Positions 1-64,000 of a DNA stretch of 64,000 bases are shown piece by piece. A program made the position numbers and the translations under genes. The stretch covers positions 132 through 64,131 of the forward strand of contig CAZFAM010000005.1 in assembly GCA_964516425.1 (NCBI GenBank). Direction: 5' to 3'. Within the stretch, counting starts at the first letter, position 1. Every line of letters starts with the position of its first letter. A model generated the notes under the pieces. The model saw nothing but the letters and a program-made list of their open reading frames with translations. It made no database searches and was not told the DNA's origin. Source of the DNA: an uncultured Bacteroidales bacterium (lineage in GTDB: Bacteria > Bacillota_I > Bacilli_A > ML615J-28 > CAG-698).

Positions 1-29
1 TAAACCTATAAACCATTATAAATATAAAA

Positions 30-2663
30 CTATTTTTGATTAGGTGTTTTTACTTTTGTTGACCAATATTCTTTTAATCTTTGAAGACCTGAATATTGAA
101 CACTTGATTCATTGCTACCAAAACTTCTTAAACTAGAAAAACTATAAATAGAAACGCCCTTACAATTTTTCAATTTTGTTGTGTAAAGGATTTGATTTGA
201 TATTTCATATTCTTGAGTTCCCCATGAATAGTTTTTATTAGGTTCAGCCATATATAAACCAATACCACTATATAATGTAACACTTGTTCCATCAACAACT
301 TTATCCCACCAATCCATAACATCTGCGTATCCCGCAATACTATGAGTAAATGCCCAATATGATTGTGGCATAATATAATCAATTAACTCTTGTTGAATCC
401 AAAGTTTAGAATCGCAGAATAAGTACGATTCATAGTGTTGTTGGCCAGCGGTATTTGAACCACTATTTACACTACCATTACCATTTTTATAAATACCCGT
501 TGGTGAAATACCTAATTGAACATTTTTATTATATTGTGCATTATATGAAACAATTGCAGAATGAAGTTTTTTAATCATACTTGTAACATTATTGCGTCGC
601 CATTCTTTTTTATCACTTGCACTTGTTTTAGAATATCCACCATTTTTATCAATATAAGCTTCATATTCAGCTTGATCTGGTTCTGTTAGAACCTTAATAC
701 CATCAGACATTTGGGCATAAAAATAATCATCAAAATGAATTGCATCAACATCATAATTTTGTATTACTTCTGTACAAACTTTAACTATATAGTCTTGTAC
801 TTCTTCTTTAGCAGGATCTAGAATTGCTCCATGAGAAACACCTTGATAATAAGTTAATAAAATATTATCAGGATTGCTTGCAGGGTTATCTGGATAATTA
901 ACATATTCAGCTGCAACATCTGCTGTTGTTGTTTCATTTAATTTTAGTCCATGAGAATAAATACGATAAGGATTTAACCATGCATGGAACTCAATTCCTC
1001 GATCATGACATTCATCGATAAACCATTCTAAATAATCCCATTCACTAAATGACTCATATGTTCCATAGTTAGAAGCAATTGGTGCTAGTTTTGTTTTATA
1101 AAAAGCATTATTTAATGTTCTAATATGGAATATAATACAATTCATATTATATTGTTCCATTACTTCTAAAACTTCTAATAAATTAGCTTTCATTGTTTCT
1201 TTATCAGGACTAGGTACAAAATTACTAGCATGTGATGTAACCCATACAGCACGTAATTGACGGTCAGGTTGAACATAATTATTAGGTATAGTTACTGAAA
1301 CTGATGAATTACGATATGTTACAGTCTGACCACTATACTCCAAATTGACTAATTTATATGCTTCTTCCCATTTTGCGACTAATACAATTGACTCTGTATA
1401 ATTGTATGTTAATGGGCTTTCAACTTTAGTATCATTATAATACCAACCTAGGAATGTATATCCAGTATAAGAAGGTGTTGGAAGTTCCACAACAGTTCCA
1501 TATTTTACAGTTACAGAATTATATTTTAAATCCGATTTTTGAGTATTATATGTAATTTCATAAGTTACAGTCTCATCCCATTTAGCATATAACACTAAAT
1601 CTCCAAAACTATGAGCTTTTATAGTAGTTATTTTTTCACCGCTAAAATCACTATTTAAATACCATCCATCAAATTTATCACTTAATGGTTCTATTAATAT
1701 AATATCTGTATCTTGATATTGATATTCATTAATAACTTCATATTGTATTTCAGGAAAATTATGAAAATTTTCTCCATATACATTTTCATATCCTTCCGCA
1801 TCATCAGTAATATAACGATAAAAATCTAAAATACCATAATAGTAATTTGTACCACCAAAACGATTGTTTGATTTACAAATTTCATTTTTTACCCAACTGC
1901 TTAAATTATACCATTTTTCTTTATATGTACTACTATTAAAGAAATAATTATCATCAGCAGCATCAATATTATTATCTACAAGTAAGCGATTGTCACTTCC
2001 ATACGTTCCGCCGACATAATTAGTCCAAGTACCTTTAAATCCAGATTTATTTCCTTCGCCATGTAAAAAGGCATTTAATGTTTCACTTGGATTTATAAAC
2101 TTATAAAAATCTTTTAAAAATGCTTCCACATATTGTGATTTATTTGCATATGTCCATGAGCCACCATTTAATTCATATGTAATTGTATAAATTTTATTGT
2201 CAATTTCATATACAGCCTTAACACTTAAATCACTTGTAACATTTGAGAAGTCTGTATCCCATTCTTTAAATAAATATCCGCCTACTGAAGGAGGTGTAGG
2301 TGCAGTTGCACTTTTCCCTTCTTCTACTTTTTCAATTTTTAAAACATTATCTTCATTATCGTAAAATGTTACTGTATATGTTAAAGTGGTAGAAAGTGAA
2401 TTCCACTTTGCTACTAAAGTTATATTTTCTTCAATCTTGTTATTTTCGAAATCAAATAGTTCTTCATCTAAATACCAACCTAAGAACTCACTGTTTTCTT
2501 TCGTGGGTGCTTCAGGTTCTAAAGCTATTTCTCCAGTTTTTACTTTTATACTTTCAACTGGAGTTCCGCCATCACTATCAAATGTAATAGTTTTATAACT
2601 AACTAAACATCCGCTAAATAAAAACATAAAAATTATCATAAAAGATAATAATAATTTTTTCAT
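30..2663 (-). CDS. Surface lipoprotein: N-terminal Listeria-Bacteroides (Flg_new-type) repeats fused to a C-terminal GHL10/DUF187 (YngK/YddW-like) glycoside-hydrolase-like domain
   Basis: 877-aa ORF with lipobox LFSGC at residues 15-19 and an AAGGAG RBS before ATG 2663. It carries repeated units ending F.GWY...(L/V)(V/Y)AKW. The C-terminal half (RAVWV, IFHIRT, FHAWLNPYR, DAIHFDDYFY, GISPTGIY, YIMPQSYW) is colinear with ORFs 4689-6044 and 6046-8115. Confidence 0.8.
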   Translation of the reverse strand: MKKLLLSFMIIFMFLFSGCLVSYKTITFDSDGGTPVESIKVKTGEIALEPEAPTKENSEFLGWYLDEELFDFENNKIEENITLVAKWNSLSTTLTYTVTFYDNEDNVLKIEKVEEGKSATAPTPPSVGGYLFKEWDTDFSNVTSDLSVKAVYEIDNKIYTITYELNGGSWTYANKSQYVEAFLKDFYKFINPSETLNAFLHGEGNKSGFKGTWTNYVGGTYGSDNRLLVDNNIDAADDNYFFNSSTYKEKWYNLSSWVKNEICKSNNRFGGTNYYYGILDFYRYITDDAEGYENVYGENFHNFPEIQYEVINEYQYQDTDIILIEPLSDKFDGWYLNSDFSGEKITTIKAHSFGDLVLYAKWDETVTYEITYNTQKSDLKYNSVTVKYGTVVELPTPSYTGYTFLGWYYNDTKVESPLTYNYTESIVLVAKWEEAYKLVNLEYSGQTVTYRNSSVSVTIPNNYVQPDRQLRAVWVTSHASNFVPSPDKETMKANLLEVLEVMEQYNMNCIIFHIRTLNNAFYKTKLAPIASNYGTYESFSEWDYLEWFIDECHDRGIEFHAWLNPYRIYSHGLKLNETTTADVAAEYVNYPDNPASNPDNILLTYYQGVSHGAILDPAKEEVQDYIVKVCTEVIQNYDVDAIHFDDYFYAQMSDGIKVLTEPDQAEYEAYIDKNGGYSKTSASDKKEWRRNNVTSMIKKLHSAIVSYNAQYNKNVQLGISPTGIYKNGNGSVNSGSNTAGQQHYESYLFCDSKLWIQQELIDYIMPQSYWAFTHSIAGYADVMDWWDKVVDGTSVTLYSGIGLYMAEPNKNYSWGTQEYEISNQILYTTKLKNCKGVSIYSFSSLRSFGSNESSVQYSGLQRLKEYWSTKVKTPNQK

Positions 2664-2766
2664 CTCTTTCTCCTTTCGTATAATAATTATAGCAAAAAAG
2701 ACTTAAAAATTCAATAAAATTAACACTGACAATACATGGAAACATTATTTTTTTAATATTATAAAT

Positions 2767-2820
2767 TTCCGATTTCGGAAAAAAGTTCTAATATTTACAC
2801 TCTTGATGCCGAAATCGGAA
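2767..2820. promoter_or_regulatory. Two related palindromes, candidate operator pair
   Basis: TTCCGATTTCGGAA (2767-2780) and GCCGAAATCGGAA (2808-2820). Each is self-complementary and each core is the reverse complement of the other. The pair ends 8 nt upstream of the -35 box at 2828, in the divergent intergenic region. Confidence 0.45.
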
Positions 2821-2827
2821 TTTCATA

Positions 2828-2856
2828 TTGACAATTGATTTTTTATATAGTATAAT
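2828..2856 (+). promoter_or_regulatory. Consensus sigma-A type promoter
   Basis: TTGACA (2828-2833), exactly 17 nt, then TATAAT (2851-2856). GGAGGG RBS at 2864-2869 and ATG at 2877, so the leader would be very short. Confidence 0.7.
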
Positions 2857-2876
2857 AAACATTGGAGGGTAATACC

Positions 2877-4100
2877 ATGGTAGAACGTAGAGATTATTTA
2901 AACCAATTGATAAAATGGAAAGATCATCAAATAATCAAAGTAGTTACAGGAATTCGTCGTTGCGGAAAATCCACATTGCTTAATATGTATCAAGATTTTT
3001 TAAAGCATAACGGAGTCGATGAAGACCAAATTATATCTATTAATTTTGAAGAATTAGAATACGAAGAACTTTTGGATTATAAATCATTATATTATTATAT
3101 TAAGGAACGATTACATAAATTTAAACCAACCTATGTTTTTCTTGACGAAATACAACAAGTTGAGAATTTTCAAAAAGCAATCGATAGTTTATACGTTAAA
3201 AAGAATGTTGACATATATATTACCGGTTCTAATGCCTATTTGCTTTCAGGAGAACTAGCAACATTTCTTTCAGGAAGATATATAGAAATCAAAATGCTTC
3301 CTCTTTCTTTCGCTGAATTTTATGAATTAAATGCTAGCAAAGATAAAGAACAATTGTTTACAGAATATATAAAAAATGGTGGGTTGCCATATGTTACATC
3401 ACTAGATAATGATAGTCATAAAATTGATACGTATTTAGAAGGTATCTATAATACAATAGTAGTAAAAGATATAGAAGAGCGTCAACGTCGTAAGGAAGCT
3501 GATCCAAATAAGCGCAAAATCACAGATATAGCGCTTTTGAAAAACATATCTAAGTTTCTAGCTAGTTCAATAGGTAATCCTATTTCTGTAAAAATGATAG
3601 CTAACTATGTAACTTCCAGTGGTCGAAAAATATCTCAAAATACTGTAGATGATTATATAAAAGCTTTAGTTGAACCATATATCTTCTATCCTGTAGAACG
3701 TTTTGATGTACTAGGAAAACAACTTTTAAAAAAGAACCAAAAAATGTATATCGTTGACCTTGGCTTACGTCGCCATCTTCTTGCTAGACACAATTACGAT
3801 TTGGGGTTTTCTCTTGAAAACATTATATATTTAGAACTTTTACGTCGTGGCTACATCGTAAATGTAGGTAAAGTGGGAGTAACAGAAATTGATTTTATAG
3901 CAAGAAAAAATGAAGAAATACTTTATTATCAAGTTACCACATCAATGATGGATGAAACAACTTTTAATAGAGAAATTACTCCCCTTAAAAATATTTCCGA
4001 TAATTACCCAAAAACAATTATTACGCTTGACCATTTTACTCTAGGTAATTATGATGGAATAACAGTTGTAAACGCAATTGATTGGCTGTTAGAGCATTAA
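2877..4100 (+). CDS. AAA+ ATPase of the AAA_14 / DUF4143 family (COG1373-like), function unknown
   Basis: P-loop VVTGIRRCGKSTLL and Walker B YVFLDEIQ, with a DUF4143-like C-terminal half. The start was moved from the track's TTG 2862 to ATG 2877 because the TTG lies in the GGAGGG RBS. Confidence 0.8.
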   Translation: MVERRDYLNQLIKWKDHQIIKVVTGIRRCGKSTLLNMYQDFLKHNGVDEDQIISINFEELEYEELLDYKSLYYYIKERLHKFKPTYVFLDEIQQVENFQKAIDSLYVKKNVDIYITGSNAYLLSGELATFLSGRYIEIKMLPLSFAEFYELNASKDKEQLFTEYIKNGGLPYVTSLDNDSHKIDTYLEGIYNTIVVKDIEERQRRKEADPNKRKITDIALLKNISKFLASSIGNPISVKMIANYVTSSGRKISQNTVDDYIKALVEPYIFYPVERFDVLGKQLLKKNQKMYIVDLGLRRHLLARHNYDLGFSLENIIYLELLRRGYIVNVGKVGVTEIDFIARKNEEILYYQVTTSMMDETTFNREITPLKNISDNYPKTIITLDHFTLGNYDGITVVNAIDWLLEH

Positions 4101-4179
4101 TCATTTTATAATCTGATTTTATGTTTAAAAGCTTAATAATTCAAATATAATAACCTAATAAAAATATTTTTAAAGTATA

Positions 4180-4221
4180 AAACCATAATCTAAGGATGAT
4201 ACCCTTAAATTATGGTTTTTT
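4180..4221 (+). terminator. Intrinsic terminator after the DUF4143 ATPase gene
   Basis: Imperfect hairpin AACCATAATCTAAGG / CCCTTAAATTATGGTT followed by a T7 run. Confidence 0.7.
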
Positions 4222-4400
4222 ATCATAAAAGTTTTTAGCTGATGAATATATAAATTCACTTAAATTGCATTTTTCTTTTTCTTATAAAAATCTTACTTAA
4301 TATAATAATAAAATACTATCAAATATTTAATATGATTATTAATTGATTAAATAAAAGATATATTTTTATTTATAATATTTTATTACAATTTCACAAAATA

Positions 4401-4456
4401 TAAAATACCACAAATCTATAAAGTAAAATACCACATCGCAATAATATAACACCACA
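4401..4456. repeat. Three phased direct repeats (iteron-like) in an orphan non-coding region
   Basis: TAAAATACCACA at 4401-4412 and 4424-4435, and TATAACACCACA at 4445-4456. Spacing is 23 and 21 nt. Confidence 0.6.
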
Positions 4457-4593
4457 AACATACGACAATATCAACATTTTTTTCAAAAACGGCTAATAGA
4501 TAATATTGACATTTAGCATTTTCTAACAAATAACAGTTATTAAATCAGTCGATAAAACACAAAATCAAAAACTTGAAACAATTAAATTTGCAT

Positions 4594-4629
4594 AAAAAAA
4601 GGTGTAATCCCTTATTTTCAGGTTACACC
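4594..4629 (-). terminator. Intrinsic terminator of the GHL10 gene pair
   Basis: On the minus strand, GGTGTAACC / GGATTACACC stem with one bulge, followed by T7 (4600-4594). It lies 60 nt downstream of the stop at 4689. Confidence 0.7.
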
Positions 4630-4688
4630 ACATTTTCTAAAACACTTTCTTATTAACCATGAGCTAATCATCTAGTACTTTTTTACAT

Positions 4689-6044
4689 TTATTTATTAGC
4701 CATTGTTAAAGGGGCTTTAACTTTCACAGACCAATATTCTTTTCTAATTTTATCTAATCCTTTATATACTAATGAATTTTCATCTTCTATTGATGTAACT
4801 AAAGAACGGAAACTAAATACACACGTACCTTTCACATTTTTTAATGTATTACAATATAACACTTCATCACTAGCTTCATAAGGATATGATTTCCAAGAAT
4901 ATGTATTATTAGGTGATTGAGACATATATACACCCATTCCACTATATAAATTTACTTTCTTGTGTTCAACTACCTTATCCCACCAACTCATTACATCTGC
5001 ATATCCTGCAACAGGATGTGTAAATCCCCAATATGATTGTGGAATAATATAATCAATCCATTCATTATCTATCCATTTTTTACTATTACAGAATAAATAT
5101 GAATTTAAATGATCTTGACCAACAGTATTTGAACCACTTGTTATTGCTGTACCATTTGCATCATATGTTACATTACCATCACCATTAGCATAAATACCTG
5201 TTGGAGAAATTCCAAGTTGAACATGTTTATTAAGTTTTTTATTAGCATCCACAATAGCACAATGAAGACCATATATAAAATTATCCACATTATCTCGACG
5301 CCAATTCTTTTTATCTTCCGCATTATCTTTTTTATACTTAGTATCTTTATTTTCATCGATAAACATTTCATAATCTTTTTGATCTTGTTCACTTAATACA
5401 TCAATATCTTTAGACATTTGAGCATAAAAATAATCATCAAAATGAATAGCATCAATGTCATAATTTTGAATTAATTCCAAACATACTTTAATAATATAGT
5501 TTTGTACTTCAGCTTTACATGGATTTAAAATAGCACCTTTAGAACTAGTCAATAAAATATTGTCAGGATTATTTGCGGGATTCAATGGATAATCTTGATA
5601 ATCTAATGCAATATCATTAACTGTAATATCATCACTATAACCACTTGATTTAATTCGATATGGATTTAACCAAGCATGAAATTCAATGTTTCTTTGATGA
5701 CATTCATTTATAAACCATTCTAAATAATCAAATTCTTCAAATGATTCATATGTTCCAAAGTGACTATCTATTGGTGCACATTTGGTTTTATAATATGCAT
5801 TATTGTATGTTCGTACATGAAATACAATAGCATTCATATTAAACATTTCTAAATATTTTAAAACATCTAATAAATTTCTTTTCATTTGTTCTTTATCAGG
5901 TGTAGCAACAAAGTCACCCACGATTAAAGAAACCCAAGCAGAACGAAAATAACTATCCTTTTCACGGAAATTTTCATTAAGCATTACATTACTTTCTGTG
6001 TTTCTAAATTTAACTTCTATGTTATCAATTACTAATTTTTTCAT
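4689..6044 (-). CDS. GHL10/DUF187 glycoside-hydrolase-like protein, no signal peptide (predicted cytoplasmic)
   Basis: Same core motifs as its neighbours (AWVS, VFHVRT, FHAWLNPYR, DAIHFDDYFY, GISPTGIY, IIPQSYW). ATG 6044 lies 1 nt after the upstream stop, with a GAGGAA RBS. The track's GTG 6056 lies inside that RBS. Confidence 0.8.
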   Translation of the reverse strand: MKKLVIDNIEVKFRNTESNVMLNENFREKDSYFRSAWVSLIVGDFVATPDKEQMKRNLLDVLKYLEMFNMNAIVFHVRTYNNAYYKTKCAPIDSHFGTYESFEEFDYLEWFINECHQRNIEFHAWLNPYRIKSSGYSDDITVNDIALDYQDYPLNPANNPDNILLTSSKGAILNPCKAEVQNYIIKVCLELIQNYDIDAIHFDDYFYAQMSKDIDVLSEQDQKDYEMFIDENKDTKYKKDNAEDKKNWRRDNVDNFIYGLHCAIVDANKKLNKHVQLGISPTGIYANGDGNVTYDANGTAITSGSNTVGQDHLNSYLFCNSKKWIDNEWIDYIIPQSYWGFTHPVAGYADVMSWWDKVVEHKKVNLYSGMGVYMSQSPNNTYSWKSYPYEASDEVLYCNTLKNVKGTCVFSFRSLVTSIEDENSLVYKGLDKIRKEYWSVKVKAPLTMANK

Positions 6045-6045
6045 T

Positions 6046-8115
6046 TTATTCCTCACTTATAAATATATCATTAATTTTATTATTATATATACTATACATT
6101 CCTTCATAGAAAATTTCAATTTTAAGTTTTTTATAATCAACCGTTAATACTTCACTTTCAATTTCACCAAATTCATTGTAAGCAACAACTTTAAAGAAAT
6201 TAGGTTTTAAAGCATTATTGAAATTATAAGAGTATGTAGTACCACGAAAGCCACTAATTGATTCTATTGTTTTTACTTCTTCAAAGTTTTTATTATCGTA
6301 TGACAAATATAATTTATAATGAATATTATTACCGATATAATAATTTGCACTTGGAATACTAATAGTGATTTTAGAACCAATTCCTACTGTACCTGTAAAA
6401 CTTAATACTCCCATTGTACCAATAGATTTTGAAAAATTTATTTCGGAAGAATTAGAGTTTAAATAAATAGCTTCACCTTTTTGATTAGCTTGATTTATAG
6501 GAACAATAGCGTATTGATATTTTTCACTCATATCCACAACATCTACAAACGTATTAAAATCAAAATCTTTATTATTTCCTAAAAAACCAATTAAATGACT
6601 AGGATTATTAATATTCACTTCACCAATTGATCGATATATAGCATAACGATTATTATTTTCATTTTTATCAAAAACTAAAGTGTAACTTTCTTCACCTTTT
6701 AAAATTTTATAATTTGTAACTGGGTCAACTGAATAATTATAACGTTGTGATATTGGATTATAAACTTTAGTATTCCATAAATTTTCGTGAACATTTTTAA
6801 TATCATTACTTGTTTTGTAATTATTTTTTAAAGTTTTATAGCAATATAAACATGAACCTTTAATTTCAGGATATTTAGTATTATATAATAATTCATTTGT
6901 GAATGTCATTAAAGATTTTGTAGACCAGCCTTTTTCTTTGGCATCATTCATTTTATATATTCCTAAACCTGTATATAAATTCACTTTTTTATATTTAACA
7001 ACATGTGCCCACCAATCAACAACATCCGCATATGGCATACCCTCATTTTCAAAAGATCCATAAACTTGAGGAATAATATAATCAATCCATTCATTATCAA
7101 TCCATTTTTTAGAATCAGAATATAAAGGCGAATCATAATGTGAATAACCGGTACTATTAGAAGCTACTGGAGATATTAATGTGCCATTGCTATCATATTG
7201 ATAATCTGTGGAATAAGTTCCATTACGATAAACTCCGCTTGGAGAAATGCCTAATTGAACAGCCTTTTTATTAGCACTATTATATTTACTAATTTCTTCA
7301 CTTAAAGTTTCAATAAATTCATCAACTTGCAATCTTCTAAACGTTTCTTGATTTGATGTATTATAATTACTTTTATATTTATTAAATGTACTTGTATCAT
7401 CAATACCTTCAATATAAAAATAATCATCAAAATGAATAGCATCAACATCATATTTTTCGATTACCTCCATACATACATCAACTAAATAATTACGTACTTC
7501 TGGTGAGCCAGGATTCAATATAGCACCACTTTTACCAATTAATACATTTTCCGATTTAATTGCGGGGTTATTAGGACAATTTTCATATTTCTTTTGTATT
7601 TCACTCATTGTTATTGCGGTACTAGAAATACGATAAGGATTCATCCATGCATGAAACTCAATCCCCCTTTTATGACACTCATTAATAAACCATTCTAAAT
7701 AATCCCATTCATAAAAGTTAGCATTTTTGATATAACCTGACTTAGGAGCTAACATTGTATTATAAAAAGCATCATTATGAGTTCTTATATGAAAAATGAT
7801 GGTATTTAAATTATACTCTTCCATCCTATCTAAAACACTTGTAAGTTCTTCTTGAAAAGCTTCTTTAGTAGATGTATATCCACTTATATCTCCCGCATAA
7901 GCAGATACCCATATACCACGGAATTCTGTAGTAGGAGTTTCATAACTATCTTGTGTTGGCACCATAACTTGAATATCTGTATTTTTATACGTTACAATTT
8001 GCCCAGAACTATTTTTTATTGTTGATGCGTTAGTTGTTGCATTAACATTTAACGTTAAATTACTAATAATAACTAATGATAAAATTATTAATAATATATT
8101 TAAACTTTTTTTCAT
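6046..8115 (-). CDS. Secreted GHL10/DUF187 glycoside-hydrolase-like protein with a C-terminal beta-rich extension
   Basis: 689 aa, signal peptide ending NVNA-T, AGGAGG RBS. It has the GHL10 core motifs, then about 230 aa of beta-sandwich-like sequence. Confidence 0.8.
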   Translation of the reverse strand: MKKSLNILLIILSLVIISNLTLNVNATTNASTIKNSSGQIVTYKNTDIQVMVPTQDSYETPTTEFRGIWVSAYAGDISGYTSTKEAFQEELTSVLDRMEEYNLNTIIFHIRTHNDAFYNTMLAPKSGYIKNANFYEWDYLEWFINECHKRGIEFHAWMNPYRISSTAITMSEIQKKYENCPNNPAIKSENVLIGKSGAILNPGSPEVRNYLVDVCMEVIEKYDVDAIHFDDYFYIEGIDDTSTFNKYKSNYNTSNQETFRRLQVDEFIETLSEEISKYNSANKKAVQLGISPSGVYRNGTYSTDYQYDSNGTLISPVASNSTGYSHYDSPLYSDSKKWIDNEWIDYIIPQVYGSFENEGMPYADVVDWWAHVVKYKKVNLYTGLGIYKMNDAKEKGWSTKSLMTFTNELLYNTKYPEIKGSCLYCYKTLKNNYKTSNDIKNVHENLWNTKVYNPISQRYNYSVDPVTNYKILKGEESYTLVFDKNENNNRYAIYRSIGEVNINNPSHLIGFLGNNKDFDFNTFVDVVDMSEKYQYAIVPINQANQKGEAIYLNSNSSEINFSKSIGTMGVLSFTGTVGIGSKITISIPSANYYIGNNIHYKLYLSYDNKNFEEVKTIESISGFRGTTYSYNFNNALKPNFFKVVAYNEFGEIESEVLTVDYKKLKIEIFYEGMYSIYNNKINDIFISEE

Positions 8116-8231
8116 CTATCCTCCTAATATATATTTATTTTCAAATATTATATCATATTTTGAAGAAAAATTAAAGTAGTACAAGCATTTATTATATATT
8201 AATGTTTTATAATTTTTTAATTACTTATCAT

Positions 8232-8263
8232 TTATAAAAGAGTGTTTATAATCTAAACACTCT
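8232..8263 (-). terminator. Hairpin terminator after the ATPase/RloB pair
   Basis: Perfect 10-bp stem AGAGTGTTTA / TAAACACTCT (8239-8263) followed on the minus strand by TTTATAAA. The T-run is short. Confidence 0.55.
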
Positions 8264-8343
8264 AACTTCGCTATATACATAATTTAAATAATGCTTCCAT
8301 TAATATTGAAAACTAATTCATTAACTGTAATTTTTATTATATT

Positions 8344-8916
8344 CTAATTCTTTTTTATAACCTTATTAATTAAATCTATTATAGTAGAGCTAGGCGTTTC
8401 ATTGATATTTTTTTTAATTTTATTTGAATTTTTCTCAAATGCATTAACATCAATTTTACTGGCCATTTGTTCATACTGTTTTTGTGCACCTGTATATTCT
8501 GTAATACCAAAATATTTTTCAAATAGTTTTCGATATTGCTCTTTTGTATAATAATTTGTGGGATGCCTATCCACTTGAGTAATTAAATACAAATATTCAA
8601 TTATTGGATTAACAAAATAAATATTATTAGTACATTCAATCTCATTTTGTTTCATAAGTCTTTTATAATTTTCAATAGTCTGTCGGGCATTTTTATCACC
8701 ATCTACAAAAAGGAAACAATGATTATGAGGATATAAAATTAATACTTCCCTTAATTTATCAACAATTCTATTTTTACCAGAACTTGATATTACATTAATA
8801 TTATAATTACTATCATAGAAAGAAAATATTCTATCAAGATAAATTTTATCACCTATTCCTTCACAAATAATATATATTTTTTCTTTAAATCTTGGAAAAT
8901 TAGGAATTCTTTTCAT
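8344..8916 (-). CDS. RloB-like (Toprim-like) protein, AbiLii-like
   Basis: 190 aa. N-terminal YIICEGIGDKIY (RloB signature C-E-G) and a later acidic LFVDGDKN (DxD). Its ATG overlaps the upstream stop as TAATG. Confidence 0.7.
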   Translation of the reverse strand: MKRIPNFPRFKEKIYIICEGIGDKIYLDRIFSFYDSNYNINVISSSGKNRIVDKLREVLILYPHNHCFLFVDGDKNARQTIENYKRLMKQNEIECTNNIYFVNPIIEYLYLITQVDRHPTNYYTKEQYRKLFEKYFGITEYTGAQKQYEQMASKIDVNAFEKNSNKIKKNINETPSSTIIDLINKVIKKN

Positions 8917-10073
8917 TACTCGTTAAACCATTTTGGTTCTGGCAAAGCACCAAAAAGCCCTTTCAAATATTTTTTCATAACATTACCTCGAGGATCTGTT
9001 TCACTATTATCTTTGAAATCATTTAAACAATATAAGTAATTACCCTGACCATCCTTATGTACAAACCAAATTTGATCTTTTCTTAATAAATATTTATCAT
9101 CTAATAATAATAAATCATGAGAAGTTGCAATTAATTGTGACATACTGTTATTATGTGAGTTGTAATAAGAAATTAAAGATTTAGTAATTAAGGTATGTAA
9201 ACTTGATTCAATTTCATCAATAATCAAAATTTTATTATTCTTAATTGCGGATAAAAAAGTATAAACTAAATTAGTAATTTGAATTGTTCCATTAGAATCA
9301 ATTAAACCAAAAGGCAACACTTCCTCAATACCTTTAAAATTATATTTTGTGAATATTTTCAATCTATCTAATAAATTTTTATCAATCAATTCATCTTTTT
9401 TTAAATTTTCAACCATATCACTATTATCGATTAATGATTCTATATGTAAATCCAACTTTTTAATAATCTCATTAATTTCTTTAAAATTCTTTTCTTCTAA
9501 CATTTTATTAACATTTATTTTATATCTACTTTCAAAAAATTCAAAACTATTTACAAAATCATTAATATCATTTAATTCATTAACAAATTCTTTAGGTAAA
9601 AAATTTAAAAAAAGTTCTTCCGGTCTTTCACCTAAATTTTCAATTATACTACTAGAAACTTTATCTTTATTCATTCTATCAAAGATACTATTATCATTTT
9701 TTTTCAATATTTCTTGTAAGACTTTTTTTTCAGTAAATGACAATTCATAATAATAAATTTGATTGCCTATAGAGAACTCAACTTTAAATTCCAATGGCAT
9801 TTCTTCTTCATAAAAAATATTTTTATCATATTTCCCGTATGATACTTTTTTATCTTTTAAAATACCTAAGAAAAATTTGAACGATTCTAAAAAGCACGAT
9901 TTTCCTGTATTATTAGGTCCATAAATTAAAGAGCTTTTTACTAAATCATATTTATCAGCTACGTTTTTTATAAGATTATCATTATTTTTTTTAATATAAT
10001 TATCAGCAACCATAGAAAATGATACTTCATCATAAAAAACTTTATAACCTTTTACAGAATAATTTAACAACAT
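8916..10073 (-). CDS. AAA_21 / ABC-like ATPase, AbiLi-like partner of RloB
   Basis: Walker A GPNNTGKS, Walker B LIIDEIESSLH, and ATSHD. The start was set to ATG 10073 (MLLNYSV...) because GAGGTGG lies 5 nt upstream. Confidence 0.75.
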   Translation of the reverse strand: MLLNYSVKGYKVFYDEVSFSMVADNYIKKNNDNLIKNVADKYDLVKSSLIYGPNNTGKSCFLESFKFFLGILKDKKVSYGKYDKNIFYEEEMPLEFKVEFSIGNQIYYYELSFTEKKVLQEILKKNDNSIFDRMNKDKVSSSIIENLGERPEELFLNFLPKEFVNELNDINDFVNSFEFFESRYKINVNKMLEEKNFKEINEIIKKLDLHIESLIDNSDMVENLKKDELIDKNLLDRLKIFTKYNFKGIEEVLPFGLIDSNGTIQITNLVYTFLSAIKNNKILIIDEIESSLHTLITKSLISYYNSHNNSMSQLIATSHDLLLLDDKYLLRKDQIWFVHKDGQGNYLYCLNDFKDNSETDPRGNVMKKYLKGLFGALPEPKWFNE

Positions 10074-10097
10074 ATGTTCCACCTCATACATATATAT

Positions 10098-10126
10098 ATT
10101 TTAACACCTCGCTTTTGTTTTGTCAA
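10098..10126 (-). promoter_or_regulatory. Promoter of the ATPase/RloB cassette
   Basis: Minus strand reads TTGACA (10126-10121), 17 nt, then TAAAAT (10103-10098), with a TGT extended -10. Confidence 0.65.
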
Positions 10127-10214
10127 TATTTATGCAAAAAAATTGCACAAAATCTTTTTTTATATTATATGTTTTTTTAAAGTGAATTATTCATATAATT
10201 TTATTACTTTAAAT

Positions 10215-10248
10215 ATAAAAAAGACATTCTAATTTAACTAAGAATGCC
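10215..10248 (-). terminator. Intrinsic terminator after recX
   Basis: Minus strand stem GGCATTCT / AGAATGTC (one G-U pair) followed by T6. Confidence 0.7.
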
Positions 10249-10388
10249 CTTATTTGAAACAATATTATTATTTTTTCTTTTTTATTTCCTTTTCTATTTC
10301 TTGCTTTAATGATCTTTCTAAATCTTTCGAATTAATCATACGATCTTTATCATCCATTATATCACCCATATAATTTATATGATGATGA

Positions 10389-11186
10389 TTAATTATTATT
10401 CTTTATTTTAGATAAAAAATCATTAATCGTTCGATAATCATATCCTTTATTCATCAAATAATTAATAATTATTTGTTTGTGTTCTTTTTGACCTTTTTTA
10501 GAAGCTTTAACTACAGCTTTATTATAATCTTTCATTATAATTTCATCACTTATATCATTAAAATCATAATTCTCAATTAAATTATAAATAACACTGGAAG
10601 AAAAACCATTTTGTATTAATTTATTACTTAATAGTATTTTAAACTTTTTTAATGGATATTTGTTATTTTTTTCTTTTGATAAGATTCTATTAATAACTTC
10701 TTCTTCCATTTCTTTTGTATAATTATTTAAAATATCTTTAATTAATTGTTCATCAATTTTCTTTTGATTCAACTTATTCTTAATATAAAGTGGACCTTTA
10801 TTATTTCGATAATAATAATCTAAGTAATAAGTAGCTAAAGCAGAATCATTAATATATCCTAAATTTGTAACTCGAGTAATAATATTATTTATTTGTTCCC
10901 TCGATAATGATTTATTAGATTTCGTAATTAAGTATGTCTCAATTTCATATTTAGATTTATAACTAGAACCCAAATAATTCAAAGTCTTATTAAAATATTC
11001 ATCTTCCACAGCTTGTTCTAGTACTGTTTTCCATTGCGATTTACTAAAACACGCATCTTTAAAAAGCATATATTTTATTACTGTATCTTCAAAAAAAGTA
11101 TATGAATCATCATTTGTTTCTATTATATACTTTTTACTACGAGGTTTTTTTGAAATACAAATTATTTTTATTTCTTCCATAATCAT
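10389..11186 (-). CDS. recX: RecX family regulatory protein
   Basis: 265 aa with repeated three-helix RecX-like units (YLGSSYKSKYEIETYL, ITRVTNLGYINDSALATYYLDYY, KGPLYIKNKLNQKKI). It sits in the conserved position after prfB. Confidence 0.7.
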   Translation of the reverse strand: MIMEEIKIICISKKPRSKKYIIETNDDSYTFFEDTVIKYMLFKDACFSKSQWKTVLEQAVEDEYFNKTLNYLGSSYKSKYEIETYLITKSNKSLSREQINNIITRVTNLGYINDSALATYYLDYYYRNNKGPLYIKNKLNQKKIDEQLIKDILNNYTKEMEEEVINRILSKEKNNKYPLKKFKILLSNKLIQNGFSSSVIYNLIENYDFNDISDEIIMKDYNKAVVKASKKGQKEHKQIIINYLMNKGYDYRTINDFLSKIKNNN

Positions 11187-11192
11187 TCACAT

Positions 11193-12296
11193 CTAGTTTA
11201 TATTATATTTAGATTTTAAATAAGCATTAATAAAGCCATCTAAATTTCCATCCATAACATTATCCACATTAAATTCTTCATAATTTGTACGATGATCTTT
11301 GATCATTGAATATGGATGAAAAACATAAGATCTAATTTGACTACCAAAGCTATTATCCGTTATTTCACCACTTATATCTTTTAATTTTTTGGCTTGCTCA
11401 TCTAATTGCATTTGATATAATTTAGATTTTAATACTTGAAATGCTTTTTCACGGTTTTGTATTTGGCTACGCTCATTTTGGCATGTAACAACTATTCCTG
11501 TTTTTAAATGTGTAATACGAATGGCAGAATCAGTTGTATTAACATGTTGACCACCAGCACCACTAGAACGATAAGTATCGACTCTAACATCATCAGGATT
11601 AATCTCAATATTCACATCTGTTTCAATTTGCGGTACAATTGTAACAGCACAAAAAGATGTATGACGACGGGAATTACTATCAAACGGAGAAATACGAACC
11701 AAACGATGAACACCTTGTTCTCCTTTTAAATATCCATAAGCATTAATACCATGAACAATAAAACTAACACTTTTAACTCCTGCCTCTTCGCCTTCTAAAT
11801 AATCAAGAACTTCATAAGAAAATCCATTACGTTCACAATATCTTTTATACATACGAAATAGCATATTACACCAATCCATTGATTCTGTACCACCAGCTCC
11901 AGGATGCATATCAATAATAGCATCACAATTATCATACTCTTTTGATAGTAATGTTTCGTTTTCAAATTTACTTATTTTATCTTCTATTGTTTTTACAATT
12001 TCTTCAATTTCTTGTTCTAAGTCTTGTTCTTTAGATTTATGCATATCAAAATATAATTCTAATTCTTCAATTAAATCACTAATTTCTTGAAAATTAGAAA
12101 TTTTTTCTTTAAATAGTTTAATATTTTTTAAAACTACTTTTGATTGATTGGGATTATTCCAGAAAGATGGAGAATCTAGTAATTGTTCGCTATCATTTAA
12201 CTGTTCTTTTATATCTTGCAAATTAATAGCATTATTTAACTCATTAATTCTTCTTTTATAATCATTTAAAGCTTTACTAATTTCAAAATTCTCCAT
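11193..12296 (-). CDS. prfB: Peptide chain release factor 2, encoded as one uninterrupted frame
   Basis: SPF motif (RISPFDS), GGQ motif (GAGGQHVN), GAGGAG RBS, 367 aa without an in-frame stop. Confidence 0.95.
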   Translation of the reverse strand: MENFEISKALNDYKRRINELNNAINLQDIKEQLNDSEQLLDSPSFWNNPNQSKVVLKNIKLFKEKISNFQEISDLIEELELYFDMHKSKEQDLEQEIEEIVKTIEDKISKFENETLLSKEYDNCDAIIDMHPGAGGTESMDWCNMLFRMYKRYCERNGFSYEVLDYLEGEEAGVKSVSFIVHGINAYGYLKGEQGVHRLVRISPFDSNSRRHTSFCAVTIVPQIETDVNIEINPDDVRVDTYRSSGAGGQHVNTTDSAIRITHLKTGIVVTCQNERSQIQNREKAFQVLKSKLYQMQLDEQAKKLKDISGEITDNSFGSQIRSYVFHPYSMIKDHRTNYEEFNVDNVMDGNLDGFINAYLKSKYNIN

Positions 12297-12319
12297 ACTA
12301 ATTTCTCCTCAATATTAAA

Positions 12320-14824
12320 CTACTTTCTTCCACAACATTTTTTATATTTCAATCCACTTCCACATGGGCATGGATCATTAGGGCCTGGTTTAGATTCTTT
12401 TTTTACAGGTGCTTTTTTTATATTTTCTTCTTTACCTGAAGATGCAACTGTGTTTTTAGCAACTTGTTCACGCTGTAGATTTTCTTCAATTCTTGCTCTA
12501 TTAATTATTTTAGTAGCATCATTTTCAATATTGCAAATTAAATTTTCAAATTTTTCAAATCCTATTTCTTGATATTCTCTTAATGGATTTTTTTGAGCAT
12601 ATGATTGTAATCTAACTGCTTGTCTAAGCTCACTCATTGAATCTATATGATCCATCCAATATGTATCAACAGTTCTTAATAAAATTACTTTTAAAAATTC
12701 CTTATAAATTTCTTCAGGGAATTTTTCTTTCTTGTCATTTAACAATTCTTGACATTGATTATGCAAATACTCAACTACTTCTGTTCCTTTTTTATTTACA
12801 ATTTCTTCAATATCTAATTTATTTAATGGGAAATATATTCCATTAATACTTTCAAACAATTTTTTTGTAGCATTAATATCACATACCTTATTAATATCTA
12901 TGACATTTCCAACTAAACGTGTACATGTATTTTTCATCATTTTTAAGATAATTGGTGTTATATCATCATAGAATAAAATATCATTTCTTTGACCATAAAT
13001 AATTTCACGTTGTTTTCTTAAAACTTCATCATATTTTAATACTTGTTCACGATTATCATAGTTTGTTCCTTCAATTTTCTTTTGGGCACTTTCCACAAAT
13101 CTCGAAAACATTTTATATTCTAATGGTACTTCAGAACCATCTTTTTGATTTACAACTAAACCAAGTAAAGTTTTAAATCGTTCACTACCAAATCGTTTCA
13201 TCAAATCATCATCTGTGGATAAGAAGAATTTAGTATAACCTGGATCACCTTGACGACCAGATCTACCACGTAACTGATTATCAATGCGTCGAGATTCATG
13301 GCGTTCAGTACCTAATACACATAAACCACCAAGCTCAACAACACCTTCACCTAATTTAATATCTGTACCACGTCCTGCCATATTAGTTGCAATAGTTACT
13401 GCACCTTTTTCACCAGCGTGACTAATAATTTCTGCTTCTCTTTCATGTTGTTTAGCATTAAGTACATTATGTTTAATATGTTTTTTTGTCAATAAATGTG
13501 ATAATAATTCACTTGTTTCAATAGAAATCGTACCAACTAATATGGGTTGTCCTTTTAAATGGCGTTCTTCAATTTCATTAGCAATAGCTTCAAATTTAGC
13601 TTTCATAGTCATAAAAATAACATCAGTTGCATCAACCCTAATAACTGGTTTATTAGTAGGTATTTCAACAACATACATATTATAAATATTTCTAAATTCA
13701 TCTTCTTCAGTTTTAGCTGTACCTGTCATACCAGCTAGTTTATGATACATTCTAAAGAAATTTTGGAAAGTAATTGTAGCAACAGTTTTAGTTTCTTTCT
13801 TTATTTCAACATGTTCTTTAGCTTCTAGGGCTTGATGTAATCCTTCAGAATATTGACGGCCAAACATTAAACGACCTGTAAATGGGTCAACAATAATGAC
13901 TGCGCCTTCATGAATTACATAATCAACATCTTTATGCATAATATAGTTAGCACGCAATGCATTTTGAATGTAATGTAATAAAGCAACATTTTTAACATCA
14001 TATAAGTTATCAAGATTAAAAAATCTTTCTGCCTTTCCCATTCCTGATTCTGTTAAAACAATATGTTTAGCTTTAATATCAATATCATAATCTTCTTCTT
14101 TTAAACTTTTCGCAAACATATCCGCATTTTGATATGTTCCCGCAGTATTCTTAGCTGCACCACTAATAATAAGTGGAGTTCTTGCTTCATCAATTAAAAT
14201 AGAGTCAACTTCATCCACAACCGCAAAATTTAATTCTCTTTGAACAATTTGCTCTTTATAAATTACCATATGATCACGTAAGTAATCAAATCCTAATTCA
14301 TTATTTGTGGAATATGTAATATCACAATTATATGCTGCTCTTTTTTCATCTGGTGTTAAATCACGTAAGTTTAAACCAACAGTTAATCCTAACCAGTTAT
14401 ATAAAACGCCCATTTCAGTTGCATCACGAGTTGCTAAATACTCATTGACAGTAACAACATGAACACCTTTACCAGTTAAAGCATTTAAATAAACAACAAG
14501 TGTAGATGTTAATGTTTTACCTTCACCAGTTTTCATTTCCGCAATATTACCACCATGTAATGCTGCAGCACCCATTATTTGCACTTTAAATGGTGTCATA
14601 CCAAGGGCTCTTGTTGCAGCTTCACGACATGTTGCAAATGCTTCTACTTCTATATCATCTAATGAAGCACCTTTTTCTAATAATGATTTAAAATAAGGCG
14701 TTTTAGCCTTTAATTCATCATCACTTAATTTTTTATATTCTTCTTGTAGTGCATCTACTTTATCCGCAATCTTTTCTATACGCTTTAATTCTTTGTATCC
14801 TGCGTCAAATAATCCTTTAAACAC
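12320..14824 (-). CDS. secA: Preprotein translocase ATPase SecA
   Basis: 834 aa with [26 protein letters not shown] and a C-terminal zinc motif [17 protein letters not shown] start. Confidence 0.97.
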
Positions 14825-14927
14825 GCACGGTCACATCCTTTCAATATATATAATATATGATACACTATTTTATACTTTTTTGCAAGTAAAAATAATAGCT
14901 CTTTAATCATATATTAACAAAAATTCT

Positions 14928-14956
14928 TTGACTATTAAATTCATAAATGCTATAAT
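14928..14956 (+). promoter_or_regulatory. Near-consensus promoter with extended -10
   Basis: TTGACT, 17 nt, then TGcTATAAT. The TTG used as the ORF start in the track is the -35 box. Confidence 0.7.
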
Positions 14957-14972
14957 ATTCTTTGGTGACTTT

Positions 14973-16250
14973 ATGATAACAATTATAATAGCAATAGTAA
15001 CTTGCTTTACAATGATTTTGTCTATTTTATTGTTCCCAAAAATTAAAATAAAAAACATTTCTTTAGATACATACTGGATAATTGTTTTACTTGGGGCAAT
15101 AATATTAATCATTTGTAATTTAGTTAACATTAAAACAATTTTCAATGTTTTCACAAGTAATAGTAATGTAAATCCAATAAAAATACTAGTACTATTTATT
15201 TCAATGACTCTTCTTTCAATTTATTTGGATGAAGTAGGCTTATTTCGCTTTCTTGCCAATTATGCTACTAAAAAAGCAGGAAACAAACAAATTAAATTAT
15301 TTATATATTTATATGTTTTGGTTTCTGTTTTAACTATTTTTACTTCTAATGATATAATCATTTTAACATTTACTCCTTTTATTTGTTATTTTGCGAAAAA
15401 CACAAAAATCAATCCTTTGCCTTATTTAATTGCGGAATTTGTGGGGGCTAATACTTGGAGTATGATGTTTTTAATAGGCAATCCCACAAATATTTATATA
15501 GGAACATTTTTTAGCATCAATTTCATTGAATATTTAAAAGTGATGTTTCTTCCGACTTTATGTGGTGGGTTATGTAGTTTTTTAATTGTTTATTTATTAT
15601 TTAGAAAAGAATTAAATAAAAAGTTAGTTATTACTGATTTTGATACTGTTTCCTTAAATAAACCACTATTAATAATTGGTTTAATTCATTTAATTTCATG
15701 TAGTATTCTTTTAGTTATATCATCTTACATCAATTTAGAAATGTGGGTTATAACATTATGTTTTGCTCTATCATTAATTTTGTGTGTTTTAATATATAAA
15801 CTGTTTAATAAAAATAAAGACATATATTTAATGAAAACAATTAAAAGAATTCCTTATCAATTAATTCCCTTTGTCATTTCAATGTTTATCATCGTTTTAG
15901 CTCTAAAAGAAGCTAATGTTACAAATTACATAAATAAAATCTTAAATAATAATTTTATTTTATATGGATTAACTTCTTTTATAAGTAGTAACATTTTAAA
16001 CAATATTCCGATGAGTGTTTTCTTTTCCGAAATTCTTGATGGTATAAATTATAAAAATATATATGCTTGTATTATAAGTTCTAATATTGGTGCTATTCTT
16101 ACGCCAATTGGAGCTTTAGCCGGTATAATGTGGATGTCTTTACTTAAACAATATAATGTCAATTATTCATTTAAAAAGTTCACAAAATATGGAATCATAA
16201 TATCTGTACCTACTTTACTTATAACTTTATTAGTATTATATTTTTTATAA
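14973..16250 (+). CDS. ArsB/NhaD-superfamily ion transporter (YbiR-like permease)
   Basis: Polytopic membrane protein with motifs TSNDIIILTFTP and IGNPTNIYIG, repeated as NNIPMSVFF and SNIGAILTPIGALAG. ATG 14973 follows GGTGA. Confidence 0.75.
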   Translation: MITIIIAIVTCFTMILSILLFPKIKIKNISLDTYWIIVLLGAIILIICNLVNIKTIFNVFTSNSNVNPIKILVLFISMTLLSIYLDEVGLFRFLANYATKKAGNKQIKLFIYLYVLVSVLTIFTSNDIIILTFTPFICYFAKNTKINPLPYLIAEFVGANTWSMMFLIGNPTNIYIGTFFSINFIEYLKVMFLPTLCGGLCSFLIVYLLFRKELNKKLVITDFDTVSLNKPLLIIGLIHLISCSILLVISSYINLEMWVITLCFALSLILCVLIYKLFNKNKDIYLMKTIKRIPYQLIPFVISMFIIVLALKEANVTNYINKILNNNFILYGLTSFISSNILNNIPMSVFFSEILDGINYKNIYACIISSNIGAILTPIGALAGIMWMSLLKQYNVNYSFKKFTKYGIIISVPTLLITLLVLYFL

Positions 16251-16260
16251 AAGCATTATA

Positions 16261-16304
16261 AAAAAGCAACATTGATATAATTATCGATGTTGCTTTTTAT
16301 TTTT
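16261..16304. terminator. Bidirectional terminator between convergent genes
   Basis: 12-bp stem AGCAACATTGAT / ATCGATGTTGCT flanked by A5 and T5. Confidence 0.8.
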
Positions 16305-16400
16305 CATAAATATTATTATTTTGAACATAATTTATGCTTGATGATTTTATTTATAAAGTTTTATGGTCTTTGTTGTTTCATCTTTATTCCACTCATTTTT

Positions 16401-17543
16401 TTATTCATCATTTAATGACTTAGAAATAATAGGTAAATTTAATATTTCTAAAATTTCTTTTGCAGCAGTATCATAATCCTTATTATAAACTACATAATCA
16501 CATAAAAATATATTATTCTTTTCAGAATCAATAGCTAAGATCCGATTTGTTTTATCTTCTACATTAGAATTTTTCATTAATATATTTTCTATTAATGATT
16601 TTCTATCTCTCTTTATATAAATTGTCACAACATTATTAAAATGACATTTCAATGTCATAGCACCACAAATATCCATAGTTGTCAAAACATTTTTACCTGA
16701 ATTTATTATTTTTAATACATCATCTTTTTTCGATCCAAATCCATGCCCTGCATACATTGTTGATTCAAAAAGCATATTAGAATCTAACATTCTTCGAAAT
16801 TCCTCTTGTGAAACATAATTATACCAATCATTTTCCTGTAAGCTAGTTAAATCTTTTGTAGTATATGATTGAAGTTTAACAAGACTATTAGTATACTTCA
16901 TCAATTTACTAGCTACCTTAGTTTTTCCACTTCCAGATGGCCCTACTAAGCATATGATGTAAGGGTCATTACTTAAGACTGGATCCTCCAATGTTGAATT
17001 ACTTTTAATTATTACCTCTAACAATTTCAAAAATTCATCATAATTGTTTGCGGCAAGCATACCAGTAGCATCTTGATTCCAAGGCTTACGCATTAGTATT
17101 GGATATTTAGCATTTGATTTAAATACATTATGCATGCCATCATCAAATAAGACATCCACATTTATTTTATCTTTGCGACTTCCCATATAGATATTACCAA
17201 CCTCTATTTCTGGAAATTCATCCATTAATCTTTTAGCTCTTATCCCCATAAATTCTGGTGCAATCGATGTTGAGATAAAAACCTCAGCTATTTGTGTTAG
17301 TTTCTTTAAAAAATCTTTTGCACCTGCAATAACTGGTTGATCTTCATAAAACTTGGGATCATTAAAATATTCAAATATAACATCTGCTCGACTACCTAAA
17401 TGTCCCCATCTATCAACTTCATGTATAGAAATGGGAGGCTGAAAATTATATTTTTCATTAGCTAATTTGATAGCATATGGGATGCACTCAAATAAAACAT
17501 CATCTACGTCTAAAGCAACAGTCATTTTATAGTGTCTATTCAT
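16401..17543 (-). CDS. Fusion of an NT5C-type HAD 5'(3')-deoxyribonucleotidase and a guanylate-kinase-like P-loop domain
   Basis: N-terminal half: HAD motif I ALDVDDVLFE, then STS and LFDDGMHN. C-terminal half: LVGPSGSGKT and YTTK, colinear with guanylate kinase up to CDYVVYNKDYDTAAKEILEIL. The start is probably ATG 17543; the 46-codon K/C-rich extension in the track is unsupported. Confidence 0.65.
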   Translation of the reverse strand: MNRHYKMTVALDVDDVLFECIPYAIKLANEKYNFQPPISIHEVDRWGHLGSRADVIFEYFNDPKFYEDQPVIAGAKDFLKKLTQIAEVFISTSIAPEFMGIRAKRLMDEFPEIEVGNIYMGSRKDKINVDVLFDDGMHNVFKSNAKYPILMRKPWNQDATGMLAANNYDEFLKLLEVIIKSNSTLEDPVLSNDPYIICLVGPSGSGKTKVASKLMKYTNSLVKLQSYTTKDLTSLQENDWYNYVSQEEFRRMLDSNMLFESTMYAGHGFGSKKDDVLKIINSGKNVLTTMDICGAMTLKCHFNNVVTIYIKRDRKSLIENILMKNSNVEDKTNRILAIDSEKNNIFLCDYVVYNKDYDTAAKEILEILNLPIISKSLNDE

Positions 17544-17752
17544 TATATAACCATACCTTTTTTTAAATTTGTTATTATTTATTTTAAAATAATTTTTATA
17601 ATATATTTTACCAGAACATTTTTCACTACTTTTACATTTTGAGTCAAAACATTTTTTAAAAAATGGGCGGATATAAAACATACCCGTCCTTCATTAGGAG
17701 TTTAACCTATAATATGTAGTTATTTATAATATTATAAACTCCGTAAATATTT

Positions 17753-18286
17753 TTAATAATTTTCTTTTCTAACTTCAAAATAACTTTGAGCATGATTACA
17801 TACTGGGCATATAGCAGGTGCTTTTTTCCCCATAACTAAATGTCCACAATTACGACATTCCCACATTGTTTCTTCTGATTTTGCAAACACTTGTTGCATT
17901 TCCACATTATTTAATAATGCACGATATCTTTCTTCATGTGCTTTTTCAATAGCGGCAACCATTCTAAATTTTGCGGCTAAAGCTTTGAATCCTTCTTCTT
18001 CAGCTTCTTTCGCAAATTGATCGTACATATCAGTCCATTCATAATTTTCACCTTCAGCAGCATGTAATAAATTTGTTTGAGTATCCCCAATGCCATTTAA
18101 TTCTTTAAACCACATTTTAGCATGTTCTTTTTCATTGTTTGCTGTTTGTTCAAAAATAGCTGCAATTTGTTCAAAGCCTTCTTTTCTCGCTACACTTGCG
18201 AAATAAGTATATTTATTTCTTGCTTGACTTTCTCCCGCAAATGCTGCTTCTAAATTTTTTTCTGTTTTTGTTCCTTTTAAATCCAT
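17753..18286 (-). CDS. rbr: Rubrerythrin
   Basis: Ferritin-like ExxH pairs ([18 protein letters not shown]) plus a C-terminal rubredoxin CRNCGH...CPVCNH. AAGGAG RBS. Confidence 0.9.
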
Positions 18287-18355
18287 AATTTTTAAATCTC
18301 CTTTACATTTATTATAATAACATTTTTTTATATTTTTTTCAATTATAATGCTTTT

Positions 18356-19834
18356 TTATTTTTGTAATAATAAACTATCTTGCACAGGTTCCATAGTTAC
18401 ATCAATACCAATCTTTTTCAATGTCGCAATTTCATCTTTATGTAACATTTCCGAAGAATGCATTTGAGTTGATTTTAATTTTGACAACTGATCTAAAGCT
18501 TTTTTTGCCATTGAGTTTGTGGAAGCAGTAATTGCTAGAGCAATTAACACTTCATCTAAACACAATCTTGTGGAATGATGTAAATGAATCTTTTTTAAAT
18601 TCCTAATTGGTTCAATAATTGTTGGTGACAATAATGTTAAATCATCAGGTATTTTTGCATAATATTTTAAAGCATTTATAATTGATGAAGCAGTCGCTTC
18701 TAATAAATCAGATTTTTTACCAGTAATCATAATACCATTATTTAATTCTAGTGCTACGCAAGGAACACCTTTTTCTTGTGCTTTCTTAATTGCTTTAGCA
18801 ACACAATGACGGTCATCAACTGTAATATCTAATTGCTTCATAATAAATTCGATTTTATCAACACTTTGAACTTTAAAAACCCCCAACATGCAATTACATT
18901 TAGCATCTAAATATCTTCTTATAATTTCTTGCTTACTTGATTCATGAGCTTTATTAAAATCATCAATACAGAAACCAGCCATATTAACACCCATATCAGT
19001 TGGTGACTTATAAGGACTAGATCCATATATTTTTTCAAACATCTTATTTAATACAGGAAATACTTCTAAATCACGATTATAGTTAACTGCAGATACTTGA
19101 TATGCTTCTAAATGAAAATAGTCAATCATATTAACATCTTTCAAATCAGCAGTTGCAGTTTCATAAGCTAAATTTACTGGATCAGATAAAGGCAGATTCC
19201 AAATTGGAAATGTTTCATATTTAGCATATCCCGCCTTAATTCCCCTTTTGTTTTCTTGATATAATTGTGACAAGCAAGTAGCCATCTTTCCACTTCCAGG
19301 CCCTGGAGCTGTTACAATGATAATAGGTCTAGTTGTTTCCACATAATCATTTTTTCCAAAACCTTCATCACTTAAAATGTAATCAACATTGTGAGGATAT
19401 CCTTCAATTGGATAATGAATGTATGACTTAATACCTAAATTACTTAATTTCAAACGAAATGCTTCAACTAATGGTTGATTATTATATTGAGTTATAACAA
19501 TAGAATTAACTTTTAGTCCGATATTTTTAAACTGATCACATAAGCGTAATGTATCATTTTCATAAGTCAAACCAATATCTCCTCTTGCTTTTGCATTTTG
19601 AATATCATTGGCATTAATTGAAATGACAACTTCTACTTTGCTTTTTAAAGTTAATAAAACACGAACCTTCGAATCAATTTCAAAACCCTTTAAAACTCTT
19701 GAAGCATGATAATCATCAAAAATTTTGCCCCCAAACTCAATATATAACTTGCCATCAAATTGATTAACTCTTTCTAATATTTTTTCACTTTGTAATTTTA
19801 AATACTTTTTATTATTAAACGATTTCGTTTGCAT
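18356..19834 (-). CDS. DUF1846 / UPF0371 family protein
   Basis: N-terminus YLKLQSEKILERVNQFDGKLYIEFGGKIFDDYHASRVL matches the remembered UPF0371 signature. ATG 19834 follows GGTGAGGAGA. Confidence 0.85.
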   Translation of the reverse strand: MQTKSFNNKKYLKLQSEKILERVNQFDGKLYIEFGGKIFDDYHASRVLKGFEIDSKVRVLLTLKSKVEVVISINANDIQNAKARGDIGLTYENDTLRLCDQFKNIGLKVNSIVITQYNNQPLVEAFRLKLSNLGIKSYIHYPIEGYPHNVDYILSDEGFGKNDYVETTRPIIIVTAPGPGSGKMATCLSQLYQENKRGIKAGYAKYETFPIWNLPLSDPVNLAYETATADLKDVNMIDYFHLEAYQVSAVNYNRDLEVFPVLNKMFEKIYGSSPYKSPTDMGVNMAGFCIDDFNKAHESSKQEIIRRYLDAKCNCMLGVFKVQSVDKIEFIMKQLDITVDDRHCVAKAIKKAQEKGVPCVALELNNGIMITGKKSDLLEATASSIINALKYYAKIPDDLTLLSPTIIEPIRNLKKIHLHHSTRLCLDEVLIALAITASTNSMAKKALDQLSKLKSTQMHSSEMLHKDEIATLKKIGIDVTMEPVQDSLLLQK

Positions 19835-19864
19835 TCTCCTCACCTTTGAATATTACTAAAAAAT

Positions 19865-20422
19865 TTATTTTGATTCAATTACTCCATAATTTCCATCATT
19901 TCGTAAATATACTACAGCTGTTTTATGTGTATGTTTATCTAAATATAAATAAAAGTCATGTCCTGACATTTCCATTTCTAAAATAGCATCCTCACGATCC
20001 ATTGGTTCTAACTCAATTTGTTTTTCTTTCACTAATGCTTTTAAGTCATTAATTGGATCTATATTTTCCATATTAAATTCCGCTTGTTGTTTAGACAAAT
20101 GTCCTTTTACACCTTCACGTCTTTTAATACTTGATTCAATTTTCGATTTATGTCTTCTAATTTGCGTTTCTAATTTATCCACGACTAAATCAATAGCTGC
20201 TAATACACTTTCTGCTTTAACCTCAGCTCTTAGGATTATATTTTTTGTTGGTACTGTCACCTCTACAACTTCATAAGAATCATAGGCTTTACATACTACA
20301 TCAGCTTGAATGTCATCAGATTTTTTAAAATACTGATTAAGTTTTTGCAACTTCTCTGAAGCAACTAACTTTTCTTTTTCACTTGGAACATACTTGTTCT
20401 TTCCACGTACATTAACCTTCAT
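19865..20422 (-). CDS. hpf: Ribosome hibernation promoting factor, long form
   Basis: 185 aa with the MKVNVRGKN start typical of long HPF and a C-terminal dimerisation domain (DFYLYLD...VVYLRNDGNYGVIE). AGGAGG RBS. Confidence 0.9.
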   Translation of the reverse strand: MKVNVRGKNKYVPSEKEKLVASEKLQKLNQYFKKSDDIQADVVCKAYDSYEVVEVTVPTKNIILRAEVKAESVLAAIDLVVDKLETQIRRHKSKIESSIKRREGVKGHLSKQQAEFNMENIDPINDLKALVKEKQIELEPMDREDAILEMEMSGHDFYLYLDKHTHKTAVVYLRNDGNYGVIESK

Positions 20423-20491
20423 AAATATCCTCCTAATATATTATATTATACAAGTATCCTTGTACAACTAAATTTTATCACATTTTTTTGA

Positions 20492-20806
20492 TTAAAGCAA
20501 TACAATAAATAAATCATTTTTTTCATTTAAAAACAGTGGAAATAATGTGAATATTTTTTCATATTCTTTTTCACTTAATACTAAAAATTGATAATTATTT
20601 TGATTAATAATAATATCTTTTAAGATTAATTTACAATACTTATTATACATTTCTTTGATTGGACATTTATAATTAAATTCATAAATATATATTTTATTAT
20701 ACCCAATATTTATATAATTTATTAGAAAATATTGTTCACAATTTTCACATGTATAAAACGCAAACAAATTAAAAAGAGTTCTCTTAGTAAATTTGAAACA
20801 GTTCAT
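20492..20806 (-). CDS. Hypothetical small protein
   Basis: 104-aa ORF with a good RBS (GCAGGAGA) and CxxC near the N-terminus. No family recognised. Confidence 0.4.
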   Translation of the reverse strand: MNCFKFTKRTLFNLFAFYTCENCEQYFLINYINIGYNKIYIYEFNYKCPIKEMYNKYCKLILKDIIINQNNYQFLVLSEKEYEKIFTLFPLFLNEKNDLFIVLL

Positions 20807-20851
20807 ATATTTCTCCTGCTTATATATTTACCAAAAAAACTCAATTTTACT

Positions 20852-21820
20852 TTAATTAGTTTTTACTTCTTTTGTATATGCTCTTGCATCAGTATAATAA
20901 TATTTAATTTGTAAGTTCAAATTATCATTAGTATCATTAATGTATTTTAAAATGACATTTGATGGAATTGCATATCCTAAATTTTCACTTGAAGATGTAA
21001 CAATTTTAAAAGAATTTATTCCAATAACTGATCCCCAAGCATTACATAATGGTCCACCACTATTTCCAGGATTTATCGCGGCATCTGTTTGAATTGCTTC
21101 TACAACAACACTATTTTCTTCAAAGAAACGCACAGGAGCACTAACAACACCTTTTGTTACTGACATTCCATATCCATTTGCATTACCAATAGCAATACAT
21201 GTTTCTCCATAATATAATTTATTAGCATTTTCTGTTTGATATTCACTATCAGTGGAACTTGTTATATTATAAAAAACGGCATATTGGACATTATCTAGAC
21301 TACTAACATCCATTTTTAAAATTGCTAAATCGAGAGATGAATCAGCAGTTACAACTTCAGCTTTAAATGTTACATCACTATCTGCATAATTTAATTTAAT
21401 ATCATAACTTTCATATTGTAAATTATAATAATTACTTTCATTACTAACTGTAACAACATGGGCATTTGTTAAAACATATCCACTTTCATTAATGATAATT
21501 CCTGTTGCTTGACAACTTTCAGAACTATATTTAGTTTTCATTTCTGATGATCCAAAAAAACCATATATAATTTGTTTATATGAAAAATTAATTGTACAAT
21601 TAATTTCTACGGTTGCTGGCATTACAATATTAGCAACTGTTGTAGCAACATTAACATCTGATATACTTTCATATTCCTCTACTTCATTAACTAATAATCC
21701 ATAACGAGTGTCAATATTTTTGTCACTTGGATCATCATTTACTAAAGAACATCCAGATAACATAATAACACATAATATAATTATGAAAACATTAAATACT
21801 TTTTTAATTCTTTTATTCAT
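20852..21820 (-). CDS. Trypsin-like (S1C/HtrA-type, no PDZ) serine protease lipoprotein
   Basis: Lipobox LSGCS, catalytic motifs TNAHV and GNSGGPL, AGAGGTG RBS. Confidence 0.8.
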   Translation of the reverse strand: MNKRIKKVFNVFIIILCVIMLSGCSLVNDDPSDKNIDTRYGLLVNEVEEYESISDVNVATTVANIVMPATVEINCTINFSYKQIIYGFFGSSEMKTKYSSESCQATGIIINESGYVLTNAHVVTVSNESNYYNLQYESYDIKLNYADSDVTFKAEVVTADSSLDLAILKMDVSSLDNVQYAVFYNITSSTDSEYQTENANKLYYGETCIAIGNANGYGMSVTKGVVSAPVRFFEENSVVVEAIQTDAAINPGNSGGPLCNAWGSVIGINSFKIVTSSSENLGYAIPSNVILKYINDTNDNLNLQIKYYYTDARAYTKEVKTN

Positions 21821-21883
21821 AATAACACCTCTTTATATTATTATAAAACGATAAACTAAAATGATACTTAATTTAAGACAATT

Positions 21884-24277
21884 TTAAGCAACTATACTAA
21901 CAAGTTTATTGGCAATTACAATTACTTTTTTAATTCCATTTTGGATGTATGGTTTAATTTTCTCACTAGCTAATGCTAAACGTTCTAATTCTTCTTTAGA
22001 AGTATCTTTTTCAACTTCTAATTTATCACGCATTTTACCATTAACTTGAATTACAATTGTAATCATATTTTCAACTGTTTTTGCTTCATCATATTTTGGC
22101 CATGTTTCATATGCCAAAGAAGTTTGATGATTAAATATTGTTTCCCACAATTCTTCAGTCATATGTGGAGCTAATGGATTTAATAATTTCACAAATCCTT
22201 CCGCATACTCTACTGGAAAGACACTTTCTTTATACACAGCATTCACAAATATCATCATTTGCGCAATAGCAGTATTAAACTTTAATGCTTCATAATCAAT
22301 TGTGACTTTCTTTACTGTTTGATGATATACTTTTTCTAAATTCTTATTTTCTTGATTTTGAATTTTAGCTTCATCATTATATAAACGCCAAATTCTTTCT
22401 AAGAATTTACGAGTACCTTCAATACCTTTAGCATCCCATGGTTTATCAGCCTCAAGTGGTCCCATAAACATTTCATATAAACGAAGTGTATCTGCACCAT
22501 ATTGTTTTACAACATCATTTGGATCAACTACATATTCTGGGAATCTCTTGCCCATTTTAATTCCATTTGATCCTAAAATCATACCTTGGTGTACAAGTTT
22601 TTTAAATGGTTCTTCTACTGAAACAATTCCTTTATCATATAAATAATTATTCCACATTCTTGAATATAATAAATGACCAACTGCATGTTCAGGTCCACCA
22701 ATGTATAAATCAACAGGCATCCAATGTTTTAACAATTCTTTATTAGCAATTTCAATATTATTGTTTGGATCAATATATCTTAAAAAATACCAGCTAGAAC
22801 CTGCACTTCCGGGCATTGTGGAAGTTTCACGTACCGCATTTTTACCATCCACTTTCACATTTACCCAATCTGTAGCCTTAGCTAATGGTGATAATCCACC
22901 TTGTGGTTTATAATCATCTAACTCTGGTAAAATAAGTGGTAATTCATCATCGTTCAATGCTCTTGTAGTTCCATCTTCAAATGTAACAACTGGAATTGGT
23001 TCTCCCCAATATCTTTGACGAGCAAATATCCATTCACGAAGACGATAATTAATCTTTTTAGTTCCTAAATTATGTTTTTCTAAATATTCAATCATAGTAT
23101 TGATAGCTGCTTCTTTTCCTAAACCATTTAAGAACTCAGAATTAATATGAACACCATCACCAGTAAATGCGGAAACATTAATATCTCCACCTTCTAATAC
23201 TGGAATAATATCAATACCAAATTTTTTCGCAAATGCATAATCACGGTCATCATGAGCAGGTACAGCCATTATGGCTCCAGTTCCATATGTGACTAAAACA
23301 TAATCAGAAATCCAAATTGGAATCTTTTTATTATTTACAGGATTAATAGCGTATGCACCTGTAAACACTCCTGTTTTTTCTTTATTTAATTCAGTTCTTT
23401 CTAAATCACTTTTTTTGGAACAAATATCAATATATTGTAATACTGCATCTTTTTGCTCTTCGGTCATTATTTTTTTAACCAAAGAATGTTCAGGAGCTAA
23501 AACACAATATGTTGCCCCAAATAATGTATCACAACGTGTTGTAAATACTGTAAATGTTTCGTCACATCCACTAACACTAAATTTAACATGAGCACCTACT
23601 GATTTGCCAATCCAATTTCTTTGGATTTCTTTAGTTGATTCTGGCCAATCTAAATTATCCAAATTATTTAAAAGTCTTTCCGCATATTTAGGAATATCAA
23701 TTACCCATTGTTTCATGTTTTTTCGAACAACTGGATAACCTCCTCTTTCACTTTTGCCATCTATTACTTCATCGTTTGCTAAAACAGTTCCTAATTCTTC
23801 ACACCAATTTACTGGCATATCAACTTTTTTAGCTAAACCATCATTATATAATTGCTTAAATATCCATTGTGTCCATTTATAAAACGAAGGATCGCAAGTG
23901 GAAATTTCCTTAGTCCAATCATATGAAAAGCCAAGCATCATCAATTGTTGTTTAAAAGTTTCAATATTTGTCTTAGTAAAACCCTCTGGATGATTTCCTG
24001 TATTAATAGCATATTGTTCTGCAGGTAATCCGAATGAATCAAACCCCATTGGATGCAATACATTATATCCTTGCATTCTCTTCATTCTACATACAACATC
24101 TGTAGCTGTATAACCTTCTGGATGACCCGCATGAAGTCCAACACCTGATGGATATGGGAACATATCTAATGCGTAAAATTTAGGTTTACTAAAATCCCAA
24201 GTATCAGTTTTAAATGTTTCATTTTTCTTCCAATACTCTTGCCATTTTTTTTCGATTTCTATATGATTATAATTCAT
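21884..24277 (-). CDS. leuS: Leucine--tRNA ligase
   Basis: HAGHPEGY (HIGH-type) and KMGKR (KMSKS-type) motifs, about 797 aa. ATG 24277 follows GAGGGA and lies 1 nt after the upstream stop. Confidence 0.97.
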
Positions 24278-24278
24278 C

Positions 24279-25106
24279 TTACTTTCCCTCATTTCTTATG
24301 TTATACATATTTTCTAATGTTTTTGTTTGTGCAACAAAACTATAGATTGCGGATAATAAATATCCTAAATATATTAATAATTGCATTCCAAATAAACTTG
24401 CAAATAAACTACAAAATACAAATGGCGTTAAATTATAAATACTTAATTTAAATAATCCAGAAAACTTAATTACATTTCCATATTTCATTTTACCGAAAAT
24501 CGCTAAGACAAATGCGAAAACACATAGCCATGCTAACCAATAAAAGAAATAAATTATAGTAGATAATATAACAAACATTGGTCGTGCTTTATTATATTCA
24601 TTATTCATTATATAAAATATATTATCCCAAAACTTAAATGAATTAATTAATTGTTGATCACTCAAATCAAGATTTGTTAGATAATCATATTCAGTGTATG
24701 AAATAATTGGTATAGCTAATGTTGATACTTTAATATATACTTTATCTTTTGCTAATACAATTGACAATTCATCAAATTCAGATGTAACGTTATTTACGTT
24801 TTCAGTAATATAAAAAGTAATTCCAGTTAAATTCTTATTTTGATATATAAAAGCATTATCACCATCACTATTTTTTAATTCTCCCTTTTCTATAGTAAAA
24901 GGAATGTTCTCATTAATAAATGAATTTCTAATTTCCGTTTCTCCTGAATCTGTTATTAATTGACTTGTTGAAACAGATAAAACAACAGGAACTAACATTA
25001 GTATTACTAACAGTAATAAATATAATAAAGTTTTACCAAAATTTTCATAATAATAATTTGCACATTCTTTAGGTGAAAGCAGACCATTCGATAATCTTTT
25101 AAACAT
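24279..25106 (-). CDS. DUF1189 (YvdJ-like) membrane protein
   Basis: N-terminus LLSPKE...[10 protein letters not shown] followed by TM helices. AAGGAG RBS. Confidence 0.6.
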
Positions 25107-25584
25107 TTTTTTCTCCTTTATTTATTCAAAATAATATATAATTTATAATATTATATCATTTTTTAGTATGATTTTCAATAATTATAACAAATCATTCTTA
25201 ACTAAGAATTAAACAATAATATTTAATTAGTAATTATTGGTAAAATTAATATTCGCACTTAACAATCCAAATGAAAATAAAAAAAGAAACTTTAAAACTA
25301 AGTTTATCTCTTAGACAAATTAATAGAGTTATTAAAACATACCAGGCAAAATGCTTTGATGAAATAATTGAACAAGATAGTTCTATACATAAATGGTTTC
25401 GCAAAACAGAAACATTTTTACATTTAGCTGTTTACAAATCAACTGTTTATTGACTAATTGATTATTACAAACAAGGCTTCGGCCCCGCTATTTAGGGATA
25501 GTATAAAAATTTAAGATTGTAACTTCAATTAATACTTTTTTTCATCTATAACTATTATTTTAATTTTTTTTGCTACTTTAGTAC

Positions 25585-25625
25585 AAAAAAGCTGATAGAA
25601 AACCTATAATAGGCTACTTATCAGC
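25585..25625 (-). terminator. Intrinsic terminator after the DUF1016 gene
   Basis: Minus strand stem GCTGATA / TATCAGC with an inner CCTAT/ATAGG pairing, followed by T6. Confidence 0.7.
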
Positions 25626-25686
25626 AATTTTACTTAATTATATTTCTAATTAATTTTTAGACATTTTATTACTTGTTTGTTAACTT

Positions 25687-26712
25687 TTATTGAGATTTCT
25701 TATCAAAATTATCAATAACTTTTCTTACTTCATTTTGTAATACTTCTATATCAGGCATCACTGTTGTATATTTAGCAGCATAAATATTATTCTGTAGCCC
25801 TTGAATGGAAAGTTCAGCAATTGATTGTTCTTTATCTGCACATAATATAATACCAATTGGGTTTTGATCTAATTCATCATTAATTTCATTTTTATAATAA
25901 TTAATATACATATTCATTTGACCAAAATTTTCAGGTTTAAGCTTATTAATTTTTAAATCTATTAATACATATGCTCTTAATATTTTATTATAAAACACCA
26001 TATCCACATAATAATTCATTCCAGCAATACTAATTCTCTGCTGCGAACCAACAAACATAAAGCCTCTGCCAAGTTCTAGTAAGAATTCTTCAATATGCTC
26101 AATTAAAGCTTTTTCTAAATCTGATTCCAACATTGGTTTTTCTTCAGGTAAACACACAAACTCAACAACCATTGGATCTTTAATGAAACTATCTGGTGTA
26201 TTATATGTAATTCCTTTTTTAGCTAATTCTAATACTGTTTCCTTATTAACTTCTCCTTTTGATAATAATAATCTTTGATATAAGGCAGAATCAATTTGTC
26301 TTTCTAATGCTCTTACACTCCAATTAGAATTTTCACATTCATGTTCATAAAATGCTCTTTCGTTTTTATCTGAAATTGCTAGTAATAATAAATAATGGGA
26401 CCAACTTAATTTTCCAGACAGTGTCTGGAATTTTGGATATTCAATATAAAATTTTCTCATACTAAATAAATTTGTTTTAGAAAATCCTCTTCCGAATTCA
26501 TTAGTTAATTCTTTTGAAATTTCTTTTAAAAGTCTAGTTCCATATTCAGCTTTCAAATTACCATTTTGTTCTTCTTCAACAATTCGTTTACCAATATTCC
26601 AATATGTTTGAAGCATTATTGTATTAACATTAGTAATAACAACTTTTCTAGATTGTTCAATTATATTTTTTAAATCTGAATATAGCTCAATATTAACAAT
26701 TTCATTTTTCAT
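25687..26712 (-). CDS. DUF1016 / YhcG-family PDDEXK nuclease domain protein
   Basis: N-terminal YWNIGKRIVEEEQNG...YG, SWSHYLLLL, and C-terminal DMVFYN...VLIDLKINK...GQMNMYINYY (D...D/E-x-K core). Confidence 0.85.
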   Translation of the reverse strand: MKNEIVNIELYSDLKNIIEQSRKVVITNVNTIMLQTYWNIGKRIVEEEQNGNLKAEYGTRLLKEISKELTNEFGRGFSKTNLFSMRKFYIEYPKFQTLSGKLSWSHYLLLLAISDKNERAFYEHECENSNWSVRALERQIDSALYQRLLLSKGEVNKETVLELAKKGITYNTPDSFIKDPMVVEFVCLPEEKPMLESDLEKALIEHIEEFLLELGRGFMFVGSQQRISIAGMNYYVDMVFYNKILRAYVLIDLKINKLKPENFGQMNMYINYYKNEINDELDQNPIGIILCADKEQSIAELSIQGLQNNIYAAKYTTVMPDIEVLQNEVRKVIDNFDKKSQ

Positions 26713-26907
26713 AGTACCAACTCCTACTTTTATTATACACTTTTTAATTGGTTTTTACAATTAAGATAAAACAAATTTTTGTATGCTAGCTCTTACGAAA
26801 ATATTACTATTCTAAATTATTAAACAATAATGCACCAATTAAAAACAATAACAAATCAAAGATAATAACATAAATAATAGTAGCAATAAAAAATATTAAT
26901 TTTTAGC

Positions 26908-26933
26908 AAAAGGGACTCATTTCGAGCCCCTTT
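26908..26933 (-). terminator. Hairpin terminator after the lipoprotein gene
   Basis: Minus strand 10-bp GC-rich stem AAAGGGGCTC / GAGTCCCTTT (one G-U pair) running into TTTT. Confidence 0.55.
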
Positions 26934-27013
26934 AGAAGGATTATAAAGCACCCCCAGTTATTTTATAGGCACTTTTAACTAACCACCAATTATTTTAAAT
27001 TACCGTTTTATTA

Positions 27014-27766
27014 TTATTTATAATCATCAAAATCAGGAAATTCAATTTCGATATCTGATGTAGAAACACCTAAAAATTTAACTTCTAATGTTGCAGTAGT
27101 TAAACCAACTATTTCCACTTTAACACCTGAAACAGCATTATCTTTATATGTAATATATGCTTTTACAGAATCTTTTTCTTTTAAACTTCCACATATAGAT
27201 TCTAATTCTTCGTCGTCATAATCGCCACTTTCAACAACATATGTTCCAAGATTTAATTCCACTTCAACAACATCATCTTTAAAAGACTTAATTTCAGAAT
27301 GAGTAAAGAAACTACTTCCTAAAATTAACTTCACTTTTCTAGTATAAGCATCAAATCCATAAGTTGCTGCAATTGTTTCACTTTCAGTTTCTGTAACTTT
27401 TACAACTGTTTTTGATGTATCATAACGATTCATATATGCTTTTCCATCTTCAACATAACAACTTAATTCACCATCACTATCTTTAAAAATGGATGCTAAA
27501 CTAGAAATACCATATTTGCCTTCTTCAAAATTATAAACTAAATCTAATGTTGAAGTATCAGAACCATTAACTATAATTACTTGCACTTTAGCATGTTCAG
27601 CCTCTTCATATTCACTAAACACTTTTGCTACAGCATCTTTTACATCCTCAATTTTAACATCTGTATCACCGCCAACAGGTGGGTCATCTGGATCATCACA
27701 GCCAACTACTAAAAAAGTACATATTAATAATACTAAACAAAGCATTAATCTTTTAATTGTTTTCAT
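27014..27766 (-). CDS. Lipoprotein, function unknown
   Basis: Lipobox LVVGCDD, acidic beta-rich mature part, GGAGGA RBS. Confidence 0.7.
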   Translation of the reverse strand: MKTIKRLMLCLVLLICTFLVVGCDDPDDPPVGGDTDVKIEDVKDAVAKVFSEYEEAEHAKVQVIIVNGSDTSTLDLVYNFEEGKYGISSLASIFKDSDGELSCYVEDGKAYMNRYDTSKTVVKVTETESETIAATYGFDAYTRKVKLILGSSFFTHSEIKSFKDDVVEVELNLGTYVVESGDYDDEELESICGSLKEKDSVKAYITYKDNAVSGVKVEIVGLTTATLEVKFLGVSTSDIEIEFPDFDDYK

Positions 27767-27823
27767 TTTTATCCTCCGATATATAATTATTATACTATTA
27801 ATTTAGTTAAAACACAAGAAGTT

Positions 27824-28798
27824 TTAGTTTTTATCCTTAAATATATTTTCAAAATATTTTATATCTAAATCATACGAACAAGGTAATCCTGTTATATATG
27901 ATAGATCTTTAAAATATAAATCAAAATCAAATGAATCATTTAGAAAAATAGCACGATATAAATCATTAATACAATTTACAGCTTTTGTTTTCGCAATATC
28001 TAATAAATCAAAAAAGCTATAAGTATAAGTAACTTCTTTATCTACTGGATTATACCATTCTTTTCTTTTAAAATTGAAAATATCAATTTTTGATGATGGT
28101 ATTTTCTTATCATAATAAGATAACATTGATAAATCAATCACTGATTTACCATCATCTTTTTTACGTAAAATTTTATTTTTTAAACCAAATGGATCATAAA
28201 TACATCTATAAAATCTTCTTTGCCATTTAATAGAATTATTTACTAATTTATAACCATTACTCTTTTTATAAACTTCATAAAGTCTATCAAAAGATTCTTT
28301 ACTAGATTTGTTAATTCTTTTTAATTTTAATATTTTATTAGTAATATTAAAAGTATTAGAATTAGCATCATAGTAATTTTCAATAACATAACAATCCATT
28401 GCTCGTTCTAATTTATTATGTAAACCACGATAACATAATGTGTCTTCTTCTTCAGGTTTATAAATTCCTGTACAATAATAAATATATGGATGCGTTAATG
28501 TATCCAAATAATAATGAGTTACATAACCACATAAATAATTAAACATATTATAATCAACTTTTGATAATTCTATTAATTTTGCAAAAAACTCTTTAGTTTT
28601 GTGGCGATGCATATATTCACCAAACGCTAAACTTTCTTTATTTAATTTTGAATTTAGAAAATTACTATAGAAAAAAGGATCTGGGCCTGCAGTAGCAAAA
28701 TCATATAAATTAACATTTGATATTGCATTTTTAACATTTTCTTCTAAAGCACTATATACCACTTTACCAAAGTGGTGATGCATGACAACGTCTGGCAT
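27824..28798 (-). CDS. Zinc-dependent phospholipase C-like family protein
   Basis: MPDVVMHHHFG start, GPDPFFY, MHRHKT and HYYLDTLTHPYIYY match the remembered Zn_dep_PLPC pattern. Confidence 0.6.
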   Translation of the reverse strand: MPDVVMHHHFGKVVYSALEENVKNAISNVNLYDFATAGPDPFFYSNFLNSKLNKESLAFGEYMHRHKTKEFFAKLIELSKVDYNMFNYLCGYVTHYYLDTLTHPYIYYCTGIYKPEEEDTLCYRGLHNKLERAMDCYVIENYYDANSNTFNITNKILKLKRINKSSKESFDRLYEVYKKSNGYKLVNNSIKWQRRFYRCIYDPFGLKNKILRKKDDGKSVIDLSMLSYYDKKIPSSKIDIFNFKRKEWYNPVDKEVTYTYSFFDLLDIAKTKAVNCINDLYRAIFLNDSFDFDLYFKDLSYITGLPCSYDLDIKYFENIFKDKN

Positions 28799-28810
28799 AT
28801 AATATTCCTC

Positions 28811-29635
28811 CTACCATTTGGGATAATTAACTATCTCAATTTTATTATTTGTCCATGGATGAATAAACATTAATGAAAAGCAATGAAGCCTTAAGTAATC
28901 ACTTTTATTTCCATATAATTCATCACCTACTAAAGGATGATTTAAATATGAAAAATGAACTCTTATTTGATGTGTTCTTCCAGTTTCTAATAAAACTTCT
29001 ACTAAATCTTTATTTTCCATGTTTTTTAAAACTTTATAAACTGTTTTAGATTGTTTTCCTGATTCACTAACATATCTTTTAATTGAAGGGGCATCATATC
29101 TAGCAATAGGTAAATTAATAATACCTTGTTCAGGATTAATATGGCCTTCAATTTCACATAAATATTTTTTTTCGATTTTTATTTTAGAAAAAGCAAAATG
29201 AGTAACTCCATCTTTTGCAATAATCATTAAACCACTTGTTTGATAATCAAGTCTATTAACTAAATGAATATTACTATTAATACCTTTCTTCATAAAATAA
29301 TTCTTTACAATGCTTACTACATTATCTGAAACATGTTTTCTTGATGGTTGTGAAGATATAGCTCTTGGTTTATTAATAATCATCAAATATTCATCTTCAT
29401 ACTTAATATCTAAAGGCATATCATTTTCAACTATTTCCTCATTCATATTTTCCTGAAAACGTAGTTCTAATACATCACCTTTTTTTAATGGAAAATAATT
29501 TTTTGACTTTGCTCCATTAATATATATAATATCTTGTAATCTAACTTTCTTTCTTATATTTCTTGATAAACCAATTTTTTCTAAATATTCTTTTACTAAA
29601 ATATTATCTTCTTGTATTATATATTTTAAAATCAT
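28811..29635 (-). CDS. RluA-family pseudouridine synthase with an N-terminal S4-like domain
   Basis: Catalytic motif NRLDYQTSGLMIIAK and C-terminal GRTHQIRVH. Confidence 0.9.
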   Translation of the reverse strand: MILKYIIQEDNILVKEYLEKIGLSRNIRKKVRLQDIIYINGAKSKNYFPLKKGDVLELRFQENMNEEIVENDMPLDIKYEDEYLMIINKPRAISSQPSRKHVSDNVVSIVKNYFMKKGINSNIHLVNRLDYQTSGLMIIAKDGVTHFAFSKIKIEKKYLCEIEGHINPEQGIINLPIARYDAPSIKRYVSESGKQSKTVYKVLKNMENKDLVEVLLETGRTHQIRVHFSYLNHPLVGDELYGNKSDYLRLHCFSLMFIHPWTNNKIEIVNYPKW

Positions 29636-29636
29636 A

Positions 29637-31577
29637 CTAGTTATCTAAAATACTATCCATTTTATTATCAATTCTTTGTAATTGTTCATTAAATAAAATC
29701 AAACTATTTGATGGAAGTATTTCCATATTAGATAAATTAATAACAACATTAGACTTTGAAGAATGCAATTTGTAAACAAATTTTAGTGTCCAATTATCAC
29801 AACAATATATATTTGGCTTTTCACTTGGAACTTTTAATATACCATCTTGAATTCGATAACTACCTCCTTCAACTGTTAAAATGAAATTATCTACAGCATT
29901 ATCTGGGTCTATTAAATCATAAGAAATGACATAATAAAATTTATTATCAATTTTTTGATACGAAAGATATAACTTTAAAACTTCTGGTGTTTGTTTAAAA
30001 GTTGTTATAGAGCCTTGATAAAGAATAGACTCGTATTCATTGTTTACCAAACGCAAAAATTCATAGTTATATTCAGTATTTGATTGTAAATTATTAAATG
30101 TCACCTTATTGTTTTCAACTTTATTTTTAATACCATTTAATTCAACATAAATGTTTTCTAAACTTTCTTTACTACTTGTAATAGATATTTCCACAGAATT
30201 TTCTGTACTACTTACTTCATATGTGATTTCAGGAACTTTTGTAACAACTAAAATACAATCGCTATCAGATCTTGCGGAAAGACCACCTGAATCACTTGGA
30301 GAATTACATATTTTAAATTCACCATTATCTAAAATAATCATTGTGGAAGATCCACCACCATCCATTTGATAGCCATTTACAATTCCATAATGTTTAGCAA
30401 TTGCTACATATTCTTCTTGAGCAGCTCCATAAAATCCTTTTGACACTTGTCTACCATCAATTGTTAACATAACAACTGATCCATCTTCTTTGGTTCCAAG
30501 TATTGTCCTAGGTAAACGATCATTACCATAGCCATCATTATCATATGATGCCTCACCATTAATTAAAACTTTATCATGCAAACCAATCATGCCATCACAT
30601 TGTGAAAGTTCAGAATTTAAATTTTTATATTGTACTTTTATTAAAACATTTTGCTTTAATAATGCATTTACTTCCTCATTATTTGACACAATAGCAAATT
30701 GATTTTTTTCTAATGCTTCACTACTTCCAACTTTGCTGATAACACCTTTTCCAAAAAAACTATCCAAAGACATAGCTACTGTATTTTCAGGTTCTTCCAC
30801 AATATATCCATTATTCACCGCAATATTATCTATTTTGTGGCTTGAATTATATGGTGAAAAATATAAAGATATTTCATTAACATTTGGTTCTTGATTTGTT
30901 TTTGTTACTTCAATTTCTTTTATAACATTATTATTTTCATCATAAATATATAAATATGGACGATTGCTGAATTGAATATTTTCTTTTCTTGTTAAGCCAA
31001 CTAATCTTGAACCATTTTGGCTATTATTAAATCCTAAAATTCCCCATCCGCTATTTATTTTATACATATTGTCATCAACATACATTGTACCACTTGGGGT
31101 ATAACGATAATTACCAGTACCATTAATATCGAAGAAATCACCATTAATAGCCGCTATTACTTTCCATCCTGGATGTTTGTTTTCATAGTCTTCAGCCATT
31201 GTTTTTACTGTTGCTAAAGTCCATGCACCCTTGGAAATTACTCCCCAAGGAACAATTTTTGATTCTGATTCATAAGGTATCTCTAAAAGATTAATTTGTT
31301 GGGAATAATATTTATTCATCACAATTGGTGTTGAACTTCCATATCCAGCTTCTGTGGCACCTTTTGAAAGCAAACTTGAATCTGTAACTTGACTATATCC
31401 TGAAATCTTTTTATGTGTAATCCCTGTAGGTAATGAATTTATTTCTTTCACTTCTTCTTCGTAGTATATTGGATTATTATCTTGAGCATTAACATAATAA
31501 TTTGATATACCAAATAAGTATATTAACGTTAAACAAATTAAAAATAAACTATTAATTCTTTTAAGATTTTTATTCAT
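29637..31577 (-). CDS. Secreted phosphodiester glycosidase (NAGPA/DUF2233) family protein
   Basis: Signal peptide, AINGDFFD and QMDGGGSSTM motifs, C-terminal Fn3-like segment. ATG 31577 follows GGAG. Confidence 0.8.
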   Translation of the reverse strand: MNKNLKRINSLFLICLTLIYLFGISNYYVNAQDNNPIYYEEEVKEINSLPTGITHKKISGYSQVTDSSLLSKGATEAGYGSSTPIVMNKYYSQQINLLEIPYESESKIVPWGVISKGAWTLATVKTMAEDYENKHPGWKVIAAINGDFFDINGTGNYRYTPSGTMYVDDNMYKINSGWGILGFNNSQNGSRLVGLTRKENIQFSNRPYLYIYDENNNVIKEIEVTKTNQEPNVNEISLYFSPYNSSHKIDNIAVNNGYIVEEPENTVAMSLDSFFGKGVISKVGSSEALEKNQFAIVSNNEEVNALLKQNVLIKVQYKNLNSELSQCDGMIGLHDKVLINGEASYDNDGYGNDRLPRTILGTKEDGSVVMLTIDGRQVSKGFYGAAQEEYVAIAKHYGIVNGYQMDGGGSSTMIILDNGEFKICNSPSDSGGLSARSDSDCILVVTKVPEITYEVSSTENSVEISITSSKESLENIYVELNGIKNKVENNKVTFNNLQSNTEYNYEFLRLVNNEYESILYQGSITTFKQTPEVLKLYLSYQKIDNKFYYVISYDLIDPDNAVDNFILTVEGGSYRIQDGILKVPSEKPNIYCCDNWTLKFVYKLHSSKSNVVINLSNMEILPSNSLILFNEQLQRIDNKMDSILDN

Positions 31578-31643
31578 AATTAACTCCATCGTAATATTTT
31601 ATCATTTTTTTATCTTTTTTTCAATCAATTATTGCATTTAATA

Positions 31644-31671
31644 TAAGCCCATATCCAAAGATATGGGCTTA
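31644..31671 (-). terminator. Hairpin after the EF-G paralogue
   Basis: 11-bp stem AAGCCCATATC / GATATGGGCTT directly after the stop at 31675. The T-run is poor. Confidence 0.5.
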
Positions 31672-31674
31672 AAA

Positions 31675-33741
31675 TTATTTTTTATATTCTTCAATAATCT
31701 TTTTAATCTTATCTTCTGGAGCTATATCATATCTTAAGAATGATCTTGTGAATCTACCACTTGCTTGAGTCATTGCTTTTAATTCTGTTGCATATTTAAT
31801 AATTTCACTTTCAGGAACTTCTGCTGTAATAACAGTTTTTCCACCTTCAATATCCTCTTGACCTAATATTCTGCCTCTACGTTTACTCATATCACCCATT
31901 ATAGCACCAACAAATTCTGATTTAATTGTGACTTTAACTTCCATAATTGGTTCTAAGATTGTTGGTTTAACAACTTTACAAGCTTCTTGCCATGCTAAAC
32001 CAGCAGCTAAAACGAATGATACTTCATTTGAATCTACTGGATGATATGAACCATCAGTTAATGTTGCCTTAACACCTATTACAGGGAATCCAGCTAAAGG
32101 ACCTTTTTCCAATGCTTTTTGTAATCCTTTTTCAACAGCTGGGAAATAGTTTTTAGGAACAGCTCCACCAAATACTTCTTCATGGAATTCGAAGTGTTCT
32201 TCTGTTGGTTCGAATCTAATCCAAACATCACCAAATTGTCCAGCTCCTCCTGATTGCTTTTTATGGCGTCCTTGAACACCATGTTGATCAGTTCTTCCAC
32301 GAATTGTTTCACGATAAACAACTTTTGGATCTTCTGTATCAACTTCAACTTTGTATAAATTCTTTAATTTATCAATTATATAACCGATATGTGTAATACC
32401 TTGACCACCAATTAATAATTGTGAAGTTTCAGGATTTCTCTTTGTTTCAAACGTTTTATCTTCTTGAGCAATTTTTTGTAAAGCTGTAGATATTTTTTCT
32501 TCATCTTGTTTTTGTTTTGGTTTAATTGCAACATAGATTGTTGGAGTAGGAAATTCAGGGGCATCAAATACTACTGGATCTTTTTTGTCACAGAATGTAT
32601 ATCCACTTGTTAATTCAGTTAATTTAGCAACTGCAACTATATCTCCCGCATATGCAGCTTCAATAGGTAATTGTGTCTTTCCCATCAAAGAGAATAATTG
32701 TGGCATTTTTACAATAGTATCTGTATTAGAAATATATACTTCTTGACCAGTCTTTACAACACCAGAATAAATTTTAAATAAATTTATTGTACCCACAAAT
32801 GGGTCAACAATGCTCTTAAATACATAAGCCGACAAAGGTTGTGAATCCCTTGTTTCTCTTGTTACTTCATTACCTTTTAAGTCTTTTCCAACTTTAGCTT
32901 TTAAATCATCTGGAGCAGGCATATAATCAATTACTAAATTTAATAATGATTGTACACCAATGTTTTTAAGTGCTGAACCACAAAATACAGGATATACATC
33001 ACCAGATAATACACCAGTACGAAGTCCTTCTTTAACTTCTTCTTCTGTTAATGGTTCGCCACTAAAATATTTATCCATTAATTCTTCACTTGTTTCCGCA
33101 ACAGCTTCACAAATTGCTTCATATAATTCATCAACTTTATCCATCTTATCAGGATAAATTTCACCATCATTACATACGCCATCTTTATAAAGTTTAGCTT
33201 TCTTTTCAACTGCAAGTGCTAAACCATCAAATCGATCTTGTTTTCCTAGAGGATAACAGAATGGAGCAATTCTTTTCCCAAATTTAGTTTTTAATTCATC
33301 AATTAAATTATCAAACTTAATGTTTTCTTTATCCATTTTATTAATAAAAATAATTGTAGGAATATTACGTTTTTTTAATTCTTCCCAACATCTTTCTGTT
33401 CCTACTTCAATTCCTTTTGATGCATCAAGAACTAAAACTGCACCTTTAACAACAGATAGAACGCTATCAATTTCACCAATGAATTCTTCATTTCCTGGTG
33501 TATCAAGGAAATTTAATTTATGTCCATTCCATTCAACAGGTATTAAACTTGTTGAAAGAGTTAATTGTCTTGTTTGTTCTTCTAAAGTGTAATCACTTAC
33601 TGTGTTTTTCTTTTCAACTTCACCTTTTTTATCAATAGCACCACCTAAAAATAAAAGTGATTCTGTTAATGAAGTTTTTCCACTTCCTAAATGTCCTAAG
33701 ATTGCAACGTTTCTAATTGCTTTAGAATGATATTCTCTCAT
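31675..33741 (-). CDS. EF-G-like translational GTPase paralogue (EF-G II-like) with a non-canonical G3 motif
   Basis: 688 aa. G1 GHLGSGKTS, G3 DTPGNEEF (Asn84 in place of the catalytic His, codon AAT at 33492-33490), G4 NKMD. EF-G domains II-V are colinear. AAGGAGG RBS. Confidence 0.9.
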   Translation of the reverse strand: MREYHSKAIRNVAILGHLGSGKTSLTESLLFLGGAIDKKGEVEKKNTVSDYTLEEQTRQLTLSTSLIPVEWNGHKLNFLDTPGNEEFIGEIDSVLSVVKGAVLVLDASKGIEVGTERCWEELKKRNIPTIIFINKMDKENIKFDNLIDELKTKFGKRIAPFCYPLGKQDRFDGLALAVEKKAKLYKDGVCNDGEIYPDKMDKVDELYEAICEAVAETSEELMDKYFSGEPLTEEEVKEGLRTGVLSGDVYPVFCGSALKNIGVQSLLNLVIDYMPAPDDLKAKVGKDLKGNEVTRETRDSQPLSAYVFKSIVDPFVGTINLFKIYSGVVKTGQEVYISNTDTIVKMPQLFSLMGKTQLPIEAAYAGDIVAVAKLTELTSGYTFCDKKDPVVFDAPEFPTPTIYVAIKPKQKQDEEKISTALQKIAQEDKTFETKRNPETSQLLIGGQGITHIGYIIDKLKNLYKVEVDTEDPKVVYRETIRGRTDQHGVQGRHKKQSGGAGQFGDVWIRFEPTEEHFEFHEEVFGGAVPKNYFPAVEKGLQKALEKGPLAGFPVIGVKATLTDGSYHPVDSNEVSFVLAAGLAWQEACKVVKPTILEPIMEVKVTIKSEFVGAIMGDMSKRRGRILGQEDIEGGKTVITAEVPESEIIKYATELKAMTQASGRFTRSFLRYDIAPEDKIKKIIEEYKK

Positions 33742-33819
33742 CTACAGCTACCTCCTTTATATGTAAACGATTTCCACTTAATATTATACATTAATATAAT
33801 AGTTTTTGCAAGGGTTTTC

Positions 33820-36084
33820 CTAAAAAACTCCTTCATTAAAATGGCCATAAGTTACATCAGATATTATTAGTTTTACTTCTTTATTATGCATCTTTTTTAA
33901 ATATGCTTCTATAACTTGCAATACTTCTTCTTTATTTTCAATTGTGAAAGATAATAAAATATTGTTAATTCCATTTTCATTTATTTCATTCACATTGTTA
34001 ATAAGATTTAATATTTTAGAATTTAATAGCTTTAAATGGCAATCATTTGTACGAATTAAGGGAAATTTAAATCCTAAACGATCTGTTAAATAATATTGTT
34101 TTTCTATACATTTATGACAATTCATCTTTTCACATTTTAGATATTTATTAATTAAACAGTGTTTCATAATCATTAATTCATATCTACCATATGCCATTAA
34201 ATAAGTATTAGGGAAAAATCCATAACGATTATAAAAAGCATTTATGGTTTCTTTTAGTTCTTTACTACTTAATTCTAGAGACATACCAATCAATTGTATG
34301 CCGTGTTCTATAAAAAATGCGATAGAATAACTATTAAATACTGGCAAATATATCGTATTAAACAAATGATTATTTCCTATTAAATTATAGTTTTGAACTC
34401 CACAATTAAGGTTATTCCCATTGTTTATCCTTGGATTTATAAATAACAATTTATCATCATCTTTTTTTATAGATGTATTTTCAGTAAAAATGTAACCATC
34501 AAATATACTTCTTACAGCATCATATTGTTCTTCATTATTAATTTGCACAAATAATTGCTTGTCATTCGTTTGCGGCTTTAGTGGTTTAATAACATATTCA
34601 TTTACAACCTTTGGTTTATAATATAATCGTTGACTTGTCAATGAATCTAATGTCCTTCTTCTTAGATCATTAATTACGGAAATAGGTAAAAAAATGTTAC
34701 TTGCTTCATACTCAATATTATCAAAAATATATGGTGTATTATTTGTTTTCTTTAGTTGTTCAATAATTCTATTTGTATTATCATTTACAGATTTTTCAAC
34801 AGATACCAAGCTTTCTTCATCGATTATTATTCCTTGATAATAAATTTGTAAATGTAATTTATTATTTAAAACATATACTTTTCCGTTAATATGCAATTTC
34901 TTTTCCTCATAATTACATAGTCTTTCCATTAAAGAATTTGTGGTTGTTTTTAAGATTATTGACCCTTTTAACAATTCTTTATGACATCTGATTTTTACAA
35001 TTTCATTAGGTTTTACTTTTTTCATTAAACATCCATTTACATACATTTCCGAAATTGTAACAGCATCACTAACTTTACCTACTATTCTAATACTATCATT
35101 ATTTTCTAATGGTTCTAAAGTTTTAAAAATGATATAATTACGATCCGTTTTTAATACTTCACCAACTTTAATTCCAATATGATTACAATACTTAGTATTC
35201 GTAAATAATTGATTATCTTCATGAAACATATATCCTTTAGTAAATTCTCGGTTGAACATTTCTTTCATTTCTTTAATCATTGTTTCTTTATTTATAAAAG
35301 TTTTATTATAATAACTTTGTATGACTTTAGAATAAATTTCTGTAATTAAAGCTACATATTCTGGTCTTTTCATTCTTCCTTCTATTTTTAATGAATCGAT
35401 ATTTAGATTTAATAATTGTTCTAAATTATCTAATGTCATTAAGTCTTTAGGGCTTAATAAGTATGAAGGTTTTTCATTTTCTAAACTATATAATAAGCGA
35501 CATGGTTGAGCACACTTGCCTCGATTTCCACTTCTTTTACCAATAATGCTTGACATATAACAGTTTCCTGAATAACACATGCATAAGGCTCCATGAACAA
35601 ATACTTCAACTTCAATATTCACTTGTTCTTTAATTTGTTTAATTGTTTCAATTGTACATTCACGCCCTAAAATAACTCTTTTAAAACCAATTGATTTTAA
35701 AAATTTTGCTTGGTTAACAGAGTGAATATTCATTTGTGTAGAAGCATGTAGTGAAAGCTGTGGGAATTTTTGAATTGCAACAGATGCTAATCCAATATCT
35801 TGCACAATAATTGCATCTACATTATTTCGATATAACATTTCAATAAAATCTAATGCTTCTTGAAATTCACTTTCTTTAATTAATGTATTAACTGTAACAT
35901 ATACTTTAACATCATATAAATGTGCATATTGAATAGCTTCTATAATTTCTTGATCATCGAAATTAGTAGCTTGACTTCTAGCACTATATAATACTCCACC
36001 AATGTATACAGCATTTGCACCATGATGAATAGCACTTTTTAAAGATTCTAAATTGCCAGCAGGCGATAATAATTCTGTTTTCAT
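33820..36084 (-). CDS. Peptidase U32 family protein, long form
   Basis: MKTELLSPAGN start typical of U32, with EGRMKRPEY. ATG 36084 is preferred over the track's TTG 36105. Confidence 0.9.
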   Translation of the reverse strand: MKTELLSPAGNLESLKSAIHHGANAVYIGGVLYSARSQATNFDDQEIIEAIQYAHLYDVKVYVTVNTLIKESEFQEALDFIEMLYRNNVDAIIVQDIGLASVAIQKFPQLSLHASTQMNIHSVNQAKFLKSIGFKRVILGRECTIETIKQIKEQVNIEVEVFVHGALCMCYSGNCYMSSIIGKRSGNRGKCAQPCRLLYSLENEKPSYLLSPKDLMTLDNLEQLLNLNIDSLKIEGRMKRPEYVALITEIYSKVIQSYYNKTFINKETMIKEMKEMFNREFTKGYMFHEDNQLFTNTKYCNHIGIKVGEVLKTDRNYIIFKTLEPLENNDSIRIVGKVSDAVTISEMYVNGCLMKKVKPNEIVKIRCHKELLKGSIILKTTTNSLMERLCNYEEKKLHINGKVYVLNNKLHLQIYYQGIIIDEESLVSVEKSVNDNTNRIIEQLKKTNNTPYIFDNIEYEASNIFLPISVINDLRRRTLDSLTSQRLYYKPKVVNEYVIKPLKPQTNDKQLFVQINNEEQYDAVRSIFDGYIFTENTSIKKDDDKLLFINPRINNGNNLNCGVQNYNLIGNNHLFNTIYLPVFNSYSIAFFIEHGIQLIGMSLELSSKELKETINAFYNRYGFFPNTYLMAYGRYELMIMKHCLINKYLKCEKMNCHKCIEKQYYLTDRLGFKFPLIRTNDCHLKLLNSKILNLINNVNEINENGINNILLSFTIENKEEVLQVIEAYLKKMHNKEVKLIISDVTYGHFNEGVF

Positions 36085-36260
36085 ACTTTTCTCTTTCTTT
36101 TTCAATTTAATATTTATACTCTAGTATATCATAATTTCTTAAAACAAGATTCAATTTATTAGCAAAATAAATACAGACATTCAATATAAGAATTATCTTC
36201 TATATTCACAAGACGAAATCAACTGACAAATATGATTCTTCTAAATTGTCTTAAATCGGT

Positions 36261-36702
36261 CTATACCATAACTTCATTATAGCAAACTTTTATTAAACAG
36301 ATTAGTTTTTTTAGCCACTCAGCAATATCAATTTCCCTTATTCCTTCATATTGATACTCTGCATATCTTGGTCTACTATAATCATCTTTGTATACGCATC
36401 CTTTATTTGTAAGAAAAAAAAACCTCTCGTCAAATGTTTCTTTGCCCAAAATATTATCCGAGACCTGGATATATATATATTTTCATTACGTTTTATTTAA
36501 ACAAAGCAGATTTCTTTTTTATAAAGGACACCGACGTAAACCTCATAATCTCGTCATAGGAGGGGAAAAAAGTTGCTTATTAGGATATATATTTTTTAAA
36601 AGCTTCTAACAATTGAGATTTTCCACTACGACGAACACCTGTTATGACTTTTTTCTTCGCATTCACATCACATTTTTTACTTTTTGAAGATAAAATCACG
36701 TC
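36261..36702 (-). pseudogene. Decayed copy of an AAA_14/DUF4143 ATPase gene
   Basis: Minus-strand translation gives DVNAKKKVITGVRRSGKSQLLEAFKKYIS then a stop. This aligns with KDHQIIKVVTGIRRCGKSTLLNMYQDFLK of ORF 2877-4100. A downstream fragment ends GIREIDIAEWLKK, compared with GITVVNAIDWLLEH at the intact C-terminus. There is no start codon, a stop upstream at 36705, and a large internal deletion. Confidence 0.55.
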
Positions 36703-36794
36703 CTATTTATTTCATTATTATAACATTTGCATTTAGGCTACCATATGCATTTCCCAAAATCAAGTAATTTTCATTTAAGAAAAATATATTTTGT

Positions 36795-36830
36795 ACCAAA
36801 TAAAAGACTAATATCAAATGATACTAGTCT
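36795..36830 (-). terminator. Intrinsic terminator after the zinc-ribbon gene
   Basis: Minus strand stem AGACTAGTATCA / TGATATTAGTCT followed by TTTTATTTGG. Confidence 0.6.
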
Positions 36831-36848
36831 AAATGAGTTATGAAAGTA

Positions 36849-37046
36849 TTAATCTACTTCATATTCATACCATTGTAAACAAGGATATCCTTTAGGTCCA
36901 TATCCTTCACAATCAACACTACATTCACAATCACCACATCCGTGTCCACTTGCTTTTAATGCTCTAACATCAAATCCACAATGAGGACAAACGAAAGACA
37001 TATCTGAAACTGTGGCTCCACATTCAGAACATTTAATTAGTGCCAT
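36849..37046 (-). CDS. Small zinc-ribbon protein with a Cys-rich tail
   Basis: 65 aa. CSECG...CPHCG zinc ribbon, then GHGCGDCECSVDCEG. AAGGAGG RBS. Locally higher GC than its surroundings. Confidence 0.6.
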   Translation of the reverse strand: MALIKCSECGATVSDMSFVCPHCGFDVRALKASGHGCGDCECSVDCEGYGPKGYPCLQWYEYEVD

Positions 37047-37060
37047 TTGTTATTCCTCCT

Positions 37061-37909
37061 TTATTTATTTTCTTTTAAAATATACAATATCCCTATACAT
37101 TTAGGACCACAATGTGTTGATATAACACATCCCGAATCAGTAATCATAATATTTTTAACATTACTTTTTCCTTGAATTTTACTTAATAAGTAATCAGCAT
37201 CACTCTTTGTTTGACAATGAGTAATAGTCATTAAATCTTCATCAATATTATCTTTATCTTCATAAAAATATTCTAATAAAGTATTAAGTCCTCTATTAAA
37301 CCCAATTGGTTTTTTCGCAATAACCATTTTATTATCTAACACTCTAATAATTGGTTTAATTTTTAATGTTGTTCCTAATAAACGAATTGTTTCTGAACAT
37401 CTTCCACCCATATGCAAATACTTAAATGTATTGATAATAAATTGCACACGAACACGAGGAATTAATTCTTTTATTTTTTCCGAAATATCTAAAGCACTTA
37501 AACCTTCTTCACGATAAATACAGGCTTTGTTTAATAATAATCCAACACCTGCACTTAAGTTACATGAATCAATAACATACACATTATCAAATTCTTTACT
37601 AGCAACCATTGCGGAAGATGTAGCACTAGAAAAACCAGAACCAAGCCCTATATAAACAATATCATAATCTTTGACATATAAATTAAATTTATCCACAAAA
37701 ATGGATGGAGCAATAGCAGCAGTTTTTGGTAATTCCTTATATTCATCTACCATTTTAAATAATTCAACTGTTGTGATATCTCTTCTATCTAAATAAGTAA
37801 CTTCATTCATAATAATATTAAACGCAACAACCTTAATATCATTTTGATCTAAAAACTCTTGTGGCATATCACAACTGCTATCAGTCATTATTAAAACGCG
37901 TTTACTCAT
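37061..37909 (-). CDS. DegV family fatty-acid-binding protein
   Basis: 282 aa starting VLIMTDSSCDMP with a DegV-like fold pattern. ATGA overlap with the upstream gene. Confidence 0.9.
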   Translation of the reverse strand: MSKRVLIMTDSSCDMPQEFLDQNDIKVVAFNIIMNEVTYLDRRDITTVELFKMVDEYKELPKTAAIAPSIFVDKFNLYVKDYDIVYIGLGSGFSSATSSAMVASKEFDNVYVIDSCNLSAGVGLLLNKACIYREEGLSALDISEKIKELIPRVRVQFIINTFKYLHMGGRCSETIRLLGTTLKIKPIIRVLDNKMVIAKKPIGFNRGLNTLLEYFYEDKDNIDEDLMTITHCQTKSDADYLLSKIQGKSNVKNIMITDSGCVISTHCGPKCIGILYILKENK

Positions 37910-38721
37910 TTTTCATTCTCCTCGCATAATACATTATTTAAATCTTGTTCATACATTATTAAATCATTAACATCTTGATATATTATTTCTAAACAATATA
38001 ACTCTTTATAAAAAGATAGTAATTTAAATATGTTTTTATAATTTATATTACCTGTACCAATTCTTTGATGTTGGTCTCTTGAACCATCATTATCACTAAT
38101 ATGCAAGTGCATCAAATAATTAGATAATTTTTCAATATATTCCTCAATATGATATTCACTTACATTCGCATGACCAAAATCAAATATAAACTTCACATTG
38201 TTTCTATTAGCTTTAGTTATAATATACTCAATTTCATCTGGACTATATCCTAATTCATTACTTGCTGGCATATTTTCAATCATAAGATACTGTGGATAAC
38301 AATAATCTGCAAGTAACTTAACATTTTCAATACACTTACTTACTAATTCTTCTCTTGAAATGTTTTGATCATTACCATCAACCCCACCTAGATGTAATGT
38401 CAGTTTTTTCACATTAAACTGTTTACTAAAATCTATAGCTTTTTTAAATCTTTCCATTACTTCATTAAATGTATGAGGGTTACATAAATTACTCTTGTTA
38501 CCATGAGGCAAATGCAAAACAACTTCAATATCATATTTCATTAAATTAAAAATATTTTGTTTATACATTTTCATTTCTTCTTCTGTTTTATCATATGGAT
38601 AAAATATTTCAATAGCGGAAAATAATTTATTTTTAATTAATTCCTCATATGATTTAAATTCTTCGGTTGTGCGATGTTGATTAATTGTAAAACATTTTTT
38701 AATCATTTTGACGGTGTCCAT
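37906..38721 (-). CDS. Sugar phosphate isomerase/epimerase (xylose-isomerase-like TIM barrel, AP_endonuc_2)
   Basis: Motifs LTLHLGG, MIENM, DFGHAN and HISDNDGSRDQHQRIGTGNINY. The start is ambiguous (38721, or 38706 with an ATGA overlap). Confidence 0.75.
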   Translation of the reverse strand: MDTVKMIKKCFTINQHRTTEEFKSYEELIKNKLFSAIEIFYPYDKTEEEMKMYKQNIFNLMKYDIEVVLHLPHGNKSNLCNPHTFNEVMERFKKAIDFSKQFNVKKLTLHLGGVDGNDQNISREELVSKCIENVKLLADYCYPQYLMIENMPASNELGYSPDEIEYIITKANRNNVKFIFDFGHANVSEYHIEEYIEKLSNYLMHLHISDNDGSRDQHQRIGTGNINYKNIFKLLSFYKELYCLEIIYQDVNDLIMYEQDLNNVLCEENEK

Positions 38722-40448
38722 ATTTTTCCATCTTTACACGATTCTCTAATATCATTAATTAAAATATCTCTAAATAATACTCCTGTATTAGTTTGATTTT
38801 CTGATGCAAGAAATGGATATTTATCATTATCGAAAATATAATCAACAGCCCCAACAACAAAAGTTTCATCATTATTAACTTCTCGACCATTATAATATAA
38901 TTTATTATTTTTTACAACAACATTATCACTATGCCAAATTGACGATGAGTTCATTAAAATTATAATATTATCCACTGTCATTGTACAAAGTTTCACTTCA
39001 TTATCAAATGGCATTATTTCCCAAACTTTTCCAACAGTAACATTTTGGTTTTTTTGAATTGGGAAAGCATTACTTCGAATACCACCATTATTAATGAAAG
39101 CAATTTGGCAATCAGCTCCACGTTGTAAAGCATTAACTGCCCATTGTGCACCTGTTGGTTGATCAACAACTTCACCACTAACACCTAAAACTTGTTCAGA
39201 GATTTTTGATGCTTCTTCATTGTATTTAGCAATAATAGCTTCAATTTTTTCATTTTTATTAGACAATGATGATGTTACAGTAATATTTTCAGCACTGCCT
39301 TCTACCAACTGTTTTGTTTCTTTGTTATACGTAAGTACTATTTTTCCGATACTTGATCCAGAACTTCCAGATTGAACATATGGAAGAAGTGTGTTATCAA
39401 TTCCCATTGTTTCACCCGCATAAGTAGAATGTGTATGACCGTTAAATATAGCATCGACTTGATAATCGCCTGTCAAGTCCGCAATACTTTGATTTAAACC
39501 TAAAGTATTATCATGAGCTGATACGACAACAATATCACAGCTCTTTTCCGTACGTAATTCTTTAGTATATTTTTTAATTGCTTCAACACTATCAGTGAAT
39601 TCAAATGGAGCAACAATTGTGGGTGAAATTGAACTTTCAAGAGTACTTCCAATTACTCCTATAATACCAATTTTTAAACCACTTCTTTCTATGATAGTAT
39701 AAGGATCAGCCCAGTCAACTGCTTCCCCAGTTTCCTTTAATGTAATATTAGCAGCCAAAATCGGGAAATCAGGTTTAACAGCGCCTGTTTTATCGTGATA
39801 CTCTTTTATTACATCAGTTCCCCAATCAAATTCATGATTACCAACAGTCATAGAAACAAATCCAATTTCATTCATGCTTTCAACTAGTACTTTTCCTTTG
39901 CTCATATTTGAAATTGCACTACCTTGAAACATATCACCAGATGATAAAATAATTGTGGAATCAGGATACTTAGTGCGTTCTTCAATTAAATAATTACCAA
40001 TAACACTTAACCCACCATCATCATCAATTACGGCACCATGAAAATCATTTAAAGCATAAAATGTTAATGTAACTTCTTTTGAATTTGTTATTTCATTTTT
40101 TTTAATTAAAACATTATATTTTTTTTCCATCGTTCCTAAATTCTTTATTTCCAATGTTACTGTTAAGATAACACTTTGATCAATTGTACTTCTAGTAATA
40201 TATGCGTTGTAATAAAATAAACCATCTTCTTCATAATAATTTCCGATTTTTAAAACTTTAGAATCAGAACTTGTCCAATATATATCATGATCACCTTTTG
40301 TATTAATAGTGCCAGGTAATTTAAAATCTTCAGTTACTTCTTCAGGAACATTTATTTTTTCAAAATATTCTTCAAACTTATTATCGTCAGAACATCCAAC
40401 TAAACATAAACTAACAATAAGCATTAATACTATAAATATTTTTTTCAT
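38703..40448 (-). CDS. Lipoprotein 5'-nucleotidase / metallophosphatase (UshA-like)
   Basis: Lipobox LVGCSD, metallophosphatase motifs NDFHG, SGDMFQG, GNHEFD and GHTH, followed by a 5'-nucleotidase C-terminal domain. Confidence 0.85.
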   Translation of the reverse strand: MKKIFIVLMLIVSLCLVGCSDDNKFEEYFEKINVPEEVTEDFKLPGTINTKGDHDIYWTSSDSKVLKIGNYYEEDGLFYYNAYITRSTIDQSVILTVTLEIKNLGTMEKKYNVLIKKNEITNSKEVTLTFYALNDFHGAVIDDDGGLSVIGNYLIEERTKYPDSTIILSSGDMFQGSAISNMSKGKVLVESMNEIGFVSMTVGNHEFDWGTDVIKEYHDKTGAVKPDFPILAANITLKETGEAVDWADPYTIIERSGLKIGIIGVIGSTLESSISPTIVAPFEFTDSVEAIKKYTKELRTEKSCDIVVVSAHDNTLGLNQSIADLTGDYQVDAIFNGHTHSTYAGETMGIDNTLLPYVQSGSSGSSIGKIVLTYNKETKQLVEGSAENITVTSSLSNKNEKIEAIIAKYNEEASKISEQVLGVSGEVVDQPTGAQWAVNALQRGADCQIAFINNGGIRSNAFPIQKNQNVTVGKVWEIMPFDNEVKLCTMTVDNIIILMNSSSIWHSDNVVVKNNKLYYNGREVNNDETFVVGAVDYIFDNDKYPFLASENQTNTGVLFRDILINDIRESCKDGKIWTPSK

Positions 40449-40450
40449 TA

Positions 40451-41227
40451 TTACTTCCTTTCAAAAAATTCATTGGTATCCACAAAATAATTATCAATAT
40501 TATTTTTATCCACGTATACTTGAACATATTTATCAATATATTCAGTGACATTTTTCTCAAGATAAACACTATCGCTAATGAACACTAATTCGTCATTTGT
40601 TTCTTCATCTATATAGCTACATGTTAATAAAAATGGATGACGATTAAACTTATTTATTTTTTCATTTTCATCAATATATAAAACTTTAGCTTTATAAACT
40701 ATACCATTGTTTTTTAAATAAATATTAGCCTTTGAATTATTAATTAGAATAAACAAAGAAAATAAACTATAAATTATACATATAGTTCCCAATATAAATG
40801 ATGCAATAATGGCAAAATTATTTCTATTTGTATATTTAAAATCTAATGGATTATTATTGCGAATATAAATATCAACTCTTTGACCAATATGAATATCATT
40901 TGAAAAATACCCAAGTTCCCTAATATACTCTTTTTCTTGATATTCATAAGTAATAATAATAGCAGAGCCAGTATCTTTATCAATAATATTTTTTTCTTTA
41001 TACTCTTCTAATAATTTTTGATATGCTTTTAATTCCTTATCATACTCAGAATCACTACTTTCAGGATAAGTAAGAATATTTGTTACTACAGCTGTAACTT
41101 TTTCGCCATTTACAAAATAACTTTGCATGTATATATTATGGTAAATTCCTAAAAGTATAAAAACTAAACCAATAATAAATATAGTAATGAAAGTAATTTT
41201 CTTTTTTCTTTGTAATATTTGATTCAT
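40451..41227 (-). CDS. Membrane protein, DUF3592-like topology
   Basis: TM helix, beta-rich loop, second TM helix, then a soluble C-terminal domain. The family call is weak. Confidence 0.45.
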   Translation of the reverse strand: MNQILQRKKKITFITIFIIGLVFILLGIYHNIYMQSYFVNGEKVTAVVTNILTYPESSDSEYDKELKAYQKLLEEYKEKNIIDKDTGSAIIITYEYQEKEYIRELGYFSNDIHIGQRVDIYIRNNNPLDFKYTNRNNFAIIASFILGTICIIYSLFSLFILINNSKANIYLKNNGIVYKAKVLYIDENEKINKFNRHPFLLTCSYIDEETNDELVFISDSVYLEKNVTEYIDKYVQVYVDKNNIDNYFVDTNEFFERK

Positions 41228-41235
41228 TTTTATAC

Positions 41236-43062
41236 CTACTTAAATTTAGCATCAAATTTCTTACGATTTACTGTATCTAAAATTTTCTTACGAAGACGAA
41301 TATTTCGAGGTGTAATTTCCACCAATTCATCATCATTAATGTATTCAAGACAAACTTCCAAACTCATTTTACGTGGTCTTTTTAATACTACAGTTGTATC
41401 TTTATTAGCACTTCTTTGGTTAGTCATTTGTTTTGCTTTAGCAACATTAACACTTAAATCTTCTTCTTTATTGCATTCGCCTACTATTTGTCCCTCATAA
41501 ACATTTTCATTTGGTTCTACAAACATTGTTCCACGATCTTCAATTTGACCAATTCCATATGTTGTGGTTGTACCAGTTTGGGATGCAACTAATACTCCAA
41601 GTTTTCTATTTCCCATACTTATTCCTTCAATTGGACGATAATCAAGGAAATAATGACTAATAGAGCCATAACCTTTAGATGCTGTCATAAAATCAGTTGA
41701 AACACCAATTAAACCACGTGATGGAATTGTATATATTAATCTTGACTGTGTATAACCACTTTCCATATTTTCTAATATTCCACCTCTTGCTCCTAATAAT
41801 TCAATAACACTACCTATTGTTTCATTTGGAGTATCAATTTGTGCATATTCATATGGTTCACATTTTACACCATCAATTTCTTTAACAATTGCTTTTGGTC
41901 TTGCAACTTGAAATTCATAACCTTCACGACGCATATTTTCAATTAAGATACCTAAATGTAATTCACCACGGCCAGATACTATCCACTCTTCTCCAGCACC
42001 AATTCTTTCAACTTTTAAACTAACATCTTTTTGAATTTCACGGAATAAGCGATCATTAATTTTCGTTGATGTAACAAATTTACCTTCTTTTCCAGAAAAT
42101 GGTGAATCATTTGTGGAAAAAGTCATTTGAACTGTTGGTTCACTAACATGAATTGCGGGAAGGGCTTCTTCTTTACCAACATTACAAATTGTCTCACCGA
42201 CATATATATCAGGTAATCCAGCAAGTGCTACAATATCACCCGCATATGCTTCTGTTACTTCAGTTTTATTTAATCCTAAAAAGCTATATAATTTTTGTAC
42301 ACGAAATTGTTTTATAGACCCATCAATACGCATGCAACTAACAACTTCATTATTAACGATTTTTCCTCTTCGAATTCTACCAATAGCCATTCTACCAACA
42401 TAATCATTATAATCTAATAATGATCCTTGAAATTGTAAAGAACCATTTACATCACCTTCAGGTGCTGGTATTTCATTTATTATTAAATCAAGTAAAGGAT
42501 TCATTGTTTCTTCTTGTGTTGAAAGATCACTAGATAAACTACTAGTCCCACGTAACGCACTAACATATGCCACTTTAAAATCTGCTTGTTCATCTGTAGC
42601 ACCAAGTTCAATAAATAAATCAAGTATTTCATCAATAACTTCTTCACAACGTGCACTTTCTTTATCAACTTTATTTATAACAACAATTGGTTTTAAATTG
42701 CATTCCAATGATTTTTTTAGAACAAATCTTGTTTGTGGCATTGCCCCTTCATAAGCATCCACAACTAAAACAACACCATCAACCATTGTCATTATTCTTT
42801 CAACTTCACCACTGAAATCAGCATGCCCTGGAGTATCTAAAATATTTATTTTATATCCTTTATAACTTATAGCTGTATTTTTGGCTAAGATAGTTATTCC
42901 TCTTTCTCTTTCTAAATCATTAGAATCCATTACACGATCATCTATATTTTCACGCATTGATAGAGTTTCTGATTTTTTTAATAACTGATCTACTAAAGTT
43001 GTTTTGCCATGGTCAACATGAGCAATGATTGCAATATTTCTTATTTTTTTGTTATCATACAT
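41236..43062 (-). CDS. typA: Translational GTPase TypA/BipA
   Basis: AHVDHGKTT, DTPGHADF, NKVD. ATG 43062 follows AGGTGA; the track's GTG 43071 lies inside that RBS. Confidence 0.95.
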   Translation of the reverse strand: MYDNKKIRNIAIIAHVDHGKTTLVDQLLKKSETLSMRENIDDRVMDSNDLERERGITILAKNTAISYKGYKINILDTPGHADFSGEVERIMTMVDGVVLVVDAYEGAMPQTRFVLKKSLECNLKPIVVINKVDKESARCEEVIDEILDLFIELGATDEQADFKVAYVSALRGTSSLSSDLSTQEETMNPLLDLIINEIPAPEGDVNGSLQFQGSLLDYNDYVGRMAIGRIRRGKIVNNEVVSCMRIDGSIKQFRVQKLYSFLGLNKTEVTEAYAGDIVALAGLPDIYVGETICNVGKEEALPAIHVSEPTVQMTFSTNDSPFSGKEGKFVTSTKINDRLFREIQKDVSLKVERIGAGEEWIVSGRGELHLGILIENMRREGYEFQVARPKAIVKEIDGVKCEPYEYAQIDTPNETIGSVIELLGARGGILENMESGYTQSRLIYTIPSRGLIGVSTDFMTASKGYGSISHYFLDYRPIEGISMGNRKLGVLVASQTGTTTTYGIGQIEDRGTMFVEPNENVYEGQIVGECNKEEDLSVNVAKAKQMTNQRSANKDTTVVLKRPRKMSLEVCLEYINDDELVEITPRNIRLRKKILDTVNRKKFDAKFK

Positions 43063-43071
43063 ATTCTTCAC

Positions 43072-44601
43072 CTATTCAAATTTAATTTCCTTCATATTTA
43101 ATTTTTTATAAAACTCTTTTTCATGGGATACTAATATAACAGTTCCCGGATAAACATCAATAGCTTTAAACAATGATTCTTTAGCTGCACGATCTAAATG
43201 ATTTGTGGGTTCATCTAAAATTAATAAATTCGAACTAGTTAAAGATTGTAAAGCAAATCTAACTTTAGTAATTTCACCACCACTTAATTCTGTCATCGGT
43301 TTAATTGTTAAATCGCCTGTAACAGCATATTTGGCAAGTAATGTTCTAATTTCTTTATCTTCCATTTTAGGATATGTTTCTCTAATATACTCCACAGCAG
43401 TAATATTAGGTATTTTTTCTTCTTGCGAAAAATATAAAATATTATTATATGGTGCAAGTGTAACTTTCCCACCTAATGAAGGAATAAGTCCAAGCATTGT
43501 TTTTAAGAACGTCGATTTGCCAACGCCATTTTTTCCCACAATAACATACTTTGCTCCAAATACAAACTCTAAATTTATATTTTTAAGTATTGGGAAATTA
43601 TATCCAATTGCTAATGAATTAACTTTTACAGCTGGTACATTAAATGATTTTGTAAATTTAAAATCAAAATGGACTTTCTTTTCTTTTTCTGGTTTTTCCA
43701 TTACAACCATTTTTTCTAACATTTTTCTTCTACTTTGAGCTTGTTTAGTGGTGGATTGTCGAACAATGTTTTTTGCAATAAATTCTTCTGTTCGTTTAAT
43801 TTCTTTTTGTTGCTTTTCGTACTCTTTTTGATATGTTTCTAAATTCATTTCACGCATCTTTAAATATTGATCATAATTCCCTTTATATTTCGTCATTACT
43901 TTATTTTCAATAGATACAATTACATCACAACATGAATTTAAAAAATCAAAATTATGACTGATTACGAGAAATGCATTTTTATATGTTTGTAAAAACTTGC
44001 TTAACCATTCAACATGCTGTTGATCTAAAAAGTTTGTAGGTTCATCTAATAATAATGTATCCTTTTCTTCAAGTAACATTTTACCTAAAAATACTTTAGC
44101 TCTTTGTCCACCACTTAATTCATTAAGTTTTCGACCTTCTTCAATATTAATTCCTAAACCATTAATTACATTACCTATTTTTGACTTAATAGCATAATAA
44201 TTATTTTGTTCTAAATATTCTTGGATATTGTAGGCTTTATTTAAAATCTTATCATAATCTTTTTCTTCAGCAGTTGATAAAGAATTATAAAGATTATTCA
44301 TTTCATCTTCTTTTTTAAATAATTCTTGATATACACTATATAAATATTCTTGGATTGTTATATCATCATGCACTACTAAATGTTGGTCTAGATATGAAAA
44401 AGATTTATTATCTCCCCATATAATAGTTCCACAATCCGGAATTAATTTACCCGCAATTAAATTCATAAATGTAGTTTTACCAACTCCATTAGCCCCAACA
44501 ATCCCCACATGTTCACCATCAAATATACGAACACTCAAATTATTGAACAAATCTTTGTCTTTATAAGAAAATCGTAAATTCTCTATTTCCAATACGCTCA
44601 T
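43072..44601 (-). CDS. ABC-F family ATPase (two ABC domains, no TM segments)
   Basis: Two Walker A motifs (GANGVGKTT, GKNGVGKST), two LSGG signatures and a charged inter-domain linker. ATG 44601 follows GGAG. Confidence 0.9.
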   Translation of the reverse strand: MSVLEIENLRFSYKDKDLFNNLSVRIFDGEHVGIVGANGVGKTTFMNLIAGKLIPDCGTIIWGDNKSFSYLDQHLVVHDDITIQEYLYSVYQELFKKEDEMNNLYNSLSTAEEKDYDKILNKAYNIQEYLEQNNYYAIKSKIGNVINGLGINIEEGRKLNELSGGQRAKVFLGKMLLEEKDTLLLDEPTNFLDQQHVEWLSKFLQTYKNAFLVISHNFDFLNSCCDVIVSIENKVMTKYKGNYDQYLKMREMNLETYQKEYEKQQKEIKRTEEFIAKNIVRQSTTKQAQSRRKMLEKMVVMEKPEKEKKVHFDFKFTKSFNVPAVKVNSLAIGYNFPILKNINLEFVFGAKYVIVGKNGVGKSTFLKTMLGLIPSLGGKVTLAPYNNILYFSQEEKIPNITAVEYIRETYPKMEDKEIRTLLAKYAVTGDLTIKPMTELSGGEITKVRFALQSLTSSNLLILDEPTNHLDRAAKESLFKAIDVYPGTVILVSHEKEFYKKLNMKEIKFE

Positions 44602-44696
44602 TACATAATACTCCATCTTAATAATTTATTATACCACAACATCATTATTTTTGCCATAAATTTATGATATTTATAAACGTTTACTAAAATTAATAG

Positions 44697-44725
44697 TTGC
44701 TTTATTATTTGGTTTATGATAAAAT
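44697..44725 (+). promoter_or_regulatory. Promoter of the riboswitch-queT unit
   Basis: TTGCTT, 17 nt, then TGaTAAAAT (extended -10). The predicted transcription start coincides with the start of the aptamer. Confidence 0.6.
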
Positions 44726-44731
44726 AGCGCG

Positions 44732-44773
44732 TGGATGTTCCTTGCATAACCATCCAATTAAAAAACAAGGAGG
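44732..44773 (+). promoter_or_regulatory. preQ1-I riboswitch (translational, sequesters the SD)
   Basis: P1 TGGATG (44732-44737) pairs with CATCCA (44751-44756). Loop is TTCCTTGCATAAC and the A-rich tail is ATTAAAAAAC. AAGG (44767-44770) is complementary to loop CCTT (44740-44743), giving an H-type pseudoknot that covers the SD AAGGAGG. The layout parallels the remembered aptamers AGAGGUUCUAGCUACACCCUCUAUAAAAAACUAAGG and CUGGGUCGCAGUAACCCCAGUUAACAAAACAAGG. It lies directly upstream of queT. Confidence 0.8.
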
Positions 44774-44778
44774 AAAAA

Positions 44779-45264
44779 ATGAATAATAAAATAAAAAACA
44801 TTACAAGATTATCTATTGTTTGTGCAATGTATGTTGTTTTAACAATCCTTAATCCTTTTTCTTATGACACGGTTCAATTTAGAATTTCAGAAATTTTAAT
44901 TTTTTTATGTTTTTTTAGAAAAGACTATTCTATAGCACTTATACTTGGCTGCTTTATATCTAACTTATTTAGTCCATTAATGATGTATGATATCATTTTT
45001 GGAACATTAGCAACAGCATTAGCTTGTATTTGTGTTATGTTTTCAAAAAAATTAATTATAAGTGCCATTTACCCAATTTTATTTAATGGCATTTTAGTAT
45101 CTTGGGAACTTTCTATAGCTTTCCAAACTTCATTTTGGTTTAATGCTTTTTGGGTAGTTTTAGGAGAAAGTGTTGTCATAATAATTGGTTTATTAATTTT
45201 TAGTAAACTAAAAAATAATCAAATGTTTTTAGAACTAATTGATGCTAAACAAAATAATCTTTAA
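44779..45264 (+). CDS. queT: Queuosine-precursor transporter QueT (ECF S-component type)
   Basis: 161 aa, 5-6 TM helices, with motifs VQFRISE and NGILVSWEL. ATG 44779 follows AAGGAGG; the track's GTG 44731 lies inside the riboswitch. Confidence 0.85.
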   Translation: MNNKIKNITRLSIVCAMYVVLTILNPFSYDTVQFRISEILIFLCFFRKDYSIALILGCFISNLFSPLMMYDIIFGTLATALACICVMFSKKLIISAIYPILFNGILVSWELSIAFQTSFWFNAFWVVLGESVVIIIGLLIFSKLKNNQMFLELIDAKQNNL

Positions 45265-45293
45265 AAGGTGCAAGAATATTCTTGCACCTTTTA
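45264..45293. terminator. Bidirectional intrinsic terminator
   Basis: Palindrome AAAAGGTGCAAGAATATTCTTGCACCTTTT between convergent queT and the ABC/FtsX gene. Confidence 0.85.
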
Positions 45294-45386
45294 AATTTAA
45301 CAATATTAATTATTTTAAATTACTTAGTTATTATTGGGTAAATAGTTTTAATAAACAATATCTATTACTACTATTTTTTATATAAA

Positions 45387-47735
45387 TTATTTTAATCGTA
45401 TAACATCAATTGGATTTCTACTAATTGCTTTATGTAAAGAAACATAACTTATTAAAAAATTAACTAAAACTATTACAAGTAGTATAATCATTGCATATTG
45501 ATACCTAAAAACTAATAAACTTATAGTTGATGAATATTTACCTACCAAAACATTATTGGTAGCATTTATAAAAACTATTCCAACAATTAAAGAAATTATA
45601 AATGACATGACAATAATAAAAATGCTTTGCAATAAATATACATTTAGTATTGACTGCTTTTTAATACCAATTGCTCGCAATATTCCATTTTCTTTCTCTT
45701 TTGATTTAACAATTTGCGAAATAATTATTGTATTAATCAAAACAATTAAAAGTATCATTAAAACAACAAATATATTACTAATAAATCTCGCAACTGACAA
45801 ATTGTCTTCGAACGAATTCAAGCGTTCGGTATAATAGTAATTTGCAAAATAGCCATATTTATTATAAATAAATTTTAAAAAAGCATATTGATCATCAACA
45901 GATGATGTTTTTATTAAAATTGAATTATTAATTGTAAAATCATCTATCCTTTTTTTAATTTCTTTTGATATGACTATCGAATCTTGTACTCCAACTATTA
46001 TACCTTTTATAACTAAATTATTTAGTTCTAGTTTTGCATTTAGCTCATTATTTTCTATAATTTGTAAATTAATAGTTTCATTAATGTGCACTGGGCTTCT
46101 TAAAAGATCACCATTAAAATATTGTTCTCCCAAATAATAAATAATATCCGATTTTTCATTAAAAATACTATTATATACATTTAATGAAAGATATATTTCA
46201 TTTTCCATTGGAACTATCTCTGATTGATTTATTATATGCTCTACATCATTAAAATAAGAACTATATAAGACACTATTTATTTCCAAAGTATTTAAACCAG
46301 TAATATTGCTAGTCATATAACCCTGTGATACCTTCAATGTAAACCAGCCATTTTCATTACCTATATTGAAATATGAGTGAGGATTTGTGTACAAACTATC
46401 TTTTGTATGAAAAACTATTTTTTCACTCTTATCTCTTTTTGCTTTATCATATGCTTCAGTATTCGGATTATCAATATCTAAATCATCATTGCCAAAAACA
46501 TAAGTATGATAAACTCCAGCAATATATACTATAGCAGTATTTTTAATATAATATTGGTCTATACTTCCAAAATTAAATTCCTGTTTAAGTACTTCTCTAT
46601 CAGTTAATTTATAATACAGTTTACCTTCTTCAGCAAAGTTATATAGATAATAATCCGGCAAAATTATACTTTCATTATCTATTTCTCGATAATTAGGATA
46701 TAGATCATATCCTATCTCTATTACCTCATCAATTGATTTAATAATCCCATTTCTAATGTATTTGAAATCATCATATTGAATAATATTATTCGCAGAACTA
46801 TCATATATCCATACATTTTCTTGATTTGAAGTAATCAAATATTTCTCTATATAATTATCTTCTATATTTTTAGCATCAATATATGGCCTTTCAAATCCAG
46901 ATATTACAAGTGATAATGATAAGATTGAAAAAGCTAAAATAATAGATACCAACGAAATCATAAATCTAATCTTTTTCTCAAAAATATTTTTTAATGATAA
47001 CTTCAGAATATTCTTTTTAGAAAAACAATATTCATTTGATAAAAATTTCTCATTTTTATGATTTATTTCATTAATTATAATATCATCTATAATCCCCCCA
47101 TCTTCAAGTTTTATTATTCTATCAGCATATTCATGTGCTAAGTCTTCGTTATGAGACACAACAATAATTAATTTATCAGAAGATATTGATTTTAAAATAT
47201 TACAAATATTTTTACTATTCTCTTTATTTAAATTTCCAGTTGGTTCGTCAGCTAATATTATGGACGAATTCCTTGATAATGCTCTTGCTATAGCAACCCT
47301 TTGAATTTCACCACCACTTAATTCATTAGGATAACGTTCCTCATATCCGTTTAAGTTAACCTTATGTAAAATTTCTTTTATTTTTTCTTTTCGTAATTTA
47401 TTATTCTTTTCACAACACACAATGCTTATATTTTCATACACAGTTAAATTAGGAAGTAAATTGAAATCTTGAAAAATAAAACTCATATACTGATTTCGAT
47501 ATTTTTCTAAAGAGGAATTATCTAAAAGTAATTTATCATTATTAATTGATATAGTACCAGAAGTCGGAGTATCTAATCCTCCAATCAAATTTAAAAGTGT
47601 TGATTTACCACTTCCACTAGTGCCTAATATAAATACCAAACCATTTGTTCCAAATGATATATTAATATTTATTAAAGCATTCACTGTATTTTTCTTAATT
47701 GTATAACTTTTATAAACATTATTAAGTATTAACAT
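45387..47735 (-). CDS. Fused MacB-type ABC transporter: N-terminal ATPase plus C-terminal FtsX-family permease with a large extracytoplasmic domain
   Basis: GTSGSGKSTLLNLIGG, LSGGEIQRVAIARAL and ILADEPTG. Then TM1, about 380 aa of extracytoplasmic sequence and three C-terminal TM helices (FtsX 4-TM topology). Confidence 0.85.
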   Translation of the reverse strand: MLILNNVYKSYTIKKNTVNALININISFGTNGLVFILGTSGSGKSTLLNLIGGLDTPTSGTISINNDKLLLDNSSLEKYRNQYMSFIFQDFNLLPNLTVYENISIVCCEKNNKLRKEKIKEILHKVNLNGYEERYPNELSGGEIQRVAIARALSRNSSIILADEPTGNLNKENSKNICNILKSISSDKLIIVVSHNEDLAHEYADRIIKLEDGGIIDDIIINEINHKNEKFLSNEYCFSKKNILKLSLKNIFEKKIRFMISLVSIILAFSILSLSLVISGFERPYIDAKNIEDNYIEKYLITSNQENVWIYDSSANNIIQYDDFKYIRNGIIKSIDEVIEIGYDLYPNYREIDNESIILPDYYLYNFAEEGKLYYKLTDREVLKQEFNFGSIDQYYIKNTAIVYIAGVYHTYVFGNDDLDIDNPNTEAYDKAKRDKSEKIVFHTKDSLYTNPHSYFNIGNENGWFTLKVSQGYMTSNITGLNTLEINSVLYSSYFNDVEHIINQSEIVPMENEIYLSLNVYNSIFNEKSDIIYYLGEQYFNGDLLRSPVHINETINLQIIENNELNAKLELNNLVIKGIIVGVQDSIVISKEIKKRIDDFTINNSILIKTSSVDDQYAFLKFIYNKYGYFANYYYTERLNSFEDNLSVARFISNIFVVLMILLIVLINTIIISQIVKSKEKENGILRAIGIKKQSILNVYLLQSIFIIVMSFIISLIVGIVFINATNNVLVGKYSSTISLLVFRYQYAMIILLVIVLVNFLISYVSLHKAISRNPIDVIRLK

Positions 47736-47752
47736 ATTTTAATTTTCCTTTT

Positions 47753-48349
47753 TTAATCATTTACTTTTACAATACTATACTTAGAATAATTATTTTTAAC
47801 AACAGAAATCATAAGATTAAATCCAGATAAATAAATTGTTTCATTCTCAGTATAAGATGTAATTATTAAATTATATATTGTATGTTCTTTTTTTTCATCA
47901 GTTAAACAATAATATATCCCATATGAATTAAATGAAACGCTATTTTCAGAATAACCATAAGAATCAATTTGATAATTTTCTATATTGCCTATATCTTTTG
48001 ACATATATATTTTTCTATTTTTTTCAAACATATCATCTAATTTTGCATATCCAAATTCTTTATAAATATTATTATTTTTAAATTCATTTAATACATCCAC
48101 AACAAATTTGATTACATCATCATCTTTTGAAACATTCATATAACAAAATAGCATTTTATTATTACTTTTATTATAATAATTTGTGGAATTATCGGGAGCC
48201 AATAAATTATCTAGCCCAAAATTTCTTAATTCTTTATTATTAAAAAAATCAGTTCTTTTAACACATGCTGTCATAGTAAATAATAAAAAAAATAACATTA
48301 ATATTAATATACTTTTTATAAAATTTCTTTTTTTATTCGCTATACCCAT
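47753..48349 (-). CDS. Small lipoprotein, function unknown
   Basis: Lipobox-like FTMTAC. ATG 48349 follows GAGGAAG and overlaps the last 17 nt of the giant gene. Confidence 0.55.
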   Translation of the reverse strand: MGIANKKRNFIKSILILMLFFLLFTMTACVKRTDFFNNKELRNFGLDNLLAPDNSTNYYNKSNNKMLFCYMNVSKDDDVIKFVVDVLNEFKNNNIYKEFGYAKLDDMFEKNRKIYMSKDIGNIENYQIDSYGYSENSVSFNSYGIYYCLTDEKKEHTIYNLIITSYTENETIYLSGFNLMISVVKNNYSKYSIVKVND

Positions 48350-51300
48350 ATTCTTCCTCTGATGCATATCTTCCTTGATTAGTTCTACCAATTCCTAAAA
48401 AGCCTCCAACTTTTATTAAGTTTTCATAATTACATGTGCCACTACATACACTTCCAGAAAGTGTAACAGTTGAATCTTTATATCCGATAATTTGTCCCAT
48501 ATAAGGTGCTAACTCTTTACTATCTGACTGTGAACTTGAAAACATAATTAACCCATAATTTTTGCAATTAGTAAATGTTGAAGACACTGTTGCCTTACCT
48601 ACTATTCCGCCAGTATACCCATTACATGATCCATCCCAATAATTATATAAATTAGCATTATTTATACAATTAGAAAAACTTCCGCTCATCGACGCTCCAG
48701 TTATCCCACCCATTGAACCATAACTATATATTTTCAATTTATTATTAGATTCACCAGCAGTACAATTGGTGAAATTCGAATTGTTACAAAAACCGACAAG
48801 TCCTCCAATATATGATTTAGAATTATTATAACTAGCACCCATAGTACCAGATTTAGCCACACAACCAATAAAATTAGAATTAGAAGCAAAGCCACAAATT
48901 GATCCTATACAAACACTTCCACTATTACTTCCTGAAAATACAGTAATATTTGAAATGTTTAAATTACTAAATGTAGCATTATCAACAGATTTAAATAATC
49001 CATAATCAATATTTGATGATATAATTTTCATAGATAGATTACTAATAGTCTTACTGTTTCCATTAAAATTTCTTTTAAAACAAGTTTCAATTGGTTGCCA
49101 ATCTTCAGAAATTATTATATTTTCAGTAAGTTTAAAATAACCATTGATATAATATGACTCATAATACGAATCAAACACAACAAATTCTCTAATATTATTT
49201 AATTCCCTAAAAGATGATATCAAATATGGTGATGATGAAGTTCCATTACCATTTTGAATGAAACCTTTTTTAGTAATAGTATTTGATGTATATGCAAAAA
49301 ATTCAGAATCTGAATCAATATAGTAAGTCTTACAATTAGAACCATTTTTAAAGGTAACACTATATATAGAAATTTCTAAATTTCCAACTTTATAATATGT
49401 TGAAGGAGGGACTAACTTAGCAGAGCTAAAACTTGTTGATGTAAAAGATTGAAGTTCACTATGGTTATTCTTATCTTTCATTATTAATGTAACTGTGATA
49501 CTTTCTCCTGAAATTGTTGTTGATGCACCAACATCAATTATAACTGAATAATCAAACTCATCTGATGTATTAATTAAATTTATATCAATATAAGGATTTA
49601 CAGATACATCAATTTTTTGGGTAGCAAACGCAATATCACCATCGAAAGCTTCTATACAAAAAGAAAGATAAGTTGATCCATCCCAGTTAAGATTCGCATT
49701 AGATTTTAAAGTAATATCATATGCATAGCCATCTTCCACGGCATTATACTCAAAATAATTTAGATAATTACTTTCAAATTTTAAACTTCCCTTTAATTGA
49801 TGGCCATTATGATAGTATGAAACTCGAATTTTATCATTTCCAGATCTATTCATATTTACTATTCTATCACTATTTATTATCCCATCAACTGTCCAATAAT
49901 AATTAGAAATTTCAGCTGAAATAGAAATAACTTGTGGATTCAATAATTTATTTTTAATTCCAATATATATTACTTCTCCTTCTATTAATGGAATAGAATA
50001 TAAGTTCCCGTGTTTCGCATTAACACTATCGATTCTTTGTACATAGCAGTATAAACTTGAATACATTTCTACGTTGGGATAAAAATTACTTACCTCAGTA
50101 GCAGTTAATTTAAATACAAATGTATTTGTAGAAGGTGCAACAAATTTAAAATAATTATAATTGTCGCCTATTGTTACTGATAAAGAACTATTGTATATTA
50201 TATCATCCAGCGATTCTGTTGTCAAATTAACACTTTGATTAGTTGATTTAGTATTTTTTATTTTTAAATAATATATTTGGTTTTCATTAAAACAATGTGC
50301 AACGGTTTCTGCACTATTAGTTATTTTTTGGTATGAATTATTTAAAACTTCAATTATTATATTATTATTATTTGTTTTATATTTTATTATTTTATTTGAA
50401 GTTTCTTGAACCATAATATAAGTAGTTTCATATGAAGATAAAGTATAATTTACATTAATAAAATCATCAACAAATGGAAAAACTATTGAAAAACTACCAT
50501 TATAGTTTGTCCCATTGTTATGTATATATATATTATAAGTTTTATCAGCATCTAAATTTACGAAATCATTTACATTATGCTCACTAATAAAATTCGAATC
50601 TGTATCTTGAAGCAAAATTATTAAATCATTATTTGAAAAATTTAATTTAAATTGTGAAGAAACAGGTGGAGTAAACGTATACTTTATAGCATTTATTCTA
50701 TTGGAAATTGTTTTAACTTCATTAATCAAGACATTCCCCATATTAGTTGCAATGCTACCATAAGTTAATTCTGACATTATAATTGATATAATTTCTGTAT
50801 CTCTAGCCTCTAAATTATGCGGGATTGGTACATTAACTTGACTAACTTTAGAATAATTCGTATTATCTGAAAAGAAAATTTTCTTTTTCTCTTTAAAACC
50901 ATTAAATCCCGATGCAATTTGTGATTCGTAATCAATAAATAAATCATCTTTAATTACCAATTTACCATAATCAAGATAACAATTATTAAAAATTGTTTGT
51001 ATCTGTTCTCTATCTTCTAATGTTGTATCATCCGAAAAAAAATTAACAATATCGATACCAAAATCAACAACCCTAAAGATTCCATTAACAACTTCCGGGT
51101 GCTCATTTATATATTGAGTAATTCCGTTAGCAGCCAAATTAACAATAAAGAATTTTACTTTTTCAAAAAATGAAGCATCACATGAATCAATTTCTAAAAG
51201 ATTGTATAATTCATCATTTACATAACCTCCCGCAAATAATTCTTCTAAATAATCTGATGAAGTACAACTACCAATAGCTACTGCATTAATATTCGCATTA

Positions 51301-52100
51301 GGATTATTTGATAACATAGTATTCCAATTATTTTTCAGTTCTACTTGTTTTTGTTTACTAGTTATATCTTGCCCACTATGACAATGTACTGCATAACATA
51401 ATCCAACAGCGTTTATTAATCTTGGAAGTTCCGAAAAAGCTGAACCATTATATGGAGTTCCCATACTAATTAAGTTAGCTACATTATATGGATGATTCGT
51501 TGCATAGATTAGATTAATTAATCCACCTCTGCTATGTCCAATCAAATTTATTTTAGGCAACTTTCCTGTATACAATTTATAATCATAAGATATTGAATCA
51601 ATCAATGAGTCTAGTTCTTTATAAACAACATCATGATATTCGTTATAATAGTATTGACCAAAAATAATTACTGCATGCTTACAAAAATCGCGAATTGTAT
51701 CTACAGGAATTTTTACATAATTATAATAATCTGTACCAGTTATTAAATCTCCCTTCTCACACAAATATAAATCGAAATCCTTAAATGTTGTAGTATCATT
51801 TGTATTTATTTTCATATCAGCAAGATAAACATCCGCATATGCATGAATTCTTAAAACTTCGATTAATGAATTATTATCATATACCAATTCACCATGATAA
51901 CTAGCAAATGCTGATTCATTACTTCCTTGCCCAGGAGTTAAAATTGTTATTGCTGGACTATCATTTATGTATCTATTCAATAATGTCTGACTGTGTAAAT
52001 CAAAGACACTTCCATTTGACGCAAAAACATTAGTACTAAAAATAATATTTCCTATTAGTATTATGATAAAGTAAAGAATTGTCTTAAATATTTTTTTCAT
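48333..52100 (-). CDS. Giant secreted protein: alpha/beta-hydrolase (lipase/esterase-like) domain, repeated beta-sandwich (PPC-like) modules, and C-terminal GLUG-motif repeats
   Basis: 1255 aa with signal peptide ending VFA-S. Nucleophile elbow LIGHSRGG followed by ISMGTPYNGS. The middle region has Y.F....F.L-type beta modules. The C-terminus has repeated IGGLVGF / MGGITGA / TGGIVGK units separated by N-C segments (GLUG-like). Confidence 0.75.
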   Translation of the reverse strand: MKKIFKTILYFIIILIGNIIFSTNVFASNGSVFDLHSQTLLNRYINDSPAITILTPGQGSNESAFASYHGELVYDNNSLIEVLRIHAYADVYLADMKINTNDTTTFKDFDLYLCEKGDLITGTDYYNYVKIPVDTIRDFCKHAVIIFGQYYYNEYHDVVYKELDSLIDSISYDYKLYTGKLPKINLIGHSRGGLINLIYATNHPYNVANLISMGTPYNGSAFSELPRLINAVGLCYAVHCHSGQDITSKQKQVELKNNWNTMLSNNPNANINAVAIGSCTSSDYLEELFAGGYVNDELYNLLEIDSCDASFFEKVKFFIVNLAANGITQYINEHPEVVNGIFRVVDFGIDIVNFFSDDTTLEDREQIQTIFNNCYLDYGKLVIKDDLFIDYESQIASGFNGFKEKKKIFFSDNTNYSKVSQVNVPIPHNLEARDTEIISIIMSELTYGSIATNMGNVLINEVKTISNRINAIKYTFTPPVSSQFKLNFSNNDLIILLQDTDSNFISEHNVNDFVNLDADKTYNIYIHNNGTNYNGSFSIVFPFVDDFINVNYTLSSYETTYIMVQETSNKIIKYKTNNNNIIIEVLNNSYQKITNSAETVAHCFNENQIYYLKIKNTKSTNQSVNLTTESLDDIIYNSSLSVTIGDNYNYFKFVAPSTNTFVFKLTATEVSNFYPNVEMYSSLYCYVQRIDSVNAKHGNLYSIPLIEGEVIYIGIKNKLLNPQVISISAEISNYYWTVDGIINSDRIVNMNRSGNDKIRVSYYHNGHQLKGSLKFESNYLNYFEYNAVEDGYAYDITLKSNANLNWDGSTYLSFCIEAFDGDIAFATQKIDVSVNPYIDINLINTSDEFDYSVIIDVGASTTISGESITVTLIMKDKNNHSELQSFTSTSFSSAKLVPPSTYYKVGNLEISIYSVTFKNGSNCKTYYIDSDSEFFAYTSNTITKKGFIQNGNGTSSSPYLISSFRELNNIREFVVFDSYYESYYINGYFKLTENIIISEDWQPIETCFKRNFNGNSKTISNLSMKIISSNIDYGLFKSVDNATFSNLNISNITVFSGSNSGSVCIGSICGFASNSNFIGCVAKSGTMGASYNNSKSYIGGLVGFCNNSNFTNCTAGESNNKLKIYSYGSMGGITGASMSGSFSNCINNANLYNYWDGSCNGYTGGIVGKATVSSTFTNCKNYGLIMFSSSQSDSKELAPYMGQIIGYKDSTVTLSGSVCSGTCNYENLIKVGGFLGIGRTNQGRYASEEEYGYSE

Positions 52101-52124
52101 TATTGCACTCCCATCATTTGATTA

Positions 52125-52379
52125 TTATCGTTCATTGTCTTTTAACTTCACGCCTAATAAGAAAATACCATCTGGATTATCATCATCTTCAACAACAATA
52201 ACATTGGTTGAAGCATCAATATTGTTATTATCAAAATCTTGATTTAGTCTGTCATCTTTAATACTATTTTCATCAATTACACTATTATCTTCGAATGCAC
52301 TTACCGACAATGAATTAATAGAAAAAATAAATCCAAACATTACAAAAACAATTAAAATTAAGTTAACAAATTTATTCAT
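52125..52379 (-). CDS. Small secreted acidic protein / candidate pro-peptide
   Basis: 84 aa with signal peptide ending SVSA-F. The mature part is D/N/E-rich with a hydrophobic patch DGIFLLGV near the C-terminus. AAAGGA RBS; 24 nt upstream of the giant gene. Confidence 0.55.
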   Translation of the reverse strand: MNKFVNLILIVFVMFGFIFSINSLSVSAFEDNSVIDENSIKDDRLNQDFDNNNIDASTNVIVVEDDDNPDGIFLLGVKLKDNER

Positions 52380-52550
52380 AATAAATTTTTCCTTTCATTA
52401 AATGATGTCAATATTTTACATTATTTTTTATGCAAAATCAAATTGCAACCATTTATAAAAATGAACGAAATATTAATTTTTTTTACAAAAAAATTAAAAA
52501 GCGTTTAATTAAATAAGCGCCTTTAATCAAATATATATATTTACTACAGT

Positions 52551-53672
52551 TTACAACTTTTTTAAAATTTTTAATAAAACATTTCCAATATTTTTATTTT
52601 CCAATTCTAATAATGCTCTTTTATCTTTGTTTATTAAATAACAATGTAAGTTTTCTAATACATTTTTATAACCATCATCTAATTCATTCAACGATAATTC
52701 TTCTTTATAATATATATTATACTCATCTTTATTCTTTTTAAATTTTGAAATTAATAATACACACATCTCAGTAATATTATATGATTTTTTGTTCTTTAAT
52801 AGTTTCAACACTTCATCATATTTTTTTAAACCTAATAATGAAAACATTAGATGTTTTAATGTTGCTTTGTATTCTACCCCGTTATTTCTTAAATTCATTA
52901 AAATCATTATTTGTTTTTGAGCTAATTCTCTACATTCATTATAATTCTCAATCATATTATAATTAGACATAATTGTTAAGTTTACATAAATTACTCTTAT
53001 GTAATTTTCTTCCTCAACGAATAATTGTTTTGCTTTTAAACAATAATATAAGCTGCCTGTATAATTTTCTAATAGCCAATATTTTGTCGCTATAATAAAA
53101 TAATGTAATCCTAAATTATAATTTTTAGAAGTTAGTTCGTCAGTTAATTCTGTTGTAAATGAAAGTCTAACTAAATCAGCAACATCTTCAAAAACAACTC
53201 CATAAAAAGGAAGAAACGAAATAGTTTCTAAATATAGATCATTATATTTTGAAATTGTGTCTTTAGGTGAATTATTTGCATTAGCTAACAAAAACAATTT
53301 AAATAAATTTAATATAGGATAAAGAATCAAGTTTTTACTTAATAGTAATTCTATATGTTCAATATAAATATTGTAATTATCATAAATTTTATAATACATA
53401 TCATAGTAAACATTATTTAAAAACAATTCCAATTCATCAATTTCTTCATTATCAACAGTTTGTAAATTAAATGTTTTAGAAAGTTTTTGTATAATACTAA
53501 CACCAATTTTTTGCTCACTTTTACTTGCACGTCTATATGAACTAGGAGTAATATTTTTACTATCTAAAAAAGCATCCTTATTATATGAGTTCTTTTTCAT
53601 TATAATATCAAATAATTTAAAATAAATAGTAGTAAATTTATAAACAGATAGATCAAATTTTTTGTAAAACAT
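52551..53672 (-). CDS. Cytoplasmic regulator candidate: degenerate N-terminal HTH plus long helical (TPR-like) domain, RNPP/AimR-like in size and layout
   Basis: 373 aa with an AAGGTG RBS. The N-terminal stretch DAFLDSKNITPSSYRRASKSEQKIGVSIIQKLSKTFNL resembles an XRE-type HTH. The rest is all-helical by composition. The family is not verified. Confidence 0.45.
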   Translation of the reverse strand: MFYKKFDLSVYKFTTIYFKLFDIIMKKNSYNKDAFLDSKNITPSSYRRASKSEQKIGVSIIQKLSKTFNLQTVDNEEIDELELFLNNVYYDMYYKIYDNYNIYIEHIELLLSKNLILYPILNLFKLFLLANANNSPKDTISKYNDLYLETISFLPFYGVVFEDVADLVRLSFTTELTDELTSKNYNLGLHYFIIATKYWLLENYTGSLYYCLKAKQLFVEEENYIRVIYVNLTIMSNYNMIENYNECRELAQKQIMILMNLRNNGVEYKATLKHLMFSLLGLKKYDEVLKLLKNKKSYNITEMCVLLISKFKKNKDEYNIYYKEELSLNELDDGYKNVLENLHCYLINKDKRALLELENKNIGNVLLKILKKL

Positions 53673-53921
53673 AATTACACCTTTTTACATTTTATTTTAA
53701 TATTATTTATTATATTTTATCATAAAATTAATTAAAGTACAATTTTATAGATAGTATAAAAATTTAATAGTTTTATTATTAAATTTACAACCAAATTAAA
53801 TCAAGTTCACAAAATATTTTAAAAATTTATTTATCACAAGAAATTTTAACGGAACAAAAATACATAATTTTCATATTTAAAGGCCAATATCTCTTGACAT
53901 TGACCTTTCCCCACATTTCTA

Positions 53922-54422
53922 TTAACAATATGAAACATAATAATAATTCCCATCATTATCTTGAACCTTTAATGAAGTAATACCATTTACTTCTTCAAAA
54001 AGAGAACTAATTTTAATACCTGTTCCTATTTTTTTTAAATACGCTTCTTTTCTTGTCCATTGTTTATAGAATTCTTCATCATTTTCAATGTTAAATCTAT
54101 TTTTCAATTGTGTAATATCTTTATTAGGATTAAGATATTCAATATCAATTCCACATTCTTCATTAGAAATAATAATAGCAATCATATTATGGGAATGAGA
54201 AATATTAAAATAAATATCCTTAATATAGGGCTTTTGATACTCATTATATGACAATTCAAAATTTTTAATTTGATATTCATTTTTTAGTATTGAATATAAT
54301 GTACTCCAAACAGCATAACTTTGTAATTCTATTTTTCCTTGACATTTTGCAATTTTATCCGAAAAAACACCATCGGGAATTTGAGCATGACAATCTCTAA
54401 TATCTTTAATATAAATTTTCAT
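53922..54422 (-). CDS. 4'-phosphopantetheinyl transferase, short Sfp-type
   Basis: FNISHSHN, GIDIE and WTRKEAYLKKIGTGI motifs. 166 aa; starts 3 nt after the anti-sigma stop. Confidence 0.8.
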   Translation of the reverse strand: MKIYIKDIRDCHAQIPDGVFSDKIAKCQGKIELQSYAVWSTLYSILKNEYQIKNFELSYNEYQKPYIKDIYFNISHSHNMIAIIISNEECGIDIEYLNPNKDITQLKNRFNIENDEEFYKQWTRKEAYLKKIGTGIKISSLFEEVNGITSLKVQDNDGNYYYVSYC

Positions 54423-54425
54423 ATT

Positions 54426-55769
54426 CTATTCCTTATTTAATAAATAATTCTTTGTGATCTTTAAATTATTAATTGCATTATCAAGATTTGTTTGATACGT
54501 ATTTTTAAAATCATCAATTGTATTTTTATTAAACTCTTGTAATTTACTATTGTCATACAAATCATTAATAGTAACTTGTTTAATAGGTAATTCAGCTTTA
54601 ATTTCTGTTAATGTTTCTAACACTTCTTCCATTGTGCGTTTTAAATCACTATATATGTTTTCTGCTATTTCTTCAATTGTGCTAAAAGCATATAAACAAG
54701 TTTTATAATTACCTTCCATTATATCTAATTTTGCTTTTTCAACTAAATAATCTAACATTGAATCACTATTACGAGCCTTATTTGTAATTTTCTTTTGCTT
54801 TAAATATTCTTGTTTTTTAAGTTCTAACTCTACCAAAGCTTTTTGATAATCAGAATCTTCATCTATAAATACTTTTTGATATTGTTCAATTAATTTTTGA
54901 TAAGCAGTTAAATATAAATCATAAAATTTATTATATTTGTCAATTAACAATTGATATGTACTATCTAATTCCTTAAGTAATTGATTAATATAATCATTTA
55001 TAACTATATTTGTTTGTTCATTTTTAAATGTTAAAAAGAGTTGTTCAAGTTTTTCACTAGCGATATCTTTTGTTTCTTTATGATAATTAGAAATCATTAA
55101 TACTAAATCATTGTAATTAACATTTGTTACATCACATTCAGGATAGTACGTATTAACTAATTGTTTTAATTCATCAATTGTTTTACCTGAATAATAAGTT
55201 ACTGATATTTTGTAATCATTATTGTTTTTCTTAATTTCATTAAGACTATTATTAATATAATCATTAAGGGTCTGTTTATGTTCTTCATCTTCAGAAGTAA
55301 TTGTTATTTTAGCATCATTTTGCTCTTCATCTAAATATCCCATTTCATATTCTAAAGTGAAAATAGTTTTTAAAACTTCATCTAATGATTTATTTTCAAA
55401 ATCTTCATTTAGAATAATCATTTTTCCTTCATCATTAAGTCCCTTTAATGATATAACTTGTTTATTATTATTAACTACTATTTCAATACTTGGATTAACA
55501 TCAATTTGAACAATGGAATTACTTTGAGGAGTTTCCAAGTATGGTGATGGAGATAATAAATTTACCAATACAATAACACAGATTAATAAAAGACAAGCAA
55601 ATGATGAGAAAATAGTAATCTTTTTATAGGATAACTTTTTAAAGAAAACTGTTTTTTTATTTTCAATACCAAATGTTTCATTAAAACGATGTTTTAAATT
55701 TATATCTGGTTCAGAGTCATTAAAATTATTTTGCAAACTTTTCTTTAATTTCTTTTCAAAATCACTCAT
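54426..55769 (-). CDS. Single-pass membrane protein, putative anti-sigma factor with a large ectodomain
   Basis: ATGA overlap with the sigma gene. It has a 50-aa cytoplasmic N-terminus, one TM helix (FSSFACLLLICVIVLVNLL), a juxtamembrane motif VQIDVNPSIEIVVNNNKQVISLKGLNDEGK, and then a helical region. No ZAS motif. Confidence 0.55.
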   Translation of the reverse strand: MSDFEKKLKKSLQNNFNDSEPDINLKHRFNETFGIENKKTVFFKKLSYKKITIFSSFACLLLICVIVLVNLLSPSPYLETPQSNSIVQIDVNPSIEIVVNNNKQVISLKGLNDEGKMIILNEDFENKSLDEVLKTIFTLEYEMGYLDEEQNDAKITITSEDEEHKQTLNDYINNSLNEIKKNNNDYKISVTYYSGKTIDELKQLVNTYYPECDVTNVNYNDLVLMISNYHKETKDIASEKLEQLFLTFKNEQTNIVINDYINQLLKELDSTYQLLIDKYNKFYDLYLTAYQKLIEQYQKVFIDEDSDYQKALVELELKKQEYLKQKKITNKARNSDSMLDYLVEKAKLDIMEGNYKTCLYAFSTIEEIAENIYSDLKRTMEEVLETLTEIKAELPIKQVTINDLYDNSKLQEFNKNTIDDFKNTYQTNLDNAINNLKITKNYLLNKE

Positions 55770-56266
55770 CTTTTCACCTCCTGTTTTAATTTTTCAATTC
55801 CATCATAGTATAATCCTTGAATTTGTCCTAAGGTTTTATTTAATAACTTGGCCATTTCTTTAAAACTATAATTATATATAAATCGTAAGATCATAATATT
55901 TTTTGTTTCTTCATCTAAAAATCGTTCAAATAAATCAATCATTTCATTATGATTATTATCATTAGCTTTGGCATAACCAACACTGGTATCATCTAAAACT
56001 TCATTTTCCTTTTTATTTCTTGTCACATGATTACAAGATTCATTTCTTGCTATCATACTAATCCATTCTTTTAATTTTCCATTATCTTCATACTTATCAA
56101 TATTTTTAATAACTTTATTAAATACCTCTATAGTTATATCTTCAGCATCTTGTTTATTCCGACTATAGGCATATGCAATATGATATACTAATTTAACATA
56201 ATCATTATATAATTTTTGTAAAGCTTCTTCATCTCTTTTTTTGAGTTTTGTTAAAAAATCATCCAT
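55766..56266 (-). CDS. ECF-type sigma-70 family RNA polymerase sigma factor
   Basis: 166 aa. Region 2 (DAEDITIEVFNKVIKNIDKY...WISMIARNE) and region 4 (ILRFIYNYSFKEMAKLLNKTLGQIQ). Confidence 0.85.
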   Translation of the reverse strand: MDDFLTKLKKRDEEALQKLYNDYVKLVYHIAYAYSRNKQDAEDITIEVFNKVIKNIDKYEDNGKLKEWISMIARNESCNHVTRNKKENEVLDDTSVGYAKANDNNHNEMIDLFERFLDEETKNIMILRFIYNYSFKEMAKLLNKTLGQIQGLYYDGIEKLKQEVKR

Positions 56267-56348
56267 TGTTTACCCTTTCATTTTTACTTTTTCTTTTTAC
56301 TATTATATCATAATTTAAAGAAAAGCTAAATAGACAAGTTATTAAATA

Positions 56349-56378
56349 AAGCCATATTTATGAATCTAAATATGGCTT
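56349..56378 (-). terminator. Hairpin terminator between the lipoprotein gene and the sigma operon
   Basis: Perfect 12-bp stem AAGCCATATTTA / TAAATATGGCTT with T/A-rich flanks. Confidence 0.65.
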
Positions 56379-56384
56379 CTTTTT

Positions 56385-57611
56385 TTATGCTTCTTTATTA
56401 TTTAAAATAGAATCTTTTAAAGCTTCTTTTTGTGCTTTTAATTGTGCTTCCATTTTTTGAATGTCTTCTTTATGAGCATCTTCAAATTTTGTAAAGAATT
56501 CATCTTTAGCTTTATTCATCGCTGTTTCAATTTCTGTTGCTTTTTCAGTTAATGTAGCTTCTAAATTAAATTGTTTTAATGTTTCTTCAATCGCTTCAAA
56601 TTTTTCTTCAGCACTTTTCATACCTTCAATTACAGTATCAAAACTCTTAACTAAATCATCACCTAATTTTACAAATGCAGCTTCTAATTTATTATATTGT
56701 TCTTCTAAATCTTTTAATTTTAATTCCGCATTAATTTTAACATCACCAACTTCAAGTGAAGCTACAAATGATCTTTGTTCCACAAACTTAACTTTAGCAG
56801 CTCTTAATTCAACCAATGCTTTTTGATAAGCTGAATCAGGAGAAATTAATGTATTATATTTTGTATCTTCTACTTTTTGAATAGCTGTCTTGTATAATTG
56901 CAATGCTTGCTCATAACCAGTCACAACCAATGTATATGCACTACCTAAGCCTTTAATAACGTCGGCTGTTGCTTGTTTTTCCGCAAATGCAATTTCATAT
57001 TCTTTTGCTTCGTAATATAATTTTTTCATTTCTTCAGAAACTAATTCTGCTGTTTCTAATCTACTAACTTTTAATGCTTGTAATAATTGTTCTTCAGTCA
57101 TTGCTTCAACTTCTTCTTCAGTGAATGTTGAATTATTTAAAACTAATAATTTTAATTCCGCAATTGCTAATGCTTTACCTTCAGTTACAACAGCAGTAAT
57201 ACCACTTTTATCTAATGCTTCTTGTGCAGATTGTTTTACTTCAGATGCTAATTTTTTTGCATACTCACTATCACCAGAAACAGAAATAGTTACTTCATTT
57301 TTAGAAACACTAGCTTCCCCTTTAACAATGTATCCTGTTTCAGTACATAAATTAATAATTAATTGTGTTGCTTCATCAACATCTTTACCCACAATTGCTT
57401 CTCCCGCAATTATAATACTACCATCATCATTTAAAGCAGAGCAAGAAATAACTTTTTTATCTTCATCAACCATTAATTCGATGCTTGGATTAACATCGAC
57501 AGTTACTCTTGATAATTCACCTTTTTCTTTTTCTTCATTACATCCTACTAGCACAAATGCACACATCACTACCATTATTAAACATAAAATACTTTTAAAA
57601 ACTTTTTTCAT
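56385..57611 (-). CDS. Lipoprotein paralogous to the anti-sigma ectodomain
   Basis: Lipobox LVGCNE. VTVDVNPSIELMVDEDKKVISCSALNDDGS and DSAYQKALVELRAAK are colinear with the motifs of ORF 54426-55769. Ala/Glu/Lys-rich helical C-terminal region. AAGGAG RBS. Confidence 0.75.
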   Translation of the reverse strand: MKKVFKSILCLIMVVMCAFVLVGCNEEKEKGELSRVTVDVNPSIELMVDEDKKVISCSALNDDGSIIIAGEAIVGKDVDEATQLIINLCTETGYIVKGEASVSKNEVTISVSGDSEYAKKLASEVKQSAQEALDKSGITAVVTEGKALAIAELKLLVLNNSTFTEEEVEAMTEEQLLQALKVSRLETAELVSEEMKKLYYEAKEYEIAFAEKQATADVIKGLGSAYTLVVTGYEQALQLYKTAIQKVEDTKYNTLISPDSAYQKALVELRAAKVKFVEQRSFVASLEVGDVKINAELKLKDLEEQYNKLEAAFVKLGDDLVKSFDTVIEGMKSAEEKFEAIEETLKQFNLEATLTEKATEIETAMNKAKDEFFTKFEDAHKEDIQKMEAQLKAQKEALKDSILNNKEA

Positions 57612-57741
57612 TTCATTTTTCTCCTTTTAATCTTTACACTATACATAACACAAAATATAAAAAAATTATTCTAAAATTTTAATTTTTTTAAAAATTTATT
57701 TTTAATAATATATTTTATCTAATTAATTATTTCCTATATTA

Positions 57742-59235
57742 TTAATTATTTTTTATACTTATAATTGCCTTATGAAGGTTGTTTATTGTGTCTCTAGCAA
57801 GCATTGATATATCACCATATTCCTTTTGAGCAAGTTCTCCAGCCATTCCATTGATGTATGCTCCTCCCGCAACAGCAAGTAAGATATTATCTAAATTATA
57901 TCCTACAACAGCCGCTAAAATTCCTGATAATACATCACCACTTCCTGCGGTTGCCATTCCTGCACATCCCCTATCAACTAAATAAACATCTTCCTTATTT
58001 GCAATAATAGTGCAAGGGCCTTTTAAAAGTAATGTAATATCATATTTTTTTACATATTCCATTACTTCTTTAATTGGATTTTTATTAATTTCATTAATCG
58101 ATTTATTTGTTAAACGTGAGAACTCCATCATATGAGGCGTCATTATTACTTCACATTTTCGGTTTAAAAGTATATTTTCATCCATTTCTGATAAGGCATT
58201 TAATCCATCAGCATCAATAATTAATACCCCTTTATAATTTTTTAACAAGAAATTTAAACATAACTTAGTATCATTATTATTTGTTATTCCCATTCCAAAA
58301 GCAATAACTTTATTTTTTTTGATTATTGAGTTCATTATACCTTCATTAAATGCTATATGACCATCTTTTTCTGTAAATGGACTTACCGTTGCTTCCATAT
58401 TTCTTTCGGAAATTAAATCAACAAGAGATTCAGGAACGCAAACATTTACCACTCCTGCTCCCGCTCTCATGGCACTATAAGCGCACATTGACATTCTTAT
58501 TGCTCCATTATATTGCCTTGATCCACCCATCAAACAAATATATGAGTATGTGGATTTATTAGAATAGTTTAAACGATCTTTAAATATTGATTGTAAATCA
58601 CATGTTTCAATTAAATGATATGGTTTATTAATAATATCAATTCCTATTTCACAATTCACTTTATCTTTCATAACATCTTTTGCCATATTCAAAAAGTGTC
58701 CTGTTTTAAAAGTGCCAATAGAAATAGTTAATGATGAATTAACACAATAAGTTGCTAATCCATTATCGCCATTTAAACCACTATTAATATCTATTGATAT
58801 AACTTTTTTCTTACTTCCGTTTATTAAATTTATAACACTTAAAATATTATCAGGAATTTCATTTTTAAAACCCGTTCCCAATATAGCATCTACTATAATA
58901 TCATATGATGAAAAATTTGTATTTTTATCAATCATTTTTATTTCCACATAGTTATTTAAACATATATTAAAATAATATAACCCATCACTAGAAAACTTAT
59001 TTTCAAGCAAAAAAATAGTACATGGAATACCATTCTCATTTAATAACTTTGCTAATACATATCCATCTCCCGCATTATTTCCAGTGCCACATACTATTGC
59101 AACTCTTCCGTCCCATTCACATGTATTATAAACTGCTAATCCTGCTTTATACATTAGCTCTCTACTAGGTGTTTTATGAGCAATAGTATATTCATCACTT
59201 TTTCGCATATTTTCATTTGATACAACTGTAATCAT
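57742..59235 (-). CDS. nnr: Bifunctional NAD(P)H-hydrate repair enzyme (epimerase / ADP-dependent dehydratase)
   Basis: YjeF_N motif GTGNNAGDG, and C-terminal carbohydrate-kinase motifs GMATAGSGDVLSG. Confidence 0.9.
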   Translation of the reverse strand: MITVVSNENMRKSDEYTIAHKTPSRELMYKAGLAVYNTCEWDGRVAIVCGTGNNAGDGYVLAKLLNENGIPCTIFLLENKFSSDGLYYFNICLNNYVEIKMIDKNTNFSSYDIIVDAILGTGFKNEIPDNILSVINLINGSKKKVISIDINSGLNGDNGLATYCVNSSLTISIGTFKTGHFLNMAKDVMKDKVNCEIGIDIINKPYHLIETCDLQSIFKDRLNYSNKSTYSYICLMGGSRQYNGAIRMSMCAYSAMRAGAGVVNVCVPESLVDLISERNMEATVSPFTEKDGHIAFNEGIMNSIIKKNKVIAFGMGITNNNDTKLCLNFLLKNYKGVLIIDADGLNALSEMDENILLNRKCEVIMTPHMMEFSRLTNKSINEINKNPIKEVMEYVKKYDITLLLKGPCTIIANKEDVYLVDRGCAGMATAGSGDVLSGILAAVVGYNLDNILLAVAGGAYINGMAGELAQKEYGDISMLARDTINNLHKAIISIKNN

Positions 59236-59284
59236 TTTTCTACCTCTCTAGCAATATTTTATCATTTTTTAAATAATTTGTCAC

Positions 59285-59317
59285 TATAAAAAATACTACT
59301 ATCTTAAATAGCAGTAT
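59285..59317 (-). terminator. Hairpin plus T-run overlapping the 3' end of the membrane-protein gene
   Basis: Minus strand ATACTGCTAT / ATAGTAGTAT followed by T6. The stop codon lies in the loop. Confidence 0.5.
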
Positions 59318-59978
59318 CCTTCTTATTTTTTTGGGTTGGATTTTCAACATCGAAAGAATCACCACATCCATCAACTTCAAAATCACCATCAGACATTATC
59401 ACTAATATAACTAATGCCACTATAAAAACAGAGAATGTGGCTTTCATAAAATTAGATAATAATTGATTATATCCATCACACTTAATACACAAAACAATTA
59501 TTATGGGAATTTGGATTATTAAATATAAACCAAAAGTAGATAAAAATGTTGTTTGTATACTTTCAATTAACAATATATAAATAACCAAAGTCACAAAAAA
59601 ATATGTACAACAAAACCATCCATAATGTTTTGTTATGTGAGGAATATATGATAATAAATAAAATATAACAATATATAATATCAAAGCAATATCAACTAAA
59701 TATAAAACCCATAATGGATTGCTTAGTGAACGATATATATACCATGAACGCATCATAAATCCTAAAGATATAGAATTTAAAAATATGCAAACATATTTTA
59801 TAATGAATGTTCTTCTAAAAATTATCCCTAATATTAAACTTACAATTGCAATACCAACGCCAATTATTAATACAAGTATAGAGTTTAAATCTATTAAAAA
59901 TTGTAAAAAGTAAGAAACTGTTGTGGAAAGAAATAAAAACATAAATGATGCTATTATTATAATAAATAATTTCTTCAT
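59304..59978 (-). CDS. Polytopic membrane protein, function unknown
   Basis: 6-7 hydrophobic helices. ATG 59978 follows GGAGAA. Confidence 0.6.
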   Translation of the reverse strand: MKKLFIIIIASFMFLFLSTTVSYFLQFLIDLNSILVLIIGVGIAIVSLILGIIFRRTFIIKYVCIFLNSISLGFMMRSWYIYRSLSNPLWVLYLVDIALILYIVIFYLLSYIPHITKHYGWFCCTYFFVTLVIYILLIESIQTTFLSTFGLYLIIQIPIIIVLCIKCDGYNQLLSNFMKATFSVFIVALVILVIMSDGDFEVDGCGDSFDVENPTQKNKKDTAI

Positions 59979-60032
59979 AATTTTCTCCATTACTATATTA
60001 GTATACCATTTCTTATATTCTTTTGTCTATAT

Positions 60033-60072
60033 AAAAAAACCATAACTTTTAGATATTATCTAATAAGCTATG
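60033..60072 (-). terminator. Intrinsic terminator after pfp
   Basis: Imperfect AT-rich stem CATAGCTTATTAGAT / ATCTAAAAGTTATG followed by G then T7. Confidence 0.5.
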
Positions 60073-60081
60073 TTTATATTT

Positions 60082-61740
60082 TTATTGTTTTTCTAATGCT
60101 AAAGTTCTAGTAGTTAAATCACAAACTTCTGCTGGTCCATAGTATTGAATGGCACCTGGACAAACATAAGCAGTTTCTTCAGCCCATTTATCTCTATTTT
60201 CCGCAAAGTATTTAAATGGTTTTCCATTTAAGTCAACTAATGCTTTTCTAATAACAGGTTTATCTTCACCATGTCTTCTTTCAATATTCATCATTTTAGT
60301 AATTGGCATTCCACCAGCAACCCATTGATCAGCAGGTTTTGATAAATTAGATACTTTAGATAAATATCCATTATATCCATATTGAATTAACATAAAAGCA
60401 TTATAACCTAATGAGTAGCAATAATCTGCATCAAAGTTTGATGGGAAAGCACATCTTCCTTCATATCCAAAGAAATGATGTAAAGCATTAAATTTGCCTT
60501 TATAAGTTCCTTTAGCTTTTCTTTCTTCTAATACATCTTTAACTAAAGCTGAGAACAATTTTTCTGATTCTATTAATGAAACTTGTACGTTACCATGAGG
60601 GTCGCGTTCTAAGAATAATTGTTGTTGAATTCCTTGTGGTAAAATAGCAAATACAGCCATTGATTCTTTTGTTAAACCTTGTTCAATAAAATTGTATTTA
60701 GCTTCCCAATTAGGTAAAGCGTTGAAAGCTTCTGCTTTTGCACCAGCTAATAATTCATTAATTTCATGAATTAATACAGAGAATTCAGGAACAAATTCTA
60801 CAACACCTTCAGGTATTAAAGCAACACCAAAGTTCATTCCATTATTAGCTCTCTTTTCAACAGAATCAGCAATATAATTAGCAATTTGTAATAAAGACAT
60901 TTTCTTTTCTGAAACTTCTTCAGAAATTAAACAAATGTTTGGTTGTGTTTCTAATGCACACTCTAAAGCAACGTGTGATGCTGAACGTCCCATAACTTTA
61001 ATAAAATGCCAATATTTCTTTGCGGAATTTGCATCTTTTTCAATGTTTCCAATTAATTCACTATATGTTTTTGTTGCTGTATCAAATCCAAATGAAATTT
61101 CAATATCATCATTTTTCAAATCGCCATCGATTGTTTTTGGACAACCTATAACTTGTACTCCAGTATTATTAGCAGCAAAATATTCAGCTAATACAGCAGC
61201 ATTAGTATTTGAATCATCACCGCCAATTATAACAATCGCAGTAATGCCATGTTTTTTGCAAACTTCTGCAGCAACCGCAAATTGTTCAGCAGTTTCCAAC
61301 TTAGTTCTTCCAGATCCAATAATATCAAATCCGCCAGTATTTCTAAACATATTAATATATTCATCGTCAAAAATTACATAATTATCTTCTAATAATCCAG
61401 CTGGACCATTTTTAAATCCATACAATACATTTTCTTTATTACATGCTTTTAAAGCATCATATAATCCACTAACAACATTGTGTCCTCCAGGTGCTTGTCC
61501 ACCAGACAAAATAACGCCTACAACTTGACGTTTTGCTTTTGATGTATTAGTTCCTTTCGCAAATGTTATTTCTTTCTTTCCATATGTATTTGGAAATAAT
61601 GCTTTAATTTTTTCTTGATCAGCAATACTTGTTGTTGCGTGTCCTTCATTAACACAAATTTCATTAATACCATTTCTTAACATTCCTGGCAATTTAGGAA
61701 CATATTGATATCTTGCTTTTTGTAATGGTGATAAACTCAT
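60082..61740 (-). CDS. pfp: Diphosphate--fructose-6-phosphate 1-phosphotransferase (PPi-dependent PFK, long type)
   Basis: 552 aa. GGDDSNTNA (Asp where ATP-PFKs have GGDGS), PKTIDGDL and MGR. GAAGGAG RBS. Confidence 0.9.
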
Positions 61741-61858
61741 ATTTTTCTCCTTCTTTTTTTATATTATATATGGATATTATACCATATTTTAATAATTATT
61801 GCAATATAGAAGATTTAGTATGCATTATATACCTTCCTCGAGTTTTATAGTTGGATAG

Positions 61859-61894
61859 AAAAAAAATGAATTCCATTAGAAATCCATTTTTTTT
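61859..61894 (-). terminator. AT-rich hairpin flanked by A8/T8, candidate terminator
   Basis: AAAAAAAATGAATT ... AATCCATTTTTTTT, 57 nt downstream of the stop at 61951. Confidence 0.4.
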
Positions 61895-61950
61895 CTTATA
61901 TCTTTTTTATATTCTAAAATAATTTTTCAAATTATTAAAAACCTTTTATT

Positions 61951-62907
61951 CTATTCTTCTTTTAATAATTCATTATAATCTAATAAATTAATTTTATTTG
62001 CGAAAAATAATTTGCCAAAAATGTATTTATTAGAAGCACTTTCAGTTAAAGTGACGATTTTACCATTATAATAATCTAAATCCTCACTCATAGCAGGAGC
62101 TTTTAATTTATATTGATAATTATCTAAATAATATACTGGTGCTCCATCTAATGTTTCTGTAGACTTTGTTGCATCACTTTCATTATAAATATAATAATGT
62201 GAATCAGCTAATCCATAAGACGTTGAAACAATAACTTTTCCATCAGGTATAAAACAAATACCTTGGACTTCATTTCTTATTGAATATACTTTTAATGGTT
62301 TTGTTAAATCATTAATTGCATATTTAGTAACAATTGCATAATACATTCCATCACCTGTTTGATATGGGTGATTGGTAACATATTTTCCACCATTATGAAA
62401 CTCACCAACATATAAATAATTATCATCAGTATATACAAATGATGCACTATTATTTACTTCTTGACCAAGACCAATTTCAATTGATTCTCCATTACTTTTA
62501 TTTAAAATTTCATTTAAAGAAACGGTAAATATTTTACCACTACATGCAATATAAACATTATTTCCTGTAACCGCAATTCCGCCTGTATGACCAGCATAAA
62601 CTTCACCATTACTTTCTAAATTTAAATAATATGATTCACTATTGAAATTACTAATATATATTCTACTATTTTTTGTTTTATCTGTCATATATCCAGAAAC
62701 TAAAACTACTTCTTTTTCTTCACTAACGGCAACACCTTGACAAATAAAATCATCACTTAACCCTGGATTTTTACATAAACTTTCTTCAACGCCATAATAA
62801 TCAGAATACATAATAAACTTAACAAGATTTAATCCCACAATAACTATTAATATCAATGATATTAATCCTATTATCAAACTTACAAATATTTTTTTAATAA
62901 TTTTCAT
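61951..62907 (-). CDS. N-terminally membrane-anchored extracytoplasmic protein, beta-rich, function unknown
   Basis: 318 aa with one N-terminal TM helix and repeated beta-strand-like segments. AAAGGA RBS. Confidence 0.6.
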   Translation of the reverse strand: MKIIKKIFVSLIIGLISLILIVIVGLNLVKFIMYSDYYGVEESLCKNPGLSDDFICQGVAVSEEKEVVLVSGYMTDKTKNSRIYISNFNSESYYLNLESNGEVYAGHTGGIAVTGNNVYIACSGKIFTVSLNEILNKSNGESIEIGLGQEVNNSASFVYTDDNYLYVGEFHNGGKYVTNHPYQTGDGMYYAIVTKYAINDLTKPLKVYSIRNEVQGICFIPDGKVIVSTSYGLADSHYYIYNESDATKSTETLDGAPVYYLDNYQYKLKAPAMSEDLDYYNGKIVTLTESASNKYIFGKLFFANKINLLDYNELLKEE

Positions 62908-63116
62908 TTTTTATTCCTTTCGACAATATTATACACTTTTTTATTTCTTTTTACAATGGGACTGTTTTAAAAGAATGTGGATAAATATATTATTTATCAT
63001 GTATTTAAGTTATATTTAATTTAAGATTTCAAAATTCTTATTGTTAAAATTAATTGATAAAATACTTTACGATTACTCAATAATAATGTATAATTGAATA
63101 TAATAAAGGTGAAATT

Positions 63117-64000
63117 ATGTTTTTAAAAGAAATAGAATTAAAAGAAAAGAAAGAGAACAATTTATCAATTGATATAAATGATGAATATTCATATATGGAC
63201 TATTATCGTGAGAATACTTCTGATTATAATTACATAAAAAGAAAATATTATTCTTCATCTTCAAAATCAGGAAAATATATTGGTTTATATATTGATGGTA
63301 ATGAAAAGCTAGGATATTTTTATGTTTCTTGTCGAATATCCCAAAAACCAATATACAAATATTCTAGTTATACAAGATATGTTGAACTACTTGAATTTGG
63401 TTTTAATAATAATAATTTAGATCAAATCAATTTTTTATTAAATTATTTAATTGAATACACATCAAAAAATAGTTGCTTTTTTATTCAAATCAAAACAAAA
63501 GAAAAATCATTTGAAAAGTTTTATGAATTATTGCGAAAATTCCCCCACACTGAAGATAGTAATTATATATATCTTGATGTTGTTCCCACAAAATATGATT
63601 TTTTAAATCATATTACTTCTTATGTCACTGACAACATTACAATAAAAGATTTATATCACTTATATTCCCTAGGATTTACAATTAAACAAGATGTTTGTGA
63701 ATACACTTTATGCGATAATGATTCTATTATTGTGGATCGTCATACTAAAGAAATAACATACCCTTCAAGAATTGTAAATATACAAAATAAATTTAAAAAA
63801 TTAAATACAAATTCTTATAGTCTTATTCACTTAATAATTAATAATAATTATAAATTTGCGAATAAAAAAATTATTATTGATTATAAAATTAAAAATTTTG
63901 ATTTTAAATTTATTAAAGTTGATAATGAACTTTTTTCTTTTGAAAAAGAATTATATGATAATAAAATACAATTTCTTAATTTTGCTTTAATTGCTTTTAG
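63117..64000 (+). CDS. Hypothetical protein, 5' part only (runs off the window); absent from the supplied ORF track
   Basis: ATG 63117 follows AAAGGTGA. I translated 294 codons to the window end without meeting a stop (MFLKEIELKEKKENNLSIDINDEYSYMDYYRE...). No family recognised. Confidence 0.55.
   Translation, partial: MFLKEIELKEKKENNLSIDINDEYSYMDYYRENTSDYNYIKRKYYSSSSKSGKYIGLYIDGNEKLGYFYVSCRISQKPIYKYSSYTRYVELLEFGFNNNNLDQINFLLNYLIEYTSKNSCFFIQIKTKEKSFEKFYELLRKFPHTEDSNYIYLDVVPTKYDFLNHITSYVTDNITIKDLYHLYSLGFTIKQDVCEYTLCDNDSIIVDRHTKEITYPSRIVNIQNKFKKLNTNSYSLIHLIINNNYKFANKKIIIDYKIKNFDFKFIKVDNELFSFEKELYDNKIQFLNFALIAF

Follow-up and report, generated by a model that had tools for sequence, protein, structure and literature searches.

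The 64,000-nucleotide stretch of DNA analysed here (the window), from an uncultured low-GC gut bacterium, contains five co-directional minus-strand genes that an earlier note had put forward as a candidate undescribed module, plausibly a peptide-regulated surface hydrolase/adhesin activated by a transporter. The question is whether these genes form one unit and what role such a unit may have.

Extent of the cassette

The five ORFs encode, in the direction of reading, a regulator, a propeptide, a giant secreted protein, a lipoprotein and an ABC/FtsX transporter. Reading of the sequence gave a gap of 171 nt between the regulator and propeptide genes, 24 nt between the propeptide and giant genes and 17 nt between the lipoprotein and transporter genes. 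A hairpin terminator with a 16-bp stem (45260-45295, no strand assigned) separates the transporter gene from the QueT gene, which converges on it, and is common to both; the terminator scan returned three terminator-like sites against 1.0 expected. The ORF list and the sequence reading place the genes, spacings and closing terminator where the earlier note had them.

The boundaries of the block are evident from the DNA comparison of two contigs. Positions 8344-16683 of locus L005 are 85% identical to window positions 45385-53746, and the flanks are unrelated. Homology ends upstream at position 53746 and downstream at position 45385, at the stop codon of the transporter gene, so that the terminator lies outside the mobile block. 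The upstream edge is formed by the conserved promoter/leader of the regulator gene (53673-53746, minus strand), in which the block TTTAATTTTATGATAAAATATAATAAAT is identical in the window and L005. The 8,377-bp block is a discrete accessory cassette and, as had been proposed, a real unit. The cassette and its relatives often lie within mobile elements or next to them (serine recombinases, TnpV, Rep_trans, PcfJ/PcfK, ArdA). The richness in Asn, Ile and Tyr that had been taken to fit accessory or fast-evolving DNA does separate the module proteins (25-32%) from SecA, EF-G, LeuRS and BipA (13-18%), but many other ORFs of the window reach 25-33% and GC3 is uniform across the window ORFs (0.08-0.19). 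Composition is therefore no sign of a foreign block.

The five genes do not travel as one set. All five families together were seen in the window and L005 only, relatives of the regulator-propeptide pair also front other exoprotein genes, and the lipoprotein has only two homologues; the part of the gene combination that does recur across genomes is the giant gene with the transporter gene. The cassette is thus two joined modules, a switch and an effector, and not a fixed five-gene system.

The regulator and the propeptide

The regulator gene (52551-53672, minus strand) encodes a 373-aa putative receptor that combines a helical, HTH-like N-terminus with a TPR-like superhelix. The protein has no match in Pfam or NCBIfam and no PDB sequence match. 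Its AlphaFold model (pLDDT 92) is all-helical, and the best Foldseek matches in the PDB are the Rap proteins (phi3T, phi105, RapH/F/I, pLS20) and NprR, with modest E values of 3e-3 to 1e-1 and a TM score of about 0.5. With a 70-sequence profile, TPR proteins (Hop TPR2A, E 0.0017) were matched weakly, as was the transcriptional regulator PezA at positions 26-73 (E 0.09); no TPR HMM is significant, and the TPR assignment derives from the predicted fold alone. The family comprises 286 representatives at 50% clustering, mostly of about 370 aa, and residue N223 is invariant in it. On the basis of the model, the regulator looks like a cytoplasmic receptor of a family absent from Pfam. After its gene, a terminator-like hairpin with a T-run can be read at 52495-52526 (minus strand); the stem is imperfect in the window, and at the same position in L005 it is perfect over 10 bp (AAAAAGCGTT/AACGCTTTTT) and again precedes a T-run.

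The propeptide gene (52125-52379, minus strand) is preceded by a promoter-like region (52395-52448, minus strand; TTGATT, 17 nt, TGnTAAAAT). The promoter scan gave matches here at 52441-52413 and 52448-52420, and the 24-nt block CATAAAAAATAATGTAAAATATTG before the gene is identical in the window and L005. The encoded 84-aa Sec-type propeptide shows n-, h- and c-regions ending in SVSA, followed by FE, and carries a conserved acidic core, VVEDDDNPDGIFLLG, with the motif DDNPDG. Among the loci fetched by that stage of the analysis and the window, the pattern [D..]N[PD][DE]G was found in four small signal-peptide ORFs (window, L005, L088 and L023), each directly 3′ of a regulator homologue. The relative in L023 contains four tandem copies of the motif; such pheromone repeats are known from RRNPPA propeptides (PMC11343458). 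No oligopeptide permease or processing protease for the propeptide was identified. The regulator and propeptide look like an RRNPP-type quorum-sensing pair, as judged from the predicted fold, and the peptide regulation suggested earlier is plausible given the fold near Rap/NprR and the confinement of the motif to ORFs directly downstream of regulator homologues. Relatives of the pair also front other secreted-protein genes (L023, L088, L090); in L088 the switch is followed by genes for a 265-aa secreted protein and a related ABC/FtsX protein.

The giant protein, the lipoprotein and the transporter

The giant gene (48333-52100, minus strand) encodes a 1255-aa Sec-secreted protein whose signal peptide ends in NVFA, followed by SNG. 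A lipase-like alpha/beta hydrolase domain (about residues 1-450) is followed by a beta-rich middle (about 450-900) and a GLUG beta-helix (about 930-1230); the sequence shows neither an LPXTG motif nor a TM segment at the C-terminus. The Abhydrolase_1 match is weak (27.0 bits against a cut-off of 25.8). The nucleophile elbow GHSRGG matches those of the family I lipases 1qge, 1tah and 1cvl, the alignment to solved lipases being confined to the elbow region. Across 20 homologues there is no variation at H189-S190-R191-G192-G193, D385/D386/D390 or H428. The GLUG repeats of the window protein alone remain below the Pfam threshold (E 0.01, 16.7 bits against 20.5); the family profile, through its positions 919-1189, matches the GLUG-type structure 3n6z at E 4.9e-14, and PF07581 is present in several homologues. 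The invariant Ser-Asp-His residues, the lipase elbow and the 3n6z match bear out the earlier description of the protein as a secreted hydrolase with GLUG repeats. No peptidoglycan-hydrolase family of Pfam was matched. Full-length homologues (30-80% identity) come from metagenomes and MAGs only, and the N-terminal hydrolase domain heads many secreted proteins of 1000-2000 aa in MAGs of the Acholeplasmatales, Anaeroplasmataceae and Christensenellales.

The lipoprotein ORF is listed from a TTG start (47753-48391, minus strand). An ATG at position 48349, preceded by AGAGGAAG, gives a product of about 198 aa (47753-48349) and a 17-nt overlap of its start with the end of the giant gene. The lipobox in the window, FTMTAC, is atypical. 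The close homologue, in L005, shares 73% identity, and its corresponding N-terminal region contains the canonical lipobox LTSC; the other homologue, in L001, is weak (E 2e-5) and is encoded upstream of the giant gene. No match was found in Pfam, NCBIfam, PADLOC or PHROGs, and the lipoprotein is lineage-specific. Some lipoprotein gene adjoins the giant-transporter pair in about 10 of the 13 transporter-linked loci (12 counted plus L034), the neighbouring lipoproteins being mostly not homologous to that of the window.

The transporter gene (45387-47735, minus strand) encodes a 782-aa fused NBD-FtsX protein of the MacB type (type VII), with Pfam matches to ABC_tran (residues 23-166) and FtsX (654-775). 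Walker A, the Q-loop, the signature, Walker B (D163-E164) and H195 are invariant in 30 homologues. The model (pLDDT 86) matches full-length MacB (5gko, 5lil, 5nik) at the top of the Foldseek results, with E values of 5e-31 to 8e-25 over about 800 columns, which supports the MacB-type assignment made earlier. The large outer domain that had been described is present between TM1 (helix 255-279) and TM2 (helix from 636), at about 355 aa in the secondary structure of the model and not the roughly 380 aa given before. Pfam MacB_PCD does not detect this ectodomain; its modelled beta-alpha-beta elements beside the stalk helices appear to resemble a Porter subdomain. The best NCBIfam match of the NBD is TIGR03608, the lactococcin-972-type bacteriocin ABC family (182.6 against a cut-off of 254.85), and FtsE is among the other matches.

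The minimal recurrent unit is the giant gene with the transporter gene, as in L008 and L003, a pairing for which no description was found. A transporter of the family, aligned including its ectodomain, adjoins the giant gene in L001-L012, L028 and L092; L001-L012 amount to ten separate places, L004 and L012 being second samples of the loci L003 and L006. The transporter gene lies downstream of the giant gene, upstream of it (L003, L008, L011) or on both sides (L028). Among informative loci, it accompanies 12 of the 17 giants with the middle region and none of the 63 without it (Fisher p = 1e-10), counts that are inflated by shared ancestry because every homologue derives from a limited range of gut MAGs. 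The adjacency is kept down to about 27-32% protein identity in MAGs of Bacilli and Clostridia and survives order inversions, one duplication and one exchange of the hydrolase domain. In L092 the N-terminal domain of the giant is unrelated and lacks GxSxG, and the middle, GLUG and transporter are retained. No family transporter was found within 10 kb of five of the 17 same-architecture giants (L013, L017, L022, L025, L031), and no giant within 10 kb of two of the three transporters sampled from the transporter side (L091, L093). It follows that the pairing is facultative, unless the missing partner is encoded elsewhere in the genome.

Proposed mechanism and comparison with known systems

We propose, tentatively and at somewhat under an even chance, that the cassette as a whole joins an RRNPP-type switch to a giant/MacB-type effector. 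After Sec export and extracellular processing, the propeptide would re-enter the cell and be sensed there by the regulator. The regulator, as a protein of the HTH-plus-TPR kind, would control the promoter before the propeptide gene, which probably drives the propeptide, giant, lipoprotein and transporter genes as one transcript; since the transcript would include the propeptide gene, the switch would be self-reinforcing. We infer this logic and the co-transcription from gene spacing, from promoter conservation and by analogy with RRNPP systems. The giant protein would be exported by Sec with cleavage of its signal peptide, its Ser190-Asp-His428 domain would act as a lipase/esterase-like enzyme, and the GLUG beta-helix probably binds a surface. 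The transporter would not be a channel for the giant protein; ATP hydrolysis would move its large ectodomain at the outer face of the membrane, as in type VII proteins. The Aat system is reportedly a type VII ABC protein acting on a protein at this face. For LolCDE and FtsEX such action is established (PMC5985334). The most likely target is the giant protein, which would be contacted through its conserved middle and C-terminal parts. We infer that the transporter would release it, hand it over or position it at the surface of the cell, and that the neighbouring lipoprotein may serve as a membrane-tethered partner.

Self-protection is a rather unlikely alternative. The giant protein or amphiphilic products of its lipase would harm the membrane of the producer, and the transporter would clear the outer leaflet, as YknXYZ, BceAB and HrtAB do; the lipoprotein might be an immunity protein or inhibitor, and the giant protein an antagonistic exoprotein directed against competitors. 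Gram-positive MacB-type transporters are best known for detoxification and protection from own toxins (PMC5985334). The orphan transporters of L091 and L093 are what immunity genes would show, the overlap of the lipoprotein gene with the giant gene is frequent in effector-immunity pairs, the L088 layout is bacteriocin-like, and the mobile surroundings and the TIGR03608 match point the same way. However, that match is below the cut-off and covers the NBD only. The 63 hydrolase-bearing giants of other architectures lack such a transporter, as do five of the 17 giants of the same architecture, and L092 retains the transporter despite its replaced hydrolase domain. A transporter conferring immunity against the enzymatic domain would be expected to follow that domain, and this one does not.

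It is improbable that the locus is a loose neighbourhood, with a generic exporter hitch-hiking with a surface-protein gene on mobile DNA, a regulator that is a mere TPR protein and a propeptide that is an unrelated small secreted protein. The occurrence of giants and transporters on their own and the counts inflated by shared ancestry would fit this reading, but the linkage follows one giant architecture and persists through sequence divergence, inversions and duplication, and the propeptide motif was found only beside regulator homologues, whatever the downstream cargo. Still more doubtful is the model of the earlier note, in which ATP-driven ectodomain motion switches on catalysis by the giant protein at the cell surface in the manner of FtsEX with PcsB: the shared type VII superfamily, the FtsE match and the conserved adjacency to a hydrolase-bearing protein speak for it, but the transporter is fused and not split into E and X subunits, its ectodomain is far larger than the small Porter-only domain of FtsX (PMC5985334), the enzyme domain is lipase-like with no peptidoglycan-hydrolase match, the transporter is kept without the hydrolase domain in L092, and its family also occurs with no giant within 10 kb (L091, L093).

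In the proposed two-module cassette, the switch resembles the RRNPP(A) systems (Rap-Phr, NprR-NprX, PlcR-PapR, PrgX, Rgg, AimR) in its all-helical 373-aa regulator with a fold closest to Rap/NprR, in the 84-aa Sec-type propeptide encoded directly beside it, in the tandem repeats of L023, which recall Phr propeptides (PMC11343458), and in the adjoining exoprotein genes, which are presumed to be regulated as in the PlcR and NprR regulons. It differs in that the regulator has no significant sequence match to known subfamilies or to TPR/HTH HMMs, its receptor family has no Pfam model, the acidic DDNPDG core is distinct from known pheromones and the host MAGs are those of uncultured gut Bacilli and Clostridia.

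The transporter shares with MacB and other type VII proteins (MacAB-TolC, LolCDE, the Aat system, YknXYZ, HrtAB) the N-terminal NBD fused to four TM helices, the large extracytoplasmic domain between TM1 and TM2, the match of the whole model to MacB structures and the intact ATPase motifs. In contrast to MacB systems, there is no MacA/HlyD-type adaptor gene and no outer membrane, the ectodomain of about 355 aa exceeds that of MacB (about 200), and the conserved neighbour is a 1250-aa secreted protein and not a small-molecule or peptide substrate. The lactococcin 972-type system likewise has a Sec-secreted protein gene beside an FtsX-type ABC gene and provides the best NBD match, TIGR03608; in the cassette this score is under the cut-off, a small bacteriocin like Lcn972 is absent, the ABC protein is fused and its partner is about 20 times larger. 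FtsEX with PcsB, CwlO, EnvC or RipC is similar in that a type VII ABC protein is encoded with, or works with, an extracytoplasmic hydrolase, and in the expected mode, mechanotransmission and not transport. The cassette differs from it in the fused transporter with its much larger ectodomain, in the lipase-like, GLUG-bearing partner in place of a peptidoglycan hydrolase, in a transporter-giant link that outlasts loss of the hydrolase domain (L092), and in being accessory and mobile rather than a division gene pair.

The giant protein has the GHSxGG nucleophile elbow and the Ser-Asp-His order in common with family I lipases and with the surface giants of other MAGs. The giants of Acholeplasmatales, Anaeroplasmataceae and Christensenellales carry the same hydrolase domain at their N-terminus, joined to LRR_5 and Flg_new repeats. 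The body of the window clade, in contrast, consists of the beta-rich middle and GLUG, and this is the sole clade linked to the transporter.

The five-gene cassette and its surroundings

Five co-directional genes occupy the minus strand of the window at 45387-53672, and their open reading frames match exactly the coordinates assigned to them in the earlier note. In reading order they encode the regulator REG (373 aa), the propeptide PEP (84 aa), the large protein GIANT (1255 aa), the lipoprotein LIPO and ABC, a fused ATPase-FtsX transporter of 782 aa. The spacings described before were reproduced: 171 nt separate REG from PEP, 24 nt PEP from GIANT, and 17 nt LIPO from ABC. The overlap of 17 nt between GIANT and LIPO also holds, given that the LIPO gene starts at the ATG at 48349, a candidate start codon with AGAGGAAG directly 5′ of it. 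The proposed terminator was found as a 16-bp hairpin at 45260-45295, between the ABC gene and the convergent QueT gene. The cassette consists of two linked modules with identified domains, the REG–PEP switch and the effector.

The window was compared by blastn with L005, a contig that encodes a GIANT homologue of 80% identity. The two sequences form a single uninterrupted alignment of 8,377 bp with 85% identity, in which positions 45385-53746 of the window correspond to positions 8344-16683 of L005. The edges of this block lie approximately 75 nt 5′ of the REG start codon and at the ABC stop codon. The window and L005 have nothing in common outside the block, beyond which L005 encodes DUF6291, TnpV and a serine recombinase. 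No direct or inverted repeats of at least 11 nt were detected at the cassette edges in the window, except for one chance 11-mer. Some distant relatives are located by mobile-type genes, encoding Rep_trans, a UvrD-type helicase and a serine recombinase in locus L001 and PcfJ, PcfK and ArdA in locus L007. Other relatives are found in plain chromosomal settings, as in locus L008, which adjoins rpsD. A scan of the viral contig collection for GIANT and for REG revealed no relatives of either protein.

The flanks of the cassette contain ordinary chromosomal genes, encoding SecA, LeuRS, EF-G, BipA, an ABC-F protein, YjeF and PFK, and the G+C content is approximately 26% throughout the genome. The proteins of the cassette do contain more Asn, Ile and Tyr than core housekeeping proteins, as the earlier note had pointed out, however this enrichment is not specific to the module. 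Since equal values of 25-33% occur in a dozen further ORFs of the window and GC3 is uniform, composition does not mark the module and was ruled out as a sign of foreign DNA. The Rfam scan of the window gave no match, and searches of the five cassette products with PADLOC and PHROGs returned a generic ABC ATPase match, one weak PHROG of unknown function, and nothing else.

Several other gene groups were observed in the window. The stretch immediately upstream of the cassette (53922-57611, minus strand) encodes an ECF sigma factor, two anti-sigma-like proteins of the RsgI_M type (447 and 408 aa) and an Sfp/AcpT-like 4′-phosphopantetheinyl transferase. The ORFs of the window that were compared with Pfam include neither a carrier-protein gene nor an NRPS/PKS gene that would explain this transferase. 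Three paralogues of the glycosyl hydrolase-like family GHL10 are arranged in tandem at 30-8115 (minus strand), the largest of which (877 aa) has three Flg_new repeats. At 8344-10091, on the same strand, the start of a gene encoding a 391-aa AAA_21 (AbiEii-like) ATPase directly adjoins the stop codon at the end of a 190-aa ORF; these two genes may constitute a small defence or toxin-antitoxin-like pair.

The REG–PEP pair as a candidate peptide switch

The sequence of REG has no match in Pfam, NCBIfam or the PDB, and the search of the PDB with a 13-sequence profile was likewise empty. The model built from 13 homologues (pLDDT 92) is wholly helical. The solved structures that match it best are the Rap proteins (phi3T, phi105, RapH, RapF, RapI and pLS20) and NprR, ranked ahead of generic TPR proteins with modest scores (E 3e-3 and above, TM approximately 0.5), while the Foldseek search against viral structures returned generic TPR proteins only. 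A profile search of 1.84 billion representatives identified 286 relatives at 50% clustering; the full-length members are mostly about 370 aa long (about 360-390). Residue N223 is invariant in 70 relatives. In the phi3T Rap, the Asn that anchors the pheromone is Asn226 (PMC11343458). The profile of these 70 sequences gives a weak TPR match in the PDB (Hop TPR2A, E 0.0017) and a weak N-terminal match to the transcriptional regulator PezA. Pfam detects HTH_3 or TPR in single members of the family only (TPR_8/TPR_2 in 1 of 70, E approximately 0.006-0.008), and no TPR HMM match was obtained for the window REG itself.

PEP contains the conserved core VVEDDDNPDGIFLLG and a signal which, read by eye, shows typical n-, h- and c-regions and a cleavage site between SVSA and FE. 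The motif [DEGL][DEN][DN][PDE][DE]G[IVTYLF] was searched in all small signal-peptide ORFs of the loci fetched by then and of the window. It was found four times, in the window, L005, L088 and L023, each time directly downstream of a REG homologue; a looser version in L090 was recognized by eye only. The secreted propeptide of 160 aa that adjoins the REG homologue in L023 (8415-8897) contains four tandem copies of VIIRDDDNDEGTLICSIG. Tandem pheromone repeats are documented in RRNPPA propeptides (PMC11343458).

Five criteria have been formulated for RRNPP quorum-sensing pairs: a propeptide of 10-100 aa, its export through Sec, a receptor of 250-500 aa, peptide-binding TPRs, and direct neighbourhood of the two genes (PMC10075063). 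In the program RRNPP_detector the TPR criterion is an HMM E-value below 1e-5. PEP with 84 aa and REG with 373 aa are within the size ranges, and their genes are adjacent on the same strand, separated by the 171-nt gap. The same adjacency is seen in L005, L023 and L088, and L090 is similar by eye. The TPR feature is seen in the predicted fold only, as a TPR-like superhelix. Because the sizes and the adjacency agree, the Sec signal is evident by eye and TPRs are suggested by the predicted fold, REG–PEP is read as an RRNPP-like pair, which would work like the known pairs and lie outside the catalogued subfamilies. The receptor family has no description in the searched literature, Pfam, NCBIfam, PADLOC or PHROGs. 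If the assignment is right, the DDNPDG-type propeptides and the REG family, with its 286 representatives and no Pfam model, would extend the catalogue of gut peptide signalling, and detectors demanding a TPR HMM match would probably miss this family.

The genes downstream of the pair differ between the loci. The window and L005 contain the giant cassette, and L023 contains a Flg_new lipoprotein gene and a gene for a 1948-aa hydrolase giant without a transporter. The L088 locus (10001-14871), in which REG is 41% identical and the 87-aa propeptide contains GDDNPDGT, encodes a 265-aa secreted protein and a related 700-aa fused ABC/FtsX protein; this layout resembles that of a bacteriocin gene and its transporter. 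The L090 locus (636-5578) comprises the REG homologue, a 138-aa secreted ORF, an 820-aa secreted protein with the zinc-protease motif HEYGH and a 204-aa lipoprotein. Since the cargo varies from locus to locus, the switch is apparently a portable front end for exoprotein genes. A promoter-like block 5′ of PEP differs very little between the window and L005, and between REG and this block there is a terminator-like hairpin.

GIANT, the transporter and their linkage

GIANT has a cleavable-looking signal peptide, and its sequence lacks both an LPXTG motif and a C-terminal TM segment. Residues H189-S190-R191-G192-G193, D385/D386/D390 and H428 in the N-terminal hydrolase part are invariant in 20 homologues. 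The GHS190RGG elbow and the order Ser-Asp-His are those expected of a putative lipase or alpha/beta hydrolase, and the elbow can be aligned with those of 1qge, 1tah and 1cvl, which are family I lipases. The middle of the protein, about 450 residues, has no match to anything known. The C-terminal 270 positions of the family profile match 3n6z, a GLUG-type "putative IgA1 protease" (E 4.9e-14). On the window GIANT, Pfam Glug (PF07581) stays below the cut-off (E 0.01, 16.7 bits versus 20.5), and several homologues do carry PF07581. No CHAP, NlpC/P60, LytM or amidase matches were found in GIANT, the only signals being of the alpha/beta-hydrolase and GLUG types. The full-length relatives share 30-80% identity, are 1240-1300 aa long and all originate from metagenomes or MAGs. 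Remoter matches cover the N-terminal hydrolase only, fused to LRR_5 and Flg_new repeats, and these hydrolase-only proteins come from Anaeroplasmataceae, Acholeplasmatales, Christensenellales and other gut MAGs.

The GIANT gene also contains a perfect sigma-70 consensus at 50197-50225 on the minus strand (TTGACA, 17 nt, TATAAT, with an upstream TG), preceded at a distance of approximately 70 nt by a short hairpin rich in G+C (50297-50314). The consensus may have arisen by chance in AT-rich DNA, or it may be a promoter within the operon that serves its 3′ half.

The assignment of ABC as a fused MacB-type transporter stands. It has an N-terminal nucleotide-binding domain (ABC_tran, E 1.3e-31), an FtsX domain at 654-775 and four FtsX-type TM helices, and the top seven Foldseek matches of its model among solved structures are full-length MacB chains (E 5e-31 to 8e-25). 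The Walker A, Q-loop, signature, Walker B and H-loop motifs of the ATPase are intact, and G38, S40, G41, G43, K44, Q89, S140-G142, Q145, R146, D163-E164 and H195 are invariant in 30 homologues. In the model (pLDDT 86), helices span 255-279, 636-678, 693-731 and 745-771, and a mixed alpha/beta domain spans 294-635. The outer domain between TM1 and TM2 is thus large, as claimed, with a length of approximately 355 aa instead of the roughly 380 aa given earlier. The elements modelled after TM1 (beta298-alpha312-beta326) and before TM2 (beta586-alpha591-beta606-alpha616-beta630) would fit the order of a Porter subdomain. Pfam MacB_PCD does not match the ectodomain, and no Pfam match to an HlyD/MFP adaptor was found among the five cassette products or their neighbours. 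Full-length relatives of ABC form approximately 45 clusters at 90% identity. Among the metagenome matches listed for the ectodomain and TMD alignment, which are otherwise generic FtsX C-terminal matches, there are five distant fused ABC/FtsX genes of 900-950 aa (L094-L097 and L100), none adjoining a giant gene. Judged from N-terminal sequences only, their neighbours look DltA-type (AMP-binding) and DltB/MBOAT-type, which places these members of the wider transporter family in another genomic setting.

The linkage was surveyed from the giant side by six neighbourhood look-ups and a genome scan of 80 loci. A transporter whose homology extends from end to end and covers the ectodomain as well adjoins the giant in L001-L012, L028 and L092; L004 and L012 re-sample the L003 and L006 loci, which leaves 12 distinct places. 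Two more pairs (P0002 with P0129 and P0003 with P0130) are implied by contigs of the same size. Most loci have the transporter gene downstream of the giant; L003, L008 and L011 have it upstream, and L028 has one on either side. When the giants were sorted by the share of the family HMM covered, the transporter was present at 12 of the 17 informative loci with middle-region giants versus none of the 63 with hydrolase-only giants (Fisher p = 1e-10, with counts that ignore shared ancestry). In L092 (6066-12439) the giant has an unrelated N-terminal domain of approximately 500 aa without GxSxG, retains the middle and the GLUG part, and is followed immediately by the family transporter. Five giants of the same architecture have no transporter within 10 kb, and of three transporters whose own neighbourhoods were inspected, two (L091 and L093) have no giant beside them. 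A lipoprotein gene adjoins the pair in approximately 10 of 13 transporter-linked loci, L034 counted. These lipoproteins are not homologous to LIPO, apart from that of L005 and a weak match in L001, and at least three are Flg_new-type.

Two of these loci have particular arrangements. In L028 (7284-16179) a 1268-aa giant is located between two fused ABC/FtsX paralogues (811 and 838 aa). In L010 (10094-16063) the giant is a 1157-aa frame with no ATG before 10652 and may be frameshifted or misassembled; the 810-aa transporter of this locus has an ABC-like N-terminus, yet its nucleotide-binding domain is unmatched by BLASTP at 1e-4.

Role of the transporter and comparison with known systems

All readings derive from the analysis of sequences and from predicted structures, in hosts that are uncultured. 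We propose that REG would sense a peptide derived from PEP and drive a single PEP–GIANT–LIPO–ABC transcript. GIANT would leave the cell through Sec, and the MacB-type ABC would act on it or with it. A precedent is provided by type VII ABC transporters, whose site of action is the outer side of the membrane (PMC5985334). We favour a role of ABC in releasing, positioning or otherwise handling GIANT, possibly via LIPO, because the linkage follows the middle and GLUG body of the giant and survives replacement of the enzyme domain. The strongest rival, ranked second, is that the transporter serves self-protection. It remains strong because some transporters are orphans, some relatives lie in mobile-element contexts, and the L088 layout is of the kind described. 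FtsEX-style activation of the hydrolase, the model of the earlier note, ranks third because the testable features of that system are not found: FtsEX consists of separate FtsE and FtsX with a small FtsX ectodomain, and its partners EnvC, PcsB, CwlO and RipC are peptidoglycan hydrolases or activators with a coiled-coil docking domain, whereas ABC is one fused chain with an ectodomain of approximately 355 aa and GIANT has no peptidoglycan-hydrolase match.

A tentative generalization, which we consider possible and rather improbable, is that in some gut Bacillota a MacB-type "mechanotransmitter" whose ectodomain is enlarged is dedicated to releasing, positioning or switching a giant surface protein after Sec export. 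It would act via the conserved middle and GLUG body of that protein, in most cases along with a small lipoprotein, and would correspond, in single-membrane cells, to Lol, Aat or FtsEX. In this lineage it would be placed under an uncatalogued RRNPP-type receptor family. The pairing, if true, would offer a route to study the display or release of very large exoproteins without a sortase or TM anchor in wall-poor or uncultured gut Bacillota.

The lactococcin-972-type ABC family (TIGR03608) was rejected as a candidate, with 182.6 bits versus a cut-off of 254.85, a match to the nucleotide-binding domain only and no small bacteriocin match in the cassette. MacAB-TolC possesses a MacA/HlyD-type adaptor and an outer-membrane duct, whereas the cassette has no adaptor gene and the hosts of its relatives are labelled as Bacilli and Clostridia MAGs. 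The earlier view that the combination is undescribed agrees with the absence of the giant–transporter pairing from the searched literature, Pfam, NCBIfam, PADLOC and PHROGs. Each component is of a known kind: an RRNPP-like switch, a lipase-like exoprotein and a type VII ABC transporter. The transporters of this type that are known from single-membrane bacteria are mainly FtsEX or serve detoxification, and a conserved pairing with a giant protein, if true, would represent a new kind of client for the type VII superfamily.
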